DNA of 64,000 nt from an uncultured Bdellovibrionales bacterium (GCA_964496065.1 CAZBXD010000003.1:5806-69805); one strand, 5' to 3'. Shown: positions 1 to 64,000, counted from the first letter of the stretch. A program made the numbers and translations. Notes: a model not told the origin generated them from the letters alone.

Positions 1-54
1 GCAAAATTTTAACAAATTTTGTATAGGTGGTATTAACCGCCATAATCAGGCCTC

Positions 55-1056
55 TTAAGCAACCCCGGCACGCATAATATCATGCAGGCGTAAAATACCA
101 ACGGGTTTTGTCCCTTCAACAACCATAAGATCGGTGATACTGCTTTGGTTCATAATCGCCAAAGCTTCCGCCGCTAAAAGATCCGGGGTGACGGATTTTG
201 GATTGGCGTTCATCACATCTTTGACCGGCTTATCAAGGAGGTCATCGCCCATATGACGGCGTAGATCGCCATCACTGACAAAGCCGACCAGGTCGCCCGT
301 ACTGTTAATGACACCTGTGCGCCCAAAGTTTTTCGACGACATGACAAGGAGCGCGTCTTTCATTGGCGCGGTTTCTTCAATTAAAGGCAACGCGTCCCCA
401 CCATGCATGATGTCCGAGACTTTCAGCAACATTTGTCCCAGTTTGCCACCGGGATGGAAGACTTTAAAATCCGTATTTTTCCAGCCTTTACGTTTCATGA
501 GTGCCACGGCTAAAGCGTCGCCTAAGGCAATCATCATTGTGGTTGAGGTTGTGGGAGCTTGTCCATTGGGGCAGGCTTCTGGGGTATTGGGAAGAATAAG
601 AAGAATATTAGATTGCTGCCCTAAGGTTGATTTCTCTTTCGAAGTAATACCAATCAGAGGAATAGAAAAACGTTTGCAATAAGCAAGAACGTCGCTGAGT
701 TCTTTTGTTTCGCCACTGTTCGACAGGGCAATGACAATATCCTCATCCGTGACCATACCCAGATCGCCATGGCTGGCTTCACCCGGATGAACAAAGAAAG
801 ATGGCGAGCCGGTTGAGGCCAAGGTTGCCGAGATTTTTCGCGCGACATGACCGGATTTTCCCATGCCTGTGACGATCACCCGACCGGTACAGGTTTTAAG
901 AAGTTCAACAGCCTGGGAGAAAGACTCATTAAGGCCAGTGCTTAACTTTTTCAGACCCTCAATTTCAATCTCAAGGGTTTTTTGCCCTTCGGTAATATCT
1001 TGGTCAATTTGCTTCGTATTATTTGTCTCAAGCGCTTGCTTTAAAACAGCATTCAT
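55..1056 (-). CDS. kdsD: Arabinose-5-phosphate isomerase, KpsF/GutQ family (SIS domain plus tandem CBS domains)
   Basis: 333-aa ORF; SIS motifs VTGMGKSGHVARKISATLASTG and HPGEASHGDLGM; C-terminal CBS pair. Confidence 0.85.
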   Translation of the reverse strand: MNAVLKQALETNNTKQIDQDITEGQKTLEIEIEGLKKLSTGLNESFSQAVELLKTCTGRVIVTGMGKSGHVARKISATLASTGSPSFFVHPGEASHGDLGMVTDEDIVIALSNSGETKELSDVLAYCKRFSIPLIGITSKEKSTLGQQSNILLILPNTPEACPNGQAPTTSTTMMIALGDALAVALMKRKGWKNTDFKVFHPGGKLGQMLLKVSDIMHGGDALPLIEETAPMKDALLVMSSKNFGRTGVINSTGDLVGFVSDGDLRRHMGDDLLDKPVKDVMNANPKSVTPDLLAAEALAIMNQSSITDLMVVEGTKPVGILRLHDIMRAGVA

Positions 1057-1133
1057 TTTTCATATCCATTTTTTTAAATAGGTTCCCTGAAATAGCACGA
1101 AACCCTGAAAAAAGCGAGGAAAATCTTAACCAC

Positions 1134-2177
1134 CTAGCTTGTTAAAGCCTCTTTATACTGTGGAAGGAGCGCTTCAAATTCTGCGCGTGTTTCTTCTAGA
1201 CTCTTTAAACTGCTACCACCAGAGGCATTATGGTGTCCGCCTCCGTCATAATGTTTTGCGGCAAAGCGGCTAACAGAAAAGGCGCCTTTCGAACGAAAAG
1301 ACAGCTTAATTTTACTTCCTAAATCTGTCATTTGTACAGCAAATTGAATGTCACCAAGAGAGAGCGCGTAATTAACTAAATCCTCGGTATCATTAATTGT
1401 CGTTTTATAGTCAGCAAAGTCTTTTGGTGAGATATAAAAATAAGCAGTGTTATATTCTTTGATAATAACCAAGCGTTGTGAGAGTACAAAACCAAGGAAC
1501 TGTAGACCGTTTACCGTATTGTTATCATAAATATTGCGCGACACAAGAACATTATTTGCGCCGGCTTCAATCAGGGCAGTGGCAGTTTTAAAAACATCAA
1601 TTGTGGTATTAGGATGTTTAAAGCGCCCTGTGTCTGTCATGAGACCTGCATAGAGGCAGTTGGCAATATCTGGTGTAAAGCCGTCTATTCCATCCATTGT
1701 CATGATTAGTTGAAAGATAATTTGCGCTGTAGCAGCGGCGCTTGTATCCCAAAATGTTAAATCCGTCTGTATTTCTGGTCCTTGATGATGGTCAACGAGA
1801 ACTTTTACTGCGCTGCTTTGTTCAAATAGTGGATAAATATTTGGCATTTGCTGTGGCACAGATAGGTCAAGACAAAAAGCAATATCCGCGGTATGAAATA
1901 TAGTTTCCAGCGCTTCTTCTTTGTTTTTTCCGTAGGTAATGACATCATCGTTACCGGGAAGCCAATGCAGATTATGGGGATAGGTTGTTGGAACAACAAC
2001 GGTGACATTGTGCCCTATATTCCTGAGGTAATGCGCCAAGCCAAGGCTTGAGCCCATTGCATCCCCATCCGGTTTGCGATGGGTGGTGATCACAATTTTT
2101 CTAGGCTCTTTGAGGAGCGTTTTTAAAGCGGTTACATCATGTTCGTTCACAGTAAGTATCCTTGTTATTTCAAGCAT
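1134..2177 (-). CDS. nrnA: DHH/DHHA1 phosphoesterase, NrnA-like oligoribonuclease/pAp phosphatase
   Basis: 347-aa ORF; HRKPDGDAMGS, VDHHQG (DHH) and C-terminal GGGHHNASG motifs. Confidence 0.75.
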   Translation of the reverse strand: MLEITRILTVNEHDVTALKTLLKEPRKIVITTHRKPDGDAMGSSLGLAHYLRNIGHNVTVVVPTTYPHNLHWLPGNDDVITYGKNKEEALETIFHTADIAFCLDLSVPQQMPNIYPLFEQSSAVKVLVDHHQGPEIQTDLTFWDTSAAATAQIIFQLIMTMDGIDGFTPDIANCLYAGLMTDTGRFKHPNTTIDVFKTATALIEAGANNVLVSRNIYDNNTVNGLQFLGFVLSQRLVIIKEYNTAYFYISPKDFADYKTTINDTEDLVNYALSLGDIQFAVQMTDLGSKIKLSFRSKGAFSVSRFAAKHYDGGGHHNASGGSSLKSLEETRAEFEALLPQYKEALTS

Positions 2178-2267
2178 AACAGTAGCAAGCAGATAATCGA
2201 ATAAAAACCCCTTAAATTTTGATCATGACCGCTTGTCAAAAAAAACAAAACCCGTCACACTGAGTTT

Positions 2268-3128
2268 ATGACAGAAACAATGGATCATGTTTATATCGCG
2301 GTACCACCGGCGGATTCAGCCTTTGAAGCGCCACTTCTCGTTGACAGTCCCCATAGTGGGACATTTTATCCCAAAGATTTTGATTATTCATGTGCGCATA
2401 ATCTTCTCAAACGCGGTGAGGATCTTTTCGTTGAAGAGCTCTTTGCACAAACGCCTCAATTGGGGGGGTATTTCCTGCATGGGTTGTTTTCGCGCTCCTA
2501 TATTGATCTCAACCGTTCAATAGAAGAGATGGATCTTGAATTATGTGCAGAACATTGGGATCAGCCCACAATAAAATCAGAACGCGTTAAATATGGGATG
2601 GGCATTATCCGTCGCCTTGCCAAGCCTGGTGTTGCGGTGTACAGCCGAAAACTCTTAAACCATGAAATTCGCCGCCGCCTTGACCATTATTACAAACCCT
2701 ATCATTCAAAACTCAGTGAATTATCCAGTCTGATTCATCATAAATTTGGTCTAGTTTTTCATCTGAATGTCCATTCAATGCCTTCCAGAACATTGGAAGG
2801 AGATCGTCACCCTGATTTTGTTATTGGCGACCGTGATGGTGATGCCTCCGCCGCTCTCTATACTAATTTTGTTGCGGAGTTTTTACGTGATCATCGCTTT
2901 CATGTGACAATCAATGATCCGTATAAAGGAGTTGAGATTATCAGAAAATACGGTAATCCGAGACAAAATCGGCATAGTATTCAGATTGAAATTAATAAAG
3001 CGCTGTATATGGATGAAGAAAAATTTGCCAAATCCGGTGATTTTCAAGCACTACAGATTGTAATGAATAATTTAACACAAGCCTGTGCCAGCTTTGCGCG
3101 GGAACAGGCCAATTTATTGGTGGCTTAG
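2268..3128 (+). CDS. N-formylglutamate amidohydrolase family protein
   Basis: 286-aa ORF; DSPHSG, SRSYIDLNR, HLNVHSMPS and FVIGDRDG motifs typical of the FGase family. Confidence 0.65.
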   Translation: MTETMDHVYIAVPPADSAFEAPLLVDSPHSGTFYPKDFDYSCAHNLLKRGEDLFVEELFAQTPQLGGYFLHGLFSRSYIDLNRSIEEMDLELCAEHWDQPTIKSERVKYGMGIIRRLAKPGVAVYSRKLLNHEIRRRLDHYYKPYHSKLSELSSLIHHKFGLVFHLNVHSMPSRTLEGDRHPDFVIGDRDGDASAALYTNFVAEFLRDHRFHVTINDPYKGVEIIRKYGNPRQNRHSIQIEINKALYMDEEKFAKSGDFQALQIVMNNLTQACASFAREQANLLVA

Positions 3129-3808
3129 ATAGAAAGCGTTTGTCCAATTTCTGGTAGGATCAATTTTTTACCCGCCGCATTAAATTTTTTAATCGCTTGG
3201 TCATGATCAATCATAATCGGGGGGAAAGTGTCAAAATGCATGCCGATGATCGTATCACATTGGATAAAATCGGCGGCCTTAGCTGCATCATCCACGCCCA
3301 TGGTGAAATTATCACCCAGGCATAGCATCGCAAAATCGAGGTTAAACTGTTCACCGATGAGTTTCATGTCATAGGTCAGAGCCGTGTCACCGCTGTGGTA
3401 AAAAGCGCCATCGGCATGGGTGATGACAAAACCACCCGGTTGCCCGCCATAGGAGCCATCCGGTAAGCTGGATGTGTGAAAGGCTTGGACATATTTGACC
3501 GTGCCAAAATCAAACTCAAAGGCGCCCCCATGATTCATCGGGTGGACATTTTCAAACCCCTGATTACCGAACCAACTAACAATTTCAAAATTGGAGATAA
3601 TTTTAGCACCGGATTGTTTGGCAATCGCCGCGACATCTAACACATGATCCTGATGGCCATGGGTAATGAGAATATAATCTGGATTAATCGTTGTGATATC
3701 AATATCGCTGGCCAGTTCATTGCCGGTAATAAAGGGATCAAAGAGAAGTTTTTTACCGCCGATATGTACCTCAAAACAGGCATGGCCGTAATAGATTACA
3801 TCGGTCAT
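3125..3808 (-). CDS. UPF0173-type metallo-beta-lactamase-fold hydrolase
   Basis: 227-aa ORF; ITHGHQDH metal-binding motif; size and N-terminus (YYGHACFEV) typical of UPF0173. Confidence 0.75.
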   Translation of the reverse strand: MTDVIYYGHACFEVHIGGKKLLFDPFITGNELASDIDITTINPDYILITHGHQDHVLDVAAIAKQSGAKIISNFEIVSWFGNQGFENVHPMNHGGAFEFDFGTVKYVQAFHTSSLPDGSYGGQPGGFVITHADGAFYHSGDTALTYDMKLIGEQFNLDFAMLCLGDNFTMGVDDAAKAADFIQCDTIIGMHFDTFPPIMIDHDQAIKKFNAAGKKLILPEIGQTLSI

Positions 3809-4044
3809 TGGATGGTGACCGTTTCCATGTCATTGATTTTAACAGTGGCGACTGCACTTTCGTGATTATCAACCGTGGCCAATTTTTTACCATCTGCACC
3901 ATAGATATCATAGCGGGTTTCACCCAGAAGCGGGTCTTCGACCTCGCGCACATAAGCAACCATATCAACACCCAATCCTTCAAAATCAGCCTTGGACAGC
4001 GAGGTTAGGAAATCACGTTTTTCTTTATCAGCGAGTAATGTCAT
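3805..4044 (-). CDS. DUF1150 family protein (small protein usually paired with hsp20 in Alphaproteobacteria)
   Basis: The ORF track extends to 4116, but that extension overlaps the hsp20 3' end. The ATG at 4044 (MTLLADKEK...) starts 4 nt after the hsp20 stop. C-terminal ...YGADGKKLATVDNHESA... resembles DUF1150. Confidence 0.55.
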   Translation of the reverse strand: MTLLADKEKRDFLTSLSKADFEGLGVDMVAYVREVEDPLLGETRYDIYGADGKKLATVDNHESAVATVKINDMETVTIQ

Positions 4045-4048
4045 AGTC

Positions 4049-4522
4049 TTATTTTTCATGGGTTTCCACCGTCGTGTCAATGGCCATTGTTCGTTTTTTA
4101 TCGTCTTTACCGGCATTAATTTTGATCGTTTGAATCGTTTTTTCAGGAATGATACGCGTTAGATCAACATGGAGTAGTCCGTTATCCAAATGTGCCCCTT
4201 TGACTTGGATTTCATCAGAAAGCAAAAAGGCCCGTTGAAACTGGCGTGCCGCAATCCCACGATGCAAGAAAAATCGCTCTTCTTGTGGTTCTTCTTCTTG
4301 AATTTTACCACGAATAACCAGTTGCCGGTCTTCCATTGAAACATCCAAATCATCCATCGAAAACCCGGCGACAGCGAGAGTGATCCGCAGGTTACGTTCG
4401 TTGAGTTGTTCAATATTATACGGGGGATATCCAGAACCGGAAGTTTTGTTCAAACGATCCATCATTTGTTCAAGATGGTCAAAACCGAGCAAAAGCGGGC
4501 TGTCAAAAACTAGGCGAGACAT
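4049..4522 (-). CDS. Small heat-shock protein, Hsp20/alpha-crystallin family
   Basis: 157-aa ORF; alpha-crystallin core (YPPYNIE..., LRITLAVAGF, LLHVDL); GAGGAG Shine-Dalgarno 8 nt upstream of the ATG. Confidence 0.85.
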   Translation of the reverse strand: MSRLVFDSPLLLGFDHLEQMMDRLNKTSGSGYPPYNIEQLNERNLRITLAVAGFSMDDLDVSMEDRQLVIRGKIQEEEPQEERFFLHRGIAARQFQRAFLLSDEIQVKGAHLDNGLLHVDLTRIIPEKTIQTIKINAGKDDKKRTMAIDTTVETHEK

Positions 4523-4530
4523 TGGTCAAT

Positions 4531-4547
4531 CTCCTCAAATGAGCGAG
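4531..4547 (-). promoter_or_regulatory. ROSE-like RNA thermometer hairpin sequestering the hsp20 Shine-Dalgarno
   Basis: The minus strand reads CUCGCUC-AUUU-GAGGAG. The U(C)GCU anti-SD pairs with the SD, leaving one bulged G opposite it, and the hairpin ends 8 nt before the ATG. Confidence 0.45.
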
Positions 4548-4604
4548 TTAAATTTTCCATGGCCCCATTGGGCGCCACAAATACAAGTATACGATAAAAG
4601 GGGA

Positions 4605-5042
4605 TTAAATGCAATCCGCTGTGATGGTTTCCGCACCGTTGGCGTCAACTGTGGATGTAACAGTCAAGTTTCTGCCCAGGAATGCTTTGCAGCGGAAAAC
4701 AGGAAAAGCACGACGGATGACAAATTCAATACTGGGGCCGGCAAAATAAGGCCCGGCCGGACAGATTTCCTGCATTTCATTTTTTTGAATTTTAAATTTA
4801 TGCCGGTTGGACGCTTTGGTGGTCCCCCATTCACTCTCTTTCTCATATTGATCAGAGACAAAATCACCGGTGATCGCATGCTGGGTACGATTACTGACCC
4901 GGATACATTGTTTGCCGGAGGTAGAGTTTGAAATCATAGGTGGGGCAATATCAAAACTGGGGATTTGAAACAAGTCACTTTGCGCCAAGGCCACCATAGG
5001 CAAAAACAAAAGACAAACAATAATTATTGTGAGACCGCGCAT
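4605..5042 (-). CDS. Hypothetical secreted protein (signal peptide, 4 Cys)
   Basis: 145-aa ORF; N-terminal MRGLTIIIVCLLFLPMVALAQS signal-like sequence; no recognisable family. Confidence 0.5.
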   Translation of the reverse strand: MRGLTIIIVCLLFLPMVALAQSDLFQIPSFDIAPPMISNSTSGKQCIRVSNRTQHAITGDFVSDQYEKESEWGTTKASNRHKFKIQKNEMQEICPAGPYFAGPSIEFVIRRAFPVFRCKAFLGRNLTVTSTVDANGAETITADCI

Positions 5043-6113
5043 TTATTTCTCATTCAATCCTATACAATTCAAATCTTCAAAGGCCTGAGTCAGGCGCTTG
5101 ACAAAGGATGTTTCGCCAGCGCGCAGCCAGACCCGTGGGTCATATTTTTTCTTATTTGGAACATCCGCCCCTTCTGGGTTGCCGATCTGACTTTGCAGAT
5201 AATCATGATTGTCTGCCTCATATTGGCGGACACCATCCCAAAAGGCCCATTGCATGTCGGTATCAATATTCATCTTGATTGCTCCATAAGAAAGCGCTTC
5301 ACGAATTTCATCACGCGATGAGCCAGAGCCACCATGAAAGACGAAGTTCAATGGTTTCTCTTCAGTGCCAAAGGTGGATTGGATATGATCTTGAGAGTTT
5401 TTCAAAATAATCGGGCGCAGCTCAACATTGCCAGGTTTATAAACCCCATGAACATTCCCAAAAGCGGCGGCAATCGTGAAATGATCGCCGACTTGTTTGA
5501 GTGCTTTATAGGCCGCGGCAACTTCCTCTGGTTGGGTATAGAGACGGGCACTATCAATATCGGTGTTATCAACGCCATCTTCTTCGCCGCCGGTGACACC
5601 CAGTTCAATTTCAATCATCATGCCGATTTTGTTCATCCGTTCAAAATAGGATTTCGAAATCGCAATATTTTCATCCAAAGGCTCCTCTGATAGATCCAGC
5701 ATGTGGGAGGAATAAAGTGGCCGACCATGTTGTTCAAAATACGCCTCCCCCGCCTCGAGTAATCCATCAATCCAGGGCAGGAGTTTTTTCGCCGCATGAT
5801 CGGTATGCAAGATCACGGGCACGCCATAAGCCTCCGCCATCAGATGAACATGATGGGCGGCAGAGATAGAGCCAGCAATAGCGGCGGCTTGATTGTCGTT
5901 TGACAAGCCTTTGCCGGCATAAAATTGTCCACCACCATTTGACAGTTGAATGATCACCGGGGAGTTAACTGCACGCGCGGTTTCTAAGACACCATTAATT
6001 GTGCTGGTATTGACAACATTAACCGCAGGCAAGGCGGCTTGATATTTTTTTGCGTGATTTAGAAGGTCCCAGGCTTCATCGCCATAAAGAACACCGGTTG
6101 AAAACTGTGTCAT
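5043..6113 (-). CDS. fba: Fructose-bisphosphate aldolase, class II
   Basis: 356-aa ORF; class II aldolase signatures (PVILHTDHA, FVFHGGSGS, IKMNIDTD). Confidence 0.9.
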   Translation of the reverse strand: MTQFSTGVLYGDEAWDLLNHAKKYQAALPAVNVVNTSTINGVLETARAVNSPVIIQLSNGGGQFYAGKGLSNDNQAAAIAGSISAAHHVHLMAEAYGVPVILHTDHAAKKLLPWIDGLLEAGEAYFEQHGRPLYSSHMLDLSEEPLDENIAISKSYFERMNKIGMMIEIELGVTGGEEDGVDNTDIDSARLYTQPEEVAAAYKALKQVGDHFTIAAAFGNVHGVYKPGNVELRPIILKNSQDHIQSTFGTEEKPLNFVFHGGSGSSRDEIREALSYGAIKMNIDTDMQWAFWDGVRQYEADNHDYLQSQIGNPEGADVPNKKKYDPRVWLRAGETSFVKRLTQAFEDLNCIGLNEK

Positions 6114-6506
6114 AAAAAAATCCCCGTGTTAAAAACTGATCTGCATTAAAGGGGAGTGAGGGGATTGTGTCAATTAAGTTGTTATAGCTTTAGTAATTTT
6201 CTGGTTGTAGCGCCAGTCGCAAGATCTTGCCAATCGGTATCATTCCACCACGGATCTTCATTATCGTGTGTGCCAGTTGTATCTGAGTTGTTATCTTTAT
6301 ATTTTTTGAGTATTCTTATTTTTTAATTACAATGTTCATAGCTATTGTCTCGGGGAAACTATTTTCTTGATAAACTGTACTGTTGGTTTTAATAAAATCA
6401 TTGCTGCTGAGTAGCAATAAAATCATTCATCACTGTAGGCCGTTATCAAATTTCATGTTCCTATTCATAACATATTATTAGTCATTCTGTCAAATAAAAA
6501 ATATTT

Positions 6507-8885
6507 TTAATCAACAAGTTCTTTGGTTTTTTTGCCGCCCTTATCTTTTTTCTTGGTCTTTTTAGTTGAGGAAACTTTTTTCAACTCATTAATATCGAAG
6601 ATAAGATTGTCATTTTTTAAACTAATTTGCACCACGCCGCCACGGGTTAATTTCCCAAACAGGAGTTCATCAGCCAGTGGTTTTTTGATATATTCGTTAA
6701 TCACTCGGGTAAGGGGACGGGCGCCCATTGTGCGGTCATAGCCTTTTTTCGCAAGCCATTTCCGTGCTGCTGGCGAGAGGCTAAAGGTGACCCCCTTATC
6801 CTGAAGCTGATCCTCAAGGCGAAGAATAAATTTATCGACAACTTTGCCAATTGTTGCTGGGGTTAGGTTGGTGAAGGGTATCACGGCATCCAAGCGATTA
6901 CGGAATTCTGGTGTGAACATGCGCTTGATCGCTTCTGTGTCGGCATCTTCGTTTTTATCCCGACCAAAGCCGATCGCATCTTTTTCCATTTCTGCCGCGC
7001 CAGCATTGGTGGTCATGATCAAGATGATATTGCGACAATTAATCGACTTACCATTACTGTCAGTAATTTTGCCATTATCCATGATTTGCAGCAGAATATT
7101 GAAAAGATCTGGATGCGCTTTTTCAATTTCATCAAGCAAGACAACCGCATGCGGGGTTTGATCAATTGCATCCGTGAGCAAGCCACCCTGATCAAAACCA
7201 ACATAGCCGGGAGGAGCGCCGATCAGACGCGAGACAGAATGGCGTTCCATATATTCTGACATGTCAAAACGATGCAGTTTTGTCCCCAATGTGGCGGCGA
7301 GTTGGCGCGCAATTTCAGTTTTACCAACCCCAGTTGGTCCGGCAAATAGGTAAGATCCGATCGGTTTTTCTGGATCTCGCAGGCCAGCGCGTGCCATTTT
7401 AATTGCATTGGTTAAGACTTCAATTGCTTGGTCTTGACCATAGACAACGCGGCGCATATCCCGTTCTAGATTTCGCAGGGCTGATTTATCATCTTTACTA
7501 ATCGTCGCGGATGGAATACGAGCAATTTTAGCCACAGCTTGTTCAATGTCCTTAACCGTAATGGTTTTTTTACGCTTGCCTTCATCAATAAGTTTCTGCG
7601 CTGCGCCGACTTCATCGATGACATCGATGGCCTTATCTGGGAGTTTGCGATCATGAATATAACGCGCAGAAAGCTCAACAGCCGTGCGAATGGCCTCCCC
7701 TTTATATTTCACACCATGATGGAGTTCGAAATAGGTTTTCAATCCTTCAAGGATTTGAACTGTATCCTCAACGCTTGGTTCAGGAATATCAACCTTTTGG
7801 AAACGACGCACAAGGGCACGGTCCTTTTCAAAATGATTACGGAATTCTTTATAGGTCGTTGAACCAATACAGCGTAGCTTCCCGCGTGCCAAGGCGGGTT
7901 TGAGAAGGTTGGACGCATCCATTGCGCCACCAGAGGTTGACCCCGCCCCGATAATGGTATGAATCTCATCGATAAAAAGGATGGATTCTTCAACCTGCTC
8001 TAATTCAGTAATAACGGCTTTTAAGCGCTCCTCAAAATCTCCACGGTAGCGGGTGCCAGCAAGTAATCCTCCCATATCAAGGGAGAAAATTGTTGCGCCA
8101 AGGAGAACCTCTGGTACATCCTCATCGACAATCCGTTTGGCAAGACCTTCTGCAATAGCGGTTTTTCCAACCCCGGGATCACCAACATAGAGTGGGTTAT
8201 TTTTTGAGCGCCGACACAGAACTTGAATCGTACGTTCAACAATTTCATGGCGACCAATCAGGACATCAATTTCTCCCGCTTCTGCCTTATGGTTTAGGTT
8301 GATGCAGTAATTTTCAAGCGCATCGCCCGCCCCTTTAGCAGGAGGCGCTTCGTGGTCATCACTATGGTCAGTATTATCAGAAGAGTGGTTTTGCGGGGTA
8401 TGGTGATCGGTTTGATCGGTGCCTTCAATCGGTCTTTCTTCAGAAAATCCAGGCACTTTTGCAATCCCGTGAGAGATAAAGTTAACCGCATCAAACCGGG
8501 TCATGTCTTGCTCTTGTAGGAAAAACACCGCATGACTTTCTCGTTCAGAAAATAAAGCAACCAGAACATTTGCCCCGGTCACTTCGTCTTTACCCGATGA
8601 TTGGACATGAATTGCCGCGCGTTGTAAAACCCGTTGAAAACTTGAAGTTGGTTTGGCGTCATCATCTGATTGGTCAACTAAACTGTTGAGTTCCCCTTCG
8701 ATAAATTCTGCTAATTCTGCGCGGATTTCATTGAGATCAACATCACATGCTTTTAAAACAATTGCTGCGTCATGGTCATCAAGTAATGCCATCAGGAGAT
8801 GTTCCAGGGTTGCAAACTCATGGCGATGATCATTCGCCATGCCAAGGGCGCGGTGCAGTGTTTTTTCTAAAGCCCGAGATAACAT
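6507..8885 (-). CDS. clpA: ATP-dependent Clp protease ATP-binding subunit ClpA
   Basis: 792-aa ORF; two AAA+ modules (GDPGVGKT and GPTGVGKT Walker A); directly downstream of clpS. Confidence 0.95.
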   Translation of the reverse strand: MLSRALEKTLHRALGMANDHRHEFATLEHLLMALLDDHDAAIVLKACDVDLNEIRAELAEFIEGELNSLVDQSDDDAKPTSSFQRVLQRAAIHVQSSGKDEVTGANVLVALFSERESHAVFFLQEQDMTRFDAVNFISHGIAKVPGFSEERPIEGTDQTDHHTPQNHSSDNTDHSDDHEAPPAKGAGDALENYCINLNHKAEAGEIDVLIGRHEIVERTIQVLCRRSKNNPLYVGDPGVGKTAIAEGLAKRIVDEDVPEVLLGATIFSLDMGGLLAGTRYRGDFEERLKAVITELEQVEESILFIDEIHTIIGAGSTSGGAMDASNLLKPALARGKLRCIGSTTYKEFRNHFEKDRALVRRFQKVDIPEPSVEDTVQILEGLKTYFELHHGVKYKGEAIRTAVELSARYIHDRKLPDKAIDVIDEVGAAQKLIDEGKRKKTITVKDIEQAVAKIARIPSATISKDDKSALRNLERDMRRVVYGQDQAIEVLTNAIKMARAGLRDPEKPIGSYLFAGPTGVGKTEIARQLAATLGTKLHRFDMSEYMERHSVSRLIGAPPGYVGFDQGGLLTDAIDQTPHAVVLLDEIEKAHPDLFNILLQIMDNGKITDSNGKSINCRNIILIMTTNAGAAEMEKDAIGFGRDKNEDADTEAIKRMFTPEFRNRLDAVIPFTNLTPATIGKVVDKFILRLEDQLQDKGVTFSLSPAARKWLAKKGYDRTMGARPLTRVINEYIKKPLADELLFGKLTRGGVVQISLKNDNLIFDINELKKVSSTKKTKKKDKGGKKTKELVD

Positions 8886-8896
8886 CCCTTATCCTC

Positions 8897-9271
8897 TTAA
8901 TTCTTTTCCATGGTACATTGTAGTGGGTGCTCATTTTTGCGTGCCATGGCCATCACTTGATCCACTTTGGTTTCGGCAACTTCATAAGTGTAAATTCCGG
9001 CAATTCCAACTCCAGTTTTGTGGATTGTCATCATAATATCGGTTGCATCTTGGCGAGAGCGTTTAAAGACTCGCTCTAAAACATAAATCACAAATTCCAT
9101 TGGTGTGAAATCATCATTGAGGAGCATCACTTTATACATGGCTGGTTTTTTGGTTTTTGGCCGTACTTTAACGGCCAAGCCATCCTCAAATGCCGCATTA
9201 TTATCAACGGGACGGGCTTGCAAGCGCACACCATCTTTATGCCGGCGGATAATATTGGGTGAATCGGTCAT
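8897..9271 (-). CDS. clpS: ATP-dependent Clp protease adaptor ClpS
   Basis: Conserved core [16 protein letters not shown]. Start set at the ATG at 9271, preceded by AGAGGAG 5 nt upstream; the ORF track extends to 9310. Confidence 0.85.
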
Positions 9272-9369
9272 AAAAACTCCTCTATGCTTATCATCTAAGC
9301 GTGATTGCATAAAAAAACCGTTAATATGTTAGGTTTACGGAGATTTTGTCTAGCAGCTGAATTAAAGAA

Positions 9370-11049
9370 TTAACTGTTTTGGCTTTCTTCTGCCAAAATA
9401 TCCTTGCGGGAGAGTTTGCCAACCATAGTTTTTGGGAGGGGTTTATCCCTAAATTCAACAATCTTTGGACGTTCCATCGGTGATAGATGATCCTTGAGAA
9501 ACTCGTTAAGTTCTTCCTTGGTCAAAGAATGTCCATCATGCAACTTAATCCATACTTTGACATTCTCACCACGATATTCATCCGGCACCCCAGCACAAAT
9601 ACATTCTTCGACCGCGGGATGTTTGTAGATCGCCTCTTCAACATTGCGGGGATAGATGTTATAGCCGCCAGCAATAATCAGATCTTTAATCCGATCAACG
9701 ATAAAAATATACCCCTGATCATCGATATAGCCGACATCGCCGGTATGGAGGCGTCCGTGTTTGATCGTCTCCTTGGTTTCCTTGCCTTTATTATAATAAC
9801 CGGCCATGACTTGTGGCCCTGAAATACAAATCTCTCCCTTTTCACCTTGCGGCATCAGCGTTTCACCATCTTCCGTCGAGATAATATCAATTTTTGTCCT
9901 CGGTAGCGGTAGGCCAATCGAGCCGGCCTTATTTTCTCCAACCGGAGGGTTACAGGCCACGACCGGTGAGGTCTCTGTCAACCCGTATCCTTCCACCAGG
10001 GTACATCCTGTCGCTTTTTCAAAATTTTCTCGAACATCGGCGGGTAATGGGGCACCACCAGAAATACAGAATTTAATCGAAGAGAGGTCATATTTATCGC
10101 GTTTTTTATGATTACTGATCGCGGCATAGATCGTCGGCACAGCAGAAAAGACCGTTGGTTTTTGCTTATCGATAATCTTCATCGTGTCGTCTAGGTTAAA
10201 TTTTGGCATGGCCAAAATCTTACCGCCCGTAGCGACGGCAAAGTTGAGAATCGCCGTCATCGCAAAGACATGGAAGAACGGTAGAATTGCTAGGAATACT
10301 TCTTCCCCATCAACCAGCGTAAAGCCCCAGAGCCGGGATTGTTGGGTATTGATCGTCAGATTGGCATGGGTCAGCATAGCACCTTTCGGGACACCGGTGG
10401 TGCCACCAGTATATTGGAGTAGAGCAATATCTTTCTCTGGATCAATCTCGACCGGATCAAAGGCTCCGTCATTTTTAATCAGGTCGTCATAAAAAACTGT
10501 TTGCTCACTGTGCCCAATCGTGGCAACCTCTCTCCGTTTAATGACGGGGTAAAGCATGTTTTTTGGAAATGGTAGAGATGCCGCCATCGGGCAGACAATA
10601 ATTTTCTTCAATCGAGTTTCGTCTAACATCGGTATGAGTTTGTCACAGAGAAGCTTAACATCCAGTGTGACCATAAAATCTGTATCACTATCGGTGATTT
10701 GATGTTTGACCTCATTGTGGGAATAGAGTGGGTTGAAATTGACCACCGTTGCACCAGCTTTTAGTGCCCCATAATAAAAAATTGGAAAATACGGACAATT
10801 GGGCAGGAAAAGACCAATTTTTGTTCCTTTCTTAACGCCCATTTTTTGGAGGCCTAACGCCACTCGGTTCGCACTATTGAGAAGGCTATGGTATTGTGTT
10901 GTTGCCCCTAAAAAATCAATCGCAATATTTCCGGGGAACCGATCCGCTGCTTCATCCAATAGACTGTAAACAGGCTTGCCTTCTAGAGGGGAAAACCAGT
11001 CAATTTCTTTTGGATAATGGGTAAGGATAGGGGTGTCGGTCATGATCAA
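9370..11049 (-). CDS. fadD: Long-chain-fatty-acid--CoA ligase (AMP-dependent synthetase)
   Basis: 559-aa ORF; AMP-binding motif YTGGTTGVPKGAMLTH; GYGLTETS; C-terminal GKLSRKD. Confidence 0.85.
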   Translation of the reverse strand: MIMTDTPILTHYPKEIDWFSPLEGKPVYSLLDEAADRFPGNIAIDFLGATTQYHSLLNSANRVALGLQKMGVKKGTKIGLFLPNCPYFPIFYYGALKAGATVVNFNPLYSHNEVKHQITDSDTDFMVTLDVKLLCDKLIPMLDETRLKKIIVCPMAASLPFPKNMLYPVIKRREVATIGHSEQTVFYDDLIKNDGAFDPVEIDPEKDIALLQYTGGTTGVPKGAMLTHANLTINTQQSRLWGFTLVDGEEVFLAILPFFHVFAMTAILNFAVATGGKILAMPKFNLDDTMKIIDKQKPTVFSAVPTIYAAISNHKKRDKYDLSSIKFCISGGAPLPADVRENFEKATGCTLVEGYGLTETSPVVACNPPVGENKAGSIGLPLPRTKIDIISTEDGETLMPQGEKGEICISGPQVMAGYYNKGKETKETIKHGRLHTGDVGYIDDQGYIFIVDRIKDLIIAGGYNIYPRNVEEAIYKHPAVEECICAGVPDEYRGENVKVWIKLHDGHSLTKEELNEFLKDHLSPMERPKIVEFRDKPLPKTMVGKLSRKDILAEESQNS

Positions 11050-11134
11050 TCCTGTTGCTGATTTTTAAATGTATGACAGTATAGACCTTAAAATGCTTTC
11101 AAATTCTAAACAAGGGCGGCATAATCCCCTGATC

Positions 11135-11575
11135 ATGGCGAAAAAAATTATATTATATACAGATGGCGCCTGTTCTGGGAATCCTGGCCCCGGCGGTTGG
11201 GGGGCCATTCTGCAATGGAATGGCCATGAAAAAGAACTTTCTGGCGGCGCATTGGAAACCACGAATAACCGCATGGAAATGCTGGCGGTGATTGAAGGGT
11301 TGAATGCCATTAAAAAGCCGGCTGAGGTTGAACTCTTCACCGATAGTAAATATGTCATGGATGGTGTAAATGAATGGTTAGAAGGGTGGAAAGCTCGTGG
11401 ATGGAAAACGGCCGCGAAGAAGCCTGTCAAAAACCAAGATTTGTGGGAACAAATTGATCAAGCCACTGCTCGCCATGTGATTCGGTGGTATTGGGTAAAA
11501 GGACATGATGGCAATGAGATGAATGAACGGGTTGATGCATTAGCGGTGAAAGCTCGAGAATCCCTTGTTGGTTAG
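11135..11575 (+). CDS. rnhA: Ribonuclease HI
   Basis: [23 protein letters not shown]..., [22 protein letters not shown]. Start moved to the internal ATG at 11135 that matches canonical RNase H N-termini. Confidence 0.9.
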
Positions 11576-11614
11576 GTTTTTTTGGAATCAATCTTGTTCG
11601 GAACAACTATTTTC

Positions 11615-11643
11615 TTGACATAATCAACTAATTTAGTTAAAAT
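11615..11643 (+). promoter_or_regulatory. Near-consensus sigma-70-type promoter (TTGACA-N17-TAAAAT)
   Basis: TTGACA at 11615-11620, 17-nt spacer, TAAAAT at 11638-11643. A perfect 6-1-6 palindrome, TTGTTCGGAACAA (11594-11606), lies just upstream. Confidence 0.4.
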
Positions 11644-11725
11644 TTTATAGAATTCTTTACCTTTTATTGAGATATTGGGTATTAGGTTACATAAGAACAA
11701 TAATAATCAGAGGTTATCGCCAGAC

Positions 11726-12100
11726 ATGCCACCGCTTTACACCATGCCAATTCCGCCTCAAGAAGGAACGATTGATTCTGATTATTACCAGACTTTTGTC
11801 CGGTCCATGAACCGTGTGTCTGTCAAAAAGACAACGGATCGTATCCGCCAAGCGATTGAGCGCACGGCCGATGCCTGTGACACAAGCCCATCGCATATTG
11901 CCCGCATTCTCGTTGAATATGGTCTGCGGGCGCCACGCCACGTTTTTCCGACAGAATTTGTTTCTTTCATCGACGATCGCAGTAAGGTGCTCAAGCGCTT
12001 GCAACTGCCACTCGACGTTGAAATCACAGAACTAGCCCAGTTTTGGGCCGGTACAGCGGGGGTGAAGACCTCTGCGACCAAGGTTGTGGAGGCTGTCTAA
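11726..12100 (+). CDS. Hypothetical protein (own promoter and terminator)
   Basis: ORF of 124 aa from the ATG at 11726 (the ORF track starts at TTG 11675). No recognisable family; possible helix-turn-helix-like stretch SPSHIARILVEYGL. Confidence 0.45.
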   Translation: MPPLYTMPIPPQEGTIDSDYYQTFVRSMNRVSVKKTTDRIRQAIERTADACDTSPSHIARILVEYGLRAPRHVFPTEFVSFIDDRSKVLKRLQLPLDVEITELAQFWAGTAGVKTSATKVVEAV

Positions 12101-12165
12101 CGAGAGAGGGCAGCTTTTATACTTGGTTTTTCTCCTAAAATCCTCACACATGCGAATGTGACTTA

Positions 12166-12192
12166 ACGCTCCCCCAGGGGAGCGTTTTTTTA
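12166..12192 (+). terminator. Rho-independent terminator
   Basis: ACGCTCCC-ccag-GGGAGCGT stem-loop followed by TTTTTTT. Confidence 0.6.
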
Positions 12193-12242
12193 TTGGTATC
12201 TTGCGGTTGCACTAGAGTAGTAAATCCCGTAAATTAAGTATT

Positions 12243-14501
12243 ATGAAGCAAGAACAAAACCAAAACATTGCTGGTAAGCCGCCGTATCTTTCAACCTTGA
12301 ACCCTGCGCAACGCGAGGCGGTTGAGATGATTGAGGGACCGGTCCTTGTTTTGGCTGGGGCTGGGACGGGTAAAACCCGGGCGTTGACTACGCGTTTGGG
12401 TCATATTCTGGCCACCCGTCGCGCGGTACCGGGACAGATATTGTCTGTCACTTTTACCAATAAAGCGGCGAGAGAGATGAAAAATCGCGTCTCGAAAATG
12501 TTGGGTGATATTGATGTTGAGGGTTGGTGGCTCGGTACATTTCACTCCCTTTCGGCGCGGATGCTCCGTCGGCATGCCGATTTGGTTGGGATTAAATCGA
12601 ATTTCACAATCCTCGATGATGATGATCAACTGCGTCTCATTAAACAAATTATGCAAGCCAACGGGATTGATACCAAGGCGACCAATCCGAAATTGGTCCA
12701 GGCGGTGATTGATCGCTGGAAAAACCAGGCGCTAAGCCCCGAGCTTATCGGTCATGTTGGCGCGAATGAAAAAGGGGTTGATAAAATCTCCTTGGTTAAG
12801 CTCGTTGATCTTTATAGTCAGTATCAGACACGCCTGCAAACGCTCAATGCCTGTGATTTTGGGGATTTACTGTTGCATATGATTACGATCTTTAAAGATA
12901 CACGCAATGGTGTGCTTGAGCAGTATCATTCCCGCTTTCATTATGTTCTTGTCGATGAGTATCAAGATACCAATCAGGCACAATACCAATGGCTGCGTCT
13001 TTTGGCACAAAAGCATAAAAATATTTGCTGTGTCGGCGATGATGATCAATCGATCTATGGTTGGCGCGGCGCGGAAGTGGGCAATATTCTCAAATTTGAG
13101 CAGGATTTTCCGGGTGCAAAGGTAATCCGATTAGAACAAAACTATCGTTCCACCCCCCATATTTTGGGGGCAGCGAATGGCCTGATTGCCAAAAACACCG
13201 GGCGTTTGGGTAAAGATCTGTGGACAGATATTGATACCGGCGAGCGCGTGCAGATCAATGGTGTTTGGGATGGAGATGCAGAAGCGCGCCTAATCTGTGA
13301 TACAATTGAAGATTTTCAGCGTAAAGGCACATCCCTAGAAGAGATGGCGGTTTTAGTGCGTGCCTCCTCCCAAATGCGCAGTTTTGAAGAACGGTTTAAC
13401 ACGACCGGTATTCAGTATCGTGTCATCGGTGGTCCGCGCTTTTATGAGCGCCGGGAAATTCGTGATGCGATTGCCTATCTGCGTGTTATTGCACAGCCCG
13501 ATGATGATCTTGCACTGGAGCGCATTATCAATGTGCCGAAACGGGGGATTGGACAAAAAGCCCTGCAGACCCTTTATAATGCCGCGCGGGCGATGAATAC
13601 TTCCCTCTATGTGGCGGTGGAACAATTGATTGAAACGGATGAATTGGCGCCGAGGCTGCGGACAACTTTAACAGCACTTGTCAATGATTTTAAACGTTGG
13701 CGTTCTATGGTTGATACCGATGATCATGCCGAATTAGCGGGCGTTATTTTGGATGAAGCTGGCTATACCAAGATGTGGCAGGAAGATAAATCTCCTGATG
13801 CGCCGGGTCGTCTCGATAACCTCAAAGAATTGATCAATGCGATGGCGGAGTTTGAAAATTTAGCTGGGTTTTTGGAACATATTTCGCTCGTCATGGAAAA
13901 TCAGGAATCACATGATGGTGATAAGGTAACCTTGATGACGCTCCATGCGGCCAAGGGCTTGGAGTTTGATATGGTTTTCCTCCCCGGTTGGGAAGAGGGA
14001 CTTTTTCCGTCACAGCGCTCTATGGATAATAATGGTTTAGCTGGGCTGGAAGAGGAACGCCGCCTTGCCTATGTTGGGATTACGCGCGCGCGGCGTTATG
14101 CGGCAATCTCGCATGCGGCAAATCGACGCACCTATGGGCAATGGCTCAGTGCCATCCCGTCACGTTTTGTGGCTGAATTACCACCCGCCCATATTGAGGA
14201 AGCACAGAGTGTTGTTGGTGGGATGGGCGGTGGCTTTAGTGAGTTTGCCCAGACCCAATCTTGGGGGCAAAAGAAGTCTTTTAGCCGGTCACGTGCTCCC
14301 ACGATTGAAGGCACCGCAAGTGTTTATGTTGATCGGACAAGCTCAGGGGGATTTAAAAACGGCGAACGCGTGTTTCACCAAAAATTTGGCTATGGTCGTG
14401 TTAATGCGGTTGATGGCGATAAGCTTGAGATTGTCTTTGAGAAGGCCGGATTTAAAAAGGTGATTGATCGTTTTGTTGTACCCGCCGATCAAGCGGGGTA
14501 A
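12243..14501 (+). CDS. uvrD: ATP-dependent DNA helicase, UvrD/PcrA/Rep family
   Basis: 752-aa ORF; GAGTGKT Walker A, VDEYQDTN, QNYRS, TLHAAKGLEF helicase motifs. Confidence 0.9.
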   Translation: MKQEQNQNIAGKPPYLSTLNPAQREAVEMIEGPVLVLAGAGTGKTRALTTRLGHILATRRAVPGQILSVTFTNKAAREMKNRVSKMLGDIDVEGWWLGTFHSLSARMLRRHADLVGIKSNFTILDDDDQLRLIKQIMQANGIDTKATNPKLVQAVIDRWKNQALSPELIGHVGANEKGVDKISLVKLVDLYSQYQTRLQTLNACDFGDLLLHMITIFKDTRNGVLEQYHSRFHYVLVDEYQDTNQAQYQWLRLLAQKHKNICCVGDDDQSIYGWRGAEVGNILKFEQDFPGAKVIRLEQNYRSTPHILGAANGLIAKNTGRLGKDLWTDIDTGERVQINGVWDGDAEARLICDTIEDFQRKGTSLEEMAVLVRASSQMRSFEERFNTTGIQYRVIGGPRFYERREIRDAIAYLRVIAQPDDDLALERIINVPKRGIGQKALQTLYNAARAMNTSLYVAVEQLIETDELAPRLRTTLTALVNDFKRWRSMVDTDDHAELAGVILDEAGYTKMWQEDKSPDAPGRLDNLKELINAMAEFENLAGFLEHISLVMENQESHDGDKVTLMTLHAAKGLEFDMVFLPGWEEGLFPSQRSMDNNGLAGLEEERRLAYVGITRARRYAAISHAANRRTYGQWLSAIPSRFVAELPPAHIEEAQSVVGGMGGGFSEFAQTQSWGQKKSFSRSRAPTIEGTASVYVDRTSSGGFKNGERVFHQKFGYGRVNAVDGDKLEIVFEKAGFKKVIDRFVVPADQAG

Positions 14502-14513
14502 GATGCTCTTATT

Positions 14514-15392
14514 GTGACCCAAATTTGGAAAGCGACATTTACGCTCATTGGGAATGAGATTGATGGTATTGAACATCAATTGTGGGACGTTTTTGAAAAC
14601 CTTTTTATTTATCACCCTGATGATCAGGATGCGCGATTGTCTGTTGAGATCACCTATCACGGCGATCAAAATAAAATAGGGATTGAGGAAAAACTCAAAG
14701 ATATTTGTGCCAATGCCAATATTCCGGTGCCCAATATTTCTTTCTCACCTGTGCCGGATATTAATTGGCTTAAACATGTCTATGATTTACGCGTCCCGAT
14801 TGAGGCGGGGCGCTTTTTTATTCACGGCGGGCATATTACCGATTATCCAAAAGATAAAGTAGAGATTTTGATTAACGCAGCGACCGCGTTTGGGACGGGC
14901 GAACATGCCACAACAAAGGGGTGTTTACTTGCCCTCGATGATTTCTTGTCAAACCATCCATTTAAAAAGGTTTTGGATATGGGCTGCGGGTCGGGCGTGT
15001 TAGCGATCGCCGCAGCAAAAGTCCTAAAGCATCCGATTCTAGCGGTTGATTGTGAAGAGGAAGCGGTGCATGTCACGCAGAAAAATGCAGATCTCAACAA
15101 TGTTGTCCCATGGGTAACAGCCATTCATAGTCAGGGGTTTGATAATTCTGACATTCATGGCTCTTATGATCTTATTCTGGCGAATATTTTATTTGCCCCC
15201 CTCATTAATATGGCGGGGGATATTAAAAAACATATGGCTGAAAACGGTATTTTGGTTCTTTCAGGTATTTTACAGACGCAGGAAGAGAGAATTCGAGCGG
15301 TTTATGAACCGTTAGGATTTATTATGTTAGAAACATATCCGATAGAGGAATGGCAGACAGTGGTATTCAAAAATGACACAGCAAAAAATTGA
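14514..15392 (+). CDS. prmA: Ribosomal protein L11 methyltransferase
   Basis: 292-aa ORF (GTG start); FGTGEHATT and DMGCGSGVLAIAA SAM-binding motifs. Confidence 0.8.
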   Translation: MTQIWKATFTLIGNEIDGIEHQLWDVFENLFIYHPDDQDARLSVEITYHGDQNKIGIEEKLKDICANANIPVPNISFSPVPDINWLKHVYDLRVPIEAGRFFIHGGHITDYPKDKVEILINAATAFGTGEHATTKGCLLALDDFLSNHPFKKVLDMGCGSGVLAIAAAKVLKHPILAVDCEEEAVHVTQKNADLNNVVPWVTAIHSQGFDNSDIHGSYDLILANILFAPLINMAGDIKKHMAENGILVLSGILQTQEERIRAVYEPLGFIMLETYPIEEWQTVVFKNDTAKN

Positions 15393-17136
15393 TCCCCTTC
15401 GACAATGGATGAAAAAAGAAAAGCTCGATGCTTTTTTGGTGCCACACGCTGATATGTTTCAAGGTGAATTTGTTGCGCCGTGTGATGAGCGTCTTGAATG
15501 GCTAACGGGATTTACCGGATCAGCGGGGTTAGCGATTATTTGTGATAAAACAGCCGGATTATTTGTTGATGGACGCTACACCTTGCAAGCGCCAAAACAG
15601 GTTGATACTGATATTTTTGAAATTTGCCAAGTTCCGCAAGTAAAACCAGCTCACTGGATTAGACAAGTTTTAACAGCTGGTGGGATTGTGGCGTTTGACG
15701 CTTGGTTGCATCCTTTGGCCCATATTCGTGCCTATAAAAAAGCCTTTGATTTTTCTGGGATTATTATGAAGGCGCTGGATCATAACCCGCTTGATGATTT
15801 GTGGGCGGAGCGCCCCCCACGTGAGCAAACACCGATCTGGGTGCATGATCTCGCATATGCTGGGCAGTCCAGCGAAGAAAAACTTAAAGCGATCAAAGAT
15901 GAGTTGATTACAAAAAATGGTGATGCGGTTCTGATCACTGATCCTGAATCGGTGTCCTGGCTCTTTAATATTCGGGGGTCAGATGTGCCGCATACCCCAT
16001 TGGTACATGCCTTTGCCTGGATCACAACCCAGGGGGATGATACGTTATTTCTTGACCCTGTTAAAATTACTGATGATGTTAGAGAGAGGCTTGGTGATCT
16101 AAAAATTGATGACTTAGGAGATATTGAAACACGCATTAAATCAATTTCAGAATTGGGATCAACGGTGCAGATTGATGCCAAAAATTGTCCTTATGCGCTT
16201 TATACTGTCTTAACAAGTTCTGGCGTATCTCTCAGGGAAGCAGATGATCCATGTGCCTTGTTAAAGGCGTGCAAAAATGAAGTAGAAATAGAAGGTGCAC
16301 GCCAAGCCCATATCCAAGACGGTGTGGCCCTGGTTAAATTTCTCCACTGGCTTGACCAGAAAGCACCGAAAGGTGAGTTGGATGAGTTAACCGTTATTGA
16401 TAAGCTGCATATTTTTCGCTCAGAGCGCGAGGAGTTTATCACGGATAGTTTTGGAACGATCGCCGGTTTTGGTCCAAACGGTGCTTTTATTCATTATGAG
16501 GCAACAAAAGAAACAAATTTACAGATTAAAAATGGTAGTCTCCTTTCTGTTGATAGTGGTGGACAATATCACAGCGGCACAACGGATATTACCCGAACGG
16601 TTGCTATCGGTACCCCAACGAATGAGATGAAAGATCGTTTTACCCGCGTTTTAAAGGGTATGATCGCGGTCACGCAGGTACGGTTTCCTGTTGGTACAAC
16701 GGGGACATCGCTTGATCCCCTTGCACGTCATTCTTTATGGGCGGCGGGTTTGGATTATGCGCATGGCACGGGGCATGGCGTGGGGAGTTTCCTTGGTGTG
16801 CATGAAGGGCCGCAGGGGATATCATCTCGTTCACAAACGCCTTTCAAGCCAGGGATGATCCTCTCGAATGAGCCGGGCTATTACAAAGAAGGTGAATACG
16901 GTATCCGCATTGAAAACCTGATTGTTGTGGTTGAAGATAAAAAAGAAGGCGATGAATTGCCGATGCTTTGCTTTGAGACCCTGACCCTGGCACCGATTGA
17001 CAAGCGGCTTATTGATAAAGACCTTTTGAGTGATAAAGAAAAACTCTGGTTGTCAGAGTATCATAAACGCGTTGTTGATGCGTTGAGTGATCATTTAAGT
17101 GCGGAAGAGAAAGCTTGGTTAGCGGATTGTTTTTAA
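15373..17136 (+). CDS. pepP: Xaa-Pro aminopeptidase (M24B family with creatinase-like N-terminal domains)
   Basis: 587-aa ORF; metal ligand motifs DSGGQY, HGTGHGVG, NEPGYY, IRIEN. Confidence 0.8.
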   Translation: MTQQKIDPLRQWMKKEKLDAFLVPHADMFQGEFVAPCDERLEWLTGFTGSAGLAIICDKTAGLFVDGRYTLQAPKQVDTDIFEICQVPQVKPAHWIRQVLTAGGIVAFDAWLHPLAHIRAYKKAFDFSGIIMKALDHNPLDDLWAERPPREQTPIWVHDLAYAGQSSEEKLKAIKDELITKNGDAVLITDPESVSWLFNIRGSDVPHTPLVHAFAWITTQGDDTLFLDPVKITDDVRERLGDLKIDDLGDIETRIKSISELGSTVQIDAKNCPYALYTVLTSSGVSLREADDPCALLKACKNEVEIEGARQAHIQDGVALVKFLHWLDQKAPKGELDELTVIDKLHIFRSEREEFITDSFGTIAGFGPNGAFIHYEATKETNLQIKNGSLLSVDSGGQYHSGTTDITRTVAIGTPTNEMKDRFTRVLKGMIAVTQVRFPVGTTGTSLDPLARHSLWAAGLDYAHGTGHGVGSFLGVHEGPQGISSRSQTPFKPGMILSNEPGYYKEGEYGIRIENLIVVVEDKKEGDELPMLCFETLTLAPIDKRLIDKDLLSDKEKLWLSEYHKRVVDALSDHLSAEEKAWLADCF

Positions 17137-17835
17137 AAACTTTGGCAAGTCAGAAAATTTTTCAATTTTATGAAATGTTTTTCCTTTTATATCATCTTCA
17201 TGAGCCATTTCGTAATCCCAGCTATGTCCTCGACATGGGATATGGATCGCTTCTGCGCCTAATTCTACCACGGGAAGAATATCGGATTTAAGAGAATTAC
17301 CGATCATACAAAACGTATTTTTATCGATATTATTTTTACTCAAAACTTCCTCATAGTGTTCAATATCTTTGTCATACATGATTTCAAGTCCATCAAAAAA
17401 GTGTTCTAGGCCAGAATTTTTGAATTTTGGCCTTTGTTCACCCGGATGACCCTTAGTGAGAGCTAAAAGACGGTAATTTTTAGCCAAATTTTCTAGCGTT
17501 TTAATCACACCATCATAGGGTTTAAGGGTTAATTTGGGGATTTTGTGGCATTCCGTTTTAATAAAATCAATATCTTGTTTATCAATGGAGCCTTTGACCT
17601 CAATGAGTGCGTAAATAGCTGACTTTTCGAGCATAATGTAGCCAACACCCTGTAAGGCAATTCTTTGCCTCATGTGCTGTCCAAGAAGGTTAAAAGCATG
17701 TTCTTCGCATTGAATATGACTAGATTGGCCAATATAACGCGCTAATGATCGTTTGATTTCGAGATAATAGCCTGTGAGAGGCCACAGTGTATCGTCACAG
17801 TCGATACCAAGTGTTGTTAGTTCTTTAATGGACAT
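17119..17835 (-). CDS. HAD superfamily hydrolase
   Basis: 238-aa ORF; N-terminal DCDDT (DxDxT) motif. Its 3' end overlaps the pepP 3' end by 18 nt (convergent). Confidence 0.6.
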   Translation of the reverse strand: MSIKELTTLGIDCDDTLWPLTGYYLEIKRSLARYIGQSSHIQCEEHAFNLLGQHMRQRIALQGVGYIMLEKSAIYALIEVKGSIDKQDIDFIKTECHKIPKLTLKPYDGVIKTLENLAKNYRLLALTKGHPGEQRPKFKNSGLEHFFDGLEIMYDKDIEHYEEVLSKNNIDKNTFCMIGNSLKSDILPVVELGAEAIHIPCRGHSWDYEMAHEDDIKGKTFHKIEKFSDLPKFLKTIR

Positions 17836-17863
17836 GGATCAGTTTTAGCAGGCTTTTACAAAT

Positions 17864-17896
17864 AAAAAAACCCGTCGGGTTTCCGAACGGGTTTTT
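17864..17896 (-). terminator. Rho-independent terminator downstream of rpsU
   Basis: The minus strand reads AAACCC-gac-GGGTTT (or ACCCGT...ACGGGT) followed by TTTTTTT. Confidence 0.6.
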
Positions 17897-17922
17897 CCAA
17901 TTAGTTCAATCTGTGAAACCGA

Positions 17923-18138
17923 TTAAAAGCCGTCGCGGTCGCGACGTTTTCGGTCCAGCTTGCGCTGGCGACGAACGGCTTCATTGAGGCGGCGGGCCTT
18001 GACTTCAGACGGCTTTTCAAAATGTTTGCGCCGTTTGATTTCACGGTAGATCCCTTCACGTTGCATCTTTTTCTTCAATGCACGCAAGCCTTGATCCAGA
18101 TCGTTGTTGCGAATAACTACCTGTACGATAGCTCTCAC
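17923..18138 (-). CDS. rpsU: 30S ribosomal protein S21
   Basis: 71-aa basic [27 protein letters not shown]... Confidence 0.95.
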
Positions 18139-18201
18139 ATCCTTTCTATGTTATAGTTATAATATCGTGGGTTACCCCGCGAATAGGGCGGATTCATAGC
18201 A

Positions 18202-18816
18202 TTGATCGAGGGTTTTGTGAAGAAAAAAGTGACCATTGAGCGGATTCAGCACGATATTGTGCAAAAAGCCTTACCCCATGTTCCTTTTGATGGGTGGACA
18301 GAAACTGTTTTTAATCGCGCCGTTGCAGAAACAGAATATTCCTCAGATCTCGTGCAAGTAGCTTTTCCAAGACGCGTTCAAGACCTCATTTTTGCTTTTG
18401 CCCGTTTTATTGATAAAGAAACCGCCAGCGCTTTAGCAAAAGGATCAATACAGGATATGCGCGTGCGTGATCGTATTAAAATTGGGGTACAGACACGTCT
18501 TAAAGTTTTGGCATCTTATCGTGAAGCAGAACGATTAGCTGTTGGGTTTTATGTGTTGCCTATCCATACTAGACATGGGCTGAAATCTGTATGGCAAACC
18601 GCGGATCTGATTTGGGATTTTGCTGGTGACACTGCGACCGATTATAATCGGTATACGAAACGCGCATTATTAAGCAGTGTTTTAGTCAAGGTAACGCTTT
18701 TCTGGCTTCAAGATGAATCTGATGCTTATCAAGAGACAGACGCATTTTTAGATCGCCAGATTGATCGTGTTCTTACAGTCGGAAAGACTGTGGCACGGGT
18801 TAAGAGCTTTTTTTAA
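18202..18816 (+). CDS. COQ9-family protein (the rpsU-divergently-transcribed protein of Alphaproteobacteria)
   Basis: 204-aa ORF divergent from rpsU. Both the arrangement and the protein family are characteristic of Alphaproteobacteria. Confidence 0.7.
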   Translation: MIEGFVKKKVTIERIQHDIVQKALPHVPFDGWTETVFNRAVAETEYSSDLVQVAFPRRVQDLIFAFARFIDKETASALAKGSIQDMRVRDRIKIGVQTRLKVLASYREAERLAVGFYVLPIHTRHGLKSVWQTADLIWDFAGDTATDYNRYTKRALLSSVLVKVTLFWLQDESDAYQETDAFLDRQIDRVLTVGKTVARVKSFF

Positions 18817-18852
18817 AGGCTTTGAATTAGGGTGATGAGTAGCCTTGTCTTC

Positions 18853-19302
18853 TTAAGCATAAGAAGGACTGGCATATTCATTGTTGAAATTTGGGGTAAT
18901 CGTTTCTTCAACTTTTTTCATGAGGGCAGGCGGTGGCGCAACATATTTTTTTAAAGCGATAATTTTTTCCTCCGTTGATTTGCCCCGATTAATATTAATT
19001 AATGTCCGCTGTTTTGGATGGAGTTGTTTTTCAAGGAAAGTATTAATTTTACCGTAGTTGTGCAACCCGTATAGGCGCCATGCCTCAATCCAGTGGATAG
19101 GGGACATGGTATTTTTGGCAATTTTAGTAATACGCATTGTTGTATAGATTTCATTGATCAGAGATGGGTCAACGCCAATAAAATCATGCTCAGCCATGAT
19201 TCTTATATCGGCGTCGATTCCTGATCTTAAACTACGAAAGGCACTTGCCATTGTTTTAATCTCCTCAAACACACCAGCTCTTATGCTGTTCTTACTTACC
19301 AT
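18853..19302 (-). CDS. Hypothetical protein at the edge of the tad locus
   Basis: 149-aa ORF with no recognisable family, preceded by a very AT-rich 152-bp spacer. Confidence 0.4.
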   Translation of the reverse strand: MVSKNSIRAGVFEEIKTMASAFRSLRSGIDADIRIMAEHDFIGVDPSLINEIYTTMRITKIAKNTMSPIHWIEAWRLYGLHNYGKINTFLEKQLHPKQRTLININRGKSTEEKIIALKKYVAPPPALMKKVEETITPNFNNEYASPSYA

Positions 19303-19454
19303 TATATTGCCACAATCGTTAATATCGGGTTATTTATGTAAAATTTTATATGATTTTTCTTTTATTTTTAGAGAGAATCATATGCACCTATATTATTTAC
19401 ATAATTATTAATATTTGGTTTATAATATGGGAAATATTTTTAGTAGTAATCTTA

Positions 19455-20423
19455 TTAGCCAAAGGTTTTCATCGCATCAAGCACGGCCGGGGCGAGGATA
19501 ACAACAAACAGGGTTGGTAGGAAAAAGAGAATCATCGGCACGGTCAATTTTGGGGGGAGGGCGGCGGCCTTTCGCTCCGCCTCAGCTAGACGCATATCAC
19601 GCAATTCTTCCGCCATAACGCGCAGGGCTTGTGAGACAGAGGTGCCGTATTGTTCGGCTTGAATCATCGCATTGGCAAAAGACCGCGCCGAGCCAGAGCC
19701 AACGCGAGCAGCAAAACTCTTGAATGCCGCTTTACGATCCCCTAAGAGCGCCAGTTCTGCTGAGAGAAGGCCAAGCTCTTCCGCTAGAACTTCTGAGTGG
19801 TCGGCAATTGATTCGGCAATCCGGTTGACGGCGGCTTCTAAGCCAATCCCGCCTTGAACGCAAATGAGGATCATATCAAGCGCATCCGGGAAGCTGAGTT
19901 GGACTTCCTCTTGGCGTTTTTGGGCGGTGTTTTTGACCAAAATTCGTGGAAGAAAAAATCCAGAAAGCGCAGCTCCCATAATGATAATCAACTGGATGCC
20001 ATCGCTAAGCTCTGTATCGGCAGCAGCAATAAAAAGGCCACTCAGTAAACAAAAGAAAACAGGCAGAGCAAGCTGGCTTATCAGATAAATCAGAGGTGCG
20101 TTCGGACTACGATAACCAGCTTGCTGGACAATCATTCTGGCATGACGTCCAACGCCGAGTTTTTCAAGTTTAAATAAGGCTGTGATTGAATCACGCGCGG
20201 AGACGCTGCCGCCTTTTTTCTCTTCATCGGTTTCGATATAGGCATTAGCCTGTTCTCTTGCTTGATTAAAAAGATTACGCCGTTTTTCTTTGATAATTGT
20301 CTTATAACGTTCTTTCGATTCAACCCGTTTAATCATCGGCAAAGCAACTGCCAGGACAGAGGCAAAGCTTGCCACCATCGCGATCAAGACAATCATAAAA
20401 TCACTGCTGAGAAGTTTGATCAT
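19455..20423 (-). CDS. tadC: Flp pilus assembly inner-membrane platform protein TadC
   Basis: 322-aa polytopic ORF with a T2SS-F-type domain; last gene of the cpa/tad operon. Confidence 0.85.
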   Translation of the reverse strand: MIKLLSSDFMIVLIAMVASFASVLAVALPMIKRVESKERYKTIIKEKRRNLFNQAREQANAYIETDEEKKGGSVSARDSITALFKLEKLGVGRHARMIVQQAGYRSPNAPLIYLISQLALPVFFCLLSGLFIAAADTELSDGIQLIIIMGAALSGFFLPRILVKNTAQKRQEEVQLSFPDALDMILICVQGGIGLEAAVNRIAESIADHSEVLAEELGLLSAELALLGDRKAAFKSFAARVGSGSARSFANAMIQAEQYGTSVSQALRVMAEELRDMRLAEAERKAAALPPKLTVPMILFFLPTLFVVILAPAVLDAMKTFG

Positions 20424-20427
20424 CGGG

Positions 20428-21414
20428 CTATACCTTAAAATTGATCATTTGTCGCATAACAAGAACGCCAATACTCATCCAAATGGCACAGGCCCATAGA
20501 AGAATTTTTCCAATCGGCTCTTCAAAGAGAACGCCCGTATAATCGGGTTGAATAAAGTTCATTCCGCCGCCAACCAGAACAGGGAGAGACCCAATAATCA
20601 TTGCAGATGATTTGGCCTCTTGTGATAAGGCAACAACTTTTCGTTTCAAGCGGAAGCGTGATCGGATGACTTGTGAGAGATTTTCAAGAACCTCTGAGAG
20701 GCTTGACCCTGTCTCAGATTGGATTGCTACCGCTGTGGCAAACATCTGCATCTCTGTAATTGGCATGCGTAAAGCCGCTTGTGCGGCGGCTTCTGAGAGT
20801 GAAATTCCAACTTTTTGGTTCTCATATATTTGTGACATTTCATCACCGATAGGCCCCTGAAATTCACGCCCAGCCATAGCAATAGCCTCAGTTACAGGCA
20901 TCCCAGCCTTTAAAAGACGTGCCATTGCATCAAGCGCTTCGGCAAATTCTTCTAAAAAAGCGCGTTGACGGCGCACCGCACGCCATTTGAGATAAAGACG
21001 CGGGACTCCCAGCAAAGCGGTAACTGTGAATAAGACAACAACAATTTTGGCAATAGCAGTCAGGGTGAATAAAATAAAGCCAGTCATACCAGCAAAAACA
21101 CAAGAGTAAATCCAATATCGCGCCACAGAGGTTGAAAATCCAGCGCGTTTGATTAAAAGCGAAAGCGTGACTTTTTTAGAATCTGTTGTTTTGCTTTTAT
21201 ACTCGCTGGAGGCTTCCTTTAATTTTCGTGTCATTTCGGCCGATTTAGCAGCCTGTTCTTTTTTCTTGGATCCAGCGCTAGCTGACTGCCCCATAATTGT
21301 TGCATGAATATGATTTTTCTTTTTTTTTCGTTGGTTCAATGTTGAAATAACAAGAATGACACCGGCAAATATAACGCCTAAAATTATGATAATAAAAGGT
21401 AAGTTACCCATCAT
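20428..21414 (-). CDS. tadB: Flp pilus assembly inner-membrane platform protein TadB
   Basis: 328-aa polytopic ORF with a T2SS-F-type domain; follows cpaF with an 11-nt overlap. Confidence 0.85.
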   Translation of the reverse strand: MMGNLPFIIIILGVIFAGVILVISTLNQRKKKKNHIHATIMGQSASAGSKKKEQAAKSAEMTRKLKEASSEYKSKTTDSKKVTLSLLIKRAGFSTSVARYWIYSCVFAGMTGFILFTLTAIAKIVVVLFTVTALLGVPRLYLKWRAVRRQRAFLEEFAEALDAMARLLKAGMPVTEAIAMAGREFQGPIGDEMSQIYENQKVGISLSEAAAQAALRMPITEMQMFATAVAIQSETGSSLSEVLENLSQVIRSRFRLKRKVVALSQEAKSSAMIIGSLPVLVGGGMNFIQPDYTGVLFEEPIGKILLWACAIWMSIGVLVMRQMINFKV

Positions 21415-22900
21415 AGACTTCCCCCATTACTTCAAGCAATTTTTCACCGAGACCATATTGGCGAGCCTTGTCGTAAAAACTAGGGCGTAAACCACTAGAT
21501 TTCTGTGTGCCGATGATTTTACCGTTTTTATCTTCGCCTTCAAAATCAAAATAGAAAAGATCTTGCATGGTAACGACGTCACCTTCCATGCCGGTGATCT
21601 CTGAAATATGCGTGACTTTGCGCGAGCCATCACGCAGGCGTTGTACCTGCACAATCACATTGATTGCAGACGCAATTTGTTCACGTACTGCTTTAGAAGG
21701 GAGGTTTAATCCACCCATGGCAATCATATTTTCCATCCGCGAAATGGCCTCACGTGGGTTGTTAGCGTGGACAGTACCCATCGATCCATCGTGACCGGTA
21801 TTCATGGCTTGGAGGAGGTCAAACGCTTCTGGCCCACGGACCTCCCCAACGATAATACGGTCGGGGCGCATTCGCAGACAGTTTTTAACGAGGTCACGCA
21901 TCGTAACTTCCCCTTGGCCTTCTAGGTTAGGTGGGCGTGTTTCAAGGCGGACAACATGGGGTTGTTGCAGTTGTAATTCACAGGCATCTTCACAGGTAAT
22001 AACGCGCTCCCCATGGGAAATGTAATTGGTTAAACAATTTAACATTGTTGTTTTACCAGATCCGGTTCCACCAGAAATCAAGATATTAACGCGACACGCC
22101 CCAATTATTTTTAATAACTCAGCACAATTTGGAGTCATTGATCCAAAGCCAACGAGCTTTTGTAGGGTTAGTTTCTCTTTAGTAAATTTACGGATCGTCA
22201 TGGCTGATCCATCGACCGAAAGTGGTGGAATAATAACGTTCACGCGTGACCCATCAGGTAGGCGCGCATCACAAATTGGACTTGATTCATCAACGCGACG
22301 TCCAATCGCGCCCACAACACGCTGGCATATTGTTAAAAGATGTTTGTCATCTTTAAATTCAATATCAGCTTTTTCGATTTTGCCGTCGACCTCAATATAA
22401 ATAGTTTTTGGGCCATTGATCATAATATCGGCAATACCATCTCGGGCCAGGAGAGGTTCTAAGGGCCCATAACCAAGCATGTCATCAGCGGCCTCCTTGG
22501 CGACTTGCTGTAACTCAACCGGTTTAAGATTAAGATTACGAAAACGTCCAATTTCTTCAACAGCAGCTTGTACTTCTTCACGAGCGGCTTCGGGATCCAT
22601 TTTGGCCAGAGATTTCAGATCAATCCCATCGCGTAAATCCGTCCAAATGCGTTTTTTGGCTTTTTCGATACGATTTTGATTAATTGAATCGAGGCCAGAT
22701 GGTGTTAAAGAAAGCTCATCATCTCCTGATGATTCTTTAGAAAGGACATCTTCAACATTTTTTGTTGGTACTTTTTTTTCTTTTATGTCGCTGTTTAATT
22801 TACCTTCTGAAGAATTTTCTTCTTTAGAAGGGGTTTCGACTTCTTTTTCTTCCCTGTCCTTTTTTTGAGGAGGTTCATTACCGTCGCGCTTACCAAACAT
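21404..22900 (-). CDS. cpaF: Flp pilus assembly ATPase CpaF/TadA
   Basis: 498-aa ORF; Walker [39 protein letters not shown] (secretion ATPase family). Confidence 0.95.
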
Positions 22901-22910
22901 TCAAGACTCC

Positions 22911-24128
22911 CTATTTCTGTTTAAACAGGGTTGATAGAAAAGAACCCCCTTTTTGCTGTGTTTTTTGTTTTGGGATATCTTTTCCAGTGACCTGACTAAC
23001 AAGTGGAAGAAGAGCGGCAATAATCTCGTGCGCGTCTTTGAATTCATAGACTGGTTTTTCTTCAGCCTCTGAAAGGGAAAAAGTTTTTGGATCGTGAGGA
23101 ATTACCGTAGCTGGGGTTAAACCCATTGTGTCTGTAATATCTTTTTTAGATACTTCAACCCCTGGAGCCATCCCGGCGTGATTGATAACAAGCTCAACCG
23201 GGACATTGCCATCGCGCATTTCTCCAACTTGCTCGAGAAGAATACGTGTATTGCGTAGACTAGGTAATAAGGGTGTTGTCACAACAATAATTGCATGGGA
23301 TCGCGCCATGGCCCGTGAACGAACAGGTAAGGGAGAAAGCGAAAGGTCAACGATAACGGTTGGATTTTTTTCCATCAAGCGATCAATAATAGCTTCAAAT
23401 CCATCACCATTAATGGTGGTTGAAAGAAGAGGGTCTCCCCCAACAGCTAAATAAGAAAGGTTAGGGGTTACTTGGTGTAAAAGATCAGCCATCGCATCTG
23501 TTTTTCTTTTAGCGGCAACTTCAGATGCTTCTCGTAAAGTGATTACAGGATCGACGTGATAGGTTAAAGGGGCGACACTCCATCCACCAGCACAATCCAT
23601 CAAAACTGCTTTTTCGCCTAATTTTTCTGTGAGAGCCCATCCAAATAATTGTGCAATTGTTGTCGTACCAACCCCACCTTTCGATCCGATAACAGAGATC
23701 ATTTTACTGTCTGAGATACCAATTTTTTCAGTCAATCCTTTGGTGATAGTTGCAACAAGATCCTCTCGGTCAATTGGGCGAACAAGGTAATCACTAACCC
23801 CCATTTCAATCAATTGGCGATACAGTGTTACATCATTAACTGGACCAATAAATATGGCTCCAGTACCCGCCATACAAACACTTGCTAGCCCATCGAGTTG
23901 GCTTGTGAAGCTATCATCAATACGGTCAGTTTCAATAATCACAAGGTCAGCGGAACGATTTTCTTGATAATGAGTAATAGCTTCTTGAATTCCACCCTCG
24001 ATTAGGGTGAAGTCAATACGTGCGAAGCGCCAATCATTTTCTAAAGACTGACAAACCTCTTTTGTGCTAGCGTCTTTAATAAAAAAATGAAGGGAAGCTT
24101 CTGGAAGAAGAGTTTTCGCTTCAGCCAT
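22911..24128 (-). CDS. cpaE: Flp pilus assembly protein CpaE/TadZ (receiver-like N-domain plus MinD/ParA-type ATPase)
   Basis: 405-aa ORF; deviant Walker A GSKGGVGTTTIA; position between cpaD and cpaF. Confidence 0.85.
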   Translation of the reverse strand: MAEAKTLLPEASLHFFIKDASTKEVCQSLENDWRFARIDFTLIEGGIQEAITHYQENRSADLVIIETDRIDDSFTSQLDGLASVCMAGTGAIFIGPVNDVTLYRQLIEMGVSDYLVRPIDREDLVATITKGLTEKIGISDSKMISVIGSKGGVGTTTIAQLFGWALTEKLGEKAVLMDCAGGWSVAPLTYHVDPVITLREASEVAAKRKTDAMADLLHQVTPNLSYLAVGGDPLLSTTINGDGFEAIIDRLMEKNPTVIVDLSLSPLPVRSRAMARSHAIIVVTTPLLPSLRNTRILLEQVGEMRDGNVPVELVINHAGMAPGVEVSKKDITDTMGLTPATVIPHDPKTFSLSEAEEKPVYEFKDAHEIIAALLPLVSQVTGKDIPKQKTQQKGGSFLSTLFKQK

Positions 24129-24796
24129 TAGTTCTCTACTGCCCCTGTTGTTACACTCTCACCGGTGCGATCGCCACTAAAGAGATTTTCACCAGCACGA
24201 TAGCGTTCGCCAGAAACGCCTTGGCGTTGTGATGTATCATCGGTTGCGGTATCACGGCCTTGCAGATCAGAAGGTCTTGCAACCATTTGCCCAATGAGGC
24301 GCTCATTTTCACAGCCCAGGCGATAGGAATCATTCATTTGAAATTCACGATCAACAAGCCCGTCCATACGTGCGTCACATCCCTCTGGTGGGAGAACATT
24401 TAAGGCAGCATAGGAGATAATCGCTCGATTTCCTAAATTATCATCCACAGGCGATGCATGAACTTTGACTTCGCCAGCGCCATTTTCAATCATTTGATCG
24501 CGGATCATATCTCCTTGTTTGCTAGCAAGTTTCAGGGATGCTTTTGGGCATTCGCCATTATTATATAAAACCATGACAGTTGCAGGGCTAGCACCACGGT
24601 TGCCATGGTCATTGCCTAAGCGACTGGTATCATCATAAGAGATTTCGCTCATAGGATATTTTTCAACGACGTGCCCCTGAGAAAGTTGTGACATGTTTGG
24701 GTTCATCATAGAATGCGTTCGTAGGCTTGGTGCGCTTATCGAACAGGCAGAAAGAAGGATAGTAGCACTCAGTAAAGCAAAATATTTAACTGTCAT
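24128..24796 (-). CDS. cpaD: Pilus assembly lipoprotein CpaD
   Basis: 222-aa ORF; lipobox LLSAC; position between cpaC and cpaE as in Caulobacter-type cpa loci. Confidence 0.7.
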   Translation of the reverse strand: MTVKYFALLSATILLSACSISAPSLRTHSMMNPNMSQLSQGHVVEKYPMSEISYDDTSRLGNDHGNRGASPATVMVLYNNGECPKASLKLASKQGDMIRDQMIENGAGEVKVHASPVDDNLGNRAIISYAALNVLPPEGCDARMDGLVDREFQMNDSYRLGCENERLIGQMVARPSDLQGRDTATDDTSQRQGVSGERYRAGENLFSGDRTGESVTTGAVEN

Positions 24797-24811
24797 TTCT
24801 AAGGCCTCTCT

Positions 24812-26176
24812 TTAATCCAAGATGTATCCTGCAGCCGGTCCGCTATTGATTTCTTTGGCTGATTTCTCGTTATTTTTCCGCGCAATATTTTTCGCAAATG
24901 AAGCTTGTAACGGTGGTGTTGTTTTGCCAACAAGATTGTCATTGACCGGTGTTGCGTGTTCTTTGGCAATTGGGTTAACCAAGAATGGTGTAATCATCAC
25001 GACAAGTTCTGATTCATTACGGCGGAATGATTGGGATGAAAACAGATCCCCCAAGACAGGGATTTGATTAATTCCTGGTAGAGAATTCATGGTATCAGCT
25101 GATTCAGATTGGATGAGACCAGCAATCATCAAACTGCCACCAGAGGGGAGCTCGACCGAGGTATTAGCACGGCGGATCGCAATGGATGGTACAGAGGTAT
25201 CAACCAGTTCAACCCGACCCTCATTTGAAAGCGTTGAAACTTCGGTTTCTAAGCTTAAACTAATTTTATCATTGGATAAAACAACGGGGGTGAAGCCAAG
25301 CGCCACGCCAAACTGACGAAATTCAATTGTGATAGAACCATTATTTTGGCCGACTGGGATTGGGAATTCGCCACCAGCAAGAAATTCTGCCCGCTGTCCA
25401 GAAATGGTCGTTAGGTTTGGTTCTGCGAGTGTATTTAATAACCCCTCTTCCTCCAGGAGGTCAATAAAGCCAGTGACCGTTGTTTCGGCAGTGTCAAAAA
25501 CTATACTACCCGTTGAAAACGGGGTTGAGGTCAGTTTTCCTAGCGCATCACTAGCTGTGCTGTAGGTAAAGTTGCCCTCACCAATCGAAATATCAGGCTC
25601 TATACCATATTCACGCAAAATATTTCGGTTTGCTTCAACAATTTTTACTTTCAATAGAACTTGTTGCTCTCCATCTGTGGTCATCATATCGACCAGTGTT
25701 TCATCTTCTTCCAAAAAACGACTGGCAATTTCACGAACTTGATGGGCAACAGAAGGGGTTGAAACCTTCCCGCTCAGAACAATATTGTTATTCACAGTAT
25801 CTGCTTTAACCGCTTCATCTGGGAAAAAGGCACTGATTGTGCGCGAGAGATTACTGTTATCTTGTGAAACATTAACATCTAATGTTGCTAGTGTGTTGTT
25901 ATTTTGGTCAAACAGAAGGATATTTGTATCGCCAACTTGTCGACCAACAACATAAAGTTTCTTTGAGCTGAGTGCGCCAACATCAACTACGGATGGGTCA
26001 GCAATCAGAATATCAGCGATCGGGGCACTAATATCAACCGTCTCAGCCTTACCAAGGGTGAGTTTCACAGGCACGTTTACACCACCAGCAAGATGAGATG
26101 CGGCCGCATGGCTGAGGTAAAAGGCCATTGCAAAAATGGCAATAAAACCAGTAAGGAATTTACGCTTGGTCATCAT
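24812..26176 (-). CDS. cpaC: Flp pilus secretin CpaC/RcpA
   Basis: 454-aa ORF; signal peptide; C-terminal secretin domain (VELPSGGSLMIAGLI, IPVLGDLFSS, ESELVVMITP). Confidence 0.9.
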   Translation of the reverse strand: MMTKRKFLTGFIAIFAMAFYLSHAAASHLAGGVNVPVKLTLGKAETVDISAPIADILIADPSVVDVGALSSKKLYVVGRQVGDTNILLFDQNNNTLATLDVNVSQDNSNLSRTISAFFPDEAVKADTVNNNIVLSGKVSTPSVAHQVREIASRFLEEDETLVDMMTTDGEQQVLLKVKIVEANRNILREYGIEPDISIGEGNFTYSTASDALGKLTSTPFSTGSIVFDTAETTVTGFIDLLEEEGLLNTLAEPNLTTISGQRAEFLAGGEFPIPVGQNNGSITIEFRQFGVALGFTPVVLSNDKISLSLETEVSTLSNEGRVELVDTSVPSIAIRRANTSVELPSGGSLMIAGLIQSESADTMNSLPGINQIPVLGDLFSSQSFRRNESELVVMITPFLVNPIAKEHATPVNDNLVGKTTPPLQASFAKNIARKNNEKSAKEINSGPAAGYILD

Positions 26177-27051
26177 TATTGATTCCCCTCTTTAGCTGGG
26201 CGCGCTGGAATATTAACAACATTTTGCCCGTTATAGAGGCGTACACCGTTTGCACCCCCTAAAGTTTCATCACGGATATCAAGTGCTCGTGCTAAAATCC
26301 GGCCAACCTGTGAGTCAGTGACAGGGTTGAATTTTCTCTCCTCAGGACCGTCTTTGTCCCCAAGTTGACGAAGAGAGAGGTAGATATCACCCATCTCTTG
26401 TGCAAGAGCGACTACCTCCGCCCCATATTTATCAACCTCAATTGTCACAGTTTTACTGACTTTGGCATCGCGATCTGTAGAGTCGGCATCTTGGTCAATC
26501 CCAAGAACACGGACATTACTCAATACTGTTTCAGAAGCATTTTTAACAATCAGCTGTTGTGTTTGCTGATCGGCATCAGAGCGCATTTTAATATTATAAA
26601 TAAGGATAACATCAACATGGTCACCAGGTTGGATAAAACCGCCAACCGATGTTTCAGGCTTAACTTTAATCGCGACAGCGCGCATGCCGTCGCCCAGCGC
26701 TGCGGCCATATAACTTCCGGTCAATTCGCCAACAAGGGCGTTCGGGGTAATGGGTTCATCCTTTGAAAGGGTTCGGCGAACTTTACTGCCCATGATTTCT
26801 TCTTCGTCAGTTTGTCCCTTGATGATGGCATCTTCAAACAGGGCACGCTCCGGCCATACTTGCCATCGAATATTTGTTCGCGTAATTTTTTGACCAATCG
26901 GAATTGCTTGCTCAGCAACGAGAATTTCAACAGTTGCTTCTTGGACAACGGTTGTTTCCCCACCAGAACCAAGACGTGCTTGAATCATCACAGCCACCAA
27001 GATGGCGGCGAATAAAGCACCGATTACGGCGAATAGGGTTGTTCTATTCAT
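26176..27051 (-). CDS. cpaB: Flp pilus assembly protein CpaB/RcpC
   Basis: Start set at the ATG at 27051 (MNRTTLFAVIGALFAAILVAV, single TM); the ORF track extends to 27093. SAF/RcpC-like body. Confidence 0.8.
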   Translation of the reverse strand: MNRTTLFAVIGALFAAILVAVMIQARLGSGGETTVVQEATVEILVAEQAIPIGQKITRTNIRWQVWPERALFEDAIIKGQTDEEEIMGSKVRRTLSKDEPITPNALVGELTGSYMAAALGDGMRAVAIKVKPETSVGGFIQPGDHVDVILIYNIKMRSDADQQTQQLIVKNASETVLSNVRVLGIDQDADSTDRDAKVSKTVTIEVDKYGAEVVALAQEMGDIYLSLRQLGDKDGPEERKFNPVTDSQVGRILARALDIRDETLGGANGVRLYNGQNVVNIPARPAKEGNQ

Positions 27052-27169
27052 TTTGCACTCACTAACAATGAATCTTTTTTGATGAAAAATCAAAAAAGTA
27101 TAGAATTGATCAATGTTATCTTGGCAATGATTGGTTAATAATTCCCTTAAGCCAAGGCCCTTTCATTGC

Positions 27170-27358
27170 TCAACTCATCCCTGCTGTCACAGTAGCGAGC
27201 GTATCAACAAATGCTTGAAATAAAGTATTTAAGTTATCGCCAAATAGAAACAAGGAGAGGGCAATTGCAACAGAAACCGCGGCTGCAATGAGCCCATATT
27301 CAATCGCGGTTGCACCCGATTAAGTCAGAAAGTAGTGTAGTCCTTTAAAATAGGCCAT
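27170..27358 (-). pseudogene. flp: Second Flp prepilin gene interrupted by one in-frame TAA in the leader peptide
   Basis: The minus-strand frame reads MAYFKGLHYFLT-TAA-SGATAIEYGLIAAAVSVAIALSLFLFGDNLNTLFQAFVDTLATVTAGMS-stop. The TAA at 27320-27322 replaces the Glu of the DESGATAIEY processing motif seen in the intact flp. Not in the ORF track because both halves are under 60 aa. Confidence 0.75.
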
Positions 27359-27824
27359 ATATGCCTCCTATGGCAATTGCTATGCCATAGGGGACAACGC
27401 TTTTGCCTTGTTTGAGTTGTCCAAGCCAACTTTCCTGAGAAACTTTTTCAGGAATAAGTTGGGTATTTTGTCTTAATACCAAGGCAATGGCAGCAAGAAT
27501 ACCACCGACAAGGGCCATCACAACAACAAAGGGAATCAGGTTTTTCATCCCTAACCAAAGAGCCAGAGCCCCTGCCATTTTAGAATCGCCTCCCCCCATT
27601 AATTTCAGGGCGAATAAGGCCATCGAAATACCAAAAATCAGAGCTCCTGCTATAATATGTCCCTGAAATGGTATCGCTGAAGGAGATAGAAGAGCAGCCA
27701 TAGGAAACAGGCCAATCATCGTGAGGACCAATTTATTTGGAATTATCAAATGTCGGGCATCGCTGACCGCACATAAAATCGCTAAGACAGCAATAACCCC
27801 TTTAAAGATTAGTATCAATTCCAT
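27345..27824 (-). CDS. cpaA: Prepilin peptidase CpaA/TadV (A24 family)
   Basis: Polytopic ORF of 159 aa from the ATG at 27824 (MELILIFKG...). The upstream ATG at 27863 sits inside the loop of the flp terminator hairpin, so it was rejected. Conserved GGGDSKM motif. Confidence 0.8.
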   Translation of the reverse strand: MELILIFKGVIAVLAILCAVSDARHLIIPNKLVLTMIGLFPMAALLSPSAIPFQGHIIAGALIFGISMALFALKLMGGGDSKMAGALALWLGMKNLIPFVVVMALVGGILAAIALVLRQNTQLIPEKVSQESWLGQLKQGKSVVPYGIAIAIGGIYGLF

Positions 27825-27843
27825 GTCATCCTCGGTTTTCGTG

Positions 27844-27874
27844 AAAAAGCCCACCCGTTTCATAATGGGTGGGC
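27844..27874 (-). terminator. Rho-independent terminator/attenuator immediately downstream of flp
   Basis: The minus strand reads GCCCACCC-attatgaaac-GGGTGGGC followed by TTTTT, about 40 nt after the flp stop codon. Confidence 0.65.
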
Positions 27875-27912
27875 TTCAAATTCGATACAGGTTACTAAAA
27901 CCTAACTGTCAA

Positions 27913-28122
27913 TTATGGTGTGCCTCCAGAACCAGCCGTCTCAGCAGCTGTCGCTAATTCATCACCGAGGTTTTGGAATAGTAATACGAGGTTATCACCA
28001 AAGGTAAACAGAACGGCTGCGATCGCAACAGAAACCGCCGCTGCAATCAAACCGTATTCAATCGCTGTCGCACCGCTTTCGTCCATAAAATAAGCTTGCG
28101 CTTTTGCAAATAATTTAAGCAT
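27913..28122 (-). CDS. flp: Flp/Fap-type pilin precursor
   Basis: 69 aa from the ATG at 28122, preceded by GGAGGAG. MLKLFAKAQAYFMDES-GATAIEYGLIAAAVSVAIAAVLF carries the Flp G/XXXXEY processing motif and hydrophobic core. Confidence 0.9.
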   Translation of the reverse strand: MLKLFAKAQAYFMDESGATAIEYGLIAAAVSVAIAAVLFTFGDNLVLLFQNLGDELATAAETAGSGGTP

Positions 28123-28194
28123 GTAACACTCCTCCATATGGTTTAGATCAGGGTCAGTAATATTCTTCAAATCTGAACCCTCACACGTTCCACC

Positions 28195-28227
28195 ATAATA
28201 TCGCCATACCTCTTAAAAACAAGTTAA
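28195..28227 (-). promoter_or_regulatory. Candidate CtrA-box promoter of flp (TTAA-N7-TTAA, N12, TATTAT)
   Basis: The minus strand reads ATTAACTTGTTTTTAAG-N11-TATTAT, about 90 nt upstream of the flp ATG. It is 14/16 identical to the box upstream of flagellin, with the same spacing to a -10-like hexamer. Confidence 0.45.
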
Positions 28228-28320
28228 TTTCCATAAAGTATGACTGGGTGAGGCGGTTTTTCGTTTCGATTTTTGTTAAAATTTTATATTACTTTCCAGC
28301 CAGTTAGCTCAATGATTGCA

Positions 28321-29607
28321 TCAACGTTGAATATGGAGGTTAGAGAGCTCATTACTGATTGTTTCAAACGCATCAATCAAATCGGTTTGTGATGGTGCAT
28401 CGTAGTATTTTGATAAATCTGTTGCGCATTGGCGATAGTAATCTTTGGTTGATTCACTAATGTTTGATTCAAAGGTGACTGTATAAATCAGAACCCCTTT
28501 TGATTTAAGGTCTTCGCATATTTCAGCAAAACGTTCATTCAAGTCATTCACAGTGATACTATGTTGCCAGGTTAGGCCATAGGCACTATAGGTTGGGTGT
28601 ACTGTATTTTGACCATCGGTCATCATCACAATAGCTTTGCGCCAAACCTCATCATCCCAATCGGCGCCTTCAGTAAAAGGAAATTCAGGAGAAATAACCC
28701 GGCCACCCCAGACCATGCCGTAATTCCCCAACGTATGACCATCTGCATTCATGTAGTTGATGGCACTATAAAGCTTTGTTGTATCACTGGTGAGAGGAAC
28801 AACAGTGGTGCGTGGGCAGCGGCTGTTACGATTACTCCCGGAAGGATAGCGGTAAATCTCCCACGGCCCCACAGCTTCTTGTGTATCAAGGGGATAAGTT
28901 AAGGCCTCGACGCATCCCAACCATTGCTGATTATTGGTTTGACTATAAACATAGCCGTTTGGGTTGTTAACGAAGGCTGTGTCATAGGGATTGCCATCTT
29001 CATCCTCACCAAGGCCGTAATAGCCAATATTCACTGAGTTACTGTAGGGGACAAGTGCTATTTTTATCGTGTCATCTTCTGGGGCACGATCATATAAAAT
29101 ATCAACAAAATTAGTCGCTGCTGTGCGTAGTGCAGCGATATTATTATTGCTACTCATTGATCCTGTATTATCCATTACAAGGGCGACTTCAATTCCGCGG
29201 GTTTCACGGACAACTTGGGCACTTGTGCTGACGGTGATTTTATCATAACCAAAAATATTCATAAATTTAGTATAGACATCTGCACTTGCACTGACGGTGA
29301 GAAGTTGGTCCTCTAAAACGAGGTTAAGATTATAAGGCTCTCCTAACCCTTGTGCAGGATAGTTGGCAAAAAAGAAATCTTCAAACCGCTGAGTAATGGC
29401 AGCGGTATCACCACTTGATGAAGCAGCGGCTAAAGCAGAGGCATCGAGAGAGCGCCCTAAACGGTCATGCACCAGATAAGCCTGGCCCATATCAACACTT
29501 AAGCCAACTGCTGCAATAATTGCCGGAATGGTTAGGCTAAAAGTGATGGCCACAATCCCCTCATTGCGGTGATTTAGTCTATTGAGAGCATATCGCAAAT
29601 TTTTCAT
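28321..29607 (-). CDS. tadG: TadG-like pilus assembly protein with von Willebrand factor A domain
   Basis: 428-aa ORF; N-terminal TadE/G-like hydrophobic segment (GIVAITFSLTIPAIIAAVGLSVDMG); MIDAS-like VMDNTGSMS. Confidence 0.75.
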   Translation of the reverse strand: MKNLRYALNRLNHRNEGIVAITFSLTIPAIIAAVGLSVDMGQAYLVHDRLGRSLDASALAAASSSGDTAAITQRFEDFFFANYPAQGLGEPYNLNLVLEDQLLTVSASADVYTKFMNIFGYDKITVSTSAQVVRETRGIEVALVMDNTGSMSSNNNIAALRTAATNFVDILYDRAPEDDTIKIALVPYSNSVNIGYYGLGEDEDGNPYDTAFVNNPNGYVYSQTNNQQWLGCVEALTYPLDTQEAVGPWEIYRYPSGSNRNSRCPRTTVVPLTSDTTKLYSAINYMNADGHTLGNYGMVWGGRVISPEFPFTEGADWDDEVWRKAIVMMTDGQNTVHPTYSAYGLTWQHSITVNDLNERFAEICEDLKSKGVLIYTVTFESNISESTKDYYRQCATDLSKYYDAPSQTDLIDAFETISNELSNLHIQR

Positions 29608-29609
29608 GA

Positions 29610-30152
29610 CTATTCCCTTGCAACAAAAGAATTTCGACGGCCACGCATAAACGCAACTTCCGTCATATCAATTTGGTTCAAAAATGTGCTACTAAAAGTT
29701 GGCTCATACTGATAGATCACAGTGACGGCGATCAAGCCCTCATTTTCGACTCCTAGGCCATCAGCAAGGTCTTCGACATTATCGTTTGGCGACATATTAA
29801 CGGTATCTCGCCAGATCACGGTTGGATCAGCATTATCGCCTTCAAAGCGGATTGCAGCAATATCAATCCCAAAGCTTGCCGTATCCAGGGGTTGTAGTGC
29901 AAGCTGTGCTGCCAAAAAAGCGTCATCAATATCGGCATCATCAGCTGTCAGTTGGCGTGTAACAAGATCAGCAGCCATTTGTGAGGCTGTAATCACCTTT
30001 TTATTCGTCAAAATACCATTGCCAAGGTCAACCATACCAAGGAGTAAAATAAACATGATCGGGAAGACCAAAGCAAATTCGGTCGCGGCGATGCCCTTTT
30101 CATCAGAGAACCAACGGCTTATGTGAAAATGTTTAAAATTCATACGGTTCAT
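29610..30152 (-). CDS. tadF: TadE/TadF-like pseudopilin
   Basis: 180-aa ORF; N-terminal EKGIAATEFALVFPIMFILLLGMVDLG (TadE-like domain). Confidence 0.7.
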   Translation of the reverse strand: MNRMNFKHFHISRWFSDEKGIAATEFALVFPIMFILLLGMVDLGNGILTNKKVITASQMAADLVTRQLTADDADIDDAFLAAQLALQPLDTASFGIDIAAIRFEGDNADPTVIWRDTVNMSPNDNVEDLADGLGVENEGLIAVTVIYQYEPTFSSTFLNQIDMTEVAFMRGRRNSFVARE

Positions 30153-30648
30153 TTCTCACGGTCGCTGTTGCCATGATTAAGGCAGATCGTGTACTGCCGC
30201 CAAGTAATGTTCCTAGCCATGGAGTTGAAAAGTTAAATCGATACGCCACACGTACGATCACAACTTCACTGGCGCCACCGGGGTCAAATCCCCCACTTTG
30301 TAGGTTGCCATCTGAATCAAAGACGGGCTGGACACCGGCTGCTTCACTAAAATTTACCCCATCCGGATTAATAACTTCGAATTGTAGATCCGAACAATCA
30401 ATAATTTCATCAACTTTGTCACATAATTCATCGGTAAAAGTTCCCAGAGGATCGCCAGATTCCTGGGCTTGTCCTGTGCGAATAATCCTTGCAGCTTGGA
30501 CAGTTGCTCCTTCCATAACGGTTGCACTGGCGTAATACATTCCTAATTCTAGAATGCCAATAACCATCATAAAAAAGGGCAGAGCAACAAAAGCAAATTC
30601 AATTGCGGTTACCCCTTTTTGATTTTTAATCAGTGAGCGATGGAACAC
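30133..30648 (-). CDS. tadE: TadE-like pseudopilin
   Basis: 171-aa ORF; N-terminal QKGVTAIEFAFVALPFFMMVIGILELG (TadE-like domain). Confidence 0.7.
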   Translation of the reverse strand: MFHRSLIKNQKGVTAIEFAFVALPFFMMVIGILELGMYYASATVMEGATVQAARIIRTGQAQESGDPLGTFTDELCDKVDEIIDCSDLQFEVINPDGVNFSEAAGVQPVFDSDGNLQSGGFDPGGASEVVIVRVAYRFNFSTPWLGTLLGGSTRSALIMATATVRNEPYEF

Positions 30649-30840
30649 CCAAACTTACCCCTCGTTATCACGCGAAAACCTCTCTCACAGCACAAAATAA
30701 CATCCAATAATGCTATCGGATGTTTTTATATTTTTACCGTCCTATTGAATTCTCATTATATCTTAAAGGATTTAATAATTTTTGAAATTATATGTAAAAT
30801 TTTAACTATTTTTAGGTGTTTTTGTATTTAAAGCAATGCG

Positions 30841-33800
30841 TTAGCTGTGGTTAACCACTTCTGTCTGATTTTTTCTTGGTTTATCCTCATTTGTACGCGG
30901 GCCTTCAATTTTTGAAATATCTCCAACAGCACTAAGGGCTTTTTCCGTCATTAAATCAACAAGCTCTTGAACAATTTCTTCAGTAACATAACTGGTGGTT
31001 GATTTAGAAGGATCTCCTGCTTCTGCATAAAAATCAATCCGGCGTTTAATTTCACTGCGTGCTGATCCACCAGGATAAGAGGCTGCCAAAGCTGTTCGAG
31101 CACGCGCCGCACCAAGACGAATATAGAGACGCTTGCGGATTGCTACATCTTCTGCAGAAGTTGATAATGCCCATAATTCAATTGGACCAAGGGTGTTAAT
31201 GAGATGCTGCTCATAACGTCCTTCATTTGTCCCAAGAATAAATAGCGCTGGACCGCCACTGGAACGCGGGCCGGTCAGGCGATTACGCATAATCCAAACC
31301 GCAGTGTCAGTAAGACTAAAACGGTCACGCGCCTCTTGGACGGCATTATCACTAATTGCGGCCCCTAAAACCCAAACGCCGGTCGCTAAATCGACCATAT
31401 CATCGTCAAAGTCTTTTAAAAGCTGGGAGGATAGGACAATTTGAACGCCCCATTTACGCCCTTCGCGAACATCTCGAATAATTTGCGAGCGGACGGCTTG
31501 AGATTTACTAGTTCGGTGAAATTCATCATAACAGAGGCGTTTTGGTGTTTCTTTAACATCACGAAGGCGGATTTCGTGGTAGGATTGGTATTTTTTGGGC
31601 ATATAACGAATAGCTTCTTCGTTAATCCACCAATTCCGAACTAAGACATGGCGAGCAAGCATATACATAATCGCAGTTTGGCGGTCGGCAGTTTGGTCGC
31701 CTTGTGGGGAGACGTCCATCAAATCTAATGCACAAACACGGGTTGTTCCAATATCAAACTGTGTCACAGAAGATAAAATGGGGAGTTCACGAATAGACGA
31801 TGAAATCATTCTCTCAAATGCGTTGATAACGTTTTCATTACTGCCGCCAATTTGGGTTTCTTCAAGAAGGGATTGAATTTGTGGTCGACGTGCGGCTGTA
31901 ACGGCATCAGTCAAGGTTGGAACAGCATGACGTTGTGCCAAAGATGCGCCATGATGTAAATCATTATCAAATAAAATATCAACAACATCCCACCAAAGGG
32001 CATTCTGTGGCAGGTGGATATTATGTTTTTGTAGGATTTCATCTACTTTTTCATCTACGCGAGGTAGATAGGGTCGCGGTTCAGAATTTGCTTCTGCATC
32101 ATTACGCCAGCGGAACATTTCGTCAACAACAAGACCTGCAAGTTGAGGGATGCCATCATAGGGGCGATCTTGCCCGGGCGGAGTTGCAAGAAGCGTGATA
32201 AGTTCGATTAAGTAGCTTCGTTCATCTTGGAGCGGATTACGACATCCCAATTGCGTATCAAACGGGTTAATCGCGTATTCAGGACTCATACTGATGCGAT
32301 AGCTCCCAACCTCATGTGCGCGGCTTGGTGGGAGGGCGTCCTTGAGAAGAGAAATCAAGCCAGAAGACGATGGGCCAATATCAATTACAGCAATATAGGG
32401 AAGTTGCGATACGCCACCGGTCAAGACTGTTCCTAAATTCAGTGTGTTCATTAAAACAGATTTACCAGCTCCAGGTTGGGCAAAAATCAAATCAAACCAG
32501 GTGGTTGTAAGATTAGTCCCTGTTTGGTATGGCCAAACCTTACCATCTGGAGAACGTAAAATCATAGAGCCATTTTCAAACGGACTACTGGGGCGCTGCC
32601 ATGGCAATAGTTTAAGGACTTCTGATAAGGGGGCAATTGCTGCGGGGGCTGTTGACCCACAGGCAATCCCCGGTACAGAGGACATGACCTCATCTAAAGG
32701 ATCGCCAGAAACCTGGCTTACTTGGCAATATCCCCAGCTTTCAAGACCTTGGGTTAGAATGGCAGCCCGATCTTCAATCAAGTCTCTCATGCCTTCAGGT
32801 GCCCAGGTTGCGGCAGAGATACGGAGTTTAACAACTGGCTCATCCTTGGCTAAATCGGATAGGTAATCGATCGATTGTTTAATTTGTCGATTGACCCCAT
32901 TTGTAATCGCTAGAATTGATGCAACCAGTGTTTTCGTCTGGGCTCCTTGAATCCCTCCCCCTTCGATGAGGAAAGAAATACGAAAGGGAATATCTGCTTC
33001 AACAAAACGAGAAAGAAGCTGCGGGAATGGGTTGGGGTCGGTTGGCGGCAGGGTAACATCAACGCCTGACCAGTATCTATTGCCGATTTTAACAATTGAA
33101 GAAGAGATCACTTCAGCATCATAAGTACATAATTGCTGGCGAATAGGGGGCCAGAGAATATCTGAGTAGTCTTTTGGACGTTTGGGGGCACGCGCTGGAA
33201 TTGGATCTCCCGGTAAACAGGGTTGCCATTTGTCATTAGCTCGACCAGGAAAAATGGCGGAGCGGATGGCTCTAAGTGCATCATGAACCTCCATGACTTG
33301 GGATTGTATCCCAAGCTCATTTAGAGAAGAACGAATAGTGGCAACATAAGAGCGATGTCGTGTGCGTAACCCATCAAGCGCTGCGTTGACCCTTTGGGCA
33401 CCCCCAGAAGGGACCCAATTTTGAATCTTTTTTACGCGTTTATCTTTTTCCCGGGCTGCTTCGGGTTTTGATAAGCTACTCGGGCGGGTCCATAAGACAA
33501 AGTAACATTCCTCCCAAGCAAGAAAATTTCTTAAATGTCGAACACGTTCATCAAAAACATCATCAAGGTTAAGTCCTGCAGCCTCAGCGGCCCGCCGATT
33601 TGATCGCATTAGATTTCGTAATTCCTTGCCGATACGATCTGGATTGCGAATAAAAACAACTTGCAACGCATAGCCAGTTCGATCAAACCGTGCACCAAGT
33701 TTCATCGTGCCTTGTTCAATGATATTATTATATTCGTTGGCTCCGATAATTTGTCGGCTTCCGTCAACCTTTACAAGGGTAACCATTGAGCCATCCTCAG

Positions 33801-33906
33801 CAACAAGGGTGACATCATCATCGGCGGTTTCAATCCGAATGAAGGATTCAAGTGATTGCTTTGCCATGGTTGCAAAAGGGGCAATAAAGCTATCAAGCCA
33901 TTTCAT
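30841..33906 (-). CDS. icmB/dotO: Type IVB secretion ATPase IcmB/DotO (TraU-like)
   Basis: 1021-aa ORF; Walker A AQPGAGKSVLMN; family hallmarks IAVIDIGPSSSGLISLLK, INPFDTQLGCR, DEFHRTSKS, REGRKWGVQIVLSSQ, GPIELWALSTSAED. Size matches the roughly 1000-aa IcmB. Confidence 0.9.
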   Translation of the reverse strand: MKWLDSFIAPFATMAKQSLESFIRIETADDDVTLVAEDGSMVTLVKVDGSRQIIGANEYNNIIEQGTMKLGARFDRTGYALQVVFIRNPDRIGKELRNLMRSNRRAAEAAGLNLDDVFDERVRHLRNFLAWEECYFVLWTRPSSLSKPEAAREKDKRVKKIQNWVPSGGAQRVNAALDGLRTRHRSYVATIRSSLNELGIQSQVMEVHDALRAIRSAIFPGRANDKWQPCLPGDPIPARAPKRPKDYSDILWPPIRQQLCTYDAEVISSSIVKIGNRYWSGVDVTLPPTDPNPFPQLLSRFVEADIPFRISFLIEGGGIQGAQTKTLVASILAITNGVNRQIKQSIDYLSDLAKDEPVVKLRISAATWAPEGMRDLIEDRAAILTQGLESWGYCQVSQVSGDPLDEVMSSVPGIACGSTAPAAIAPLSEVLKLLPWQRPSSPFENGSMILRSPDGKVWPYQTGTNLTTTWFDLIFAQPGAGKSVLMNTLNLGTVLTGGVSQLPYIAVIDIGPSSSGLISLLKDALPPSRAHEVGSYRISMSPEYAINPFDTQLGCRNPLQDERSYLIELITLLATPPGQDRPYDGIPQLAGLVVDEMFRWRNDAEANSEPRPYLPRVDEKVDEILQKHNIHLPQNALWWDVVDILFDNDLHHGASLAQRHAVPTLTDAVTAARRPQIQSLLEETQIGGSNENVINAFERMISSSIRELPILSSVTQFDIGTTRVCALDLMDVSPQGDQTADRQTAIMYMLARHVLVRNWWINEEAIRYMPKKYQSYHEIRLRDVKETPKRLCYDEFHRTSKSQAVRSQIIRDVREGRKWGVQIVLSSQLLKDFDDDMVDLATGVWVLGAAISDNAVQEARDRFSLTDTAVWIMRNRLTGPRSSGGPALFILGTNEGRYEQHLINTLGPIELWALSTSAEDVAIRKRLYIRLGAARARTALAASYPGGSARSEIKRRIDFYAEAGDPSKSTTSYVTEEIVQELVDLMTEKALSAVGDISKIEGPRTNEDKPRKNQTEVVNHS

Positions 33907-34012
33907 CAGATCAATTATCTCTCTTAATTATTGTCAACATAGTAGCTGAAGAACTCCGTTAGGTTAAGACCTATCAAGTAAAAAAAAAGATAAAGAGAAG
34001 AAAATAGTTTCT

Positions 34013-34705
34013 CTATGAAACTTTCTCGATCTCCTTATACATGCCCCCCCATTTTTCAGTAGAAATTTCAGTGAAAGGCCCACCTTTTTTCGTACGCCAA
34101 TAAGCTAAGTGTTTCGGGAAGGCGTTAAGTTCAACCCCCCTATCATTAATAACTCGGCGATCAAGCGGCAGTAAGCGGATGCCTTTTAACTTATTATTGA
34201 CCCGCCGATATTGTTTATCATTGAGGAAATCTTCTAAAACAACAGCAAGGTCAGAAGGATTATCAGATCCGAGACGCTTTTTTGCTTCAAGACGTCGCTC
34301 CTTGAGAGTGTGCAAAACAGCCTTACTAGCTTCTGACAGAGGACCTTGTGCAAAGCGAGCAACATAAAGCGCGCGCACAATGTGGTGTAGCGCTGCTTGT
34401 CCGATCTCTGGCAACCAGATCAGAACACCAGAATGCATCTTTGCAACGCTAACTAAATCAAAGCATTGATGACAAAAGGTACAGGCTGTTAAACAATTTT
34501 CATCAGAAAAATCATCCGTGAAGCCATTCTTGTGATAGATTTCTTGATATTTTTCGGCCTGAAAACCACAAAACTGGCAGGTATAATTATCCCGCTCAAA
34601 GATTTTATTTCTTTCAAGTTCGTGATCTTTTGCAAAAGAACGCGCTGGGGGATTGCCAGACCAATCATCGCGATGAACGCCAAGCCGTAAAGGATGATAT
34701 TTCAT
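34013..34705 (-). CDS. icmJ/dotN: Type IVB secretion protein IcmJ/DotN (Cys-rich zinc-binding type)
   Basis: 230-aa ORF; RDNYTCQFCGFQAEKYQEI...CLTACTFCHQCF Cys cluster as in DotN; position immediately upstream of icmB. Confidence 0.8.
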   Translation of the reverse strand: MKYHPLRLGVHRDDWSGNPPARSFAKDHELERNKIFERDNYTCQFCGFQAEKYQEIYHKNGFTDDFSDENCLTACTFCHQCFDLVSVAKMHSGVLIWLPEIGQAALHHIVRALYVARFAQGPLSEASKAVLHTLKERRLEAKKRLGSDNPSDLAVVLEDFLNDKQYRRVNNKLKGIRLLPLDRRVINDRGVELNAFPKHLAYWRTKKGGPFTEISTEKWGGMYKEIEKVS

Positions 34706-34747
34706 AAAGTTAGAATAGTTGATTTTGGATTATTATTCAATAGTTCA

Positions 34748-35131
34748 CTAATTGTAAAGGGCTGGACGATTAACAATTGCCGCATTTGCGTCCCCGCCAA
34801 TCGTATCAATTGCAACATTAATTGCAAAAGGGAGCGCAATCAGTGCGGCACCAATCCCAAGACGAGCGAGGGCATCTTTCATATGGTTTTGCGATTGATT
34901 GTCAACATAATCACGCATTTTAATGAGCCCCATAATCGTAAACCCAATTCCAGTTAAATAAGAAATCGATGAAAAAAGCGCAGGAATCCACCCCATGTTG
35001 AAGGTAACGCTGTCCATTACCGTCCCAACATTTTGAGCCTGTGCTTGTTTTGGTGATAAAAGAAGAAGCCCTCCGACTATCAGAGTGAAATGAAAAATGT
35101 AAAGTCGGGTCATTATCACTCTAATAATCAT
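34748..35131 (-). CDS. icmD/dotP: IcmD/DotP-like small membrane protein, paralog 3
   Basis: 127-aa ORF; signal-like N-terminus plus two TM segments; shared core YLTGIGFTIMGLIKMRDYVDN...MKDALARLGIGAALIALP; position between icmC and icmJ. Confidence 0.6.
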   Translation of the reverse strand: MIIRVIMTRLYIFHFTLIVGGLLLLSPKQAQAQNVGTVMDSVTFNMGWIPALFSSISYLTGIGFTIMGLIKMRDYVDNQSQNHMKDALARLGIGAALIALPFAINVAIDTIGGDANAAIVNRPALYN

Positions 35132-35164
35132 AAGGGCTTCTCTTAAAACTAGCGTATCAGTTTT

Positions 35165-35539
35165 CTAAAAATTCATATCACCTGCGTTAAAGTCTAGGTC
35201 GGCAGGTCCAGCGCCCATCGTGTCGGAAGATGTTGTAATGACAAATGGAATCAGGATGAGCAAGGCACCAACCGCTAAGCGAATAAGGGCATTTTTCATG
35301 TTACCACTGCTTGGATCATCGACATATTCTTTCAATTTGAATAGACCAGCAATCGTAAAACCAACCCCCATAATATAGGCGGCACTGGTAAACAAAGATG
35401 GAATTTCCCCTAATTGGCCTTGAATATCCTTTGATACTTGACCAAGCCCGGCTTGAGACTGTGAAATAGTAATGAGAGATGTTGTCAATCCGGCCGCAAA
35501 GCCGTATTTGAGTGTACTAAGTTTCTTTGACATTGTCAT
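35165..35539 (-). CDS. icmD/dotP: IcmD/DotP-like small membrane protein, paralog 2
   Basis: 124-aa ORF; core YIMGVGFTIAGLFKLKEYVDDP...MKNALIRLAVGALLILIP. Confidence 0.6.
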   Translation of the reverse strand: MTMSKKLSTLKYGFAAGLTTSLITISQSQAGLGQVSKDIQGQLGEIPSLFTSAAYIMGVGFTIAGLFKLKEYVDDPSSGNMKNALIRLAVGALLILIPFVITTSSDTMGAGPADLDFNAGDMNF

Positions 35540-35608
35540 GAGTGACCTCCTATGGTTGTGGTTGAAACTTAAAAGTAGTTCGTTAAAAAACTGATAAACT
35601 CCCGTTAG

Positions 35609-36007
35609 TTAGTTAAAAACGCTTAAATCTTGTCGTCCTGGTTCTGTTTGCAAGCCTTCAGCGCCAAATGTTGCCGCTGAGGTGACAATAACCCAAGGTA
35701 GAAAAATTAACATGGCGCCAACGCCAAGCCGGATCAGGGCATCTTTCATAAAACTCCTATTTGGGTCATCAACATATTCCTTCAGTTTTAAAAGACCGGC
35801 AATGGTAAAACCAATTCCCATGATATAGCATACAGACCGCAAAAGAGTAGGCACAGTACTTATTTCACAGTCAAGTTCCTGAGTGATTTCAGCCAGATTT
35901 GATGTGGTCGCACCACAGTTTTGGGCATAGGCCAAGGAGCTTTGCAGAAATGCTACTGTTACAAAGCTTGAGAAAACCAGATTGTTATGTTTAATTTTTT
36001 CTATCAT
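35609..36007 (-). CDS. icmD/dotP: IcmD/DotP-like small membrane protein, paralog 1
   Basis: 132-aa ORF (same size as Legionella IcmD); core YIMGIGFTIAGLLKLKEYVDDP...MKDALIRLGVGAMLIFLP. Confidence 0.65.
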   Translation of the reverse strand: MIEKIKHNNLVFSSFVTVAFLQSSLAYAQNCGATTSNLAEITQELDCEISTVPTLLRSVCYIMGIGFTIAGLLKLKEYVDDPNRSFMKDALIRLGVGAMLIFLPWVIVTSAATFGAEGLQTEPGRQDLSVFN

Positions 36008-36013
36008 ACCTAA

Positions 36014-36940
36014 TTAACCGACATTGAAGAAATGAGACCCAGGGTCCATAAAGGTTTCTTGAATAATACTTGCAAAGGCTAGCCCGTTCGCTAACATAGC
36101 GCCCGCGGCAATATGCGTTACAGCCGCCATGATAGAGGCATTCCCTGCCCCTTCGGTGGCGCCCCGCAGAATAAACAGCCCACGAATAAAACTAATATAC
36201 CCAACAATTCTGAGGAAGGCAAAAACCCCCCACATGGCATCTTGGGCCCGTTGGGTAAACTCACCGCCTCCTCCTGTGAAAACAATATTTGTATATAAGT
36301 TGTTTTGCCCAAAAAGTGTTCCTTGAGAAATATTCATAAGATATCCAACAGACATTAACCCAGCCGCAACAAAAAATGTCGTCATGGTTCCAAGACCACC
36401 CGGCGCCTGAGGTCCATCATTGGAAGCAAGGGCTAATCTCTTAAGTGCAACGAGCATCAATGTAATACCTGCAGCGTAACAAAACAGCGGCAGTAAATTA
36501 TCCATAAAAGGAGCCCAGATGTTATTAATAATACGGTTGAGAACCCCGTCAAGACCATCGCCACCACCAGGTCCACCAGTGGCCATAGTAACTACACCAG
36601 CGCCACCGACACCAGCTCCTGAAATTGTTTCAACCAAAACATTAGCAGCATAGGGTGTTAGAATAAGCAAACCAGAAGCTAAAAATCGTAAGGCAACATG
36701 TAAGAGTTTTACGTCTCCTGGACTCTCACTATATTGTCGTGCCATCTTAAGACCAGAAAATGCGCAAAAAACCCCAAGAATATAGGCAATAGAGGATAAC
36801 AGAATTTGAATGGGGGTAAGGGCAAGATAGGTTGTTTGCGCCATATCACCCAATGTTGTAGCACCGGCCCAGGCTGATTCTGCGCTAAATACTGCAAAAA
36901 ATGCAGAAAAAACAAATATTTTCAGTGCGTTGTTCTTCAT
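36014..36940 (-). CDS. icmC/dotE: IcmC/DotE-like polytopic membrane protein
   Basis: 308-aa ORF. The N-terminal module is related to the IcmD paralogs (YILGVFCAFSGLKMARQYSESP...LRFLASGLLILTP), followed by a Gly-rich linker and further TM segments. Position between icmG and icmD. Confidence 0.5.
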   Translation of the reverse strand: MKNNALKIFVFSAFFAVFSAESAWAGATTLGDMAQTTYLALTPIQILLSSIAYILGVFCAFSGLKMARQYSESPGDVKLLHVALRFLASGLLILTPYAANVLVETISGAGVGGAGVVTMATGGPGGGDGLDGVLNRIINNIWAPFMDNLLPLFCYAAGITLMLVALKRLALASNDGPQAPGGLGTMTTFFVAAGLMSVGYLMNISQGTLFGQNNLYTNIVFTGGGGEFTQRAQDAMWGVFAFLRIVGYISFIRGLFILRGATEGAGNASIMAAVTHIAAGAMLANGLAFASIIQETFMDPGSHFFNVG

Positions 36941-37078
36941 AATCCCACAACTGCATGACTTTACATACTCAATTTAATCATGTTTTATAATAAATTTCAA
37001 CTAAAATTTTATATAAATTTAATATATCATCAAGATTTGGGGTTAAAGAAAAATAAAATTACAAAAAATAGTATAAAA

Positions 37079-38308
37079 TTATTGATTTATATCGCCACCT
37101 GTTGTTTTAACAATCCATTTCCCATTTTCTTGTGCAATTGATTGAATGACACCCATTCCAGGAATGGCTTGTCCAACACTGTAACGCTGCATTTCTGAAT
37201 TATTGGTTTGAGACAGCCAGGCAATGCCAGGTTGTGCAGAACGCAACACCCACTGTTTGGCAACTGGTTTTGGCGCCGGTTTTGCCTCTCGAATAGGTGG
37301 AGATTTTTGCGGCTCACCCTTAGCAGTAGCCTTTGCGGGAGTGACTGCTTTTGCTGTTGATTTTTGTGTCTTTGTTACTTTTTCAGATTGAGTCATTGCA
37401 TTTATTTTTTCACTCAATTGATCGAGACGATGTGTTACTTGCAGCATTTGTTGCGAGAGGGTGTTGAGTTTTTCTTTCTCATCCTCGGCTAGACCTGTCT
37501 TGTCTGCACTAGGCGTTTCTGAAGAAGGAGTTTGTTGCATAGTTTCAAGTTGCAGACTCAAAGCCTGTAAACTTTGTTCAAGCATTTCTATGCGTTGGGC
37601 TGTCGCGTTATCTTGCGGCAAAGACTGTGAGACAACGGGAGGCAAAACATCTTCAGTTACGTAAGTGTCTTCTGATTTTTCTCTGTCGCTGGGTTTTGAA
37701 GTGACTTGGTTCGTTTCATTGATGTTTTTGTCAAAGTCTTGCATAGGGGGAGTTTCGTCCCTGTTTATAGCAGTTGCTTCGTCTTTTTCAGGGCGTTCAA
37801 TTTCAATGAGATCTTCGGGAAGTGCTGGTGGTAAAAGCGCAGTATCTTCTTCGGGTATGCGCTGTTGCTGTACATCACTCGCCTCAGCAGCAGCTTCTTT
37901 AACTGTAGGTGGGGCAATATCAGAGACTGTGTCAGGATCAGGACCAATTGGAGTTGGCATGGGCGGCGGTGGCAACGGGGTAGGGGATTGAGCTTGTTCT
38001 ATATTCGTAGAAGGGGCTGGTGGAATGGCAATGGCTTGTGTGTCTGATGTCTGCTGTGTAGCAGGGGTCTTCTGACCCATGAAAGGCAAAGACTGTCCTA
38101 ATAAAAAATAACCAGCCCCAACAATGATAAGTAGGGCAAGAATAAGAAAAAGAACAAATTTTCCACCTGATTTCTTTTTCCCTATATTTTCATGGGGGTC
38201 TTCAAAATCAGAATCAGAAAAATCATCTTCTTCAAGAACATCACCGGTATCGATATGGTCTTCATCAAGTTCAAATTCATCATTAGGATCTATGCTATTG
38301 TCAGCCAT
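37079..38308 (-). CDS. icmG/dotF: IcmG/DotF-like bitopic protein (assignment mainly by position and topology)
   Basis: 409-aa ORF; acidic N-terminus, one TM (FVLFLILALLIIVGAGYFLL), long Pro/Thr/Gln/Glu-rich and coiled-coil periplasmic part, compact C-terminal domain (WVLRSAQPGIAWLS...VGQAIPGMGVIQSI). Confidence 0.45.
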   Translation of the reverse strand: MADNSIDPNDEFELDEDHIDTGDVLEEDDFSDSDFEDPHENIGKKKSGGKFVLFLILALLIIVGAGYFLLGQSLPFMGQKTPATQQTSDTQAIAIPPAPSTNIEQAQSPTPLPPPPMPTPIGPDPDTVSDIAPPTVKEAAAEASDVQQQRIPEEDTALLPPALPEDLIEIERPEKDEATAINRDETPPMQDFDKNINETNQVTSKPSDREKSEDTYVTEDVLPPVVSQSLPQDNATAQRIEMLEQSLQALSLQLETMQQTPSSETPSADKTGLAEDEKEKLNTLSQQMLQVTHRLDQLSEKINAMTQSEKVTKTQKSTAKAVTPAKATAKGEPQKSPPIREAKPAPKPVAKQWVLRSAQPGIAWLSQTNNSEMQRYSVGQAIPGMGVIQSIAQENGKWIVKTTGGDINQ

Positions 38309-38351
38309 GGTTGGTTAGTTTCCGTTCAGTAAAAGTGATTTATTTAAGTTG

Positions 38352-39680
38352 TTAGTCTTCAAAAATACTGTCGAGGAAAAGAATACCAAGACGAGTACCA
38401 CTGGCAACTTTAACAGTAAGTGTTTTTCGATCAGCTTCATCATCGAGAATTTCAGAAAACTCTTCTGCCGCTTCTTCAAAACCAGCAAGAAGTTCATCTC
38501 CAGTATCTAAGTCATCTTGCGATTGAGCAACAGTTTCTCCTTCAATAGTAACAGTTGTTCCTTGTCTAACAGCAGCAGAAGCCCAACCTTCAACAAATTT
38601 AGCTGCTCCAGGCAGGAAAACCCGTGTGAAATAGTGATTATCAACATCCGTTGCGACCCCTGTGAGCGTTGTTGCTGGATCAACTGCGATCGCGTTAATT
38701 GCATATTCTTTACCGTTGAGAACAGCTTTACTGAAGGCAAGGACAAGATATTTATCTTGTAGAGAGAAATTTCCTAAAATACGAGCACCCGCAAGAGGGC
38801 CAGAAGCAATTTGTGCCAAGATAGGACCTGGAATATCAGAATTTGCCTGCGTCATCATCTGGCCATATTCAATAGTTCCAGCAGGGAGAAGCATTACTTG
38901 TGGTTCTTCTTCTGTAAGAGGGTCTTCATTAGCAGTTGTTCCACTGTTAGCAGCGGCCATTTGTTGTTCTTCAAGAGCTGGGTTTTCAATAACATATCCA
39001 GGGAGAATACCCTGATTAACGAGAACAGATTGTTGAGGAATCTGTGCTTGCAAAATCGCTTGCATTTGATTTTGAATATTTTGTGTCAAATTACCCACTT
39101 GCTCTGGCGATGGGCCGGTCGGCAGTTGTTGTATCATTTGTTGGCGTGGATTAATTTGTGGCGCTGGAGGAAGAGCGGGTGCAGCAACTTCTTCTGTTTT
39201 TTCTTCAGGGGTGTTGGGAAGGGTTGGTGGTCGTTCACGATTACGCTCTTCCCGACGTTTTTCTGCTTCACGACGCCACTGTGCGAGGGGGTCCTCTTGC
39301 TCTGTTTCTTCTGGTGCTTCAATTCGTTCAGTTGGACGCCCAATTGGAGTGGGTAAAGCGCTACCACCAGTTATCTCAGCTTCTTTTGCCCGCTGATCAT
39401 CAGCAGCCTCCACCGCTTCCTCATAAGCGGGAGTTAATTCCGCTTGCCCAGGAGCTTGTGTAACGGTGTTAGCAGAAGAGACGAGGGATAAGTCGGGCTT
39501 TTCATCATTACCGCCAATAAAAAGAAATGCTAAGATAGCAACGCCAATTGCCCCAACAATAGCAAAAAGCTTAAGGGCAGGGTTGTTATTCCAAACATCC
39601 GCCAGAGATACTTTTTGTTGCTGACCTTCTTCGAAATCGTCATCATCGTCATATAGGAGGGGGTCTTCTTCATTCACCAT
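38352..39680 (-). CDS. icmE/dotG: IcmE/DotG-like protein, short TraO-like form with VirB10/TrbI-type C-terminal domain
   Basis: 442-aa ORF; acidic N-terminus, one TM, Pro-rich linker, C-terminal TrbI-like domain (TQANSDIPGPILAQIASGPLAGARILGNF...AVDPATTLTGVATDVDNHY). Confidence 0.7.
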   Translation of the reverse strand: MVNEEDPLLYDDDDDFEEGQQQKVSLADVWNNNPALKLFAIVGAIGVAILAFLFIGGNDEKPDLSLVSSANTVTQAPGQAELTPAYEEAVEAADDQRAKEAEITGGSALPTPIGRPTERIEAPEETEQEDPLAQWRREAEKRREERNRERPPTLPNTPEEKTEEVAAPALPPAPQINPRQQMIQQLPTGPSPEQVGNLTQNIQNQMQAILQAQIPQQSVLVNQGILPGYVIENPALEEQQMAAANSGTTANEDPLTEEEPQVMLLPAGTIEYGQMMTQANSDIPGPILAQIASGPLAGARILGNFSLQDKYLVLAFSKAVLNGKEYAINAIAVDPATTLTGVATDVDNHYFTRVFLPGAAKFVEGWASAAVRQGTTVTIEGETVAQSQDDLDTGDELLAGFEEAAEEFSEILDDEADRKTLTVKVASGTRLGILFLDSIFED

Positions 39681-40698
39681 AGCGCGGCTCTTCTCTTTCT
39701 AATCGAACACGGGTCATATCTCCGTTATCAGATAAGATAACAACCGGTGCATCATTAATAACATAAACATTCATCCCGTCTGAAGATGAAGCGCTTCCTT
39801 GCCAAGTTGGAGAAAGCATTGTATGCGGGGTGCGGACGTAAACATTGCCCGCCATACGATAGGCTGTTGTTCGGCCATCTGTTCCGGTAGTTATTAAACG
39901 CTCAGCATCGCTTGGCGGAACCCCTTCTAAAATACCGGTAACAACTTGATCGCCGGCTACAATGTTCAAACCACCACCACTGATGATGGGCATATCTGCG
40001 TTGGGGCCGTATTCTGGAACGCGTGCATCAAATCGATAATGGACTGTATCGCCGCCGGTTGTAAGGGTAAATGTCAATGGTGTTGAAAAATCAAGAAGAC
40101 GAACGGACATATTTCCAGAAGCAAATTCTTTTAAGGGGGTAATACGAATAACATGACCACCAGGCTCTGGGGGTTTCACATCATAGGGACCGCCAAAACC
40201 AATATCAACAATTGGCCATGGTTCCCCCGTGATATCAAGAATTGTTAAGCTGGTGACATTATCAGGGGCCAACATAATAACTGGCGGCATTGCGGATGGA
40301 TCAAGCTTCATATCCTCAACCTGAATATCAGGGGTTGGCGGCCTATATACAGGTTTTTGAATGGCTTCTTGCGTCGTGCGTAACCTGGTCATGAAATCTT
40401 TGATTTCATCATCTTCCATGGGAAGAAAACTTGTGGTCGCGCGGTCAAGCGCTTCATCATGCGCCCTCTCTTTGATTTGTTGCAGGCGCTCTTGCTTAAG
40501 ATATTCAAATTCTTCCAAAAGATCTGGATCAAGCGCCATATCTGGATTGGCGGCGACCTCAGATGGGATCGGTGGGGGAAGTGTTGCCTGAGCCAAGGCC
40601 AGAGACGGAATAAGGGCAAAGCTTAGGACACTAGAAACCAGCAAAATACGAAGAGGTTTTCGCCATATATCTTTTTTAACATCGGTATGGATAGGCAT
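39670..40698 (-). CDS. icmK/dotH: IcmK/DotH-like outer-membrane-associated core protein (TraN-like)
   Basis: 342-aa ORF with signal peptide (LSFALIPSLALAQA). Size and position between icmL and icmE match IcmK; overlaps icmE by 11 nt. Confidence 0.6.
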   Translation of the reverse strand: MPIHTDVKKDIWRKPLRILLVSSVLSFALIPSLALAQATLPPPIPSEVAANPDMALDPDLLEEFEYLKQERLQQIKERAHDEALDRATTSFLPMEDDEIKDFMTRLRTTQEAIQKPVYRPPTPDIQVEDMKLDPSAMPPVIMLAPDNVTSLTILDITGEPWPIVDIGFGGPYDVKPPEPGGHVIRITPLKEFASGNMSVRLLDFSTPLTFTLTTGGDTVHYRFDARVPEYGPNADMPIISGGGLNIVAGDQVVTGILEGVPPSDAERLITTGTDGRTTAYRMAGNVYVRTPHTMLSPTWQGSASSSDGMNVYVINDAPVVILSDNGDMTRVRLEREEPRYGE

Positions 40699-40785
40699 GA
40701 GATCCGACTTTTGCTCCTATGTGTTTAACCCGTTCAATAAATGCCAAAGCTCTAAATAATTATTTAAAGTATGCTGTATTTTTTC

Positions 40786-41478
40786 CTATCGTGCAATCCA
40801 TTGTTGGATCCCAATTCCAGAGGGGTTATCCAAAGTTGAAACCCGTACAATAATCATACGAACTTTAACGTTATTGCTTTGTTGGGCGGCCCCTGCTTGG
40901 TATGTAACAATTAGCGGGAGTTCAACAATCCAGCGATAGATCCCATTAACCAAACCCTGTTGGATGATAACAGGCGCTTGTTGTGGGGCGGCGGTAACAA
41001 TTTGCTGGTTTTCTTCAACAGCTTCAATAATACGGGCACGATCAAGCGCCTCGGTAAAACTTTGCCAGCCACGGCGTGTGAAATAGGTGGATGATTCTTG
41101 TAACCGGCGCTGGTAATCATGAAATCCGAAGGTCATAATTTCTGATGCCGCACGAGCAGACCATGATACGATCGCCGCATCATTTAAATTTGGTTGCCCT
41201 AATGGGATCATTCTCACTAATCGCCCATCAGAAGTGGTCGCAAAAAACCGATCTTGCGGTTTTGACATGGAAACAGCAACCACAAGACCAACAATTAGAC
41301 CAATAATTGCCATCCCTTGGATTAAAACAAGGCGGGTTAAATTGCGGTACCCATCTCGATAAAAAGCGTTGCGTGTGACAACTGCGTTCAAAGCACTGGT
41401 ACTAAAACCACGATCTTTTTCGCTGGAAGGGGCTGATTTCATTTGATTTTTCGGCTTATTTTCCGGTTTTTTGGCCAA
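40786..41478 (-). CDS. icmL/dotI: IcmL/DotI-like inner-membrane protein (TraM-like)
   Basis: 230-aa ORF; NAFYRDGYRNLTRLVLIQGMAIIGLIVGLVV matches the IcmL N-terminal motif plus single TM; first gene of the block. Confidence 0.75.
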   Translation of the reverse strand: MAKKPENKPKNQMKSAPSSEKDRGFSTSALNAVVTRNAFYRDGYRNLTRLVLIQGMAIIGLIVGLVVAVSMSKPQDRFFATTSDGRLVRMIPLGQPNLNDAAIVSWSARAASEIMTFGFHDYQRRLQESSTYFTRRGWQSFTEALDRARIIEAVEENQQIVTAAPQQAPVIIQQGLVNGIYRWIVELPLIVTYQAGAAQQSNNVKVRMIIVRVSTLDNPSGIGIQQWIAR

Positions 41479-41710
41479 GGATCCCTCCCTTTTTCAGATT
41501 TACGCCATCCCATAATAGCGTCACTTTACGTTTGAGACCATTAATATTTTATTGATGGTCATGCGTTTAAATTTGCTTTTGTTGATTAAAGACTTGCAAT
41601 ATTGTTTATATTTTAGTAAAATTTTAAATGTTAGTCAAGCTGTTGGGTAAAGATATCTTTTTTTTCCTTGAAAAGTAAGATAGGATTAATCTGGATTACG
41701 GAGTGAAATA

Positions 41711-42985
41711 ATGGGTCAATCCATTCGGAAAATAAAAACAGTAAGTTTTTTCTGTTTAATGGTTTTTTCCTTACTTATACTTAATATCCAAAAAGCACAG
41801 GCGGCATGCGCCCCACCGCGTTCGGCATCCTCCTCAGCATCGAAGGTGGCGTCTACCTTGTCACGGGATGCGTCTTCGATGGGGGGGACTCTTACATCCC
41901 GAATTGGTAGGATTACGACTGAGTTTACAGCATCTTCTCAGCTTTTGATGCAACAAATCTCTCTTGCCTTAGGGGGGGTTGCCACTGCGGCTTCGGCCTC
42001 TGGAGAAAATATTGCTAAACACCTTTATAAAGTAGGTGATGCCTATCATACTAAAAAGGTAAACCTGCGGCTAGATTTTATTGCTCAGGAAATCGCCCGC
42101 GATAATATGATAGGCACATCTGATTGTATTATTACAACTGGTCGCCAATATAGAGGTGAGTCAAAAAGACTAGCAGAGGCAGCCGCAAATGCAATAGCAG
42201 GTGATTATCTTCTCGCTGTAGATAGTGCTGGTAGCTCGCTTAATATTTCAGATGCAGCAAACACAATTGAATTTCAAGCCGATCTGTTTCGGTATATGAT
42301 GGCTAACTATTGTAATCCGGATATGAATGGCGGTTTGGTGCCGACCGCGGCCAATCCGGTACAAACAGGATCCAGGCAGGTATGGTGTGGTATGGACCGC
42401 GGCGCAGGTGACGAATGGTTAATGGATTTTCACCTCAAGGCCCCCGCAATGTTGACCTCTCCATCACGCTTGATAGATGATCCTAGGGCGCATGAAGGGG
42501 TCATGGTGACCATGATGCTGCTTTTAGGGTTGCCGATGGATAAAATCAGCCTCCCGTCTTATGATACCCAAGCTGGGCAAGCTGCCTTTGTCGAACGGGT
42601 TAGAGCACAATCAAAGCGAAATCTGCCAGCAACATATATTGCTCGGCAATTTGGTAATATTATGCCAACCGTAGGCGATCAAGGAACAGAGTGGGCGCGA
42701 GAGATTTTGCATTACACCGAAGGCCAAGGCGCACACCCGTCAGTTACCCGTTATATCAATGCTAATTATGGTGACAATATTAGTTACAGTCAATTTATAG
42801 ATGCTATCGTAAAATATGTAACAACAGGGGCACAATATAGTCTTGATAATAAAGGCTTGAGTAAAGGCCAGTATCGACGGGCTGAAAAAAATTCTCGTGA
42901 TTTATTGAATTACCTTCAAAGTGAACGCCTATATGAAGCCCGCATTCGGAATCTTCTATTGGCGGCAAAGCTAGCGACTAATTAG
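41711..42985 (+). CDS. Secreted protein of unknown function, paralog A (divergent from icmL)
   Basis: 424-aa ORF; GGAG Shine-Dalgarno; signal peptide ending AQA followed by ACAPP; shares blocks with the next ORF (HLYKVGDAYHTKKVNLRLDFIAQEIARDNM / SLPSYDTQAGQAAFVERVR). Confidence 0.6.
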   Translation: MGQSIRKIKTVSFFCLMVFSLLILNIQKAQAACAPPRSASSSASKVASTLSRDASSMGGTLTSRIGRITTEFTASSQLLMQQISLALGGVATAASASGENIAKHLYKVGDAYHTKKVNLRLDFIAQEIARDNMIGTSDCIITTGRQYRGESKRLAEAAANAIAGDYLLAVDSAGSSLNISDAANTIEFQADLFRYMMANYCNPDMNGGLVPTAANPVQTGSRQVWCGMDRGAGDEWLMDFHLKAPAMLTSPSRLIDDPRAHEGVMVTMMLLLGLPMDKISLPSYDTQAGQAAFVERVRAQSKRNLPATYIARQFGNIMPTVGDQGTEWAREILHYTEGQGAHPSVTRYINANYGDNISYSQFIDAIVKYVTTGAQYSLDNKGLSKGQYRRAEKNSRDLLNYLQSERLYEARIRNLLLAAKLATN

Positions 42986-42995
42986 GGGATGTCGA

Positions 42996-44183
42996 TTGGG
43001 AATTAGTAAGATGATCCGAAAAAAGCCACAAATACGCCTGATCTGTTTAAGTTTGATCTGTTTTCTCGCAATTATTCCGCGGGTTAGTCATGCTCAGGTT
43101 TGTGCATGTATCCCACCTGGTGAACCAAGTTTAGCACATTCAGGTCTTCAAGGAGTAGTTCAGGCAGCCATTGAAGCAGCAGAACAGTCGATTGGTCGTG
43201 CCCTTGATGCACTGAAGGGGGCCCATAATACCCATTTTACTGAGCTTACAAAAAGAATATCCCTTGGGGCAGCGGGGGCAAGCACATCAATATCAAAAGC
43301 GGGCGATCTCATTGTTAAAACCCATTATAAAATCGGTGATGCTGCTCATTCAAAGGAACGTGACCTAGAAAAAGATGTTATTGGAGAAGGGCTTGCGCGT
43401 GACAATATGGTAACGGCTTATGGCTGTATGCGTGTGACAGAGCGATCAACAAAATCAGAATCAGCGTTACTGGCGAAAGCGGCAGAGGAAGCATTAATTG
43501 AACAATCCATTCAGCGGCTCAATAATACTGAAGGATTAACAAATATCGAAGCTGTTGCAAGAGACTATCAATATGCCTTGCGTTATGTTAACTTAAATAT
43601 GCCGAATGCACCACCTGGGGCGGGCGGCGGTTTTGTTGGTGGGGATAAAAATTTCAATGCAATTTTCAATGAAGGGACTCTTTCACCAGAGGGGTTAGAG
43701 ATGACAAAACAAGCTTTACGCCATCTCAATGATCCCGGGACTCAAAAGCGCGCCTTGCCTTCTTATGGAACTCAATCTGGGCAAGCGGCCTATATTGCCG
43801 AAGAGCGCCGTAAGGTTAGGAAAATTATCACGGATATCTTTTTTGCAAAGATGATGGCGGATGTCATGCCAACATCGAGTGATGGGGAGGCACATACCGC
43901 GCGTAGGCTTCGCAATGAAGGTGTTAATCCAGATCAAGCCGTGGCACAGTATATTCAGGCCGATCATCTAGATCAGGTAAGTGAAGCCGCTAAAAGGAAA
44001 GTCCAGCGTGAGGGTTTTCTGTCTGCTCAAACGGCACTTGACGATATCGGTAACAGCCAAGGCGGTTCCAGTATGGCAAGGCTTGAGGATTTAGCTATAG
44101 CCATCGAAGCGGAGTATAACGGTTTATTGCAAGATCGAATGAACAATATACTTCTGGCGATTGAATATGCTGATATGATTTAA
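42996..44183 (+). CDS. Secreted protein of unknown function, paralog B
   Basis: 395-aa ORF (TTG start preceded by AGGGGA; alternative ATG at 43011); signal peptide ending SHA followed by QVCACIPP; blocks THYKIGDAAHSKERDLEKDVIGEGLARDNM / ALPSYGTQSGQAAYIAEERR parallel paralog A. Confidence 0.6.
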   Translation: MGISKMIRKKPQIRLICLSLICFLAIIPRVSHAQVCACIPPGEPSLAHSGLQGVVQAAIEAAEQSIGRALDALKGAHNTHFTELTKRISLGAAGASTSISKAGDLIVKTHYKIGDAAHSKERDLEKDVIGEGLARDNMVTAYGCMRVTERSTKSESALLAKAAEEALIEQSIQRLNNTEGLTNIEAVARDYQYALRYVNLNMPNAPPGAGGGFVGGDKNFNAIFNEGTLSPEGLEMTKQALRHLNDPGTQKRALPSYGTQSGQAAYIAEERRKVRKIITDIFFAKMMADVMPTSSDGEAHTARRLRNEGVNPDQAVAQYIQADHLDQVSEAAKRKVQREGFLSAQTALDDIGNSQGGSSMARLEDLAIAIEAEYNGLLQDRMNNILLAIEYADMI

Positions 44184-45500
44184 TTAAATGCTTTTTTGCT
44201 TAAGAACGTAAATGGCACCGTTAATCGGTGCTTTTTTATTTATTCGCAGACACGCTTTATCATGGGACTGTATCGTGAAATCATATGTTTCAGCAAGCTG
44301 TTCAATATAAGAATCGCTATGGGCATAGCGAGCAGTATCAAGGAGTTTAAAACTGTCAGTTTCTGTATCGTCCAAACTCTCTAGGGTAAAAGCAAAAACA
44401 CCCTCTGGATGCAATATTTTTTTTACCGCAGAAAAAACACGCTCCAAAGCACCGACATAAACAAAAACATCAACCGCACTGATCAGGTGACAAGAATGGT
44501 CATTTTGTGCCATTAACGCTTTTGTGAGATCGCTACAAATAATATCGTCATAAATCTGTTTTTCCTGGGCTTTGTTGAGCATCTTTTGCGACAGATCAAC
44601 CCCAATCGATAAATCAATATCTTGTCGAATTAGAATACCAAATAATCCAGTTCCAGCACCCAAATCAACTGATTTCAAGCTTTGGTGATTTGATTTTAAA
44701 ATCTCCAGCTCTTTTTTGATTGCCTGATAAAGGAGATCAGGGGCGCGATAGTCAAGTTCCCCAGTTAGCTTTTCTTCGAAAGTTTCAGCAAAATCATCAA
44801 ACAGGGCAGAGACATAGTCTTCTGGGGCATTCTTCGGTGTGTCCCCTCTAATATTCGCTAACATAAATTGAGCGGAGCCATGATTCGGTTTTAAAGAAAT
44901 CGCCTTTTGATAATGCTCAATGGCTTGGTCCTTTTGTCTTTTTTTACGATAAAGATTGCCCAAGCCCATATAGGCTTCAAAATTTTTATCGTCATGACTC
45001 AGCGCTTGCTTAAATAATGTAATTGCTTTGTCGTTATGATTTTTTTTCTCATAACAAGCAGCCAAATTCACCATGGCTTTTATATGAGTCGGATCGATAG
45101 CCAAAACTGATTCGTAAAGATTTTCAGCTTGCGTATTTTGCCCAAGATTTTCTAGGGCAACACCTAAATTAAACAGAAAGCCCGAATTGTTTGGCTGAGA
45201 GTTAAGGGCAGCCAGATGAAGTTCTGAAGCGCGTAAAAAATTGCCATTCATCTGTTCAATAACGCCGAGATGATCAAATGATTCGCTGTGAAATGGGTTG
45301 AGTTGAACGGTTTTTTCAAGATCCTGGCGCGCTTGGTCAAACTGCCTCGCTTGGATAAACAGCTTTGCGCGCATGGCAAAAAATTCAAAACGGGTTGGAT
45401 AGGCCACAATTGCTTTATTCAAAGCGTTTGATAAACGATCAACTTTTCCTAATTCCGCTAGTTTTTGACAGTCTTTGAGAGCTGTTTGTGCATCAGACAC
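44184..45500 (-). CDS. TPR-repeat protein fused to a class I SAM-dependent methyltransferase
   Basis: 438-aa ORF; about six TPR units in the N-terminal 220 aa; SAM motif I SVDLGAGTGLFG in the C-terminal half; divergent from flagellin. Confidence 0.7.
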   Translation of the reverse strand: MSDAQTALKDCQKLAELGKVDRLSNALNKAIVAYPTRFEFFAMRAKLFIQARQFDQARQDLEKTVQLNPFHSESFDHLGVIEQMNGNFLRASELHLAALNSQPNNSGFLFNLGVALENLGQNTQAENLYESVLAIDPTHIKAMVNLAACYEKKNHNDKAITLFKQALSHDDKNFEAYMGLGNLYRKKRQKDQAIEHYQKAISLKPNHGSAQFMLANIRGDTPKNAPEDYVSALFDDFAETFEEKLTGELDYRAPDLLYQAIKKELEILKSNHQSLKSVDLGAGTGLFGILIRQDIDLSIGVDLSQKMLNKAQEKQIYDDIICSDLTKALMAQNDHSCHLISAVDVFVYVGALERVFSAVKKILHPEGVFAFTLESLDDTETDSFKLLDTARYAHSDSYIEQLAETYDFTIQSHDKACLRINKKAPINGAIYVLKQKSI

Positions 45501-45651
45501 GGGGCTGTCTCCTTTGTTCGGTCTGCATTTTAGGAGAAGGAAGGCGATAAATAAAGATATAATATAAAATCATATCTCCATGAAAATTAATGTTTTTAAC
45601 CTTTTCGGGTCATCATATGTTAGTTTTTTAACAAATTATTTCCCATATTAA

Positions 45652-45684
45652 TTAACGCGTTTTTAACGACTCATGCGCTATCCT
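45652..45684 (+). promoter_or_regulatory. Candidate CtrA-box promoter of the flagellin gene (TTAA-N7-TTAAC, N11, TATCCT)
   Basis: ATTAACGCGTTTTTAAC at 45651-45667, and a -10-like TATCCT at 45679-45684, about 62 nt upstream of the ATG. It has the same architecture as the flp upstream region. Confidence 0.45.
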
Positions 45685-45745
45685 TAACAGGTCGCCGAGA
45701 ATTGGCGACTTAAGTAGAAAACTTAAAACTTTTAGGAGAAAAACT

Positions 45746-46570
45746 ATGCCTTTAAATTCAGTAAACACCAATTCTGGTGCGCTTATTGCGTTACAATTCC
45801 TTAACCGTACAAACTCTGAGCTTGATAGCGTTCAAAAACGTGTATCAACTGGTCAGCGTGTTGCCGACAACATCGATGATGGTGCTGGTTTCGCGGTTGC
45901 ACAGGGTCTTCGTTCTGATATCGTTGGTTTCACTGCCGTATCTGATCGTATCTCTGCTGCAAAAGGTCTTGTTTCTGTTGCTTCTGCTGCTGCGTCAAGT
46001 ATTTCTGACACGATCGGTGAAATCCGCGGTGTTTTGACAAAACTTGCTGATGCTGGTTTGAGTGCTGATGAGCGGACACAGTATGGGAACGATTATGTTG
46101 CTTTGACTGCAGAGATTACAAACTTTGCCGCACAAGCAACGTTTAACGGAACGAACCTTGTGAACACTGGTGCAGCAGACGTTGATATCATCTTCTCAAA
46201 TACTGGTACAACTTTCACGATTGGTGCCAATATTCTTGACCTTGCAACTTTGACTATTCCAGGTGCTGCGCCAGCTCAGGCTGCTGCTGCGACTGCGATT
46301 GGTGCGGGTGGTTTTGTCGAGGTTGCAGAAACTGCAGTAGCGAACGCCTTGACAAACTTTGGTGCTGACAGTCGTTCACTTGATAACCAGCTAAGCTTTA
46401 TTTCTAAGCTTGCTGATGCCACTGAAGTTGGTATCGGTGACATCGTTGACGCTGACTTGGCGAAAGAATCTGCAAGATTACAGTCTCTTCAGATCCGTCA
46501 GCAGTTGGGTACTCAGTCGCTTGCGATTGCGAACCAGGCTCCATCTATCCTATTGGGTCTCTTCAACTAA
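45746..46570 (+). CDS. Flagellin (short alphaproteobacterial type)
   Basis: 274-aa ORF; conserved N-terminus NTNSGALIALQFLNRTNSELDSVQKRVSTGQRV and C-terminus ESARLQSLQIRQQLGTQSLAIANQAPSILLGLF; AGGAG Shine-Dalgarno. Confidence 0.9.
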   Translation: MPLNSVNTNSGALIALQFLNRTNSELDSVQKRVSTGQRVADNIDDGAGFAVAQGLRSDIVGFTAVSDRISAAKGLVSVASAAASSISDTIGEIRGVLTKLADAGLSADERTQYGNDYVALTAEITNFAAQATFNGTNLVNTGAADVDIIFSNTGTTFTIGANILDLATLTIPGAAPAQAAAATAIGAGGFVEVAETAVANALTNFGADSRSLDNQLSFISKLADATEVGIGDIVDADLAKESARLQSLQIRQQLGTQSLAIANQAPSILLGLFN

Positions 46571-46594
46571 TCAACGAATTGAAACGAATTCAAG

Positions 46595-46622
46595 AAAAAC
46601 CCCGCATCACGCGGGGTTTTTT
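46595..46622 (+). terminator. Rho-independent terminator of the flagellin gene
   Basis: AAAAACCCCGC-atcac-GCGGGGTTTTTT. Confidence 0.7.
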
Positions 46623-46690
46623 ACTTTTTACACAGACTAAAATTATTGATCGATAGGCTTTTAAGAATCAAACCAATCTGTTATAACCCT

Positions 46691-46792
46691 TGGCGGAAGG
46701 TTGACGTGGGGCGAGTGCCTTGTGAACCCGGTCAGGGCCGAGAGGCAGCAGCCGCAGCAAGTTTTTTTCGGGTCTATGCTCAGCCTTCCACC
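46691..46792 (+). ncRNA. ffs: Signal recognition particle RNA (small bacterial 4.5S type)
   Basis: Conserved domain IV sequence GGTCAGGGCCGAGAGGCAGCAGCC. The 5' GGCGGAAGG and 3' CCTTCCACC ends pair. It lies immediately upstream of dnaX, as is common in Alphaproteobacteria. Ends are approximate. Confidence 0.8.
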
Positions 46793-46818
46793 TTAAACCA
46801 AAAAATAAAGAGCTGCTT

Positions 46819-48537
46819 GTGAACACTTCAACGTCAAATAGTCCCTATATTGCTTTGGCGCGCAAATATCGCTCTTCTCATTTTGGTGAGCTCATTGGTC
46901 AAGAAACCCTGGTTAAAACCCTTTCCAATGCAATTGAGAGCGACCGGGTTCACCATGCCTATATGCTCACCGGTGTTCGTGGCATTGGCAAAACCTCAAC
47001 CGCTCGTATTATCGCCAAGGCTCTAAATTACGTTGGTCCGGATGGTAATGGCAAACCAACAACCGGCCCAACGAATGATTGTCCGGTATGTCAAGCCATT
47101 GGTCAAGATCGTCACCCGGATGTGATTGAACTGGATGCGGCGTCTCATACGGGTGTTGATGATATGCGCGAATTAATAGATGGCGTGCGTTATGCCCCGG
47201 CTTCAGCGCGGTATAAAATCTATATCATTGATGAGGTGCATATGTTGTCAAAGGCGGCGTTTAACGCGCTTCTGAAGACATTAGAAGAGCCACCCGAAAA
47301 TACAGTGTTTATTTTTGCCACGACTGAAGTTCGCAAGGTACCGGTTACTATTCTATCACGGTGCCAGCGTTTTGATCTACGACGCATTGATTTGCCAACC
47401 CTCTCAACCCATTACCATAAAATTTGCGATTTGGAAAAGGTGACCATCGACCAAGAGGCGCTCCATCTTATTGCGCGTGCTGCTGACGGATCAGTGCGCG
47501 ATGGTTTGAGTCTTCTTGATCAAGCTATGTCACAAGCTACCGACAAAAATATTACCACAGACATGATCAGTGCGATGCTGGGCCAAGCAGATCGAGCACT
47601 GATTGTTGATTTGTTTGAAGCGATGCTCAGCGGTGAAGCGCAGGCAAGCCTCGAGATTTTAGAACGCCTGCATAAAGCCGGGGCAGAGGCTAAGATTATT
47701 CTGGATGATTTACTTAATTTTACCCATCTTTTGACCCGAATTAAAATGGTCCCCAGCCTTTTATCTTCTGAAAGCTTCTCATCAATTGAAAAAGAGAAAG
47801 GAAAGGAATTTTCTGAAAAATTATCTATTCCTGTGCTCACGCGGGTCTGGCAGATGTTATTAAAAGGTGTTACAGAGCTCCAAAGCGCACCTCAACCTGT
47901 TAAAGCACTGGAAATGATCGTTATCAGAATCATTTATTCAGCGGATCATCCGCCTCTTCATAAATTGCTTGAAGACGTGGCATCTTCATCCACAGCCACT
48001 CAAACAAAACCTTCTATGTCGGAAACAATGGTAAAAACAGAACACGTTCCTCAACCAACGCCAACTTCAAAGAAAACGATCGCCTCGCATCAAGCAACTC
48101 AGGCAATGCGTAAACCAGATTTAGAGCCGATCCCCGAGCCCGTTAAGCAAAAAATAGACAATCAATCAAACGATCTCACTTCTTTACAAGCAATTGTTGA
48201 TCTATGTCACAAAAAAGGAGAGATTCTTTTAGGGGCTGAGATTCATGCTAAAATACGTCTGGTTGCTCTACAACCAGGACGATTAGAATTTAACCCTATG
48301 CCTGGCACGGCCAAAGACTTAGCGCAACGAATAAGAAAATTCCTATCACAATGGACGGGAGAGCAATGGTTTATTTCGATTTCAAATCGAGAGGGCCAGC
48401 CTACGCTCAGTGAACAAAAAGCAGAGCACGAAACACAAGTAAAAGAAATTGTTAAAGATCACCCTGTGATGAAAAAAATGATGGAACACCTCCCCCCATT
48501 TGATATTATCGATATTCATGATTTAAAAGAGGAATAA
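46819..48537 (+). CDS. dnaX: DNA polymerase III subunit tau/gamma
   Basis: 572-aa ORF (GTG start); YIALARKYRSSHFGELIGQE, Walker A GVRGIGKTSTARI, IIDEVHMLS, SRCQRF. Confidence 0.9.
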   Translation: MNTSTSNSPYIALARKYRSSHFGELIGQETLVKTLSNAIESDRVHHAYMLTGVRGIGKTSTARIIAKALNYVGPDGNGKPTTGPTNDCPVCQAIGQDRHPDVIELDAASHTGVDDMRELIDGVRYAPASARYKIYIIDEVHMLSKAAFNALLKTLEEPPENTVFIFATTEVRKVPVTILSRCQRFDLRRIDLPTLSTHYHKICDLEKVTIDQEALHLIARAADGSVRDGLSLLDQAMSQATDKNITTDMISAMLGQADRALIVDLFEAMLSGEAQASLEILERLHKAGAEAKIILDDLLNFTHLLTRIKMVPSLLSSESFSSIEKEKGKEFSEKLSIPVLTRVWQMLLKGVTELQSAPQPVKALEMIVIRIIYSADHPPLHKLLEDVASSSTATQTKPSMSETMVKTEHVPQPTPTSKKTIASHQATQAMRKPDLEPIPEPVKQKIDNQSNDLTSLQAIVDLCHKKGEILLGAEIHAKIRLVALQPGRLEFNPMPGTAKDLAQRIRKFLSQWTGEQWFISISNREGQPTLSEQKAEHETQVKEIVKDHPVMKKMMEHLPPFDIIDIHDLKEE

Positions 48538-48541
48538 AATA

Positions 48542-48856
48542 ATGAAACTTACCAATATGATGAAAAAAGCTCAAGAAATGCAAGCTAAAATGCAAGAAAT
48601 GCAGGCTAAATTAGCTGATATAACTGTCGAGGGACAATCGGGTAATGGATTGGTCAAAACTGTTATGACAGGGCTTGGTGTTTTGCAATCAGTTGAAATT
48701 GATGAAAGTCTGTTATCAGGTGATGAAAAAGATGTGATAGAAGATCTTATTGTTGTTGCAGTTAATGATGCTAAAGAAAAGGTTGAAGCGCTTGTTGCCT
48801 CTGAAACCCAATCAATTATGGGAGGTATGGGGTTGCCCGGCGGGCTTCCTTTTTAG
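48542..48856 (+). CDS. ybaB: Nucleoid-associated protein YbaB/EbfC
   Basis: 104-aa ORF directly after dnaX; MMKKAQEMQAKMQEMQ... and a GLPGGLPF tail typical of YbaB. Confidence 0.85.
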   Translation: MKLTNMMKKAQEMQAKMQEMQAKLADITVEGQSGNGLVKTVMTGLGVLQSVEIDESLLSGDEKDVIEDLIVVAVNDAKEKVEALVASETQSIMGGMGLPGGLPF

Positions 48857-48872
48857 CAAAAAATATTTTATC

Positions 48873-49658
48873 ATGCGTCTCGTTACTTGGAATATTAATT
48901 CTGTAAGGTTACGGTTACCGCTTTTACAGAAATTAATTGCGCAACAAAATCCAGATGTGATTTGTTTGCAAGAATGTAAGGTTGATACGCCCTTTTTTCC
49001 GTATGAAGAAATTAAGGTAATGGGGTACTCCCATATCCATTACTGGGGGATGAAAGGCTATAATGGTACGGCAATCTTGTCCAAACTCCCATTTCAGGAT
49101 CAAGCTATTCATGATCATGTTGGTAAATCAGATTGTCGCCATGTTGTGGTAACCATTGACGGGGTTGAACTGCATAATTTGTATATTCCAGCGGGTGGGC
49201 CAGACCCGGATCCTATCGGCAATCCAAACTTTAAATTCAAGCTTGATTTTGTTGAGGAAATGACTGCTTGGTGCTTGACCAATTTGAATAATAACAAGCC
49301 AATCATTTTGGTAGGTGATCTTAATATTGCTCCGTTTGAACATGATGTTTGGTCCCATAAGCAAATGCTAAAAGTTGTGTCACACACCCCGGAAGAGGTT
49401 ACGCGCTTTAATAAAATGCGCGATGGTTTTGGCTGGGTCGATGCGATGCGCCATTTTGTGCCGGTGGAAGAGAAACTTTATACATGGTGGAGTTATCGAG
49501 CGCGAGATTGGGCGGCTAGTGATCGTGGGCGTCGTCTTGACCATATTTGGGTAACCCCTCCTTTACAAGACCATCTGCAAAAAATGAGCGTCATGCGTGA
49601 GGCACGAGCATGGGAACGCCCCTCTGACCATGTGCCGGTGGTCATGGATTTGAAATAA
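48873..49658 (+). CDS. xthA: Exodeoxyribonuclease III
   Basis: 261 aa from the ATG at 48873 (MRLVTWNINSVRLR...). The ORF track start at 48750 overlaps ybaB. C-terminal PSDHVPV motif. Confidence 0.85.
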   Translation: MRLVTWNINSVRLRLPLLQKLIAQQNPDVICLQECKVDTPFFPYEEIKVMGYSHIHYWGMKGYNGTAILSKLPFQDQAIHDHVGKSDCRHVVVTIDGVELHNLYIPAGGPDPDPIGNPNFKFKLDFVEEMTAWCLTNLNNNKPIILVGDLNIAPFEHDVWSHKQMLKVVSHTPEEVTRFNKMRDGFGWVDAMRHFVPVEEKLYTWWSYRARDWAASDRGRRLDHIWVTPPLQDHLQKMSVMREARAWERPSDHVPVVMDLK

Positions 49659-49789
49659 AATTACGAATTTGAAAAAGACTCTTTACAAGTGCTCCAAAAT
49701 AGATTCTGGTGGTAGAAACAAAAAACCAAACAATAAATATAGAGGGTGTCTTGTCTTTTTTTGAAGATGAGGAGCAATAGAATTAGTCG

Positions 49790-49972
49790 TTAAAAATCAC
49801 TGCAGCGACCATTAACTTCCCAATCACCATATCGGGTCGGTTCCAATCCTTTGGGACCACCTATTTCTTTGTTATTGTTGGCTTTAGACTTTGACGAAAC
49901 GCCCCTTTTATCAAGAATATTAATCTTGGGCATTGTTTCTGTTATATTTTTTTTTGGTGTTTTAGGCGGCAT
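49790..49972 (-). CDS. DUF1674 (SDHAF4-like) small protein
   Basis: 60-aa ORF ending GGPKGLEPTRYGDWEVNGRCSDF, the signature C-terminus of the DUF1674 family. Confidence 0.7.
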   Translation of the reverse strand: MPPKTPKKNITETMPKINILDKRGVSSKSKANNNKEIGGPKGLEPTRYGDWEVNGRCSDF

Positions 49973-50444
49973 GAGTGTTTTTTATCTCTGCAATAGCGCT
50001 TAAGATAGCATCAACGTGACCAGGCACTTTTACTTTCCGCCATAACTGAACAATTTTACCTTTGCTATCAATCAAAAAGGTCGAGCGGTCAATCCCCATA
50101 TATTTCCGGCCATACATCGATTTTTCGACCCAAGCGCCATAGGCCTCACAGACTTTACCGTCTTCGTCACTGGCGAGTGGGAAGTTGAGGTCATATTTTT
50201 CTTTGAATTTATCATGTTTTTTTGGGCTATCTTTTGAAATACCGATGACGGTGATCCCCTCTTTTTGTAACTGCGCTATGTTGTCACGGAAACCACACGC
50301 TTCCTTGGTACACCCAGGTGTATCATCTTTTGGATAGAAATAAATGACAACAGCATTACCTTTTAGATCCGAAAGCGTGATTGACCCATCACCGTCCGTT
50401 GGCAATGTAAAGTCAGGGGCTGTATCGCCAATATTGAGAGACAT
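49962..50444 (-). CDS. bcp: Peroxiredoxin, Bcp type
   Basis: 160 aa from the ATG at 50444 (AGGAAG Shine-Dalgarno); active site FYPKDDTPGCTKEAC. Confidence 0.85.
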   Translation of the reverse strand: MSLNIGDTAPDFTLPTDGDGSITLSDLKGNAVVIYFYPKDDTPGCTKEACGFRDNIAQLQKEGITVIGISKDSPKKHDKFKEKYDLNFPLASDEDGKVCEAYGAWVEKSMYGRKYMGIDRSTFLIDSKGKIVQLWRKVKVPGHVDAILSAIAEIKNTHAA

Positions 50445-50556
50445 GATCACTTCCTTTGTTTTCATTATTATCACAAAAAGCTATAACACATAATGTAACT
50501 GTCTTCTAGTTTTGTCTTATTTAAAAAATAAAGAAAAACTTTCTTAGCATTTTAAT

Positions 50557-53500
50557 GTGATTGTTTGTCCCATGTTTAAAAAATCAACTCGTTTAACGAT
50601 TGAAATATTAATGGCAATTATAACGGCACTATTGCTTGTCGTTGCCATTTTTTTCTGGCGTTTATCGCAAGGACCAATGGCTGTACCGTCTTTTAATCGA
50701 CAGATAGAGTCAAGCTTGAGTGATTTCTCTCAAGAAATTGATATTACTGTTGAACAGACAATATTACAGTGGGGTGGGTTTGAGCATCCACTTTCTGTGC
50801 ATATTTTAGGTGTTAAAGCACTGAATCAATTAGGAGGTGAAATTGGTGCTATTAATGAGGTGTCGCTCAATTTATCTTTACCTGATTTGCTTCTCGGGCA
50901 ATTTGTGCCAACCCATATCAATATTATTAAGCCGAGCTTTACAATTACTCGCCAGGAATCTGGCGTCTTCGATATTAATGCCAGAAGCAAAGAAACAAGA
51001 GAGGCAGCAGCAGCACAAAATTTAGGAGAAGACCCGCTTGAAAAAATTTTAGAGGTTATTTCCGATCCACGGCGTCAGGGTGTTGTAAGAAAGCTTCAAT
51101 CTTTTACCATTAGTAATGCTGAAATTTTTTACCAAGATATTCCGGGTAACTTTATTGTGACATCCCCCAATTCAGATATTGAGTTGAACCGTGACCAATA
51201 TGGAATAGAAGGTGTGATGACACTCAATGCGAATATTGGCGGTATGACAGAGGCGTTGCGGGGGCAGATTGACTATGATTTTGCTACACAAAAAACGACC
51301 TTGAGTTTAAAAATCGATGATTTTAATCCAAATATTTTAGCTAGGTTGTCCACTCAATTTGAAAGGGTACGTAATTTCGATGTCCCACTAACAGGAATAC
51401 TTAATATTGAGTTTAACAATATTTTCCAGATTTTATCATTTAATTTGGTTGCAAATGCAGATGCTGGTAAGGTCAATTTTGAGCAGTTTTACCCTGAGCC
51501 GCTAACAATCGATCAGGCTAATCTTGATATTTCATATAATCCTAACGATGGCAGTGTCTATATGAAACAGTTTGCCGTCGATATTGATGGTTTTAAGCTT
51601 GACGTAAAAGGAAGGTTGACACAAGCAATCGATGAGGGTTTGTTAACCCTAGAAGCTAAGGCAGGCCTATTTAATATTCAAGCAGACCAACTCGCACAAT
51701 ATTGGCCAGAAATGCTTGCAAGTGGCGCGTATCGCTGGGTAACAACAAATATTTCAGATGGTTTTGTCCCAAAGGCTACGGCTGATATAAAGCTGATTGC
51801 ACCGGTTACCGATATTACATTGATTACAACAGAAAAACTGAGCGGCACAATATTTATTGAGGGGGCAACAGTGGATTATTTGAAGCCGATGCCACCAGTA
51901 AAAAATGTCAACGCATTTGCTAATTTTACGAAAGATCTTTTCTCAATTGAGACGCAATCAGGTGTGCTGCGTGATACAAATGTTCAAAAAGGTAAAATTG
52001 ATATTACAGGTTTTGATAAACGGATTCCTGATATTTCTATTGATATGACCATTGAGGGGCCATTATCCGATAGTCTTTATGTTATTGGGAGCAAACCACT
52101 TGAATTGACTAAAGAAATTGGCCTTGATCACGATAATTTTACTGGAAGGGCAAAAACAAACCTTTCTCTTTCCTTTCCTTTGTCTAAAAACCTGCCGAGG
52201 AAAGAGGTTAATCTACAGGCCTCTTCCGTAATTAAAAATGTTAAAGGGTCAGGGATTATAACAGACCTTGCTGTCACATCTGATGAGTTGTTGTTAGAAG
52301 CAAATAATGATCGGGTTACGATCAATGGACAAGCCCGCCTCGCTGATATTCCAATTACACTAGATTGGCGCGAAGAATTTGGTGATCAGGCGCAATATAT
52401 GCGTCGTATGACAGCCAGTGGCCAAATTGGGGCTGCGGATATTCAACGTCTTGCTGGTATTGATATTAGTGATTATATTGCCAGCCCATTTCAAGCCAGC
52501 GCCACGATCCAAGAAACAAAAACCAGACAAAAATCAACGGCTATTGATCTTGATCTTAAAAATACGGCCGTGTCGCTCCCACTCCTTCATTACTCAAAAC
52601 CAGCTGGTCAAGAAGCACGGGCTAAGTTTGAGATTGTTGATGGTCAGTCAGGGGTAACAACCTTACAAAAAATAAATTTGCAGGGTCCCGATCTTTCTGT
52701 CAAAGGTGAAATATCGCTTCAAGAAGGGATGTTGTCCGCGATTAATTTGAACGAATTTAAAAATAATGGTACGGATGCTACGATTGCAGTAGTCAAAGAA
52801 AATAACCGCTATGAAGCAACCGTGAGGGGGGCTTCGCTTGATGTATCTGATATATGGCAAGAGATGATCAAAAAATCATCAGATACAAAAAAAGCCGAAA
52901 AATTAGAGGCGGCAAAATATCCCGCACTTGCTTTGGTGCTCGATATAGAAACGCTTCGTTTAACACAAGAGCAGAGTTTTGAAAAAGTTAAGGCTGTGAT
53001 TGAGTTAAAACCTGATTATATCCATCGTATGGAGATGGATGCGATTGCTGGGCGGGGCGATGTTTATCTGCGGTATACACCGTTTGAAAATGGCCCGGGT
53101 CATCAACTGCGCTTTGAAACACCAGATGCAGGCGCTGCTTTAACGGCTTTCGGTCTGACGAATAAGATTGCTGGAGGGTTGATGATTGTTGATGCTGCAT
53201 CGGCTGTCAACGAACCTGACCTCATTGTTGGTGGATTGACTATCAAGGATTATAAAGTGGTGAAAGCACCAATTTTGGGCCGTCTTCTTAATGCACTTTC
53301 CCCGGTAGGTTTGGTTGAACTTCTTAATAATGAGGGGATTAATTTTCTCCAACTTGAATCAAAATGGTATTATAAAAATGATATTCTCACTTTTCAAACG
53401 GGTCGAATGGCCGGATCCTCTCTTGGTTTGAATTATGAAGGGCCAATTAACCTTGCAACAAATTACATGGACATTAAAGGCACAATCGTCCCGGTTGATC

Positions 53501-53688
53501 CGGTGAACCGTGTGATCGGAACCCTCCCGGTTGTTGGGCAAATTTTAGGGGGGACAAAAGGTGAGGGGCTCTTTGCTGCCACCTATGAAATTAAGGGTTA
53601 TACGGATGATCCAAAAGTTACCCTTAATCCTCTGGCCGCCCTTGCTCCGGGCATCTTAAGAACAATCTTCTTTGAGGGCGGTCTTTAG
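50557..53688 (+). CDS. AsmA/YhdP-like large envelope protein (DUF3971/AsmA family)
   Basis: 1043-aa ORF; single N-terminal TM; long beta-rich body; conserved C-terminal ...GTIVPVDPVNRVIGTLPVVGQILGG...EGLFAATYEIKG..DDPKV..NPL. Confidence 0.65.
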   Translation: MIVCPMFKKSTRLTIEILMAIITALLLVVAIFFWRLSQGPMAVPSFNRQIESSLSDFSQEIDITVEQTILQWGGFEHPLSVHILGVKALNQLGGEIGAINEVSLNLSLPDLLLGQFVPTHINIIKPSFTITRQESGVFDINARSKETREAAAAQNLGEDPLEKILEVISDPRRQGVVRKLQSFTISNAEIFYQDIPGNFIVTSPNSDIELNRDQYGIEGVMTLNANIGGMTEALRGQIDYDFATQKTTLSLKIDDFNPNILARLSTQFERVRNFDVPLTGILNIEFNNIFQILSFNLVANADAGKVNFEQFYPEPLTIDQANLDISYNPNDGSVYMKQFAVDIDGFKLDVKGRLTQAIDEGLLTLEAKAGLFNIQADQLAQYWPEMLASGAYRWVTTNISDGFVPKATADIKLIAPVTDITLITTEKLSGTIFIEGATVDYLKPMPPVKNVNAFANFTKDLFSIETQSGVLRDTNVQKGKIDITGFDKRIPDISIDMTIEGPLSDSLYVIGSKPLELTKEIGLDHDNFTGRAKTNLSLSFPLSKNLPRKEVNLQASSVIKNVKGSGIITDLAVTSDELLLEANNDRVTINGQARLADIPITLDWREEFGDQAQYMRRMTASGQIGAADIQRLAGIDISDYIASPFQASATIQETKTRQKSTAIDLDLKNTAVSLPLLHYSKPAGQEARAKFEIVDGQSGVTTLQKINLQGPDLSVKGEISLQEGMLSAINLNEFKNNGTDATIAVVKENNRYEATVRGASLDVSDIWQEMIKKSSDTKKAEKLEAAKYPALALVLDIETLRLTQEQSFEKVKAVIELKPDYIHRMEMDAIAGRGDVYLRYTPFENGPGHQLRFETPDAGAALTAFGLTNKIAGGLMIVDAASAVNEPDLIVGGLTIKDYKVVKAPILGRLLNALSPVGLVELLNNEGINFLQLESKWYYKNDILTFQTGRMAGSSLGLNYEGPINLATNYMDIKGTIVPVDPVNRVIGTLPVVGQILGGTKGEGLFAATYEIKGYTDDPKVTLNPLAALAPGILRTIFFEGGL

Positions 53689-54932
53689 GATAGTTTTACT
53701 AAAGCATGCCTTTTTTTACCGGCTGACAGTTTAATCACGCCATCACTATCAATATCATTAGTACTGGGTTTTTGAACCTCATCCGACAGAGCGATATCAT
53801 TAACCCGTGCCCCCCCGCCTTTAATTAGGCGGCGGGCTTCGCCATTACTTTTTGCCAAACCAGCCCGGACAAAAAGCTCAAAATAAGGCACATCTAAATC
53901 TGTTTCCTTCAGATTAATCGTTGGCAAGCCCTCCGCTTTACCGCCACCAGCGAAGGTTTCGAGTGCGGTTGCGGCAGCCTCGGTCGCGGCCGCTTCACCA
54001 CGCACCAGCTTAGTGGCCTCAAAAGCCAAAATTTTCTTGGCTTCATTAATCTCCGCCCCTTCAAGCTTTTCCAGACGGGTAATTTCATCCAGCGGCAAAG
54101 GGGTGAAGATGTGTAAAAGTTTTCCGGTATCGGCATCATCACAATTGCGCCAGAACTGATAGTAATCAAGATGTGAAAGACTCTCTGGATTAAGCCATAG
54201 CGCATTCCCATCTGATTTCCCCATTTTTTTCCCTGATGAGTCAGTGATCAGGGGCGCGGTAATCCCAAAAATAGTTGCACTTTCTTTGCGCCGTGTCAGC
54301 TCAACCCCATTGACAACATTGCCCCATTGATCCGACCCAGCAAGTTGTAGGGTGCAATTATGCTCCCGATAAAGCTCAAGAAAATCATAGGCCTGAAACA
54401 GCATGTAGTTAAATTCTAAGAAACTCATGCTTTGTTCACGATCAAGGCGAAGCTTAACCGAGTCAAAAGACAACATCCGATTGACGGAGAAATGCGCACC
54501 ATAGTCGCGTAGAAATTCGATATAGCCGATATCTTTAAACCAATCGATATTGTTGACCATCACCGCATCCGTTGGGCCATCACCATAGGTCAGGAGATTA
54601 GAAAAAACCTTTTTAATGCTTTCAATATTTTGATTGGCGGTTTCTGCACTGATCATCGGCTTGGCTTCATCACGAAAAGAGGGGTCACCAATCAGACCGG
54701 TTGCGCCACCCATGAGTGTGATTGGTTTGTGACCTGTTTGTTGAAACCAATACAGCATCATAATGGTAACGAGATTACCGATATGGAGACTATCTGCGGT
54801 CGGGTCATAGCCACAATAGCCCACCAATGTTTCAGATGCAGCCCGCTTATCAAGCTCCTCTATGTCTGTGCATTGATAGAGAAGACCGCGTTGGTCAAGA
54901 ACATTTAAAAAATCAGATTTATACTGTGCCAT
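53685..54932 (-). CDS. tyrS: Tyrosine--tRNA ligase
   Basis: 415-aa ORF; class I signatures HIGN and KMGKS; C-terminal S4-like domain. Confidence 0.9.
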   Translation of the reverse strand: MAQYKSDFLNVLDQRGLLYQCTDIEELDKRAASETLVGYCGYDPTADSLHIGNLVTIMMLYWFQQTGHKPITLMGGATGLIGDPSFRDEAKPMISAETANQNIESIKKVFSNLLTYGDGPTDAVMVNNIDWFKDIGYIEFLRDYGAHFSVNRMLSFDSVKLRLDREQSMSFLEFNYMLFQAYDFLELYREHNCTLQLAGSDQWGNVVNGVELTRRKESATIFGITAPLITDSSGKKMGKSDGNALWLNPESLSHLDYYQFWRNCDDADTGKLLHIFTPLPLDEITRLEKLEGAEINEAKKILAFEATKLVRGEAAATEAAATALETFAGGGKAEGLPTINLKETDLDVPYFELFVRAGLAKSNGEARRLIKGGGARVNDIALSDEVQKPSTNDIDSDGVIKLSAGKKRHALVKLS

Positions 54933-54993
54933 GGCTGTTTCTTATTATTTCAGTTCCAAAAAAGAACATCATAGCTTGTTTTGTTAAAAAGGT

Positions 54994-55488
54994 CTAGTCC
55001 TCTGCAATCAGGTCAGCATAGATCTCTGGGTGGCGTTCTTTGAAGGCTTGTTTGCGCTCTTCGGACATATTGTGAAAGCGGGTTTTGCGTTTTTCACGAA
55101 CTTCGGGAGGGAGTTTTGACCAGCGATCAACCATTTCGGATCGTTTAGCCTCTTTTTCTTCCTGCGATAAAGCATTCCACTTTGCGCGGCGCTCCTGCAT
55201 ATATTCTTTGCGCTCTTCTGCGGTCATATCTTTGAGGGCTTGTCGTTTTGTTCGATGGTTTTTAATGGCTGATTTTTGCTCATCTGTCATCGATTCAAAT
55301 TTCTCTTTTCTGAGTGCCTTTGCGGCTGCTTTTTCTTCATCGGATAGTGCTTGAAATTGTGCTTTTTTTTCCTTGCGGATTTCTTGAATTTGTGTTCGAC
55401 GATCTTGAGATCCAGTGTCTTGGGCAAAAATTGGCGTTGTTATGAGGAGGCCAGTGATGAGGGGGATTAGCAAAGTCATAAGCCGCAT
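54994..55488 (-). CDS. Secreted Lys/Glu/Arg-rich repeat protein (LTXXQ/Spy-CpxP-like repeats)
   Basis: 164-aa ORF; signal peptide ending IFAQ; about six roughly 20-aa repeats of the type [LM][ST]xE[EQ][KR]. Confidence 0.45.
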   Translation of the reverse strand: MRLMTLLIPLITGLLITTPIFAQDTGSQDRRTQIQEIRKEKKAQFQALSDEEKAAAKALRKEKFESMTDEQKSAIKNHRTKRQALKDMTAEERKEYMQERRAKWNALSQEEKEAKRSEMVDRWSKLPPEVREKRKTRFHNMSEERKQAFKERHPEIYADLIAED

Positions 55489-55597
55489 AATAAAAATCCT
55501 TTGGTTTGTGGCGAGATCCAGTGTAATGAGAATAGGTATGTAGTCACTATAAAACTTTAAAGCAGGGTTTTACAATTTAAATCGTAACATTTTGATT

Positions 55598-56329
55598 ATG
55601 TCGGCGAATACTTGGCTGAACATTTATTCAGGAGAGGATGCTGTGCCATTTAAGAAAATTTTTATTGCCTTACTTTTTGCCATGCTAATTGCTGTTTTTT
55701 TCGTTTTTGATTTAGGTCAATATTTCACTCTCGATTATATTAAGTCACAGCAAACAGCCTTTAACACCTATTATGAAGCCAACGCATTTTTAACAATTGC
55801 GCTTTTTATGACGGTTTATATCACTGTAACGGCGCTTAGTTTGCCGGGCGCTGCGATTATGACCCTTCTCGCAGGAGCCTTGTTTGGTTTGACCATTGGT
55901 ACCATTCTTGTTTCATTTGCCAGTACCATTGGCGCAACCCTGGCAATGATTGTCTCAAGGTTTCTTCTCAAAGACTGGGTTCAGGAAAAATTTAAGGACA
56001 AACTCAAACTGATCAATGAAGGCATTGAAAAAGATGGTCTCTTCTATTTGTTTACGCTTCGCCTTGTTCCGATCGTCCCATTCTTTGTCATTAATATTGT
56101 CATGGGTTTGATGCCAATTCGGTTTTTCTCATTTTATTGGGTTAGCCAGTTAGGGATGTTTGCCGGAACCATTGTCTACGTCTTTGCGGGAACTCAGCTG
56201 GGCCAGATTGAAACCTTGGGTGATATTGTTTCGCCAGGACTTCTGGCGGCCTTTGTCTTAATTGGGATTTTTCCATTGATTGCGCGTAAATCCATTCAAC
56301 TGATTAAAGGAAGACAACACCATGCCTAA
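55598..56329 (+). CDS. TVP38/TMEM64 (DedA-related) family membrane protein
   Basis: Polytopic ORF; start taken at the ATG at 55598; conserved ...FTLRLVPIVPFFVINIVMG... segment. Confidence 0.7.
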   Translation: MSANTWLNIYSGEDAVPFKKIFIALLFAMLIAVFFVFDLGQYFTLDYIKSQQTAFNTYYEANAFLTIALFMTVYITVTALSLPGAAIMTLLAGALFGLTIGTILVSFASTIGATLAMIVSRFLLKDWVQEKFKDKLKLINEGIEKDGLFYLFTLRLVPIVPFFVINIVMGLMPIRFFSFYWVSQLGMFAGTIVYVFAGTQLGQIETLGDIVSPGLLAAFVLIGIFPLIARKSIQLIKGRQHHA

Positions 56330-57749
56330 GTTTGATTATAATATGGTCGTGATTGGCGGTGGCAGTGCTGGCCTTGTTACCTCTTATATCGCAGCGGCCG
56401 TTAAGGCAAAAGTGGCCTTGATTGAACGCCATAAAATGGGCGGCGATTGTCTCAATACAGGGTGTGTCCCAAGTAAGGCACTGATCCGTAGTGCTAAATT
56501 TGTCGCTGATATGAAACGGGCGAAAGAGTTTGGGATTAAAAAAGTCGACTATACTTTTGATTTCAAGGACGTTATGGATCGGGTTCATCGTGTGATTAAG
56601 GTGATTGAGCCCCATGATTCCATGGAACGGTATCGCTCTCTTGGCGTTGATTGCTTTGAAGGTGAGGCTAAAATTCTTGATAAGCACACGGTGCAGATTA
56701 ATGATAATGAGACAATTACCGCTAAAAATATTGTTGTGGCCACCGGTGCCCGTCCCTTTGTGCCCCCCATTCCGGGTATTGAAGATAGTGGATATTTAAC
56801 AAGTGATACACTATGGGAATTGAAAGAACAGCCAAAGAAGCTGGTAATTCTTGGTGGTGGACCCATTGGCTGTGAAATGGCGCAGAGTTTTGCGCGTCTA
56901 GGCACCGATGTTACGCTTGTTGAAATGGCCCCCCGGATCATGATTCGTGAGGATGATGATGTCGGTGAGTTTATGACCGATATTCTCACAAAAGATGGCG
57001 TCAATATTAAAGCCAGCCATAAAGCCGTTCGCTTTGATGGTAAAACCCTGATTGCTGAACATGATGGACAAGAAGTGGCGATTGAATTTGATCATCTTCT
57101 TGTTGCGATTGGCCGGCGGGCCAATGTCACCGGCTTTGGTTTGGAAGAGCTGGGTGTCACCATTGGCCAACGTGGCACAGTGGAGCATGACGGATTTTTA
57201 CGCACATCGGTGCCGAATATTTTTGTTTGTGGCGATGTTGCGGGGCCTTATCAATTTACCCATATGGCGGCGCATCAAGCCTGGTTTGCTGCCGTGAATG
57301 CCCTCTTTGGGACGTTTAAGAAATTTAAAGTTGATTATTCAGTTGTCCCATGGGCCACCTATACAGAGCCAGAGGTTGCCCATGTTGGGCATAGTGAAAA
57401 AACCGCTAAAGACGCCAAACTAAATTATGAAGTGACCAAATATGATATCAGCATGCAAGATCGGGCGGTGGCTGAGGGTGATAACCATGGGTTTGTCAAA
57501 ATCTTGACGAAAAAAGGCTCTGATAAAATTATTGGGGCAACCATTTTTGGTCCGCATGGTGGTGATCTCCTCTCGGAGTTGGTTTTGGCAATGAAATATG
57601 GGATTGGCCTCAATAAAATTTTGGGCACTATTCATGCCTATCCAACCTTGGCGGAGATGAATAAAATGGCGGCGGGGCGCTGGAAACAGGCACATGCCCC
57701 ACAATGGGCCCTCAAGATTTTAGAAAAATTTCATACGTGGCGGCGCTAA
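56322..57749 (+). CDS. FAD-dependent pyridine nucleotide-disulfide oxidoreductase (dihydrolipoyl dehydrogenase/mercuric reductase-like)
   Basis: 475-aa ORF; GGGSAGL FAD motif; redox-active GGDCLNTGCVPSK; second GGGPIGCE NAD motif; overlaps the TVP38 gene by 8 nt. Confidence 0.8.
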   Translation: MPKFDYNMVVIGGGSAGLVTSYIAAAVKAKVALIERHKMGGDCLNTGCVPSKALIRSAKFVADMKRAKEFGIKKVDYTFDFKDVMDRVHRVIKVIEPHDSMERYRSLGVDCFEGEAKILDKHTVQINDNETITAKNIVVATGARPFVPPIPGIEDSGYLTSDTLWELKEQPKKLVILGGGPIGCEMAQSFARLGTDVTLVEMAPRIMIREDDDVGEFMTDILTKDGVNIKASHKAVRFDGKTLIAEHDGQEVAIEFDHLLVAIGRRANVTGFGLEELGVTIGQRGTVEHDGFLRTSVPNIFVCGDVAGPYQFTHMAAHQAWFAAVNALFGTFKKFKVDYSVVPWATYTEPEVAHVGHSEKTAKDAKLNYEVTKYDISMQDRAVAEGDNHGFVKILTKKGSDKIIGATIFGPHGGDLLSELVLAMKYGIGLNKILGTIHAYPTLAEMNKMAAGRWKQAHAPQWALKILEKFHTWRR

Positions 57750-57876
57750 ATAAGCAATATTCTTGTATGTAACGCGCTGAATTAAATCTTTTTTAGCATT
57801 CCTTTTCTATTCTCTAATTCGTGTTTTCGACCAAAGACATGTTTGCAAAAAAATAGAATTTGTAAGGATTTTAGAT

Positions 57877-60030
57877 ATGCTAAAAAATATCAAACTAACG
57901 TTAAAATTACCAATTTTTGTTGTCACGCTTATTGTACTAACGGCCAGTGTTGTTGGTTACCTCAGCTATCTGAAATCAAATGAAATTTTGCATGGGAATA
58001 TTAAAAATACGCTGAGCGCCTTGACCGAGGCACGCCACCATGAAATGGCGGCGTATTTTAAGTCTATTGAGGATGATTTAAGCTTTCAAAGTGATAACCT
58101 TTTGATTTAAGAAGCGACTGTTGATTTTACTCAGGCGTGGAATTTCCTTGAGGGGAATAAACTAAAATATCTACAAGATCTTTATATTCATGACAATCCA
58201 CATCCCTTAGGTGAAAAACACAAATTAGATCGCGCGGCTGATCCCGTGCTCTATCATGAGGTGCATGGCAAATACCATCCAACTATTCGTGCTTTTCTAG
58301 AAAAACGTGGCTATTACGATATTTTCCTCTTCTCGCCGCAGGGTGACCTTGTTTATTCGGTTTTTAAAGAATTGGATTATGCGACAAATATGAATACTGG
58401 CCAGTGGAAGGATACTGATCTGGCGAATGCCTTCCGGGCGGCCCATCAATCACAAGAACCAGGGTCGGTTCATTTCTTTGACTTTAAACCATATGCACCC
58501 AGCTATGATGCACCAGCCAGCTTTATTTCTACGCCGATCCATAAAGATGGCCAATATATTGGTGTCCTTGTCTTCCAAATGCCTATTGGCGGCATTAATG
58601 AAATTATGCAACAAACCGATGGTCTGACTGAAAAAGGTGAAATGTTCCTGATTGGTGTGGATGGCTATTACCGCAGTGACAGCCGTTTTAATATCGAGGG
58701 TCAGACCAGTATTTTGCAAAAGCAGCTTACTAATCAGTTTATTCTTGATGAGGTAAGTAACGGTGTCCATGGCCTTGTCGTTGCTGAACATAATGACGAA
58801 GAAAACTATATTGATTATGCCGGTTTTGAATTTCATGGCAAAAAATTTGGTGTCATTGCAACGGATAATAAATACATTCTTGAGGCCCCTTTGCGTGACC
58901 TGAGAAAGACAATCATTTTTGAACTGATTGCCTTTGGTGTCATTGGTGCTTTATTGTCTTTTGCTATGTCTTATTACCTTACAAAGCCGCTTAGTCAGTT
59001 AACGGGACGTATGAAGGTAATCGCTGATGGTGATTACGATGTTGATGTACCGGCTATTAACTACAAAGATGAAGTCGGTGATATGGCACGGGCCGTTGAG
59101 ATTTTGAAGCAAAAAGGTAAAGAAGCTGAAGATCTAAAAATTCAACAAGAAGAAGCTGAGCGCAAAGCTGTCCAAGAGAAGAAAGAAGCCATGGAAATGT
59201 TGGCGAATAACTTTGAGGGCAGTGTCGGTAAAATTATCACCAATGTCAGCGCTGCCGTGGAAGAACTATCCCGTACCGCCGAAGGCATGTCTGATATTGC
59301 CAAGCGGACCAGTGATGCCAGCGGTGAAGTCTCCAGTGCTGCAACAATTGCTGCGCAGAATGTTGATACCGTTGCCTCAGCGGCTCAGGAATTGACAGCC
59401 TCAATCACAGAAATTAGTGAGCAGGTGTCTCAGTCATCGAAGATTGCCCGTGAAAGTGTTGAACGCGCCAATGAAACCAGTGAAACGGTTGGGGCTCTGT
59501 CTGAGGTCGCCACAAAAGTCGGTGAGGTCATTGGCTTAATCAATGATATTGCCGAACAAACCAATTTATTGGCGCTCAATGCCACGATTGAAGCGGCGCG
59601 TGCTGGTGAAGCCGGTAAAGGCTTTGCCGTTGTTGCGACAGAGGTGAAGAACTTGGCCGCGCAAACAACGCAAGCGACGGAAGAAATCACGGTCCAGATT
59701 GAAAAAATTCAAGGTTCAACCAAGGATACCGTGAATGCGGTTTCAACGATGCGTGAATCGATTGGTAAAATGGATGAAATTGCCACCAGTATTGCCACGG
59801 CTGTCGAAGAACAATCTGCGGCCACGAATGAAATCGCCCGTAATGTTCAAGAAACATCCTCTGCGACACAAAATGTCACGGAGAATATCTCTAAGGTAAG
59901 CAAAGATGCTGATGAAACCGGTGAAGCCGCTGGGCAGGTTGTTCAGGCGAGTACGGAGCTGAGTGAACAGATTAGTAAAACATTAAATGGTGAAGTTCAA
60001 AATTTCCTCAAATCCATTCGTGAAGGCTAA
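57877..60030 (+). pseudogene. Methyl-accepting chemotaxis protein (TM, Cache-type sensor, TM, HAMP, MA domain) interrupted by a single in-frame TAA
   Basis: ORFs 57877-58110 and 58246-60030 are in the same frame. Translation through the TAA at 58108-58110 is continuous (...SDNLLI[61 protein letters not shown]...) with no other stop. The C-terminal signalling domain is [35 protein letters not shown]. Confidence 0.75.
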
Positions 60031-60051
60031 ATTTTCTCCTCCTAAATAAAC

Positions 60052-60084
60052 AAAAAAGCGCTCATAATCTTGAGCGCTTTTTTT
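60052..60084. terminator. Bidirectional Rho-independent terminator between the MCP gene and the tRNA
   Basis: AAAAAAGCGCTCA-taatct-TGAGCGCTTTTTTT, with an A-run on one side and a T-run on the other. Confidence 0.7.
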
Positions 60085-60089
60085 GTAAT

Positions 60090-60166
60090 TGGTAGCGGAG
60101 GAGAGACTTGAACTCCCGACACGCGGATTATGATTCCGCTGCTCTAACCAGCTGAGCTACTCCGCC
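60090..60166 (-). tRNA. tRNA with CAT anticodon (elongator Met, or Ile2 if lysidine-modified)
   Basis: The 77-nt minus-strand sequence GGCGGAGTAGCTCAGCTGGTTAGAGCAGCGGAATCATAATCCGCGTGTCGGGAGTTCAAGTCTCTCCTCCGCTACCA folds as a cloverleaf (7-bp acceptor, GCTC/GAGC D stem, GCGGA/TCCGC anticodon stem, loop AUCAUAA, T arm GGGAG/CTCTC, encoded CCA). Confidence 0.9.
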
Positions 60167-60326
60167 CCAAGTGAAGCGAAATATGTCATAGGCCTTATAG
60201 AGTTTTTTGTCAATATATTTTACGCGGCTTTGATTGATCGTCGCTAATTAGTTTTATAGTTTTGAAATTGGTAATTCTGAGCTAATTTTTCATTCTTTTT
60301 GAATATTCTGTTATTATTGTGGGACT

Positions 60327-61244
60327 ATGAAAGACAAAAAGCACTATACCATTATTGGCTGTGGCACGGGCTGGGGGTCTGGTTACAACGGCACAGGTCG
60401 TGCGCCAAAGGCGCTGTATGACTGGGGATTACTTGATCAGCTTCATGGTGCGGGGATTGATATTACCTGGGCTGAAACCGTCATGCCAAAAACCCCTAAT
60501 CCACAATTTGACGCCCGGTTGGATGAGGCCTATCCCAATGTTTTGGTCTATAGCCAGGGCTTAGAAAAAACAGTGCGCGATCTTGTGAGTAAGAGCCAAA
60601 CCACGCCGGTTTTTATTGGTGGCGATCATTCGATGGCGTTTGGGACATGGAGTGGGGTTGTGAATGGTCACCAGGCACATGATGAGTTTGGCTTGGTTTG
60701 GGTTGATGCCCATATGGATGCGCATACACCCATAACATCCGTTCAGGGTAAATGGGGCGGGCATTTTCATGGGATGCCATTGGCCCATCTTTTGGGACAT
60801 GGGGATAAAGCCTTGTGTGAATTAGGAGATCCGCGCCCAAAAATCAATCCAAACTATCTTTCTCTTATTGGTATTCGTTCTTATGAATCGGGCGAAAAAG
60901 CACTTCTTGATTCATTCGGGGTTCGGATTTTTTATATGGATGAAGTATTTGATCGGGGTCTTGATGTGTGTTTGCGCGATGCAATCGCTATTGCACAAGA
61001 GGCGCCTAAAGGCTGGGGAATGTCGATTGATCTCGATGCTTTTGATCCTCAGGATGCCCCGGCAGTTGGTACACCGGAAGAACAGGGTTTAAGTGTTAAA
61101 GAATTTATCCAAACACTGTCTCGATCTGAAATTTTAAAGGATCTTAAGGCAGTTGAAATAACAGAATATAATGCCTTAAAAGACACAGAAGATAAAAGAA
61201 CTGCACAGGTTGTTAGTAAAATTTTGGCAGCTTTATTACGTTAA
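60327..61244 (+). CDS. Arginase family protein (arginase/agmatinase type)
   Basis: 305-aa ORF; Mn-binding motifs GGDHSMAFG, DAHMDAHTP, SIDLDAFDP. Confidence 0.8.
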   Translation: MKDKKHYTIIGCGTGWGSGYNGTGRAPKALYDWGLLDQLHGAGIDITWAETVMPKTPNPQFDARLDEAYPNVLVYSQGLEKTVRDLVSKSQTTPVFIGGDHSMAFGTWSGVVNGHQAHDEFGLVWVDAHMDAHTPITSVQGKWGGHFHGMPLAHLLGHGDKALCELGDPRPKINPNYLSLIGIRSYESGEKALLDSFGVRIFYMDEVFDRGLDVCLRDAIAIAQEAPKGWGMSIDLDAFDPQDAPAVGTPEEQGLSVKEFIQTLSRSEILKDLKAVEITEYNALKDTEDKRTAQVVSKILAALLR

Positions 61245-63577
61245 GAAGGTTTTTTATGCGTGTTCAGCCTTGTTTTCAAGGGCAGAATGCAGGTAATCGT
61301 TGTGCCCTTTCCTTCTTCAGATTGTAATGTCACTTCCCCGTTGTGTAATTCTACAATACTTTTAACAAGCGATAAGCCCAGGCCTGCCCCAACATTTCTT
61401 TGTTTTGTTTGAACGAAGGGTCCAAAGATACGGTCTTGGTCTTCTTTTGGAATGCCTTCACCAGTATCGGAAACACTTAAGTGGATTTTAGGCCCCTGTT
61501 TAACGGCACTAATTGTAATTGTTCCCTTGGCAGGGGTAAATTTGATAGCGTTACTCGTTAAATTTAAAAGAACTTGTTTCAAGCGGCGTTCATCTGCTTC
61601 CATTTTACCAATACTACTATTACAGACTAATTTTAATGTAATGTCTTGTTTTCGGGCCCATTCTTGAGTGAGTTCATAAATTGTATTCAGCATCTTTTGA
61701 ATATCAAGCGGCTGGATTTGGAGTTCAAGATAGCCCGCTTCAATTGTTGATAAATCAAGAATATCATTGACCAAACTAATCATTTTTTCACCAGCATCAA
61801 GCATTCCACTGGCATATTCCTTTTGTCGTTCATTGAGAGGGCCAAAATATTCTTTTTCCAAAACCTCTGCAAAACCGAGCATCGCATTGAGAGGTGTTCG
61901 CAGCTGATAAGAAACATTAGCTAAAAAATCAAGTTTTAGGCGTTCAGCCTCTTCCAAAGCCGCATTTTTATCTCGTAAGGCTTGCTCAACACGTAACGTA
62001 TCTGTGACATCACTAAAACGATTAAGCATGCCGCCATCAGGGAGAGGGACGGTGACATATTCTAAGACACGCCCATCATTTAGTTTTATCCGGCCGTTTT
62101 TTTCTTCGCGAGAAATCCCTGAATTCATTAATTCATCTCGCACGCTTTCCCAATCTTTATCCTCAAAAAGAGGTTTCTTTTGTTCAACAAGTCGAGAAAT
62201 ATGTGGCGTTCGGTTAAGATCTCGTTTTTTAAGCCCCCAGATTTTGGTATAAGTTGGATTATAAAGCTGCAAACGACCGTCAGAGCCAAACACGGCCAAT
62301 CCCTCTGCCAAATTATCAAGGGTTTCACGTTGCACCGCGATCAATGTATTATATGAGGATTCTAATTCTAAACGGCTTGTGACATCCTCAAAAGTCATAA
62401 ACAACCCTCCAAGGGGATGCGGTACCACAAGCATTCGAATAGCCGTTCCATCAGGCAAATGCATCATATCTTCACTCGGGCCAATGAGAGAGATAAACAT
62501 TTCCAGCCATTTATTTTTGTATAGTTTAAAATTAGCTTGTTCGGGTAGGCGCCTTTTGTCGCGGCACATTTCCATGATTTCTCCAAGTGTTGGCTTCTGA
62601 TCAAGCCAATTTTCTTCCAAATGGAAAAGGTCACAATATGCATCATTATAAAAAGTAAGCTCTTGCTCTGGATTAAAAATAGCGATGCCCGTATTAAGGG
62701 AGCGCAAGAGCTCTGAAGTTGATGCTTTAAAGCGGCGCATCTCAGACTCCATATCCTCCATAGGAGTAACATCAAGACCATGGCCAAGGGTTTTATTTGT
62801 ATTTGGAAGTTTAGTTTCAACAACTTCATAAAGGGAACGATTACCATTAATAATAACATGATGACGTTCTTGGATGGAGGTTCTTTCATTGAGCGCGCGC
62901 ATCGCCATATTTCGACCGAGATTCCCTTTGCTGCTTAAAAGTTCAATTTGTTCTTTTAAAATATGGTCAACGCTGTCTTCTGTGGCGTGGGCGTAAGATT
63001 TATTGACCCAGATAAGATTATTACTCTGATCACGAATCCAAACGGGGAAAGGAAGGGCACTCATCGCTTCTTGGATTTCAACAAGAGTCTTTTCAGTAGC
63101 AATGCGTTCCTTCTCAGAAGCTAAAACATGTTGATGTTGTTCGGTAATGTCATAAAACCAAACAGCTTGAATTTTTTGCTCTCCATTTTGGGAATTTGTG
63201 CCCTTGATATGAAAAAATTGTCCCTGATGTGTTGCCGCGGTAATATTAAATGCAATTCGGTCTCGCTGGAAATCTGTGAAGGATTTATGAATATTCGCCC
63301 GATCTTCAGCAGAAAAATAATCAATTAGATCTGTTAAATTATTAATTTGATCCAACCCAAACCAAGACAAGATTTCAGGTGAAATAGTAAGGGCGTTACT
63401 ATCAGTATACCAAAAAATCGAAGCTTGTGGCATATCCCGATAAAGGACGCGCAAGTGCTCATTATCACGCGAGATTTTTTTGATTTTTTGTGTATTTGGC
63501 AGGCAATGAAATGAAATCCATTCCAATCCTTTTCTTAAAAAGGACTTTTTTGTTTTATGGTTGGAATAGTCAGTCAT
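61241..63577 (-). CDS. Multi-PAS sensor histidine kinase
   Basis: 778-aa ORF; several PAS-like repeats; H-box FLANVSYQLRTPLNAMLGF; N/G boxes LLNLTSNAIKFT, DTGEGI, GAGLGLSLV. Confidence 0.85.
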   Translation of the reverse strand: MTDYSNHKTKKSFLRKGLEWISFHCLPNTQKIKKISRDNEHLRVLYRDMPQASIFWYTDSNALTISPEILSWFGLDQINNLTDLIDYFSAEDRANIHKSFTDFQRDRIAFNITAATHQGQFFHIKGTNSQNGEQKIQAVWFYDITEQHQHVLASEKERIATEKTLVEIQEAMSALPFPVWIRDQSNNLIWVNKSYAHATEDSVDHILKEQIELLSSKGNLGRNMAMRALNERTSIQERHHVIINGNRSLYEVVETKLPNTNKTLGHGLDVTPMEDMESEMRRFKASTSELLRSLNTGIAIFNPEQELTFYNDAYCDLFHLEENWLDQKPTLGEIMEMCRDKRRLPEQANFKLYKNKWLEMFISLIGPSEDMMHLPDGTAIRMLVVPHPLGGLFMTFEDVTSRLELESSYNTLIAVQRETLDNLAEGLAVFGSDGRLQLYNPTYTKIWGLKKRDLNRTPHISRLVEQKKPLFEDKDWESVRDELMNSGISREEKNGRIKLNDGRVLEYVTVPLPDGGMLNRFSDVTDTLRVEQALRDKNAALEEAERLKLDFLANVSYQLRTPLNAMLGFAEVLEKEYFGPLNERQKEYASGMLDAGEKMISLVNDILDLSTIEAGYLELQIQPLDIQKMLNTIYELTQEWARKQDITLKLVCNSSIGKMEADERRLKQVLLNLTSNAIKFTPAKGTITISAVKQGPKIHLSVSDTGEGIPKEDQDRIFGPFVQTKQRNVGAGLGLSLVKSIVELHNGEVTLQSEEGKGTTITCILPLKTRLNTHKKPS

Positions 63578-63636
63578 CGATCAATAAAATATGTTAAAAA
63601 TGTAGATAAGATGACTAAGAGTATGCCTTTGCCTAC

Positions 63637-63673
63637 AAAAAAAGACCAGCCCTTAGTCATGCTAGCGCTGATC
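63637..63673 (-). terminator. Probable Rho-independent terminator downstream of ahcY
   Basis: The minus strand reads GATCAGC-16 nt loop-GCTGGTC (one G-U pair) followed by TTTTTTT. Confidence 0.45.
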
Positions 63674-63698
63674 CTTTATATTGATAATCCTTTAAATT

Positions 63699-64000
<302 letters not shown>

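Follow-up and report, generated by a model that had tools for sequence, protein, structure and literature searches.

The 64-kb stretch of DNA analysed in this study (the window) carries ten closely packed ORFs on the minus strand (30841–41478) in the order icmL-icmK-icmE-icmG-icmC-icmD (three copies)-icmJ-icmB, with intergenic gaps of -11 to 138 nt. We consider it likely that these genes form the vertically inherited, chromosomal core operon of a Dot/Icm-like type IVB secretion system (T4BSS) in an uncultured relative of Micavibrio among the Alphaproteobacteria, the rest of which is encoded elsewhere on the chromosome and which would transport protein effectors rather than DNA. A large radiation of Micavibrio-like MAGs has conserved the block, which is no oddity of one genome; its functional extent probably includes two rapidly evolving secreted proteins encoded divergently upstream (U1 and U2). 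The observation made in an earlier, sequence-only reading was confirmed, all ten minus-strand ORFs that it had claimed being present with the coordinates given below, and its interpretation of the block is supported.

The icmL-to-icmB gene block

The features of the block and its flanks are as follows (basis of each assignment in brackets):

19455–30648, minus strand: complete Tad/Flp pilus operon, comprising tadE, tadE, tadG, flp, cpaA-F, tadB and tadC (Pfam)
30699–30724, minus strand: terminator-like hairpin separating icmB from the tad operon, stem of 11 bp (pattern match only)
30841–33906, minus strand: icmB/dotO, VirB4-family ATPase, 1021 aa (named homologues, Walker motifs, TraU alignment)
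34013–34705, minus strand: icmJ/dotN (NF038221, PDB DotN)
34748–35131, minus strand: icmD/dotP-like copy 3, small membrane protein, 127 aa (DUF6750, 23.4 bits; paralogue alignment)
35165–35539, minus strand: icmD/dotP-like copy 2, small membrane protein, 124 aa (DUF6750, 32.8 bits, above the cutoff of 27)
35609–36007, minus strand: icmD/dotP (traR)-like copy 1, small membrane protein, 132 aa (DUF6750, 20.6 bits)
36014–36940, minus strand: polytopic membrane protein in the icmC/dotE (traQ) position, 308 aa (DUF6750, position)
37079–38308, minus strand: icmG/dotF-like bitopic protein, 409 aa (NF038218 below cutoff, position)
38352–39680, minus strand: icmE/dotG, short form, 442 aa (NF033900, conj_TraO_IncI1, TrbI PF03743, PDB 7muc)
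39670–40698, minus strand: icmK/dotH, outer-membrane core complex subunit with signal peptide, 342 aa (PF12293)
40786–41478, minus strand: icmL/dotI, bitopic inner-membrane component, 230 aa (PF11393, NF038072)
41610–41638, minus strand: candidate sigma-70-like promoter upstream of icmL, TTGACT-17-TAAAAT (consensus scan, 10/12)
41711–42985, plus strand: U1, predicted secreted protein divergent from icmL, 424 aa (signal peptide, U2 paralogue)
42996–44183, plus strand: U2, predicted secreted U1 paralogue, 395 aa (U1 alignment)

The gene labels proposed by the sequence-only reading are strong for IcmL, IcmK, IcmE, IcmJ and IcmB. Profile searches, which it had suggested as a check, returned strong family matches for the first four of these. 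IcmL scored 198.9 bits against PF11393 and 199.6 bits against NF038072 (cutoff 175), and its N-terminus contains the quoted NAFYRDGYR followed by one predicted transmembrane (TM) helix (residues 51–69). IcmK matched PF12293 across the full model (235.7 bits) and possesses a predicted hydrophobic N-terminal signal ending in ALA-QA. IcmE comprises, from N- to C-terminus, an acidic tail, one TM helix (38–56), a Pro/Gln/Glu-rich linker and the VirB10/TrbI-like domain that had been noticed at this position, the latter being borne out by matches to NF033900 (154.5 bits, C-terminal 290 aa only, model positions 717–1004), conj_TraO_IncI1 (92.9 bits), TrbI PF03743 (29 bits) and the DotG of PDB entry 7muc (E 1e-19). 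IcmJ attained 100.7 bits against NF038221 (cutoff 100) and aligned at E 5e-23 with Legionella pneumophila DotN (PDB 5x1h/6sz9), the CxxC...CxxC motif being retained within the quoted cluster RDNYTCQFCGF...CTFCHQCF.

IcmB is without any Pfam or NCBIfam model; its homologues so named by NCBI and JGI number in the thousands and include proteins of 64–90% identity. All of its quoted motifs (AQPGAGKSVLMN, IAVIDIGPSSSGLISLLK, INPFDTQLGCR, DEFHRTSKS and REGRKWGVQ) were found, and its Walker A (GAGKS, 479–483) and Walker-B-like (DEFHR, 794–798) motifs are invariant across 15 diverse relatives. The order of the block genes is colinear with IncI1 traM-N-O-P-Q-R-(S)-T-U, and pairwise alignments gave 27.8% identity between IcmB and TraU (958 residues, E 2e-112), 29.8% between IcmK and TraN (E 6.5e-28), 25.5% between IcmL and TraM (E 1.6e-16), 26% for the TraO homologue and 24% between IcmJ and TraT (E 3e-7). 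The IcmB phylogeny, another check that had been proposed, took the form of a rough NJ tree, in which these IcmB sequences form one clade distant from IncI1 TraU.

The IcmG, IcmC and IcmD labels are weaker, as these are based on weak profile matches and position. IcmG matched NF038218 (IcmG_DotF) with 48.8 bits (E 7e-13), under the cutoff of 200, has a predicted TM helix at 52–70 and occupies the IcmG/TraP position; a sequence search identified no PDB match for it. Its orthologues are just 34–39% identical in genomes where IcmB is 87–90% identical, indicating rapid evolution. The 308-aa protein (DUF6750, 23.9 bits; at least four hydrophobic segments) can be aligned with the three small IcmD-like paralogues, its N-terminal module being IcmD-like, and hhalign related it to TraR (probability 56%) and TraQ (E 0.005); it is probably icmC/dotE, mainly on the basis of its position. 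Copy 1 of the small proteins has a predicted signal peptide and two TM helices, while copy 2 is 35–41% identical to copies 1 and 3, and the family profile matched IncI1 TraR with a probability of 59.5% (E 9e-5). Overall, the 308-aa protein and its small paralogues yielded 20–33 bits against DUF6750 and hhalign probabilities to IncI1 TraR of 56–60% (E ~1e-4).

Relatives of the block and the remaining components

IcmB relatives were identified in 322 species-level genomes. The best 80 of these 322 are all Micavibrio-like or alphaproteobacterial MAGs (according to the submitters' names), most of which share the gene order, and their chromosomes of 1.3–2.5 Mb present housekeeping flanks around the block. 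The icmL-to-icmB boundaries are identical in the majority of some 120 related loci; among IcmB cluster representatives from outside the Alphaproteobacteria, the nearest are just 43–49% identical. In the Micavibrio group, such a Legionella-type (type IVB) core appears widespread, yet almost undescribed.

DotA, DotL and DotM were not detected in the 64-kb window nor, as far as its gene list reaches, in the relative with the 1.65-Mb contig. DotC and DotD are likewise absent from the window and adjoin the block in none of about 160 related loci, while DotB is absent from the window and was seen in no relative. The sequence-only reading had left open whether the block is one part of a split locus or an unusually reduced machine; the gene layouts of relatives favour the former. 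In sister genomes (IcmB 71–73% identical), icmB occurs alone, or only icmC-D-J-B remain together, amid housekeeping genes, and adjacency is therefore not required. DotM/IcmP is encoded directly after icmB in related contigs (NF033890, 194.6 bits), and DotA/TraY follows icmG in three others (TIGR04346, 272–274 bits, cutoff 100). Furthermore, the supplementary gene table of the cultured Micavibrio aeruginosavorus ARL-13 lists, in its authors' annotation, GMV_383 as 'icmO' (= dotL; 2583 nt) apart from other dot genes, although according to the paper itself evidence of a type IV secretion system is lacking. DotN is described in the cited work solely as a partner of DotL/DotM (PDB 6sz9; PMC5802825), and of the DotL-DotM-DotN coupling complex, DotN was found in the block, DotM only in related contigs and DotL only as the ARL-13 entry. 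Because sister genomes scatter these genes, DotM and DotA adjoin the block in relatives and icmO is listed in ARL-13, the block in all likelihood belongs to a split machine, whose completeness is inferred from relatives.

A reduced, self-sufficient machine, in which the ten genes (perhaps with U1/U2) would work without DotA, DotB, DotC, DotD, DotL and DotM, for example coupled to the Tad pilus, would agree with the lack of further Dot/Icm genes in 64 kb, the constancy of the block's boundaries and the small genome (1.65 Mb) of one relative. However, the insertion of DotH into the outer membrane requires the DotC/DotD lipoproteins, and DotN is not known to have a role without DotL, both of which would count against such a machine. 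Together with the adjoining DotM and DotA genes, the icmO entry and the dispersal of the block in sister genomes, this renders self-sufficiency unlikely.

Flanking genes and chromosomal context

The candidate icmL promoter, a pattern match only, is situated in an AT-rich divergent intergenic region of 232 nt, beyond which lie U1 and U2. No Pfam or NCBIfam match was obtained for U1; it is a remote homologue (hhalign probability 90%, E 1.4e-6) of a family, c8, which at least 35 relatives encode divergently from icmL, in up to six tandem copies. In a genome with 90% identity in IcmB, U1 retains just 40%, and U2 is 31% identical to U1 and 25% to its own orthologues. U1 may thus be a lineage-specific T4BSS accessory or a cargo protein, although the predicted Sec signal peptides of both U1 and U2 are atypical for classical Dot/Icm substrates, a point against the reading favoured here.

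At its other end, the block is followed directly, on the same strand, by the Tad operon (Pfam: TadE twice, Tad/VWA, Flp_Fap, Peptidase_A24, RcpC, Secretin, CpaD, T2SSE and T2SSF twice), and this junction recurs in two related loci (L001 and L085). The sequence-only reading had named cpaD only; a complete Tad pilus operon adjoins the block in this clade. In attack-phase ARL-13, tad genes are among the highest expressed (flp GEI 705; M. aeruginosavorus ARL-13 paper). A functional tie between the Tad operon and the block may be envisaged.

The context is, as had been proposed, that of an alphaproteobacterial chromosome, and it is neither a plasmid nor an island. The window's other genes include rpsU, COQ9, dnaX, ffs, tyrS, a clpA-like gene, flagellin and an MCP. 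Composition was compared as suggested, and the block resembles its flanks: GC is 0.448 versus 0.437, RSCU correlates at r 0.87–0.92 (0.94 in a housekeeping split-half control) and tetranucleotides at r 0.946. The same arrangement is found in two further assemblies (ENA ERZ25072999 and Logan SRR33375167), one contig being 1.65 Mb in length, and the host genome is probably small. Profile searches of window ORFs of at least 90 aa identified no further Dot/Icm gene, relaxase, integrase or T4CP, the gene lists of close relatives are devoid of a relaxase within about 10–30 kb of the block, and the single tRNA of the window is 19 kb away, upholding the absence of such genes and of a tRNA boundary noted beside the block.

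These findings bear on whether the block could be the mating-pair-formation module (MPF_I) of an integrated conjugative element or I-type plasmid, serving DNA transfer. Its order equals IncI1 traM-traU, and on plasmids the nearest IcmB-like gene (Rhizobium pRlX5, 43.6% identity) has as neighbours genes for a TrbC-type coupling protein and for DNA enzymes resembling RecD2, UvrD and RecJ. However, conjugative MPF_I calls for a relaxase plus oriT and a linked T4CP on a mobile replicon or ICE, and the window yielded neither a relaxase nor a T4CP; the edges of the block are also free of integrases, repeat boundaries and tRNAs. The composition is host-like, the conserved chromosomal position is common to three assemblies, and the block occurs with housekeeping flanks across the whole radiation. 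Identities to IncI1 are just 24–30%, and Dot/Icm models outscore those of IncI1 conjugation (IcmE 154.5 versus 92.9 bits; DotN E 5e-23 versus TraT E 3e-7). A role in conjugation thus seems rather improbable.

That the block is an inactive, decaying relic of an ancestral T4BSS, as the partner genes unseen in the window and the fast divergence of IcmG and the IcmD copies might suggest, is more doubtful still: all ten ORFs are intact and compactly spaced, and the catalytic motifs are invariant. Between related genomes, IcmB (87–90% identical), IcmL (83–86%) and IcmK (74–79%) are conserved while the neighbouring U1 has fallen to 40%, and purifying selection is therefore indicated. Finally, an assembly or binning artefact fusing a Legionellales-type fragment to alphaproteobacterial DNA, which would suit the view in reviews that T4BSS typify Legionellales and related Gammaproteobacteria, is scarcely credible, given that both junctions (U1/U2 and tad) are common to three independent assemblies, that composition is homogeneous over them and that the block recurs on dozens of long contigs from Alphaproteobacteria.

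Proposed function and comparison with known systems

With respect to Dot/Icm membership, the block supplies an IcmB/DotO ATPase with intact Walker motifs, the core subunits DotH, DotG and DotF (the last weak and below cutoff, in a conserved position) and the inner-membrane proteins DotI, IcmC and IcmD (the latter two with weak profiles), with no relaxase within about 10–30 kb. In the split Dot/Icm-like machine that we favour, IcmL/DotI, the IcmC/IcmD-like proteins and IcmG/DotF would form the inner-membrane platform, and IcmE/DotG and IcmK/DotH the envelope-spanning and outer-membrane core subunits. IcmB/DotO would act as the VirB4-type ATPase energising the machine and IcmJ/DotN as a coupling-complex subunit, while the DotC/DotD lipoproteins, DotA, DotB and DotL/DotM would be encoded elsewhere on the chromosome. 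The assembled machine may move protein effectors, not DNA, into a docked-on cell, attachment to which is plausibly supplied by the neighbouring Tad pilus, and the fast-evolving secreted U1/U2 beside icmL may be lineage-specific accessories or cargo. The analysis brought up no effector, IcmS/IcmW adaptor or translocation signal. Ankyrin-repeat gene arrays fill the slot beside icmL in some relatives, which is circumstantial for effectors. The cultured members of the Micavibrio group are bacterial predators; the target cell could be either Gram-negative prey or a eukaryotic host.

A system of this kind has been touched upon in marine Micavibrionales, where a one-sentence mention records pT4SSi, detected by MacSyFinder, in seven MAGs (Needham et al. 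2022, PMC9418006). The window IcmB has its nearest relatives in such Micavibrio-like MAGs, and that system and the 'IcmB' MAG annotations of NCBI and JGI very probably represent the one described here, although gene content, synteny, dispersal, accessory families and function are not part of that mention.

The ten-gene order is shared with the Dot/Icm systems of L. pneumophila and Coxiella burnetii (region II, icmL-K-E-G-C-D-J-B). Additionally, IcmL and IcmJ reach the NCBIfam equivalog cutoffs, DotN matches the solved Legionella protein including its zinc-binding cysteines, the C-terminal domain of DotG matches 7muc, and the vicinity is chromosomal and relaxase-free. The present system differs in its alphaproteobacterial host, in a DotG of 442 aa (versus 1048 aa) that lacks the extended repeats, in its three IcmD paralogues, in lacking upstream icmT-S-R-Q-P-O-N-M and downstream icmF/H, and in the presumed dispersal of its remaining components over the chromosome. 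With IncI1 (R64-type) MPF_I it shares the colinear order, the short TraO-like DotG and pairwise homology to TraU, TraN, TraM, TraO and TraT; conversely, it lacks the nikA/nikB relaxosome, thin pilus, shufflon and downstream traV-W-X-Y, is located off-plasmid, and its sequences are much further from IncI1 than from Dot/Icm models. The bacteria-killing T4BSS (kib) of P. putida IsoF (PMC9519443) likewise exemplifies a T4BSS beyond intracellular pathogens. The kib system was acquired recently, as a 67-kb genomic island that has an integrase, lower GC and the whole machine in one cluster (PMC9519443), whereas the system described here is of long standing in its lineage, host-like in composition and probably dispersed, and no effector-immunity pair was identified for it. 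Nevertheless, kib demonstrates contact-dependent delivery of toxic effectors into Gram-negatives, which is the mechanism required if the organism of the window is a Micavibrio-type predator.

Composition of the icmL-to-icmB block

The window encodes a Dot/Icm-type type IVB secretion system (T4BSS), a known kind of system, and the ten-gene icmL-to-icmB block proposed in the sequence-only reading was confirmed in full by profile matches, alignments to PDB entries and colinearity with the IncI1 order traM-N-O-P-Q-R-(S)-T-U. The block and the two genes divergent from it are as follows:

30841–41478, minus strand: the block, ten ORFs encoding, in order, proteins of 230 (IcmL), 342 (IcmK), 442 (IcmE), 409 (IcmG), 308 (IcmC position), 132, 124 and 127 (three IcmD-like paralogues), 230 (IcmJ) and 1021 aa (IcmB)
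41711–42985, plus strand: U1, a secreted protein encoded upstream of the block and divergently from it
42996–44183, plus strand: U2, a secreted paralogue of U1

Spacing between the block genes ranges from -11 to 138 nt. Profile searches returned strong matches for IcmL/DotI (PF11393, 198.9 bits; NF038072, 199.6 bits, which exceeds the cutoff), IcmK/DotH (PF12293, 235.7 bits), the VirB10-like C-terminal part of IcmE/DotG (NF033900, 154.5 bits, versus 92.9 bits for the IncI1 TraO model) and IcmJ/DotN (NF038221, 100.7 bits, at the cutoff). Additionally, IcmJ was aligned to the solved L. pneumophila DotN (E 5e-23) with both CxxC pairs in register, and the C-terminus of IcmE to DotG in the Legionella core complex (E 1e-19). 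The 1021-aa IcmB matches neither Pfam nor NCBIfam families, nor any PDB chain; it has more than 2000 homologues, many labelled IcmB by NCBI or JGI, is 27.8% identical to IncI1 TraU across 958 residues, and carries a Walker A motif (GAGKS) and a DEFHR motif that are invariant among its relatives.

Profile matches were weaker for the remaining proteins. The assignments of IcmG (48.8 bits, under the model cutoff, with no PDB entry matched by sequence), of the IcmC-position protein and of the three IcmD-like paralogues (DUF6750, 20–33 bits; hhalign probability of approximately 60% against IncI1 TraR) lean on both position and profile matches. Topology prediction was consistent with the assignments and indicated that IcmL, IcmE and IcmG are bitopic, that IcmK has a signal peptide, that each IcmD-like protein combines a signal peptide with two transmembrane helices, that the IcmC-position protein has at least four hydrophobic segments, and that IcmJ and IcmB are soluble. 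The window has one IcmL gene only; two tandem IcmL-like genes, recalling Legionella IcmL/IcmM (DotI/DotJ), precede icmK in the related contigs L020, L076, L106, L107, L111, L118, L139, L150 and L157.

U1 and U2 show remote homology (hhalign probability 90%, E 1.4e-6) to c8, a secreted family of approximately 450 aa; most Micavibrio-like loci encode between one and six tandem c8 copies divergently from icmL (e.g. loci L095, L100, L109, L147 and L158). The U1/c8 family contains cysteines, and neither U1/U2 nor c8 matched a known family or domain in Pfam or NCBIfam. Their identification as IcmX/TraW was unsupported (hhalign against IncI1 proteins below 1%, single-sequence targets making this a weak test), and an AlphaFold model of U1 from a three-sequence alignment (pLDDT 38) was too poor for use. 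U1 and U2 evolve far faster than the machine (40% and 25% identity, respectively, versus 90% for IcmB). Their association with the block is observed, and we regard members of the U1/U2–c8 family as accessory or cargo proteins of the T4BSS that are specific to this lineage.

Chromosomal setting and relatives

An alphaproteobacterial chromosomal setting had been proposed from the sequence, and is borne out by housekeeping neighbours and by composition: the block agrees with its flanks in GC content and in codon and tetranucleotide usage, and therefore belongs to the native chromosome of an alphaproteobacterium-like organism. The remaining window genes have housekeeping, motility and signalling functions, and the features around the block include:

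19455–30648, minus strand: complete Tad/Flp pilus operon, directly downstream of the block
Outside the block: rpsU, adjoining a COQ9-family gene
Outside the block: SRP RNA, dnaX, ybaB and tyrS
Outside the block: a ClpA/B-type ATPase gene and prmA
Outside the block: genes for flagellin, an MCP and a PAS histidine kinase

The earlier remark that no further Dot/Icm gene, relaxase or integrase adjoins the block holds across the entire window, in which no coupling protein was found either and the sole tRNA lies at 60.1 kb. The Tad operon is separated from the block by a 192-nt gap (30649–30840) containing a hairpin, promoter and terminator candidates being pattern matches only. Its gene order is that of the attack-phase-induced tad locus GMV_527-538 of the cultured strain Micavibrio aeruginosavorus ARL-13. 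On the other side of the block, a 438-aa fusion of TPR repeats and a SAM-methyltransferase (44184–45500, minus strand) is convergent with the adjoining U2. Further along, the longest ORF of an exonuclease III-like gene (48750–49658, plus strand) overlaps ybaB (48542–48856, plus strand) by approximately 100 nt; the real start of this gene probably lies further downstream, the overlap being a detail of ORF calling.

The exact IcmB sequence of the window is recorded only in one 71-kb NCBI contig. The U2-U1/icmL...icmB/tad arrangement also occurs in two other assemblies, with IcmB 87% and 90% identical, and the Tad–icmB junction is kept in these two closest assemblies and absent from other Micavibrio-like loci. 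One of the two is a 1,649,955-bp ENA contig with a name ending in '_c', which we infer from the assembler's naming convention to be circular. When one genome was scanned per species, IcmB relatives were identified in 322 genomes, the best 80 of which (61–74% IcmB identity) are all metagenome-assembled genomes (MAGs), including closed chromosomes of 2.3–2.5 Mb; their taxon names, as given by the submitters, are Micavibrio sp., Alphaproteobacteria, Rhodospirillales and Pseudobdellovibrionaceae/Bdellovibrionales. Most of these 80 display the order icmL-K-E-G-C-D(1–3)-J-B, flanked by housekeeping genes, among them yidC and ubiH-like genes. In 64 of the 80 loci (L007–L081; e.g. L040, 12997–13521) icmB is directly followed by c3, an ORF of approximately 170 aa which matches no family and is missing from both the window and its nearest relatives; its identification as TraV/TraX was unsupported (hhalign against IncI1 proteins below 1%, again a weak test with single-sequence targets, and nothing in NCBIfam or Pfam).

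The IcmB lineage is isolated, as an exhaustive search with clustering at 50% yielded one cluster at 62% identity followed by metagenomic clusters at 43–49%, and a rough neighbour-joining tree, i.e. a quick distance tree, grouped all MAG IcmB sequences into a single clade, distant from TraU (27.7% identity for IncI1 TraU). The best plasmid match is an IcmB-like ATPase of Rhizobium leguminosarum pRlX5 (locus L082, NZ_CP140867.1, 280784–323750) with 43.6% identity. This locus was dropped as a search seed for missing parts, as it carries only the IcmB-like ATPase, a TrbC-like T4CP and RecD2/UvrD/RecJ-like genes, with no IcmL, IcmK, IcmE or IcmJ homologues within 20 kb on either side of the IcmB-like gene.

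Probable dispersal of the remaining components

The sequence-only reading left two alternatives, a split locus or an unusually reduced machine. Four lines of evidence, drawn from relatives, point to a machine that is split over the chromosome and not reduced. Firstly, members of a sister clade (IcmB 71–73% identical) either have a solitary icmB flanked by xerC-like and groES/EL genes or keep just icmC-D-x-J-B as a group, and these genomes therefore tolerate dispersal of icm genes. Secondly, an IcmK-profile metagenome scan added 80 loci; a DotM/IcmP homologue (NF033890, 169–195 bits) directly follows icmB in four loci (three distinct sequences, as two loci hold an identical copy), and in three of these four a DotA/TraY homologue (TIGR04346, 272–274 bits, exceeding the cutoff) directly follows icmG. 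This DotM-linked lineage branches beside the window clade in the IcmB tree. Thirdly, the window encodes DotN, for which we know of no role outside the DotL–DotM–DotN coupling complex (PDB 6sz9).

Fourthly, the expression table of ARL-13 (PMC3189940, supplementary file 4), in which dot/icm-type entries are authors' annotations and gene lengths rather than analysed sequences, lists GMV_383 as 'icmO' (dotL; 2583 nt), adjoining gyrB and argS. Also listed are GMV_385, which at 1215 nt has the size of a DotM gene, a hypothetical gene of IcmB size among flagellar genes (GMV_1708, 2994 nt) and, by vacJ/ttg2, membrane proteins of approximately 900 aa (GMV_196-198); a vacJ/ttg2 context is where contig L126 carries DotA. 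The text of the same paper reports no evidence for a type IV secretion system, despite its own 'icmO' entry. No cultured-strain protein was present among the best 120 matches to the IcmB of a MAG named 'M. aeruginosavorus'; the searched database also lacks the query's own protein, which renders the result uninformative for ARL-13.

None of the related loci examined contained DotB, DotC or DotD, and inspection upstream of icmL in 11 relatives for hidden icmM-T genes turned up nothing but housekeeping genes, copies of c8 or a second gene of the IcmL type. Between relatives, IcmB is 87–90% and IcmL 83–86% identical, and this strong conservation of the block beside the fast-diverged U1 (38–40%) argues against a relic.

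Possible targets and comparison with known systems

The absence of a relaxase or integrase from the window, the native and conserved position of the block, its presence across the whole lineage and the higher scores of Dot/Icm over IncI1 models all favour protein translocation over conjugation. The target cell may be bacterial prey: the cultured named relatives live as obligate epibiotic predators, the window clade joins the block to a Tad operon, tad/flp genes are among the most highly expressed attack-phase genes of ARL-13, and the T4BSS of Pseudomonas putida IsoF kills bacteria (PMC9519443). It is conceivable, if rather doubtful, that Micavibrio-type epibiotic predators share the T4BSS as an ancestral weapon of the whole order. 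In that case the Tad pilus would dock the predator, whereupon the T4BSS would inject effectors into Gram-negative prey and act as the conduit for 'leeching', while the multicopy, fast-evolving secreted U1/c8 family would constitute the prey-facing component.

Alternatively, the targets may be eukaryotic hosts, with which many 'Micavibrio-like' MAGs would then be associated. Ankyrin-repeat genes flank the block in seven related loci (L118, L142, L151/L152, L129, L160 and L009), and in L118 five such genes fill precisely the divergently oriented slot occupied by U1/U2 in the window and by c8 elsewhere, which hints at eukaryotic targets in that sub-lineage. The ankyrin regions of L118 lie at 1097–7624 and 18965–20807, and this contig also has a DUF6782 metallopeptidase.

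To our knowledge, the mechanism by which cultured Micavibrio-type obligate predators of bacteria feed is not known. The T4BSS represents a concrete candidate for their feeding apparatus, or else evidence that part of the group lives with eukaryotes; both possibilities are directly testable in a culturable organism, and either outcome would change the view of the Micavibrio-like group and of the evolutionary history of Dot/Icm systems. If functional and directed at bacteria, it would be a second, independent bacteria-targeting T4BSS, here in a true predator, and predation, if this reading is true, would extend the T4BSS from a hallmark of intracellular pathogens to an organelle of bacterial predation.

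Reviews treat the T4BSS as characteristic of Legionellales and allied intracellular Gammaproteobacteria (PMC11338181, PMC8896642), while the same machine is native, chromosomal and apparently vertically inherited in a broad radiation of Micavibrio-like Alphaproteobacteria. Database annotations already show the system in Micavibrionales, and it has one prior mention, in which seven marine MAGs are counted (PMC9418006); a literature search on Micavibrio and T4BSS found no paper describing the system. Compared with Legionella Dot/Icm, the window system has a short DotG, a triplicated IcmD and a block linked to the U/c8 family; furthermore, its components are probably dispersed over the chromosome in the window's group, and in the window clade the block is joined to a Tad operon.
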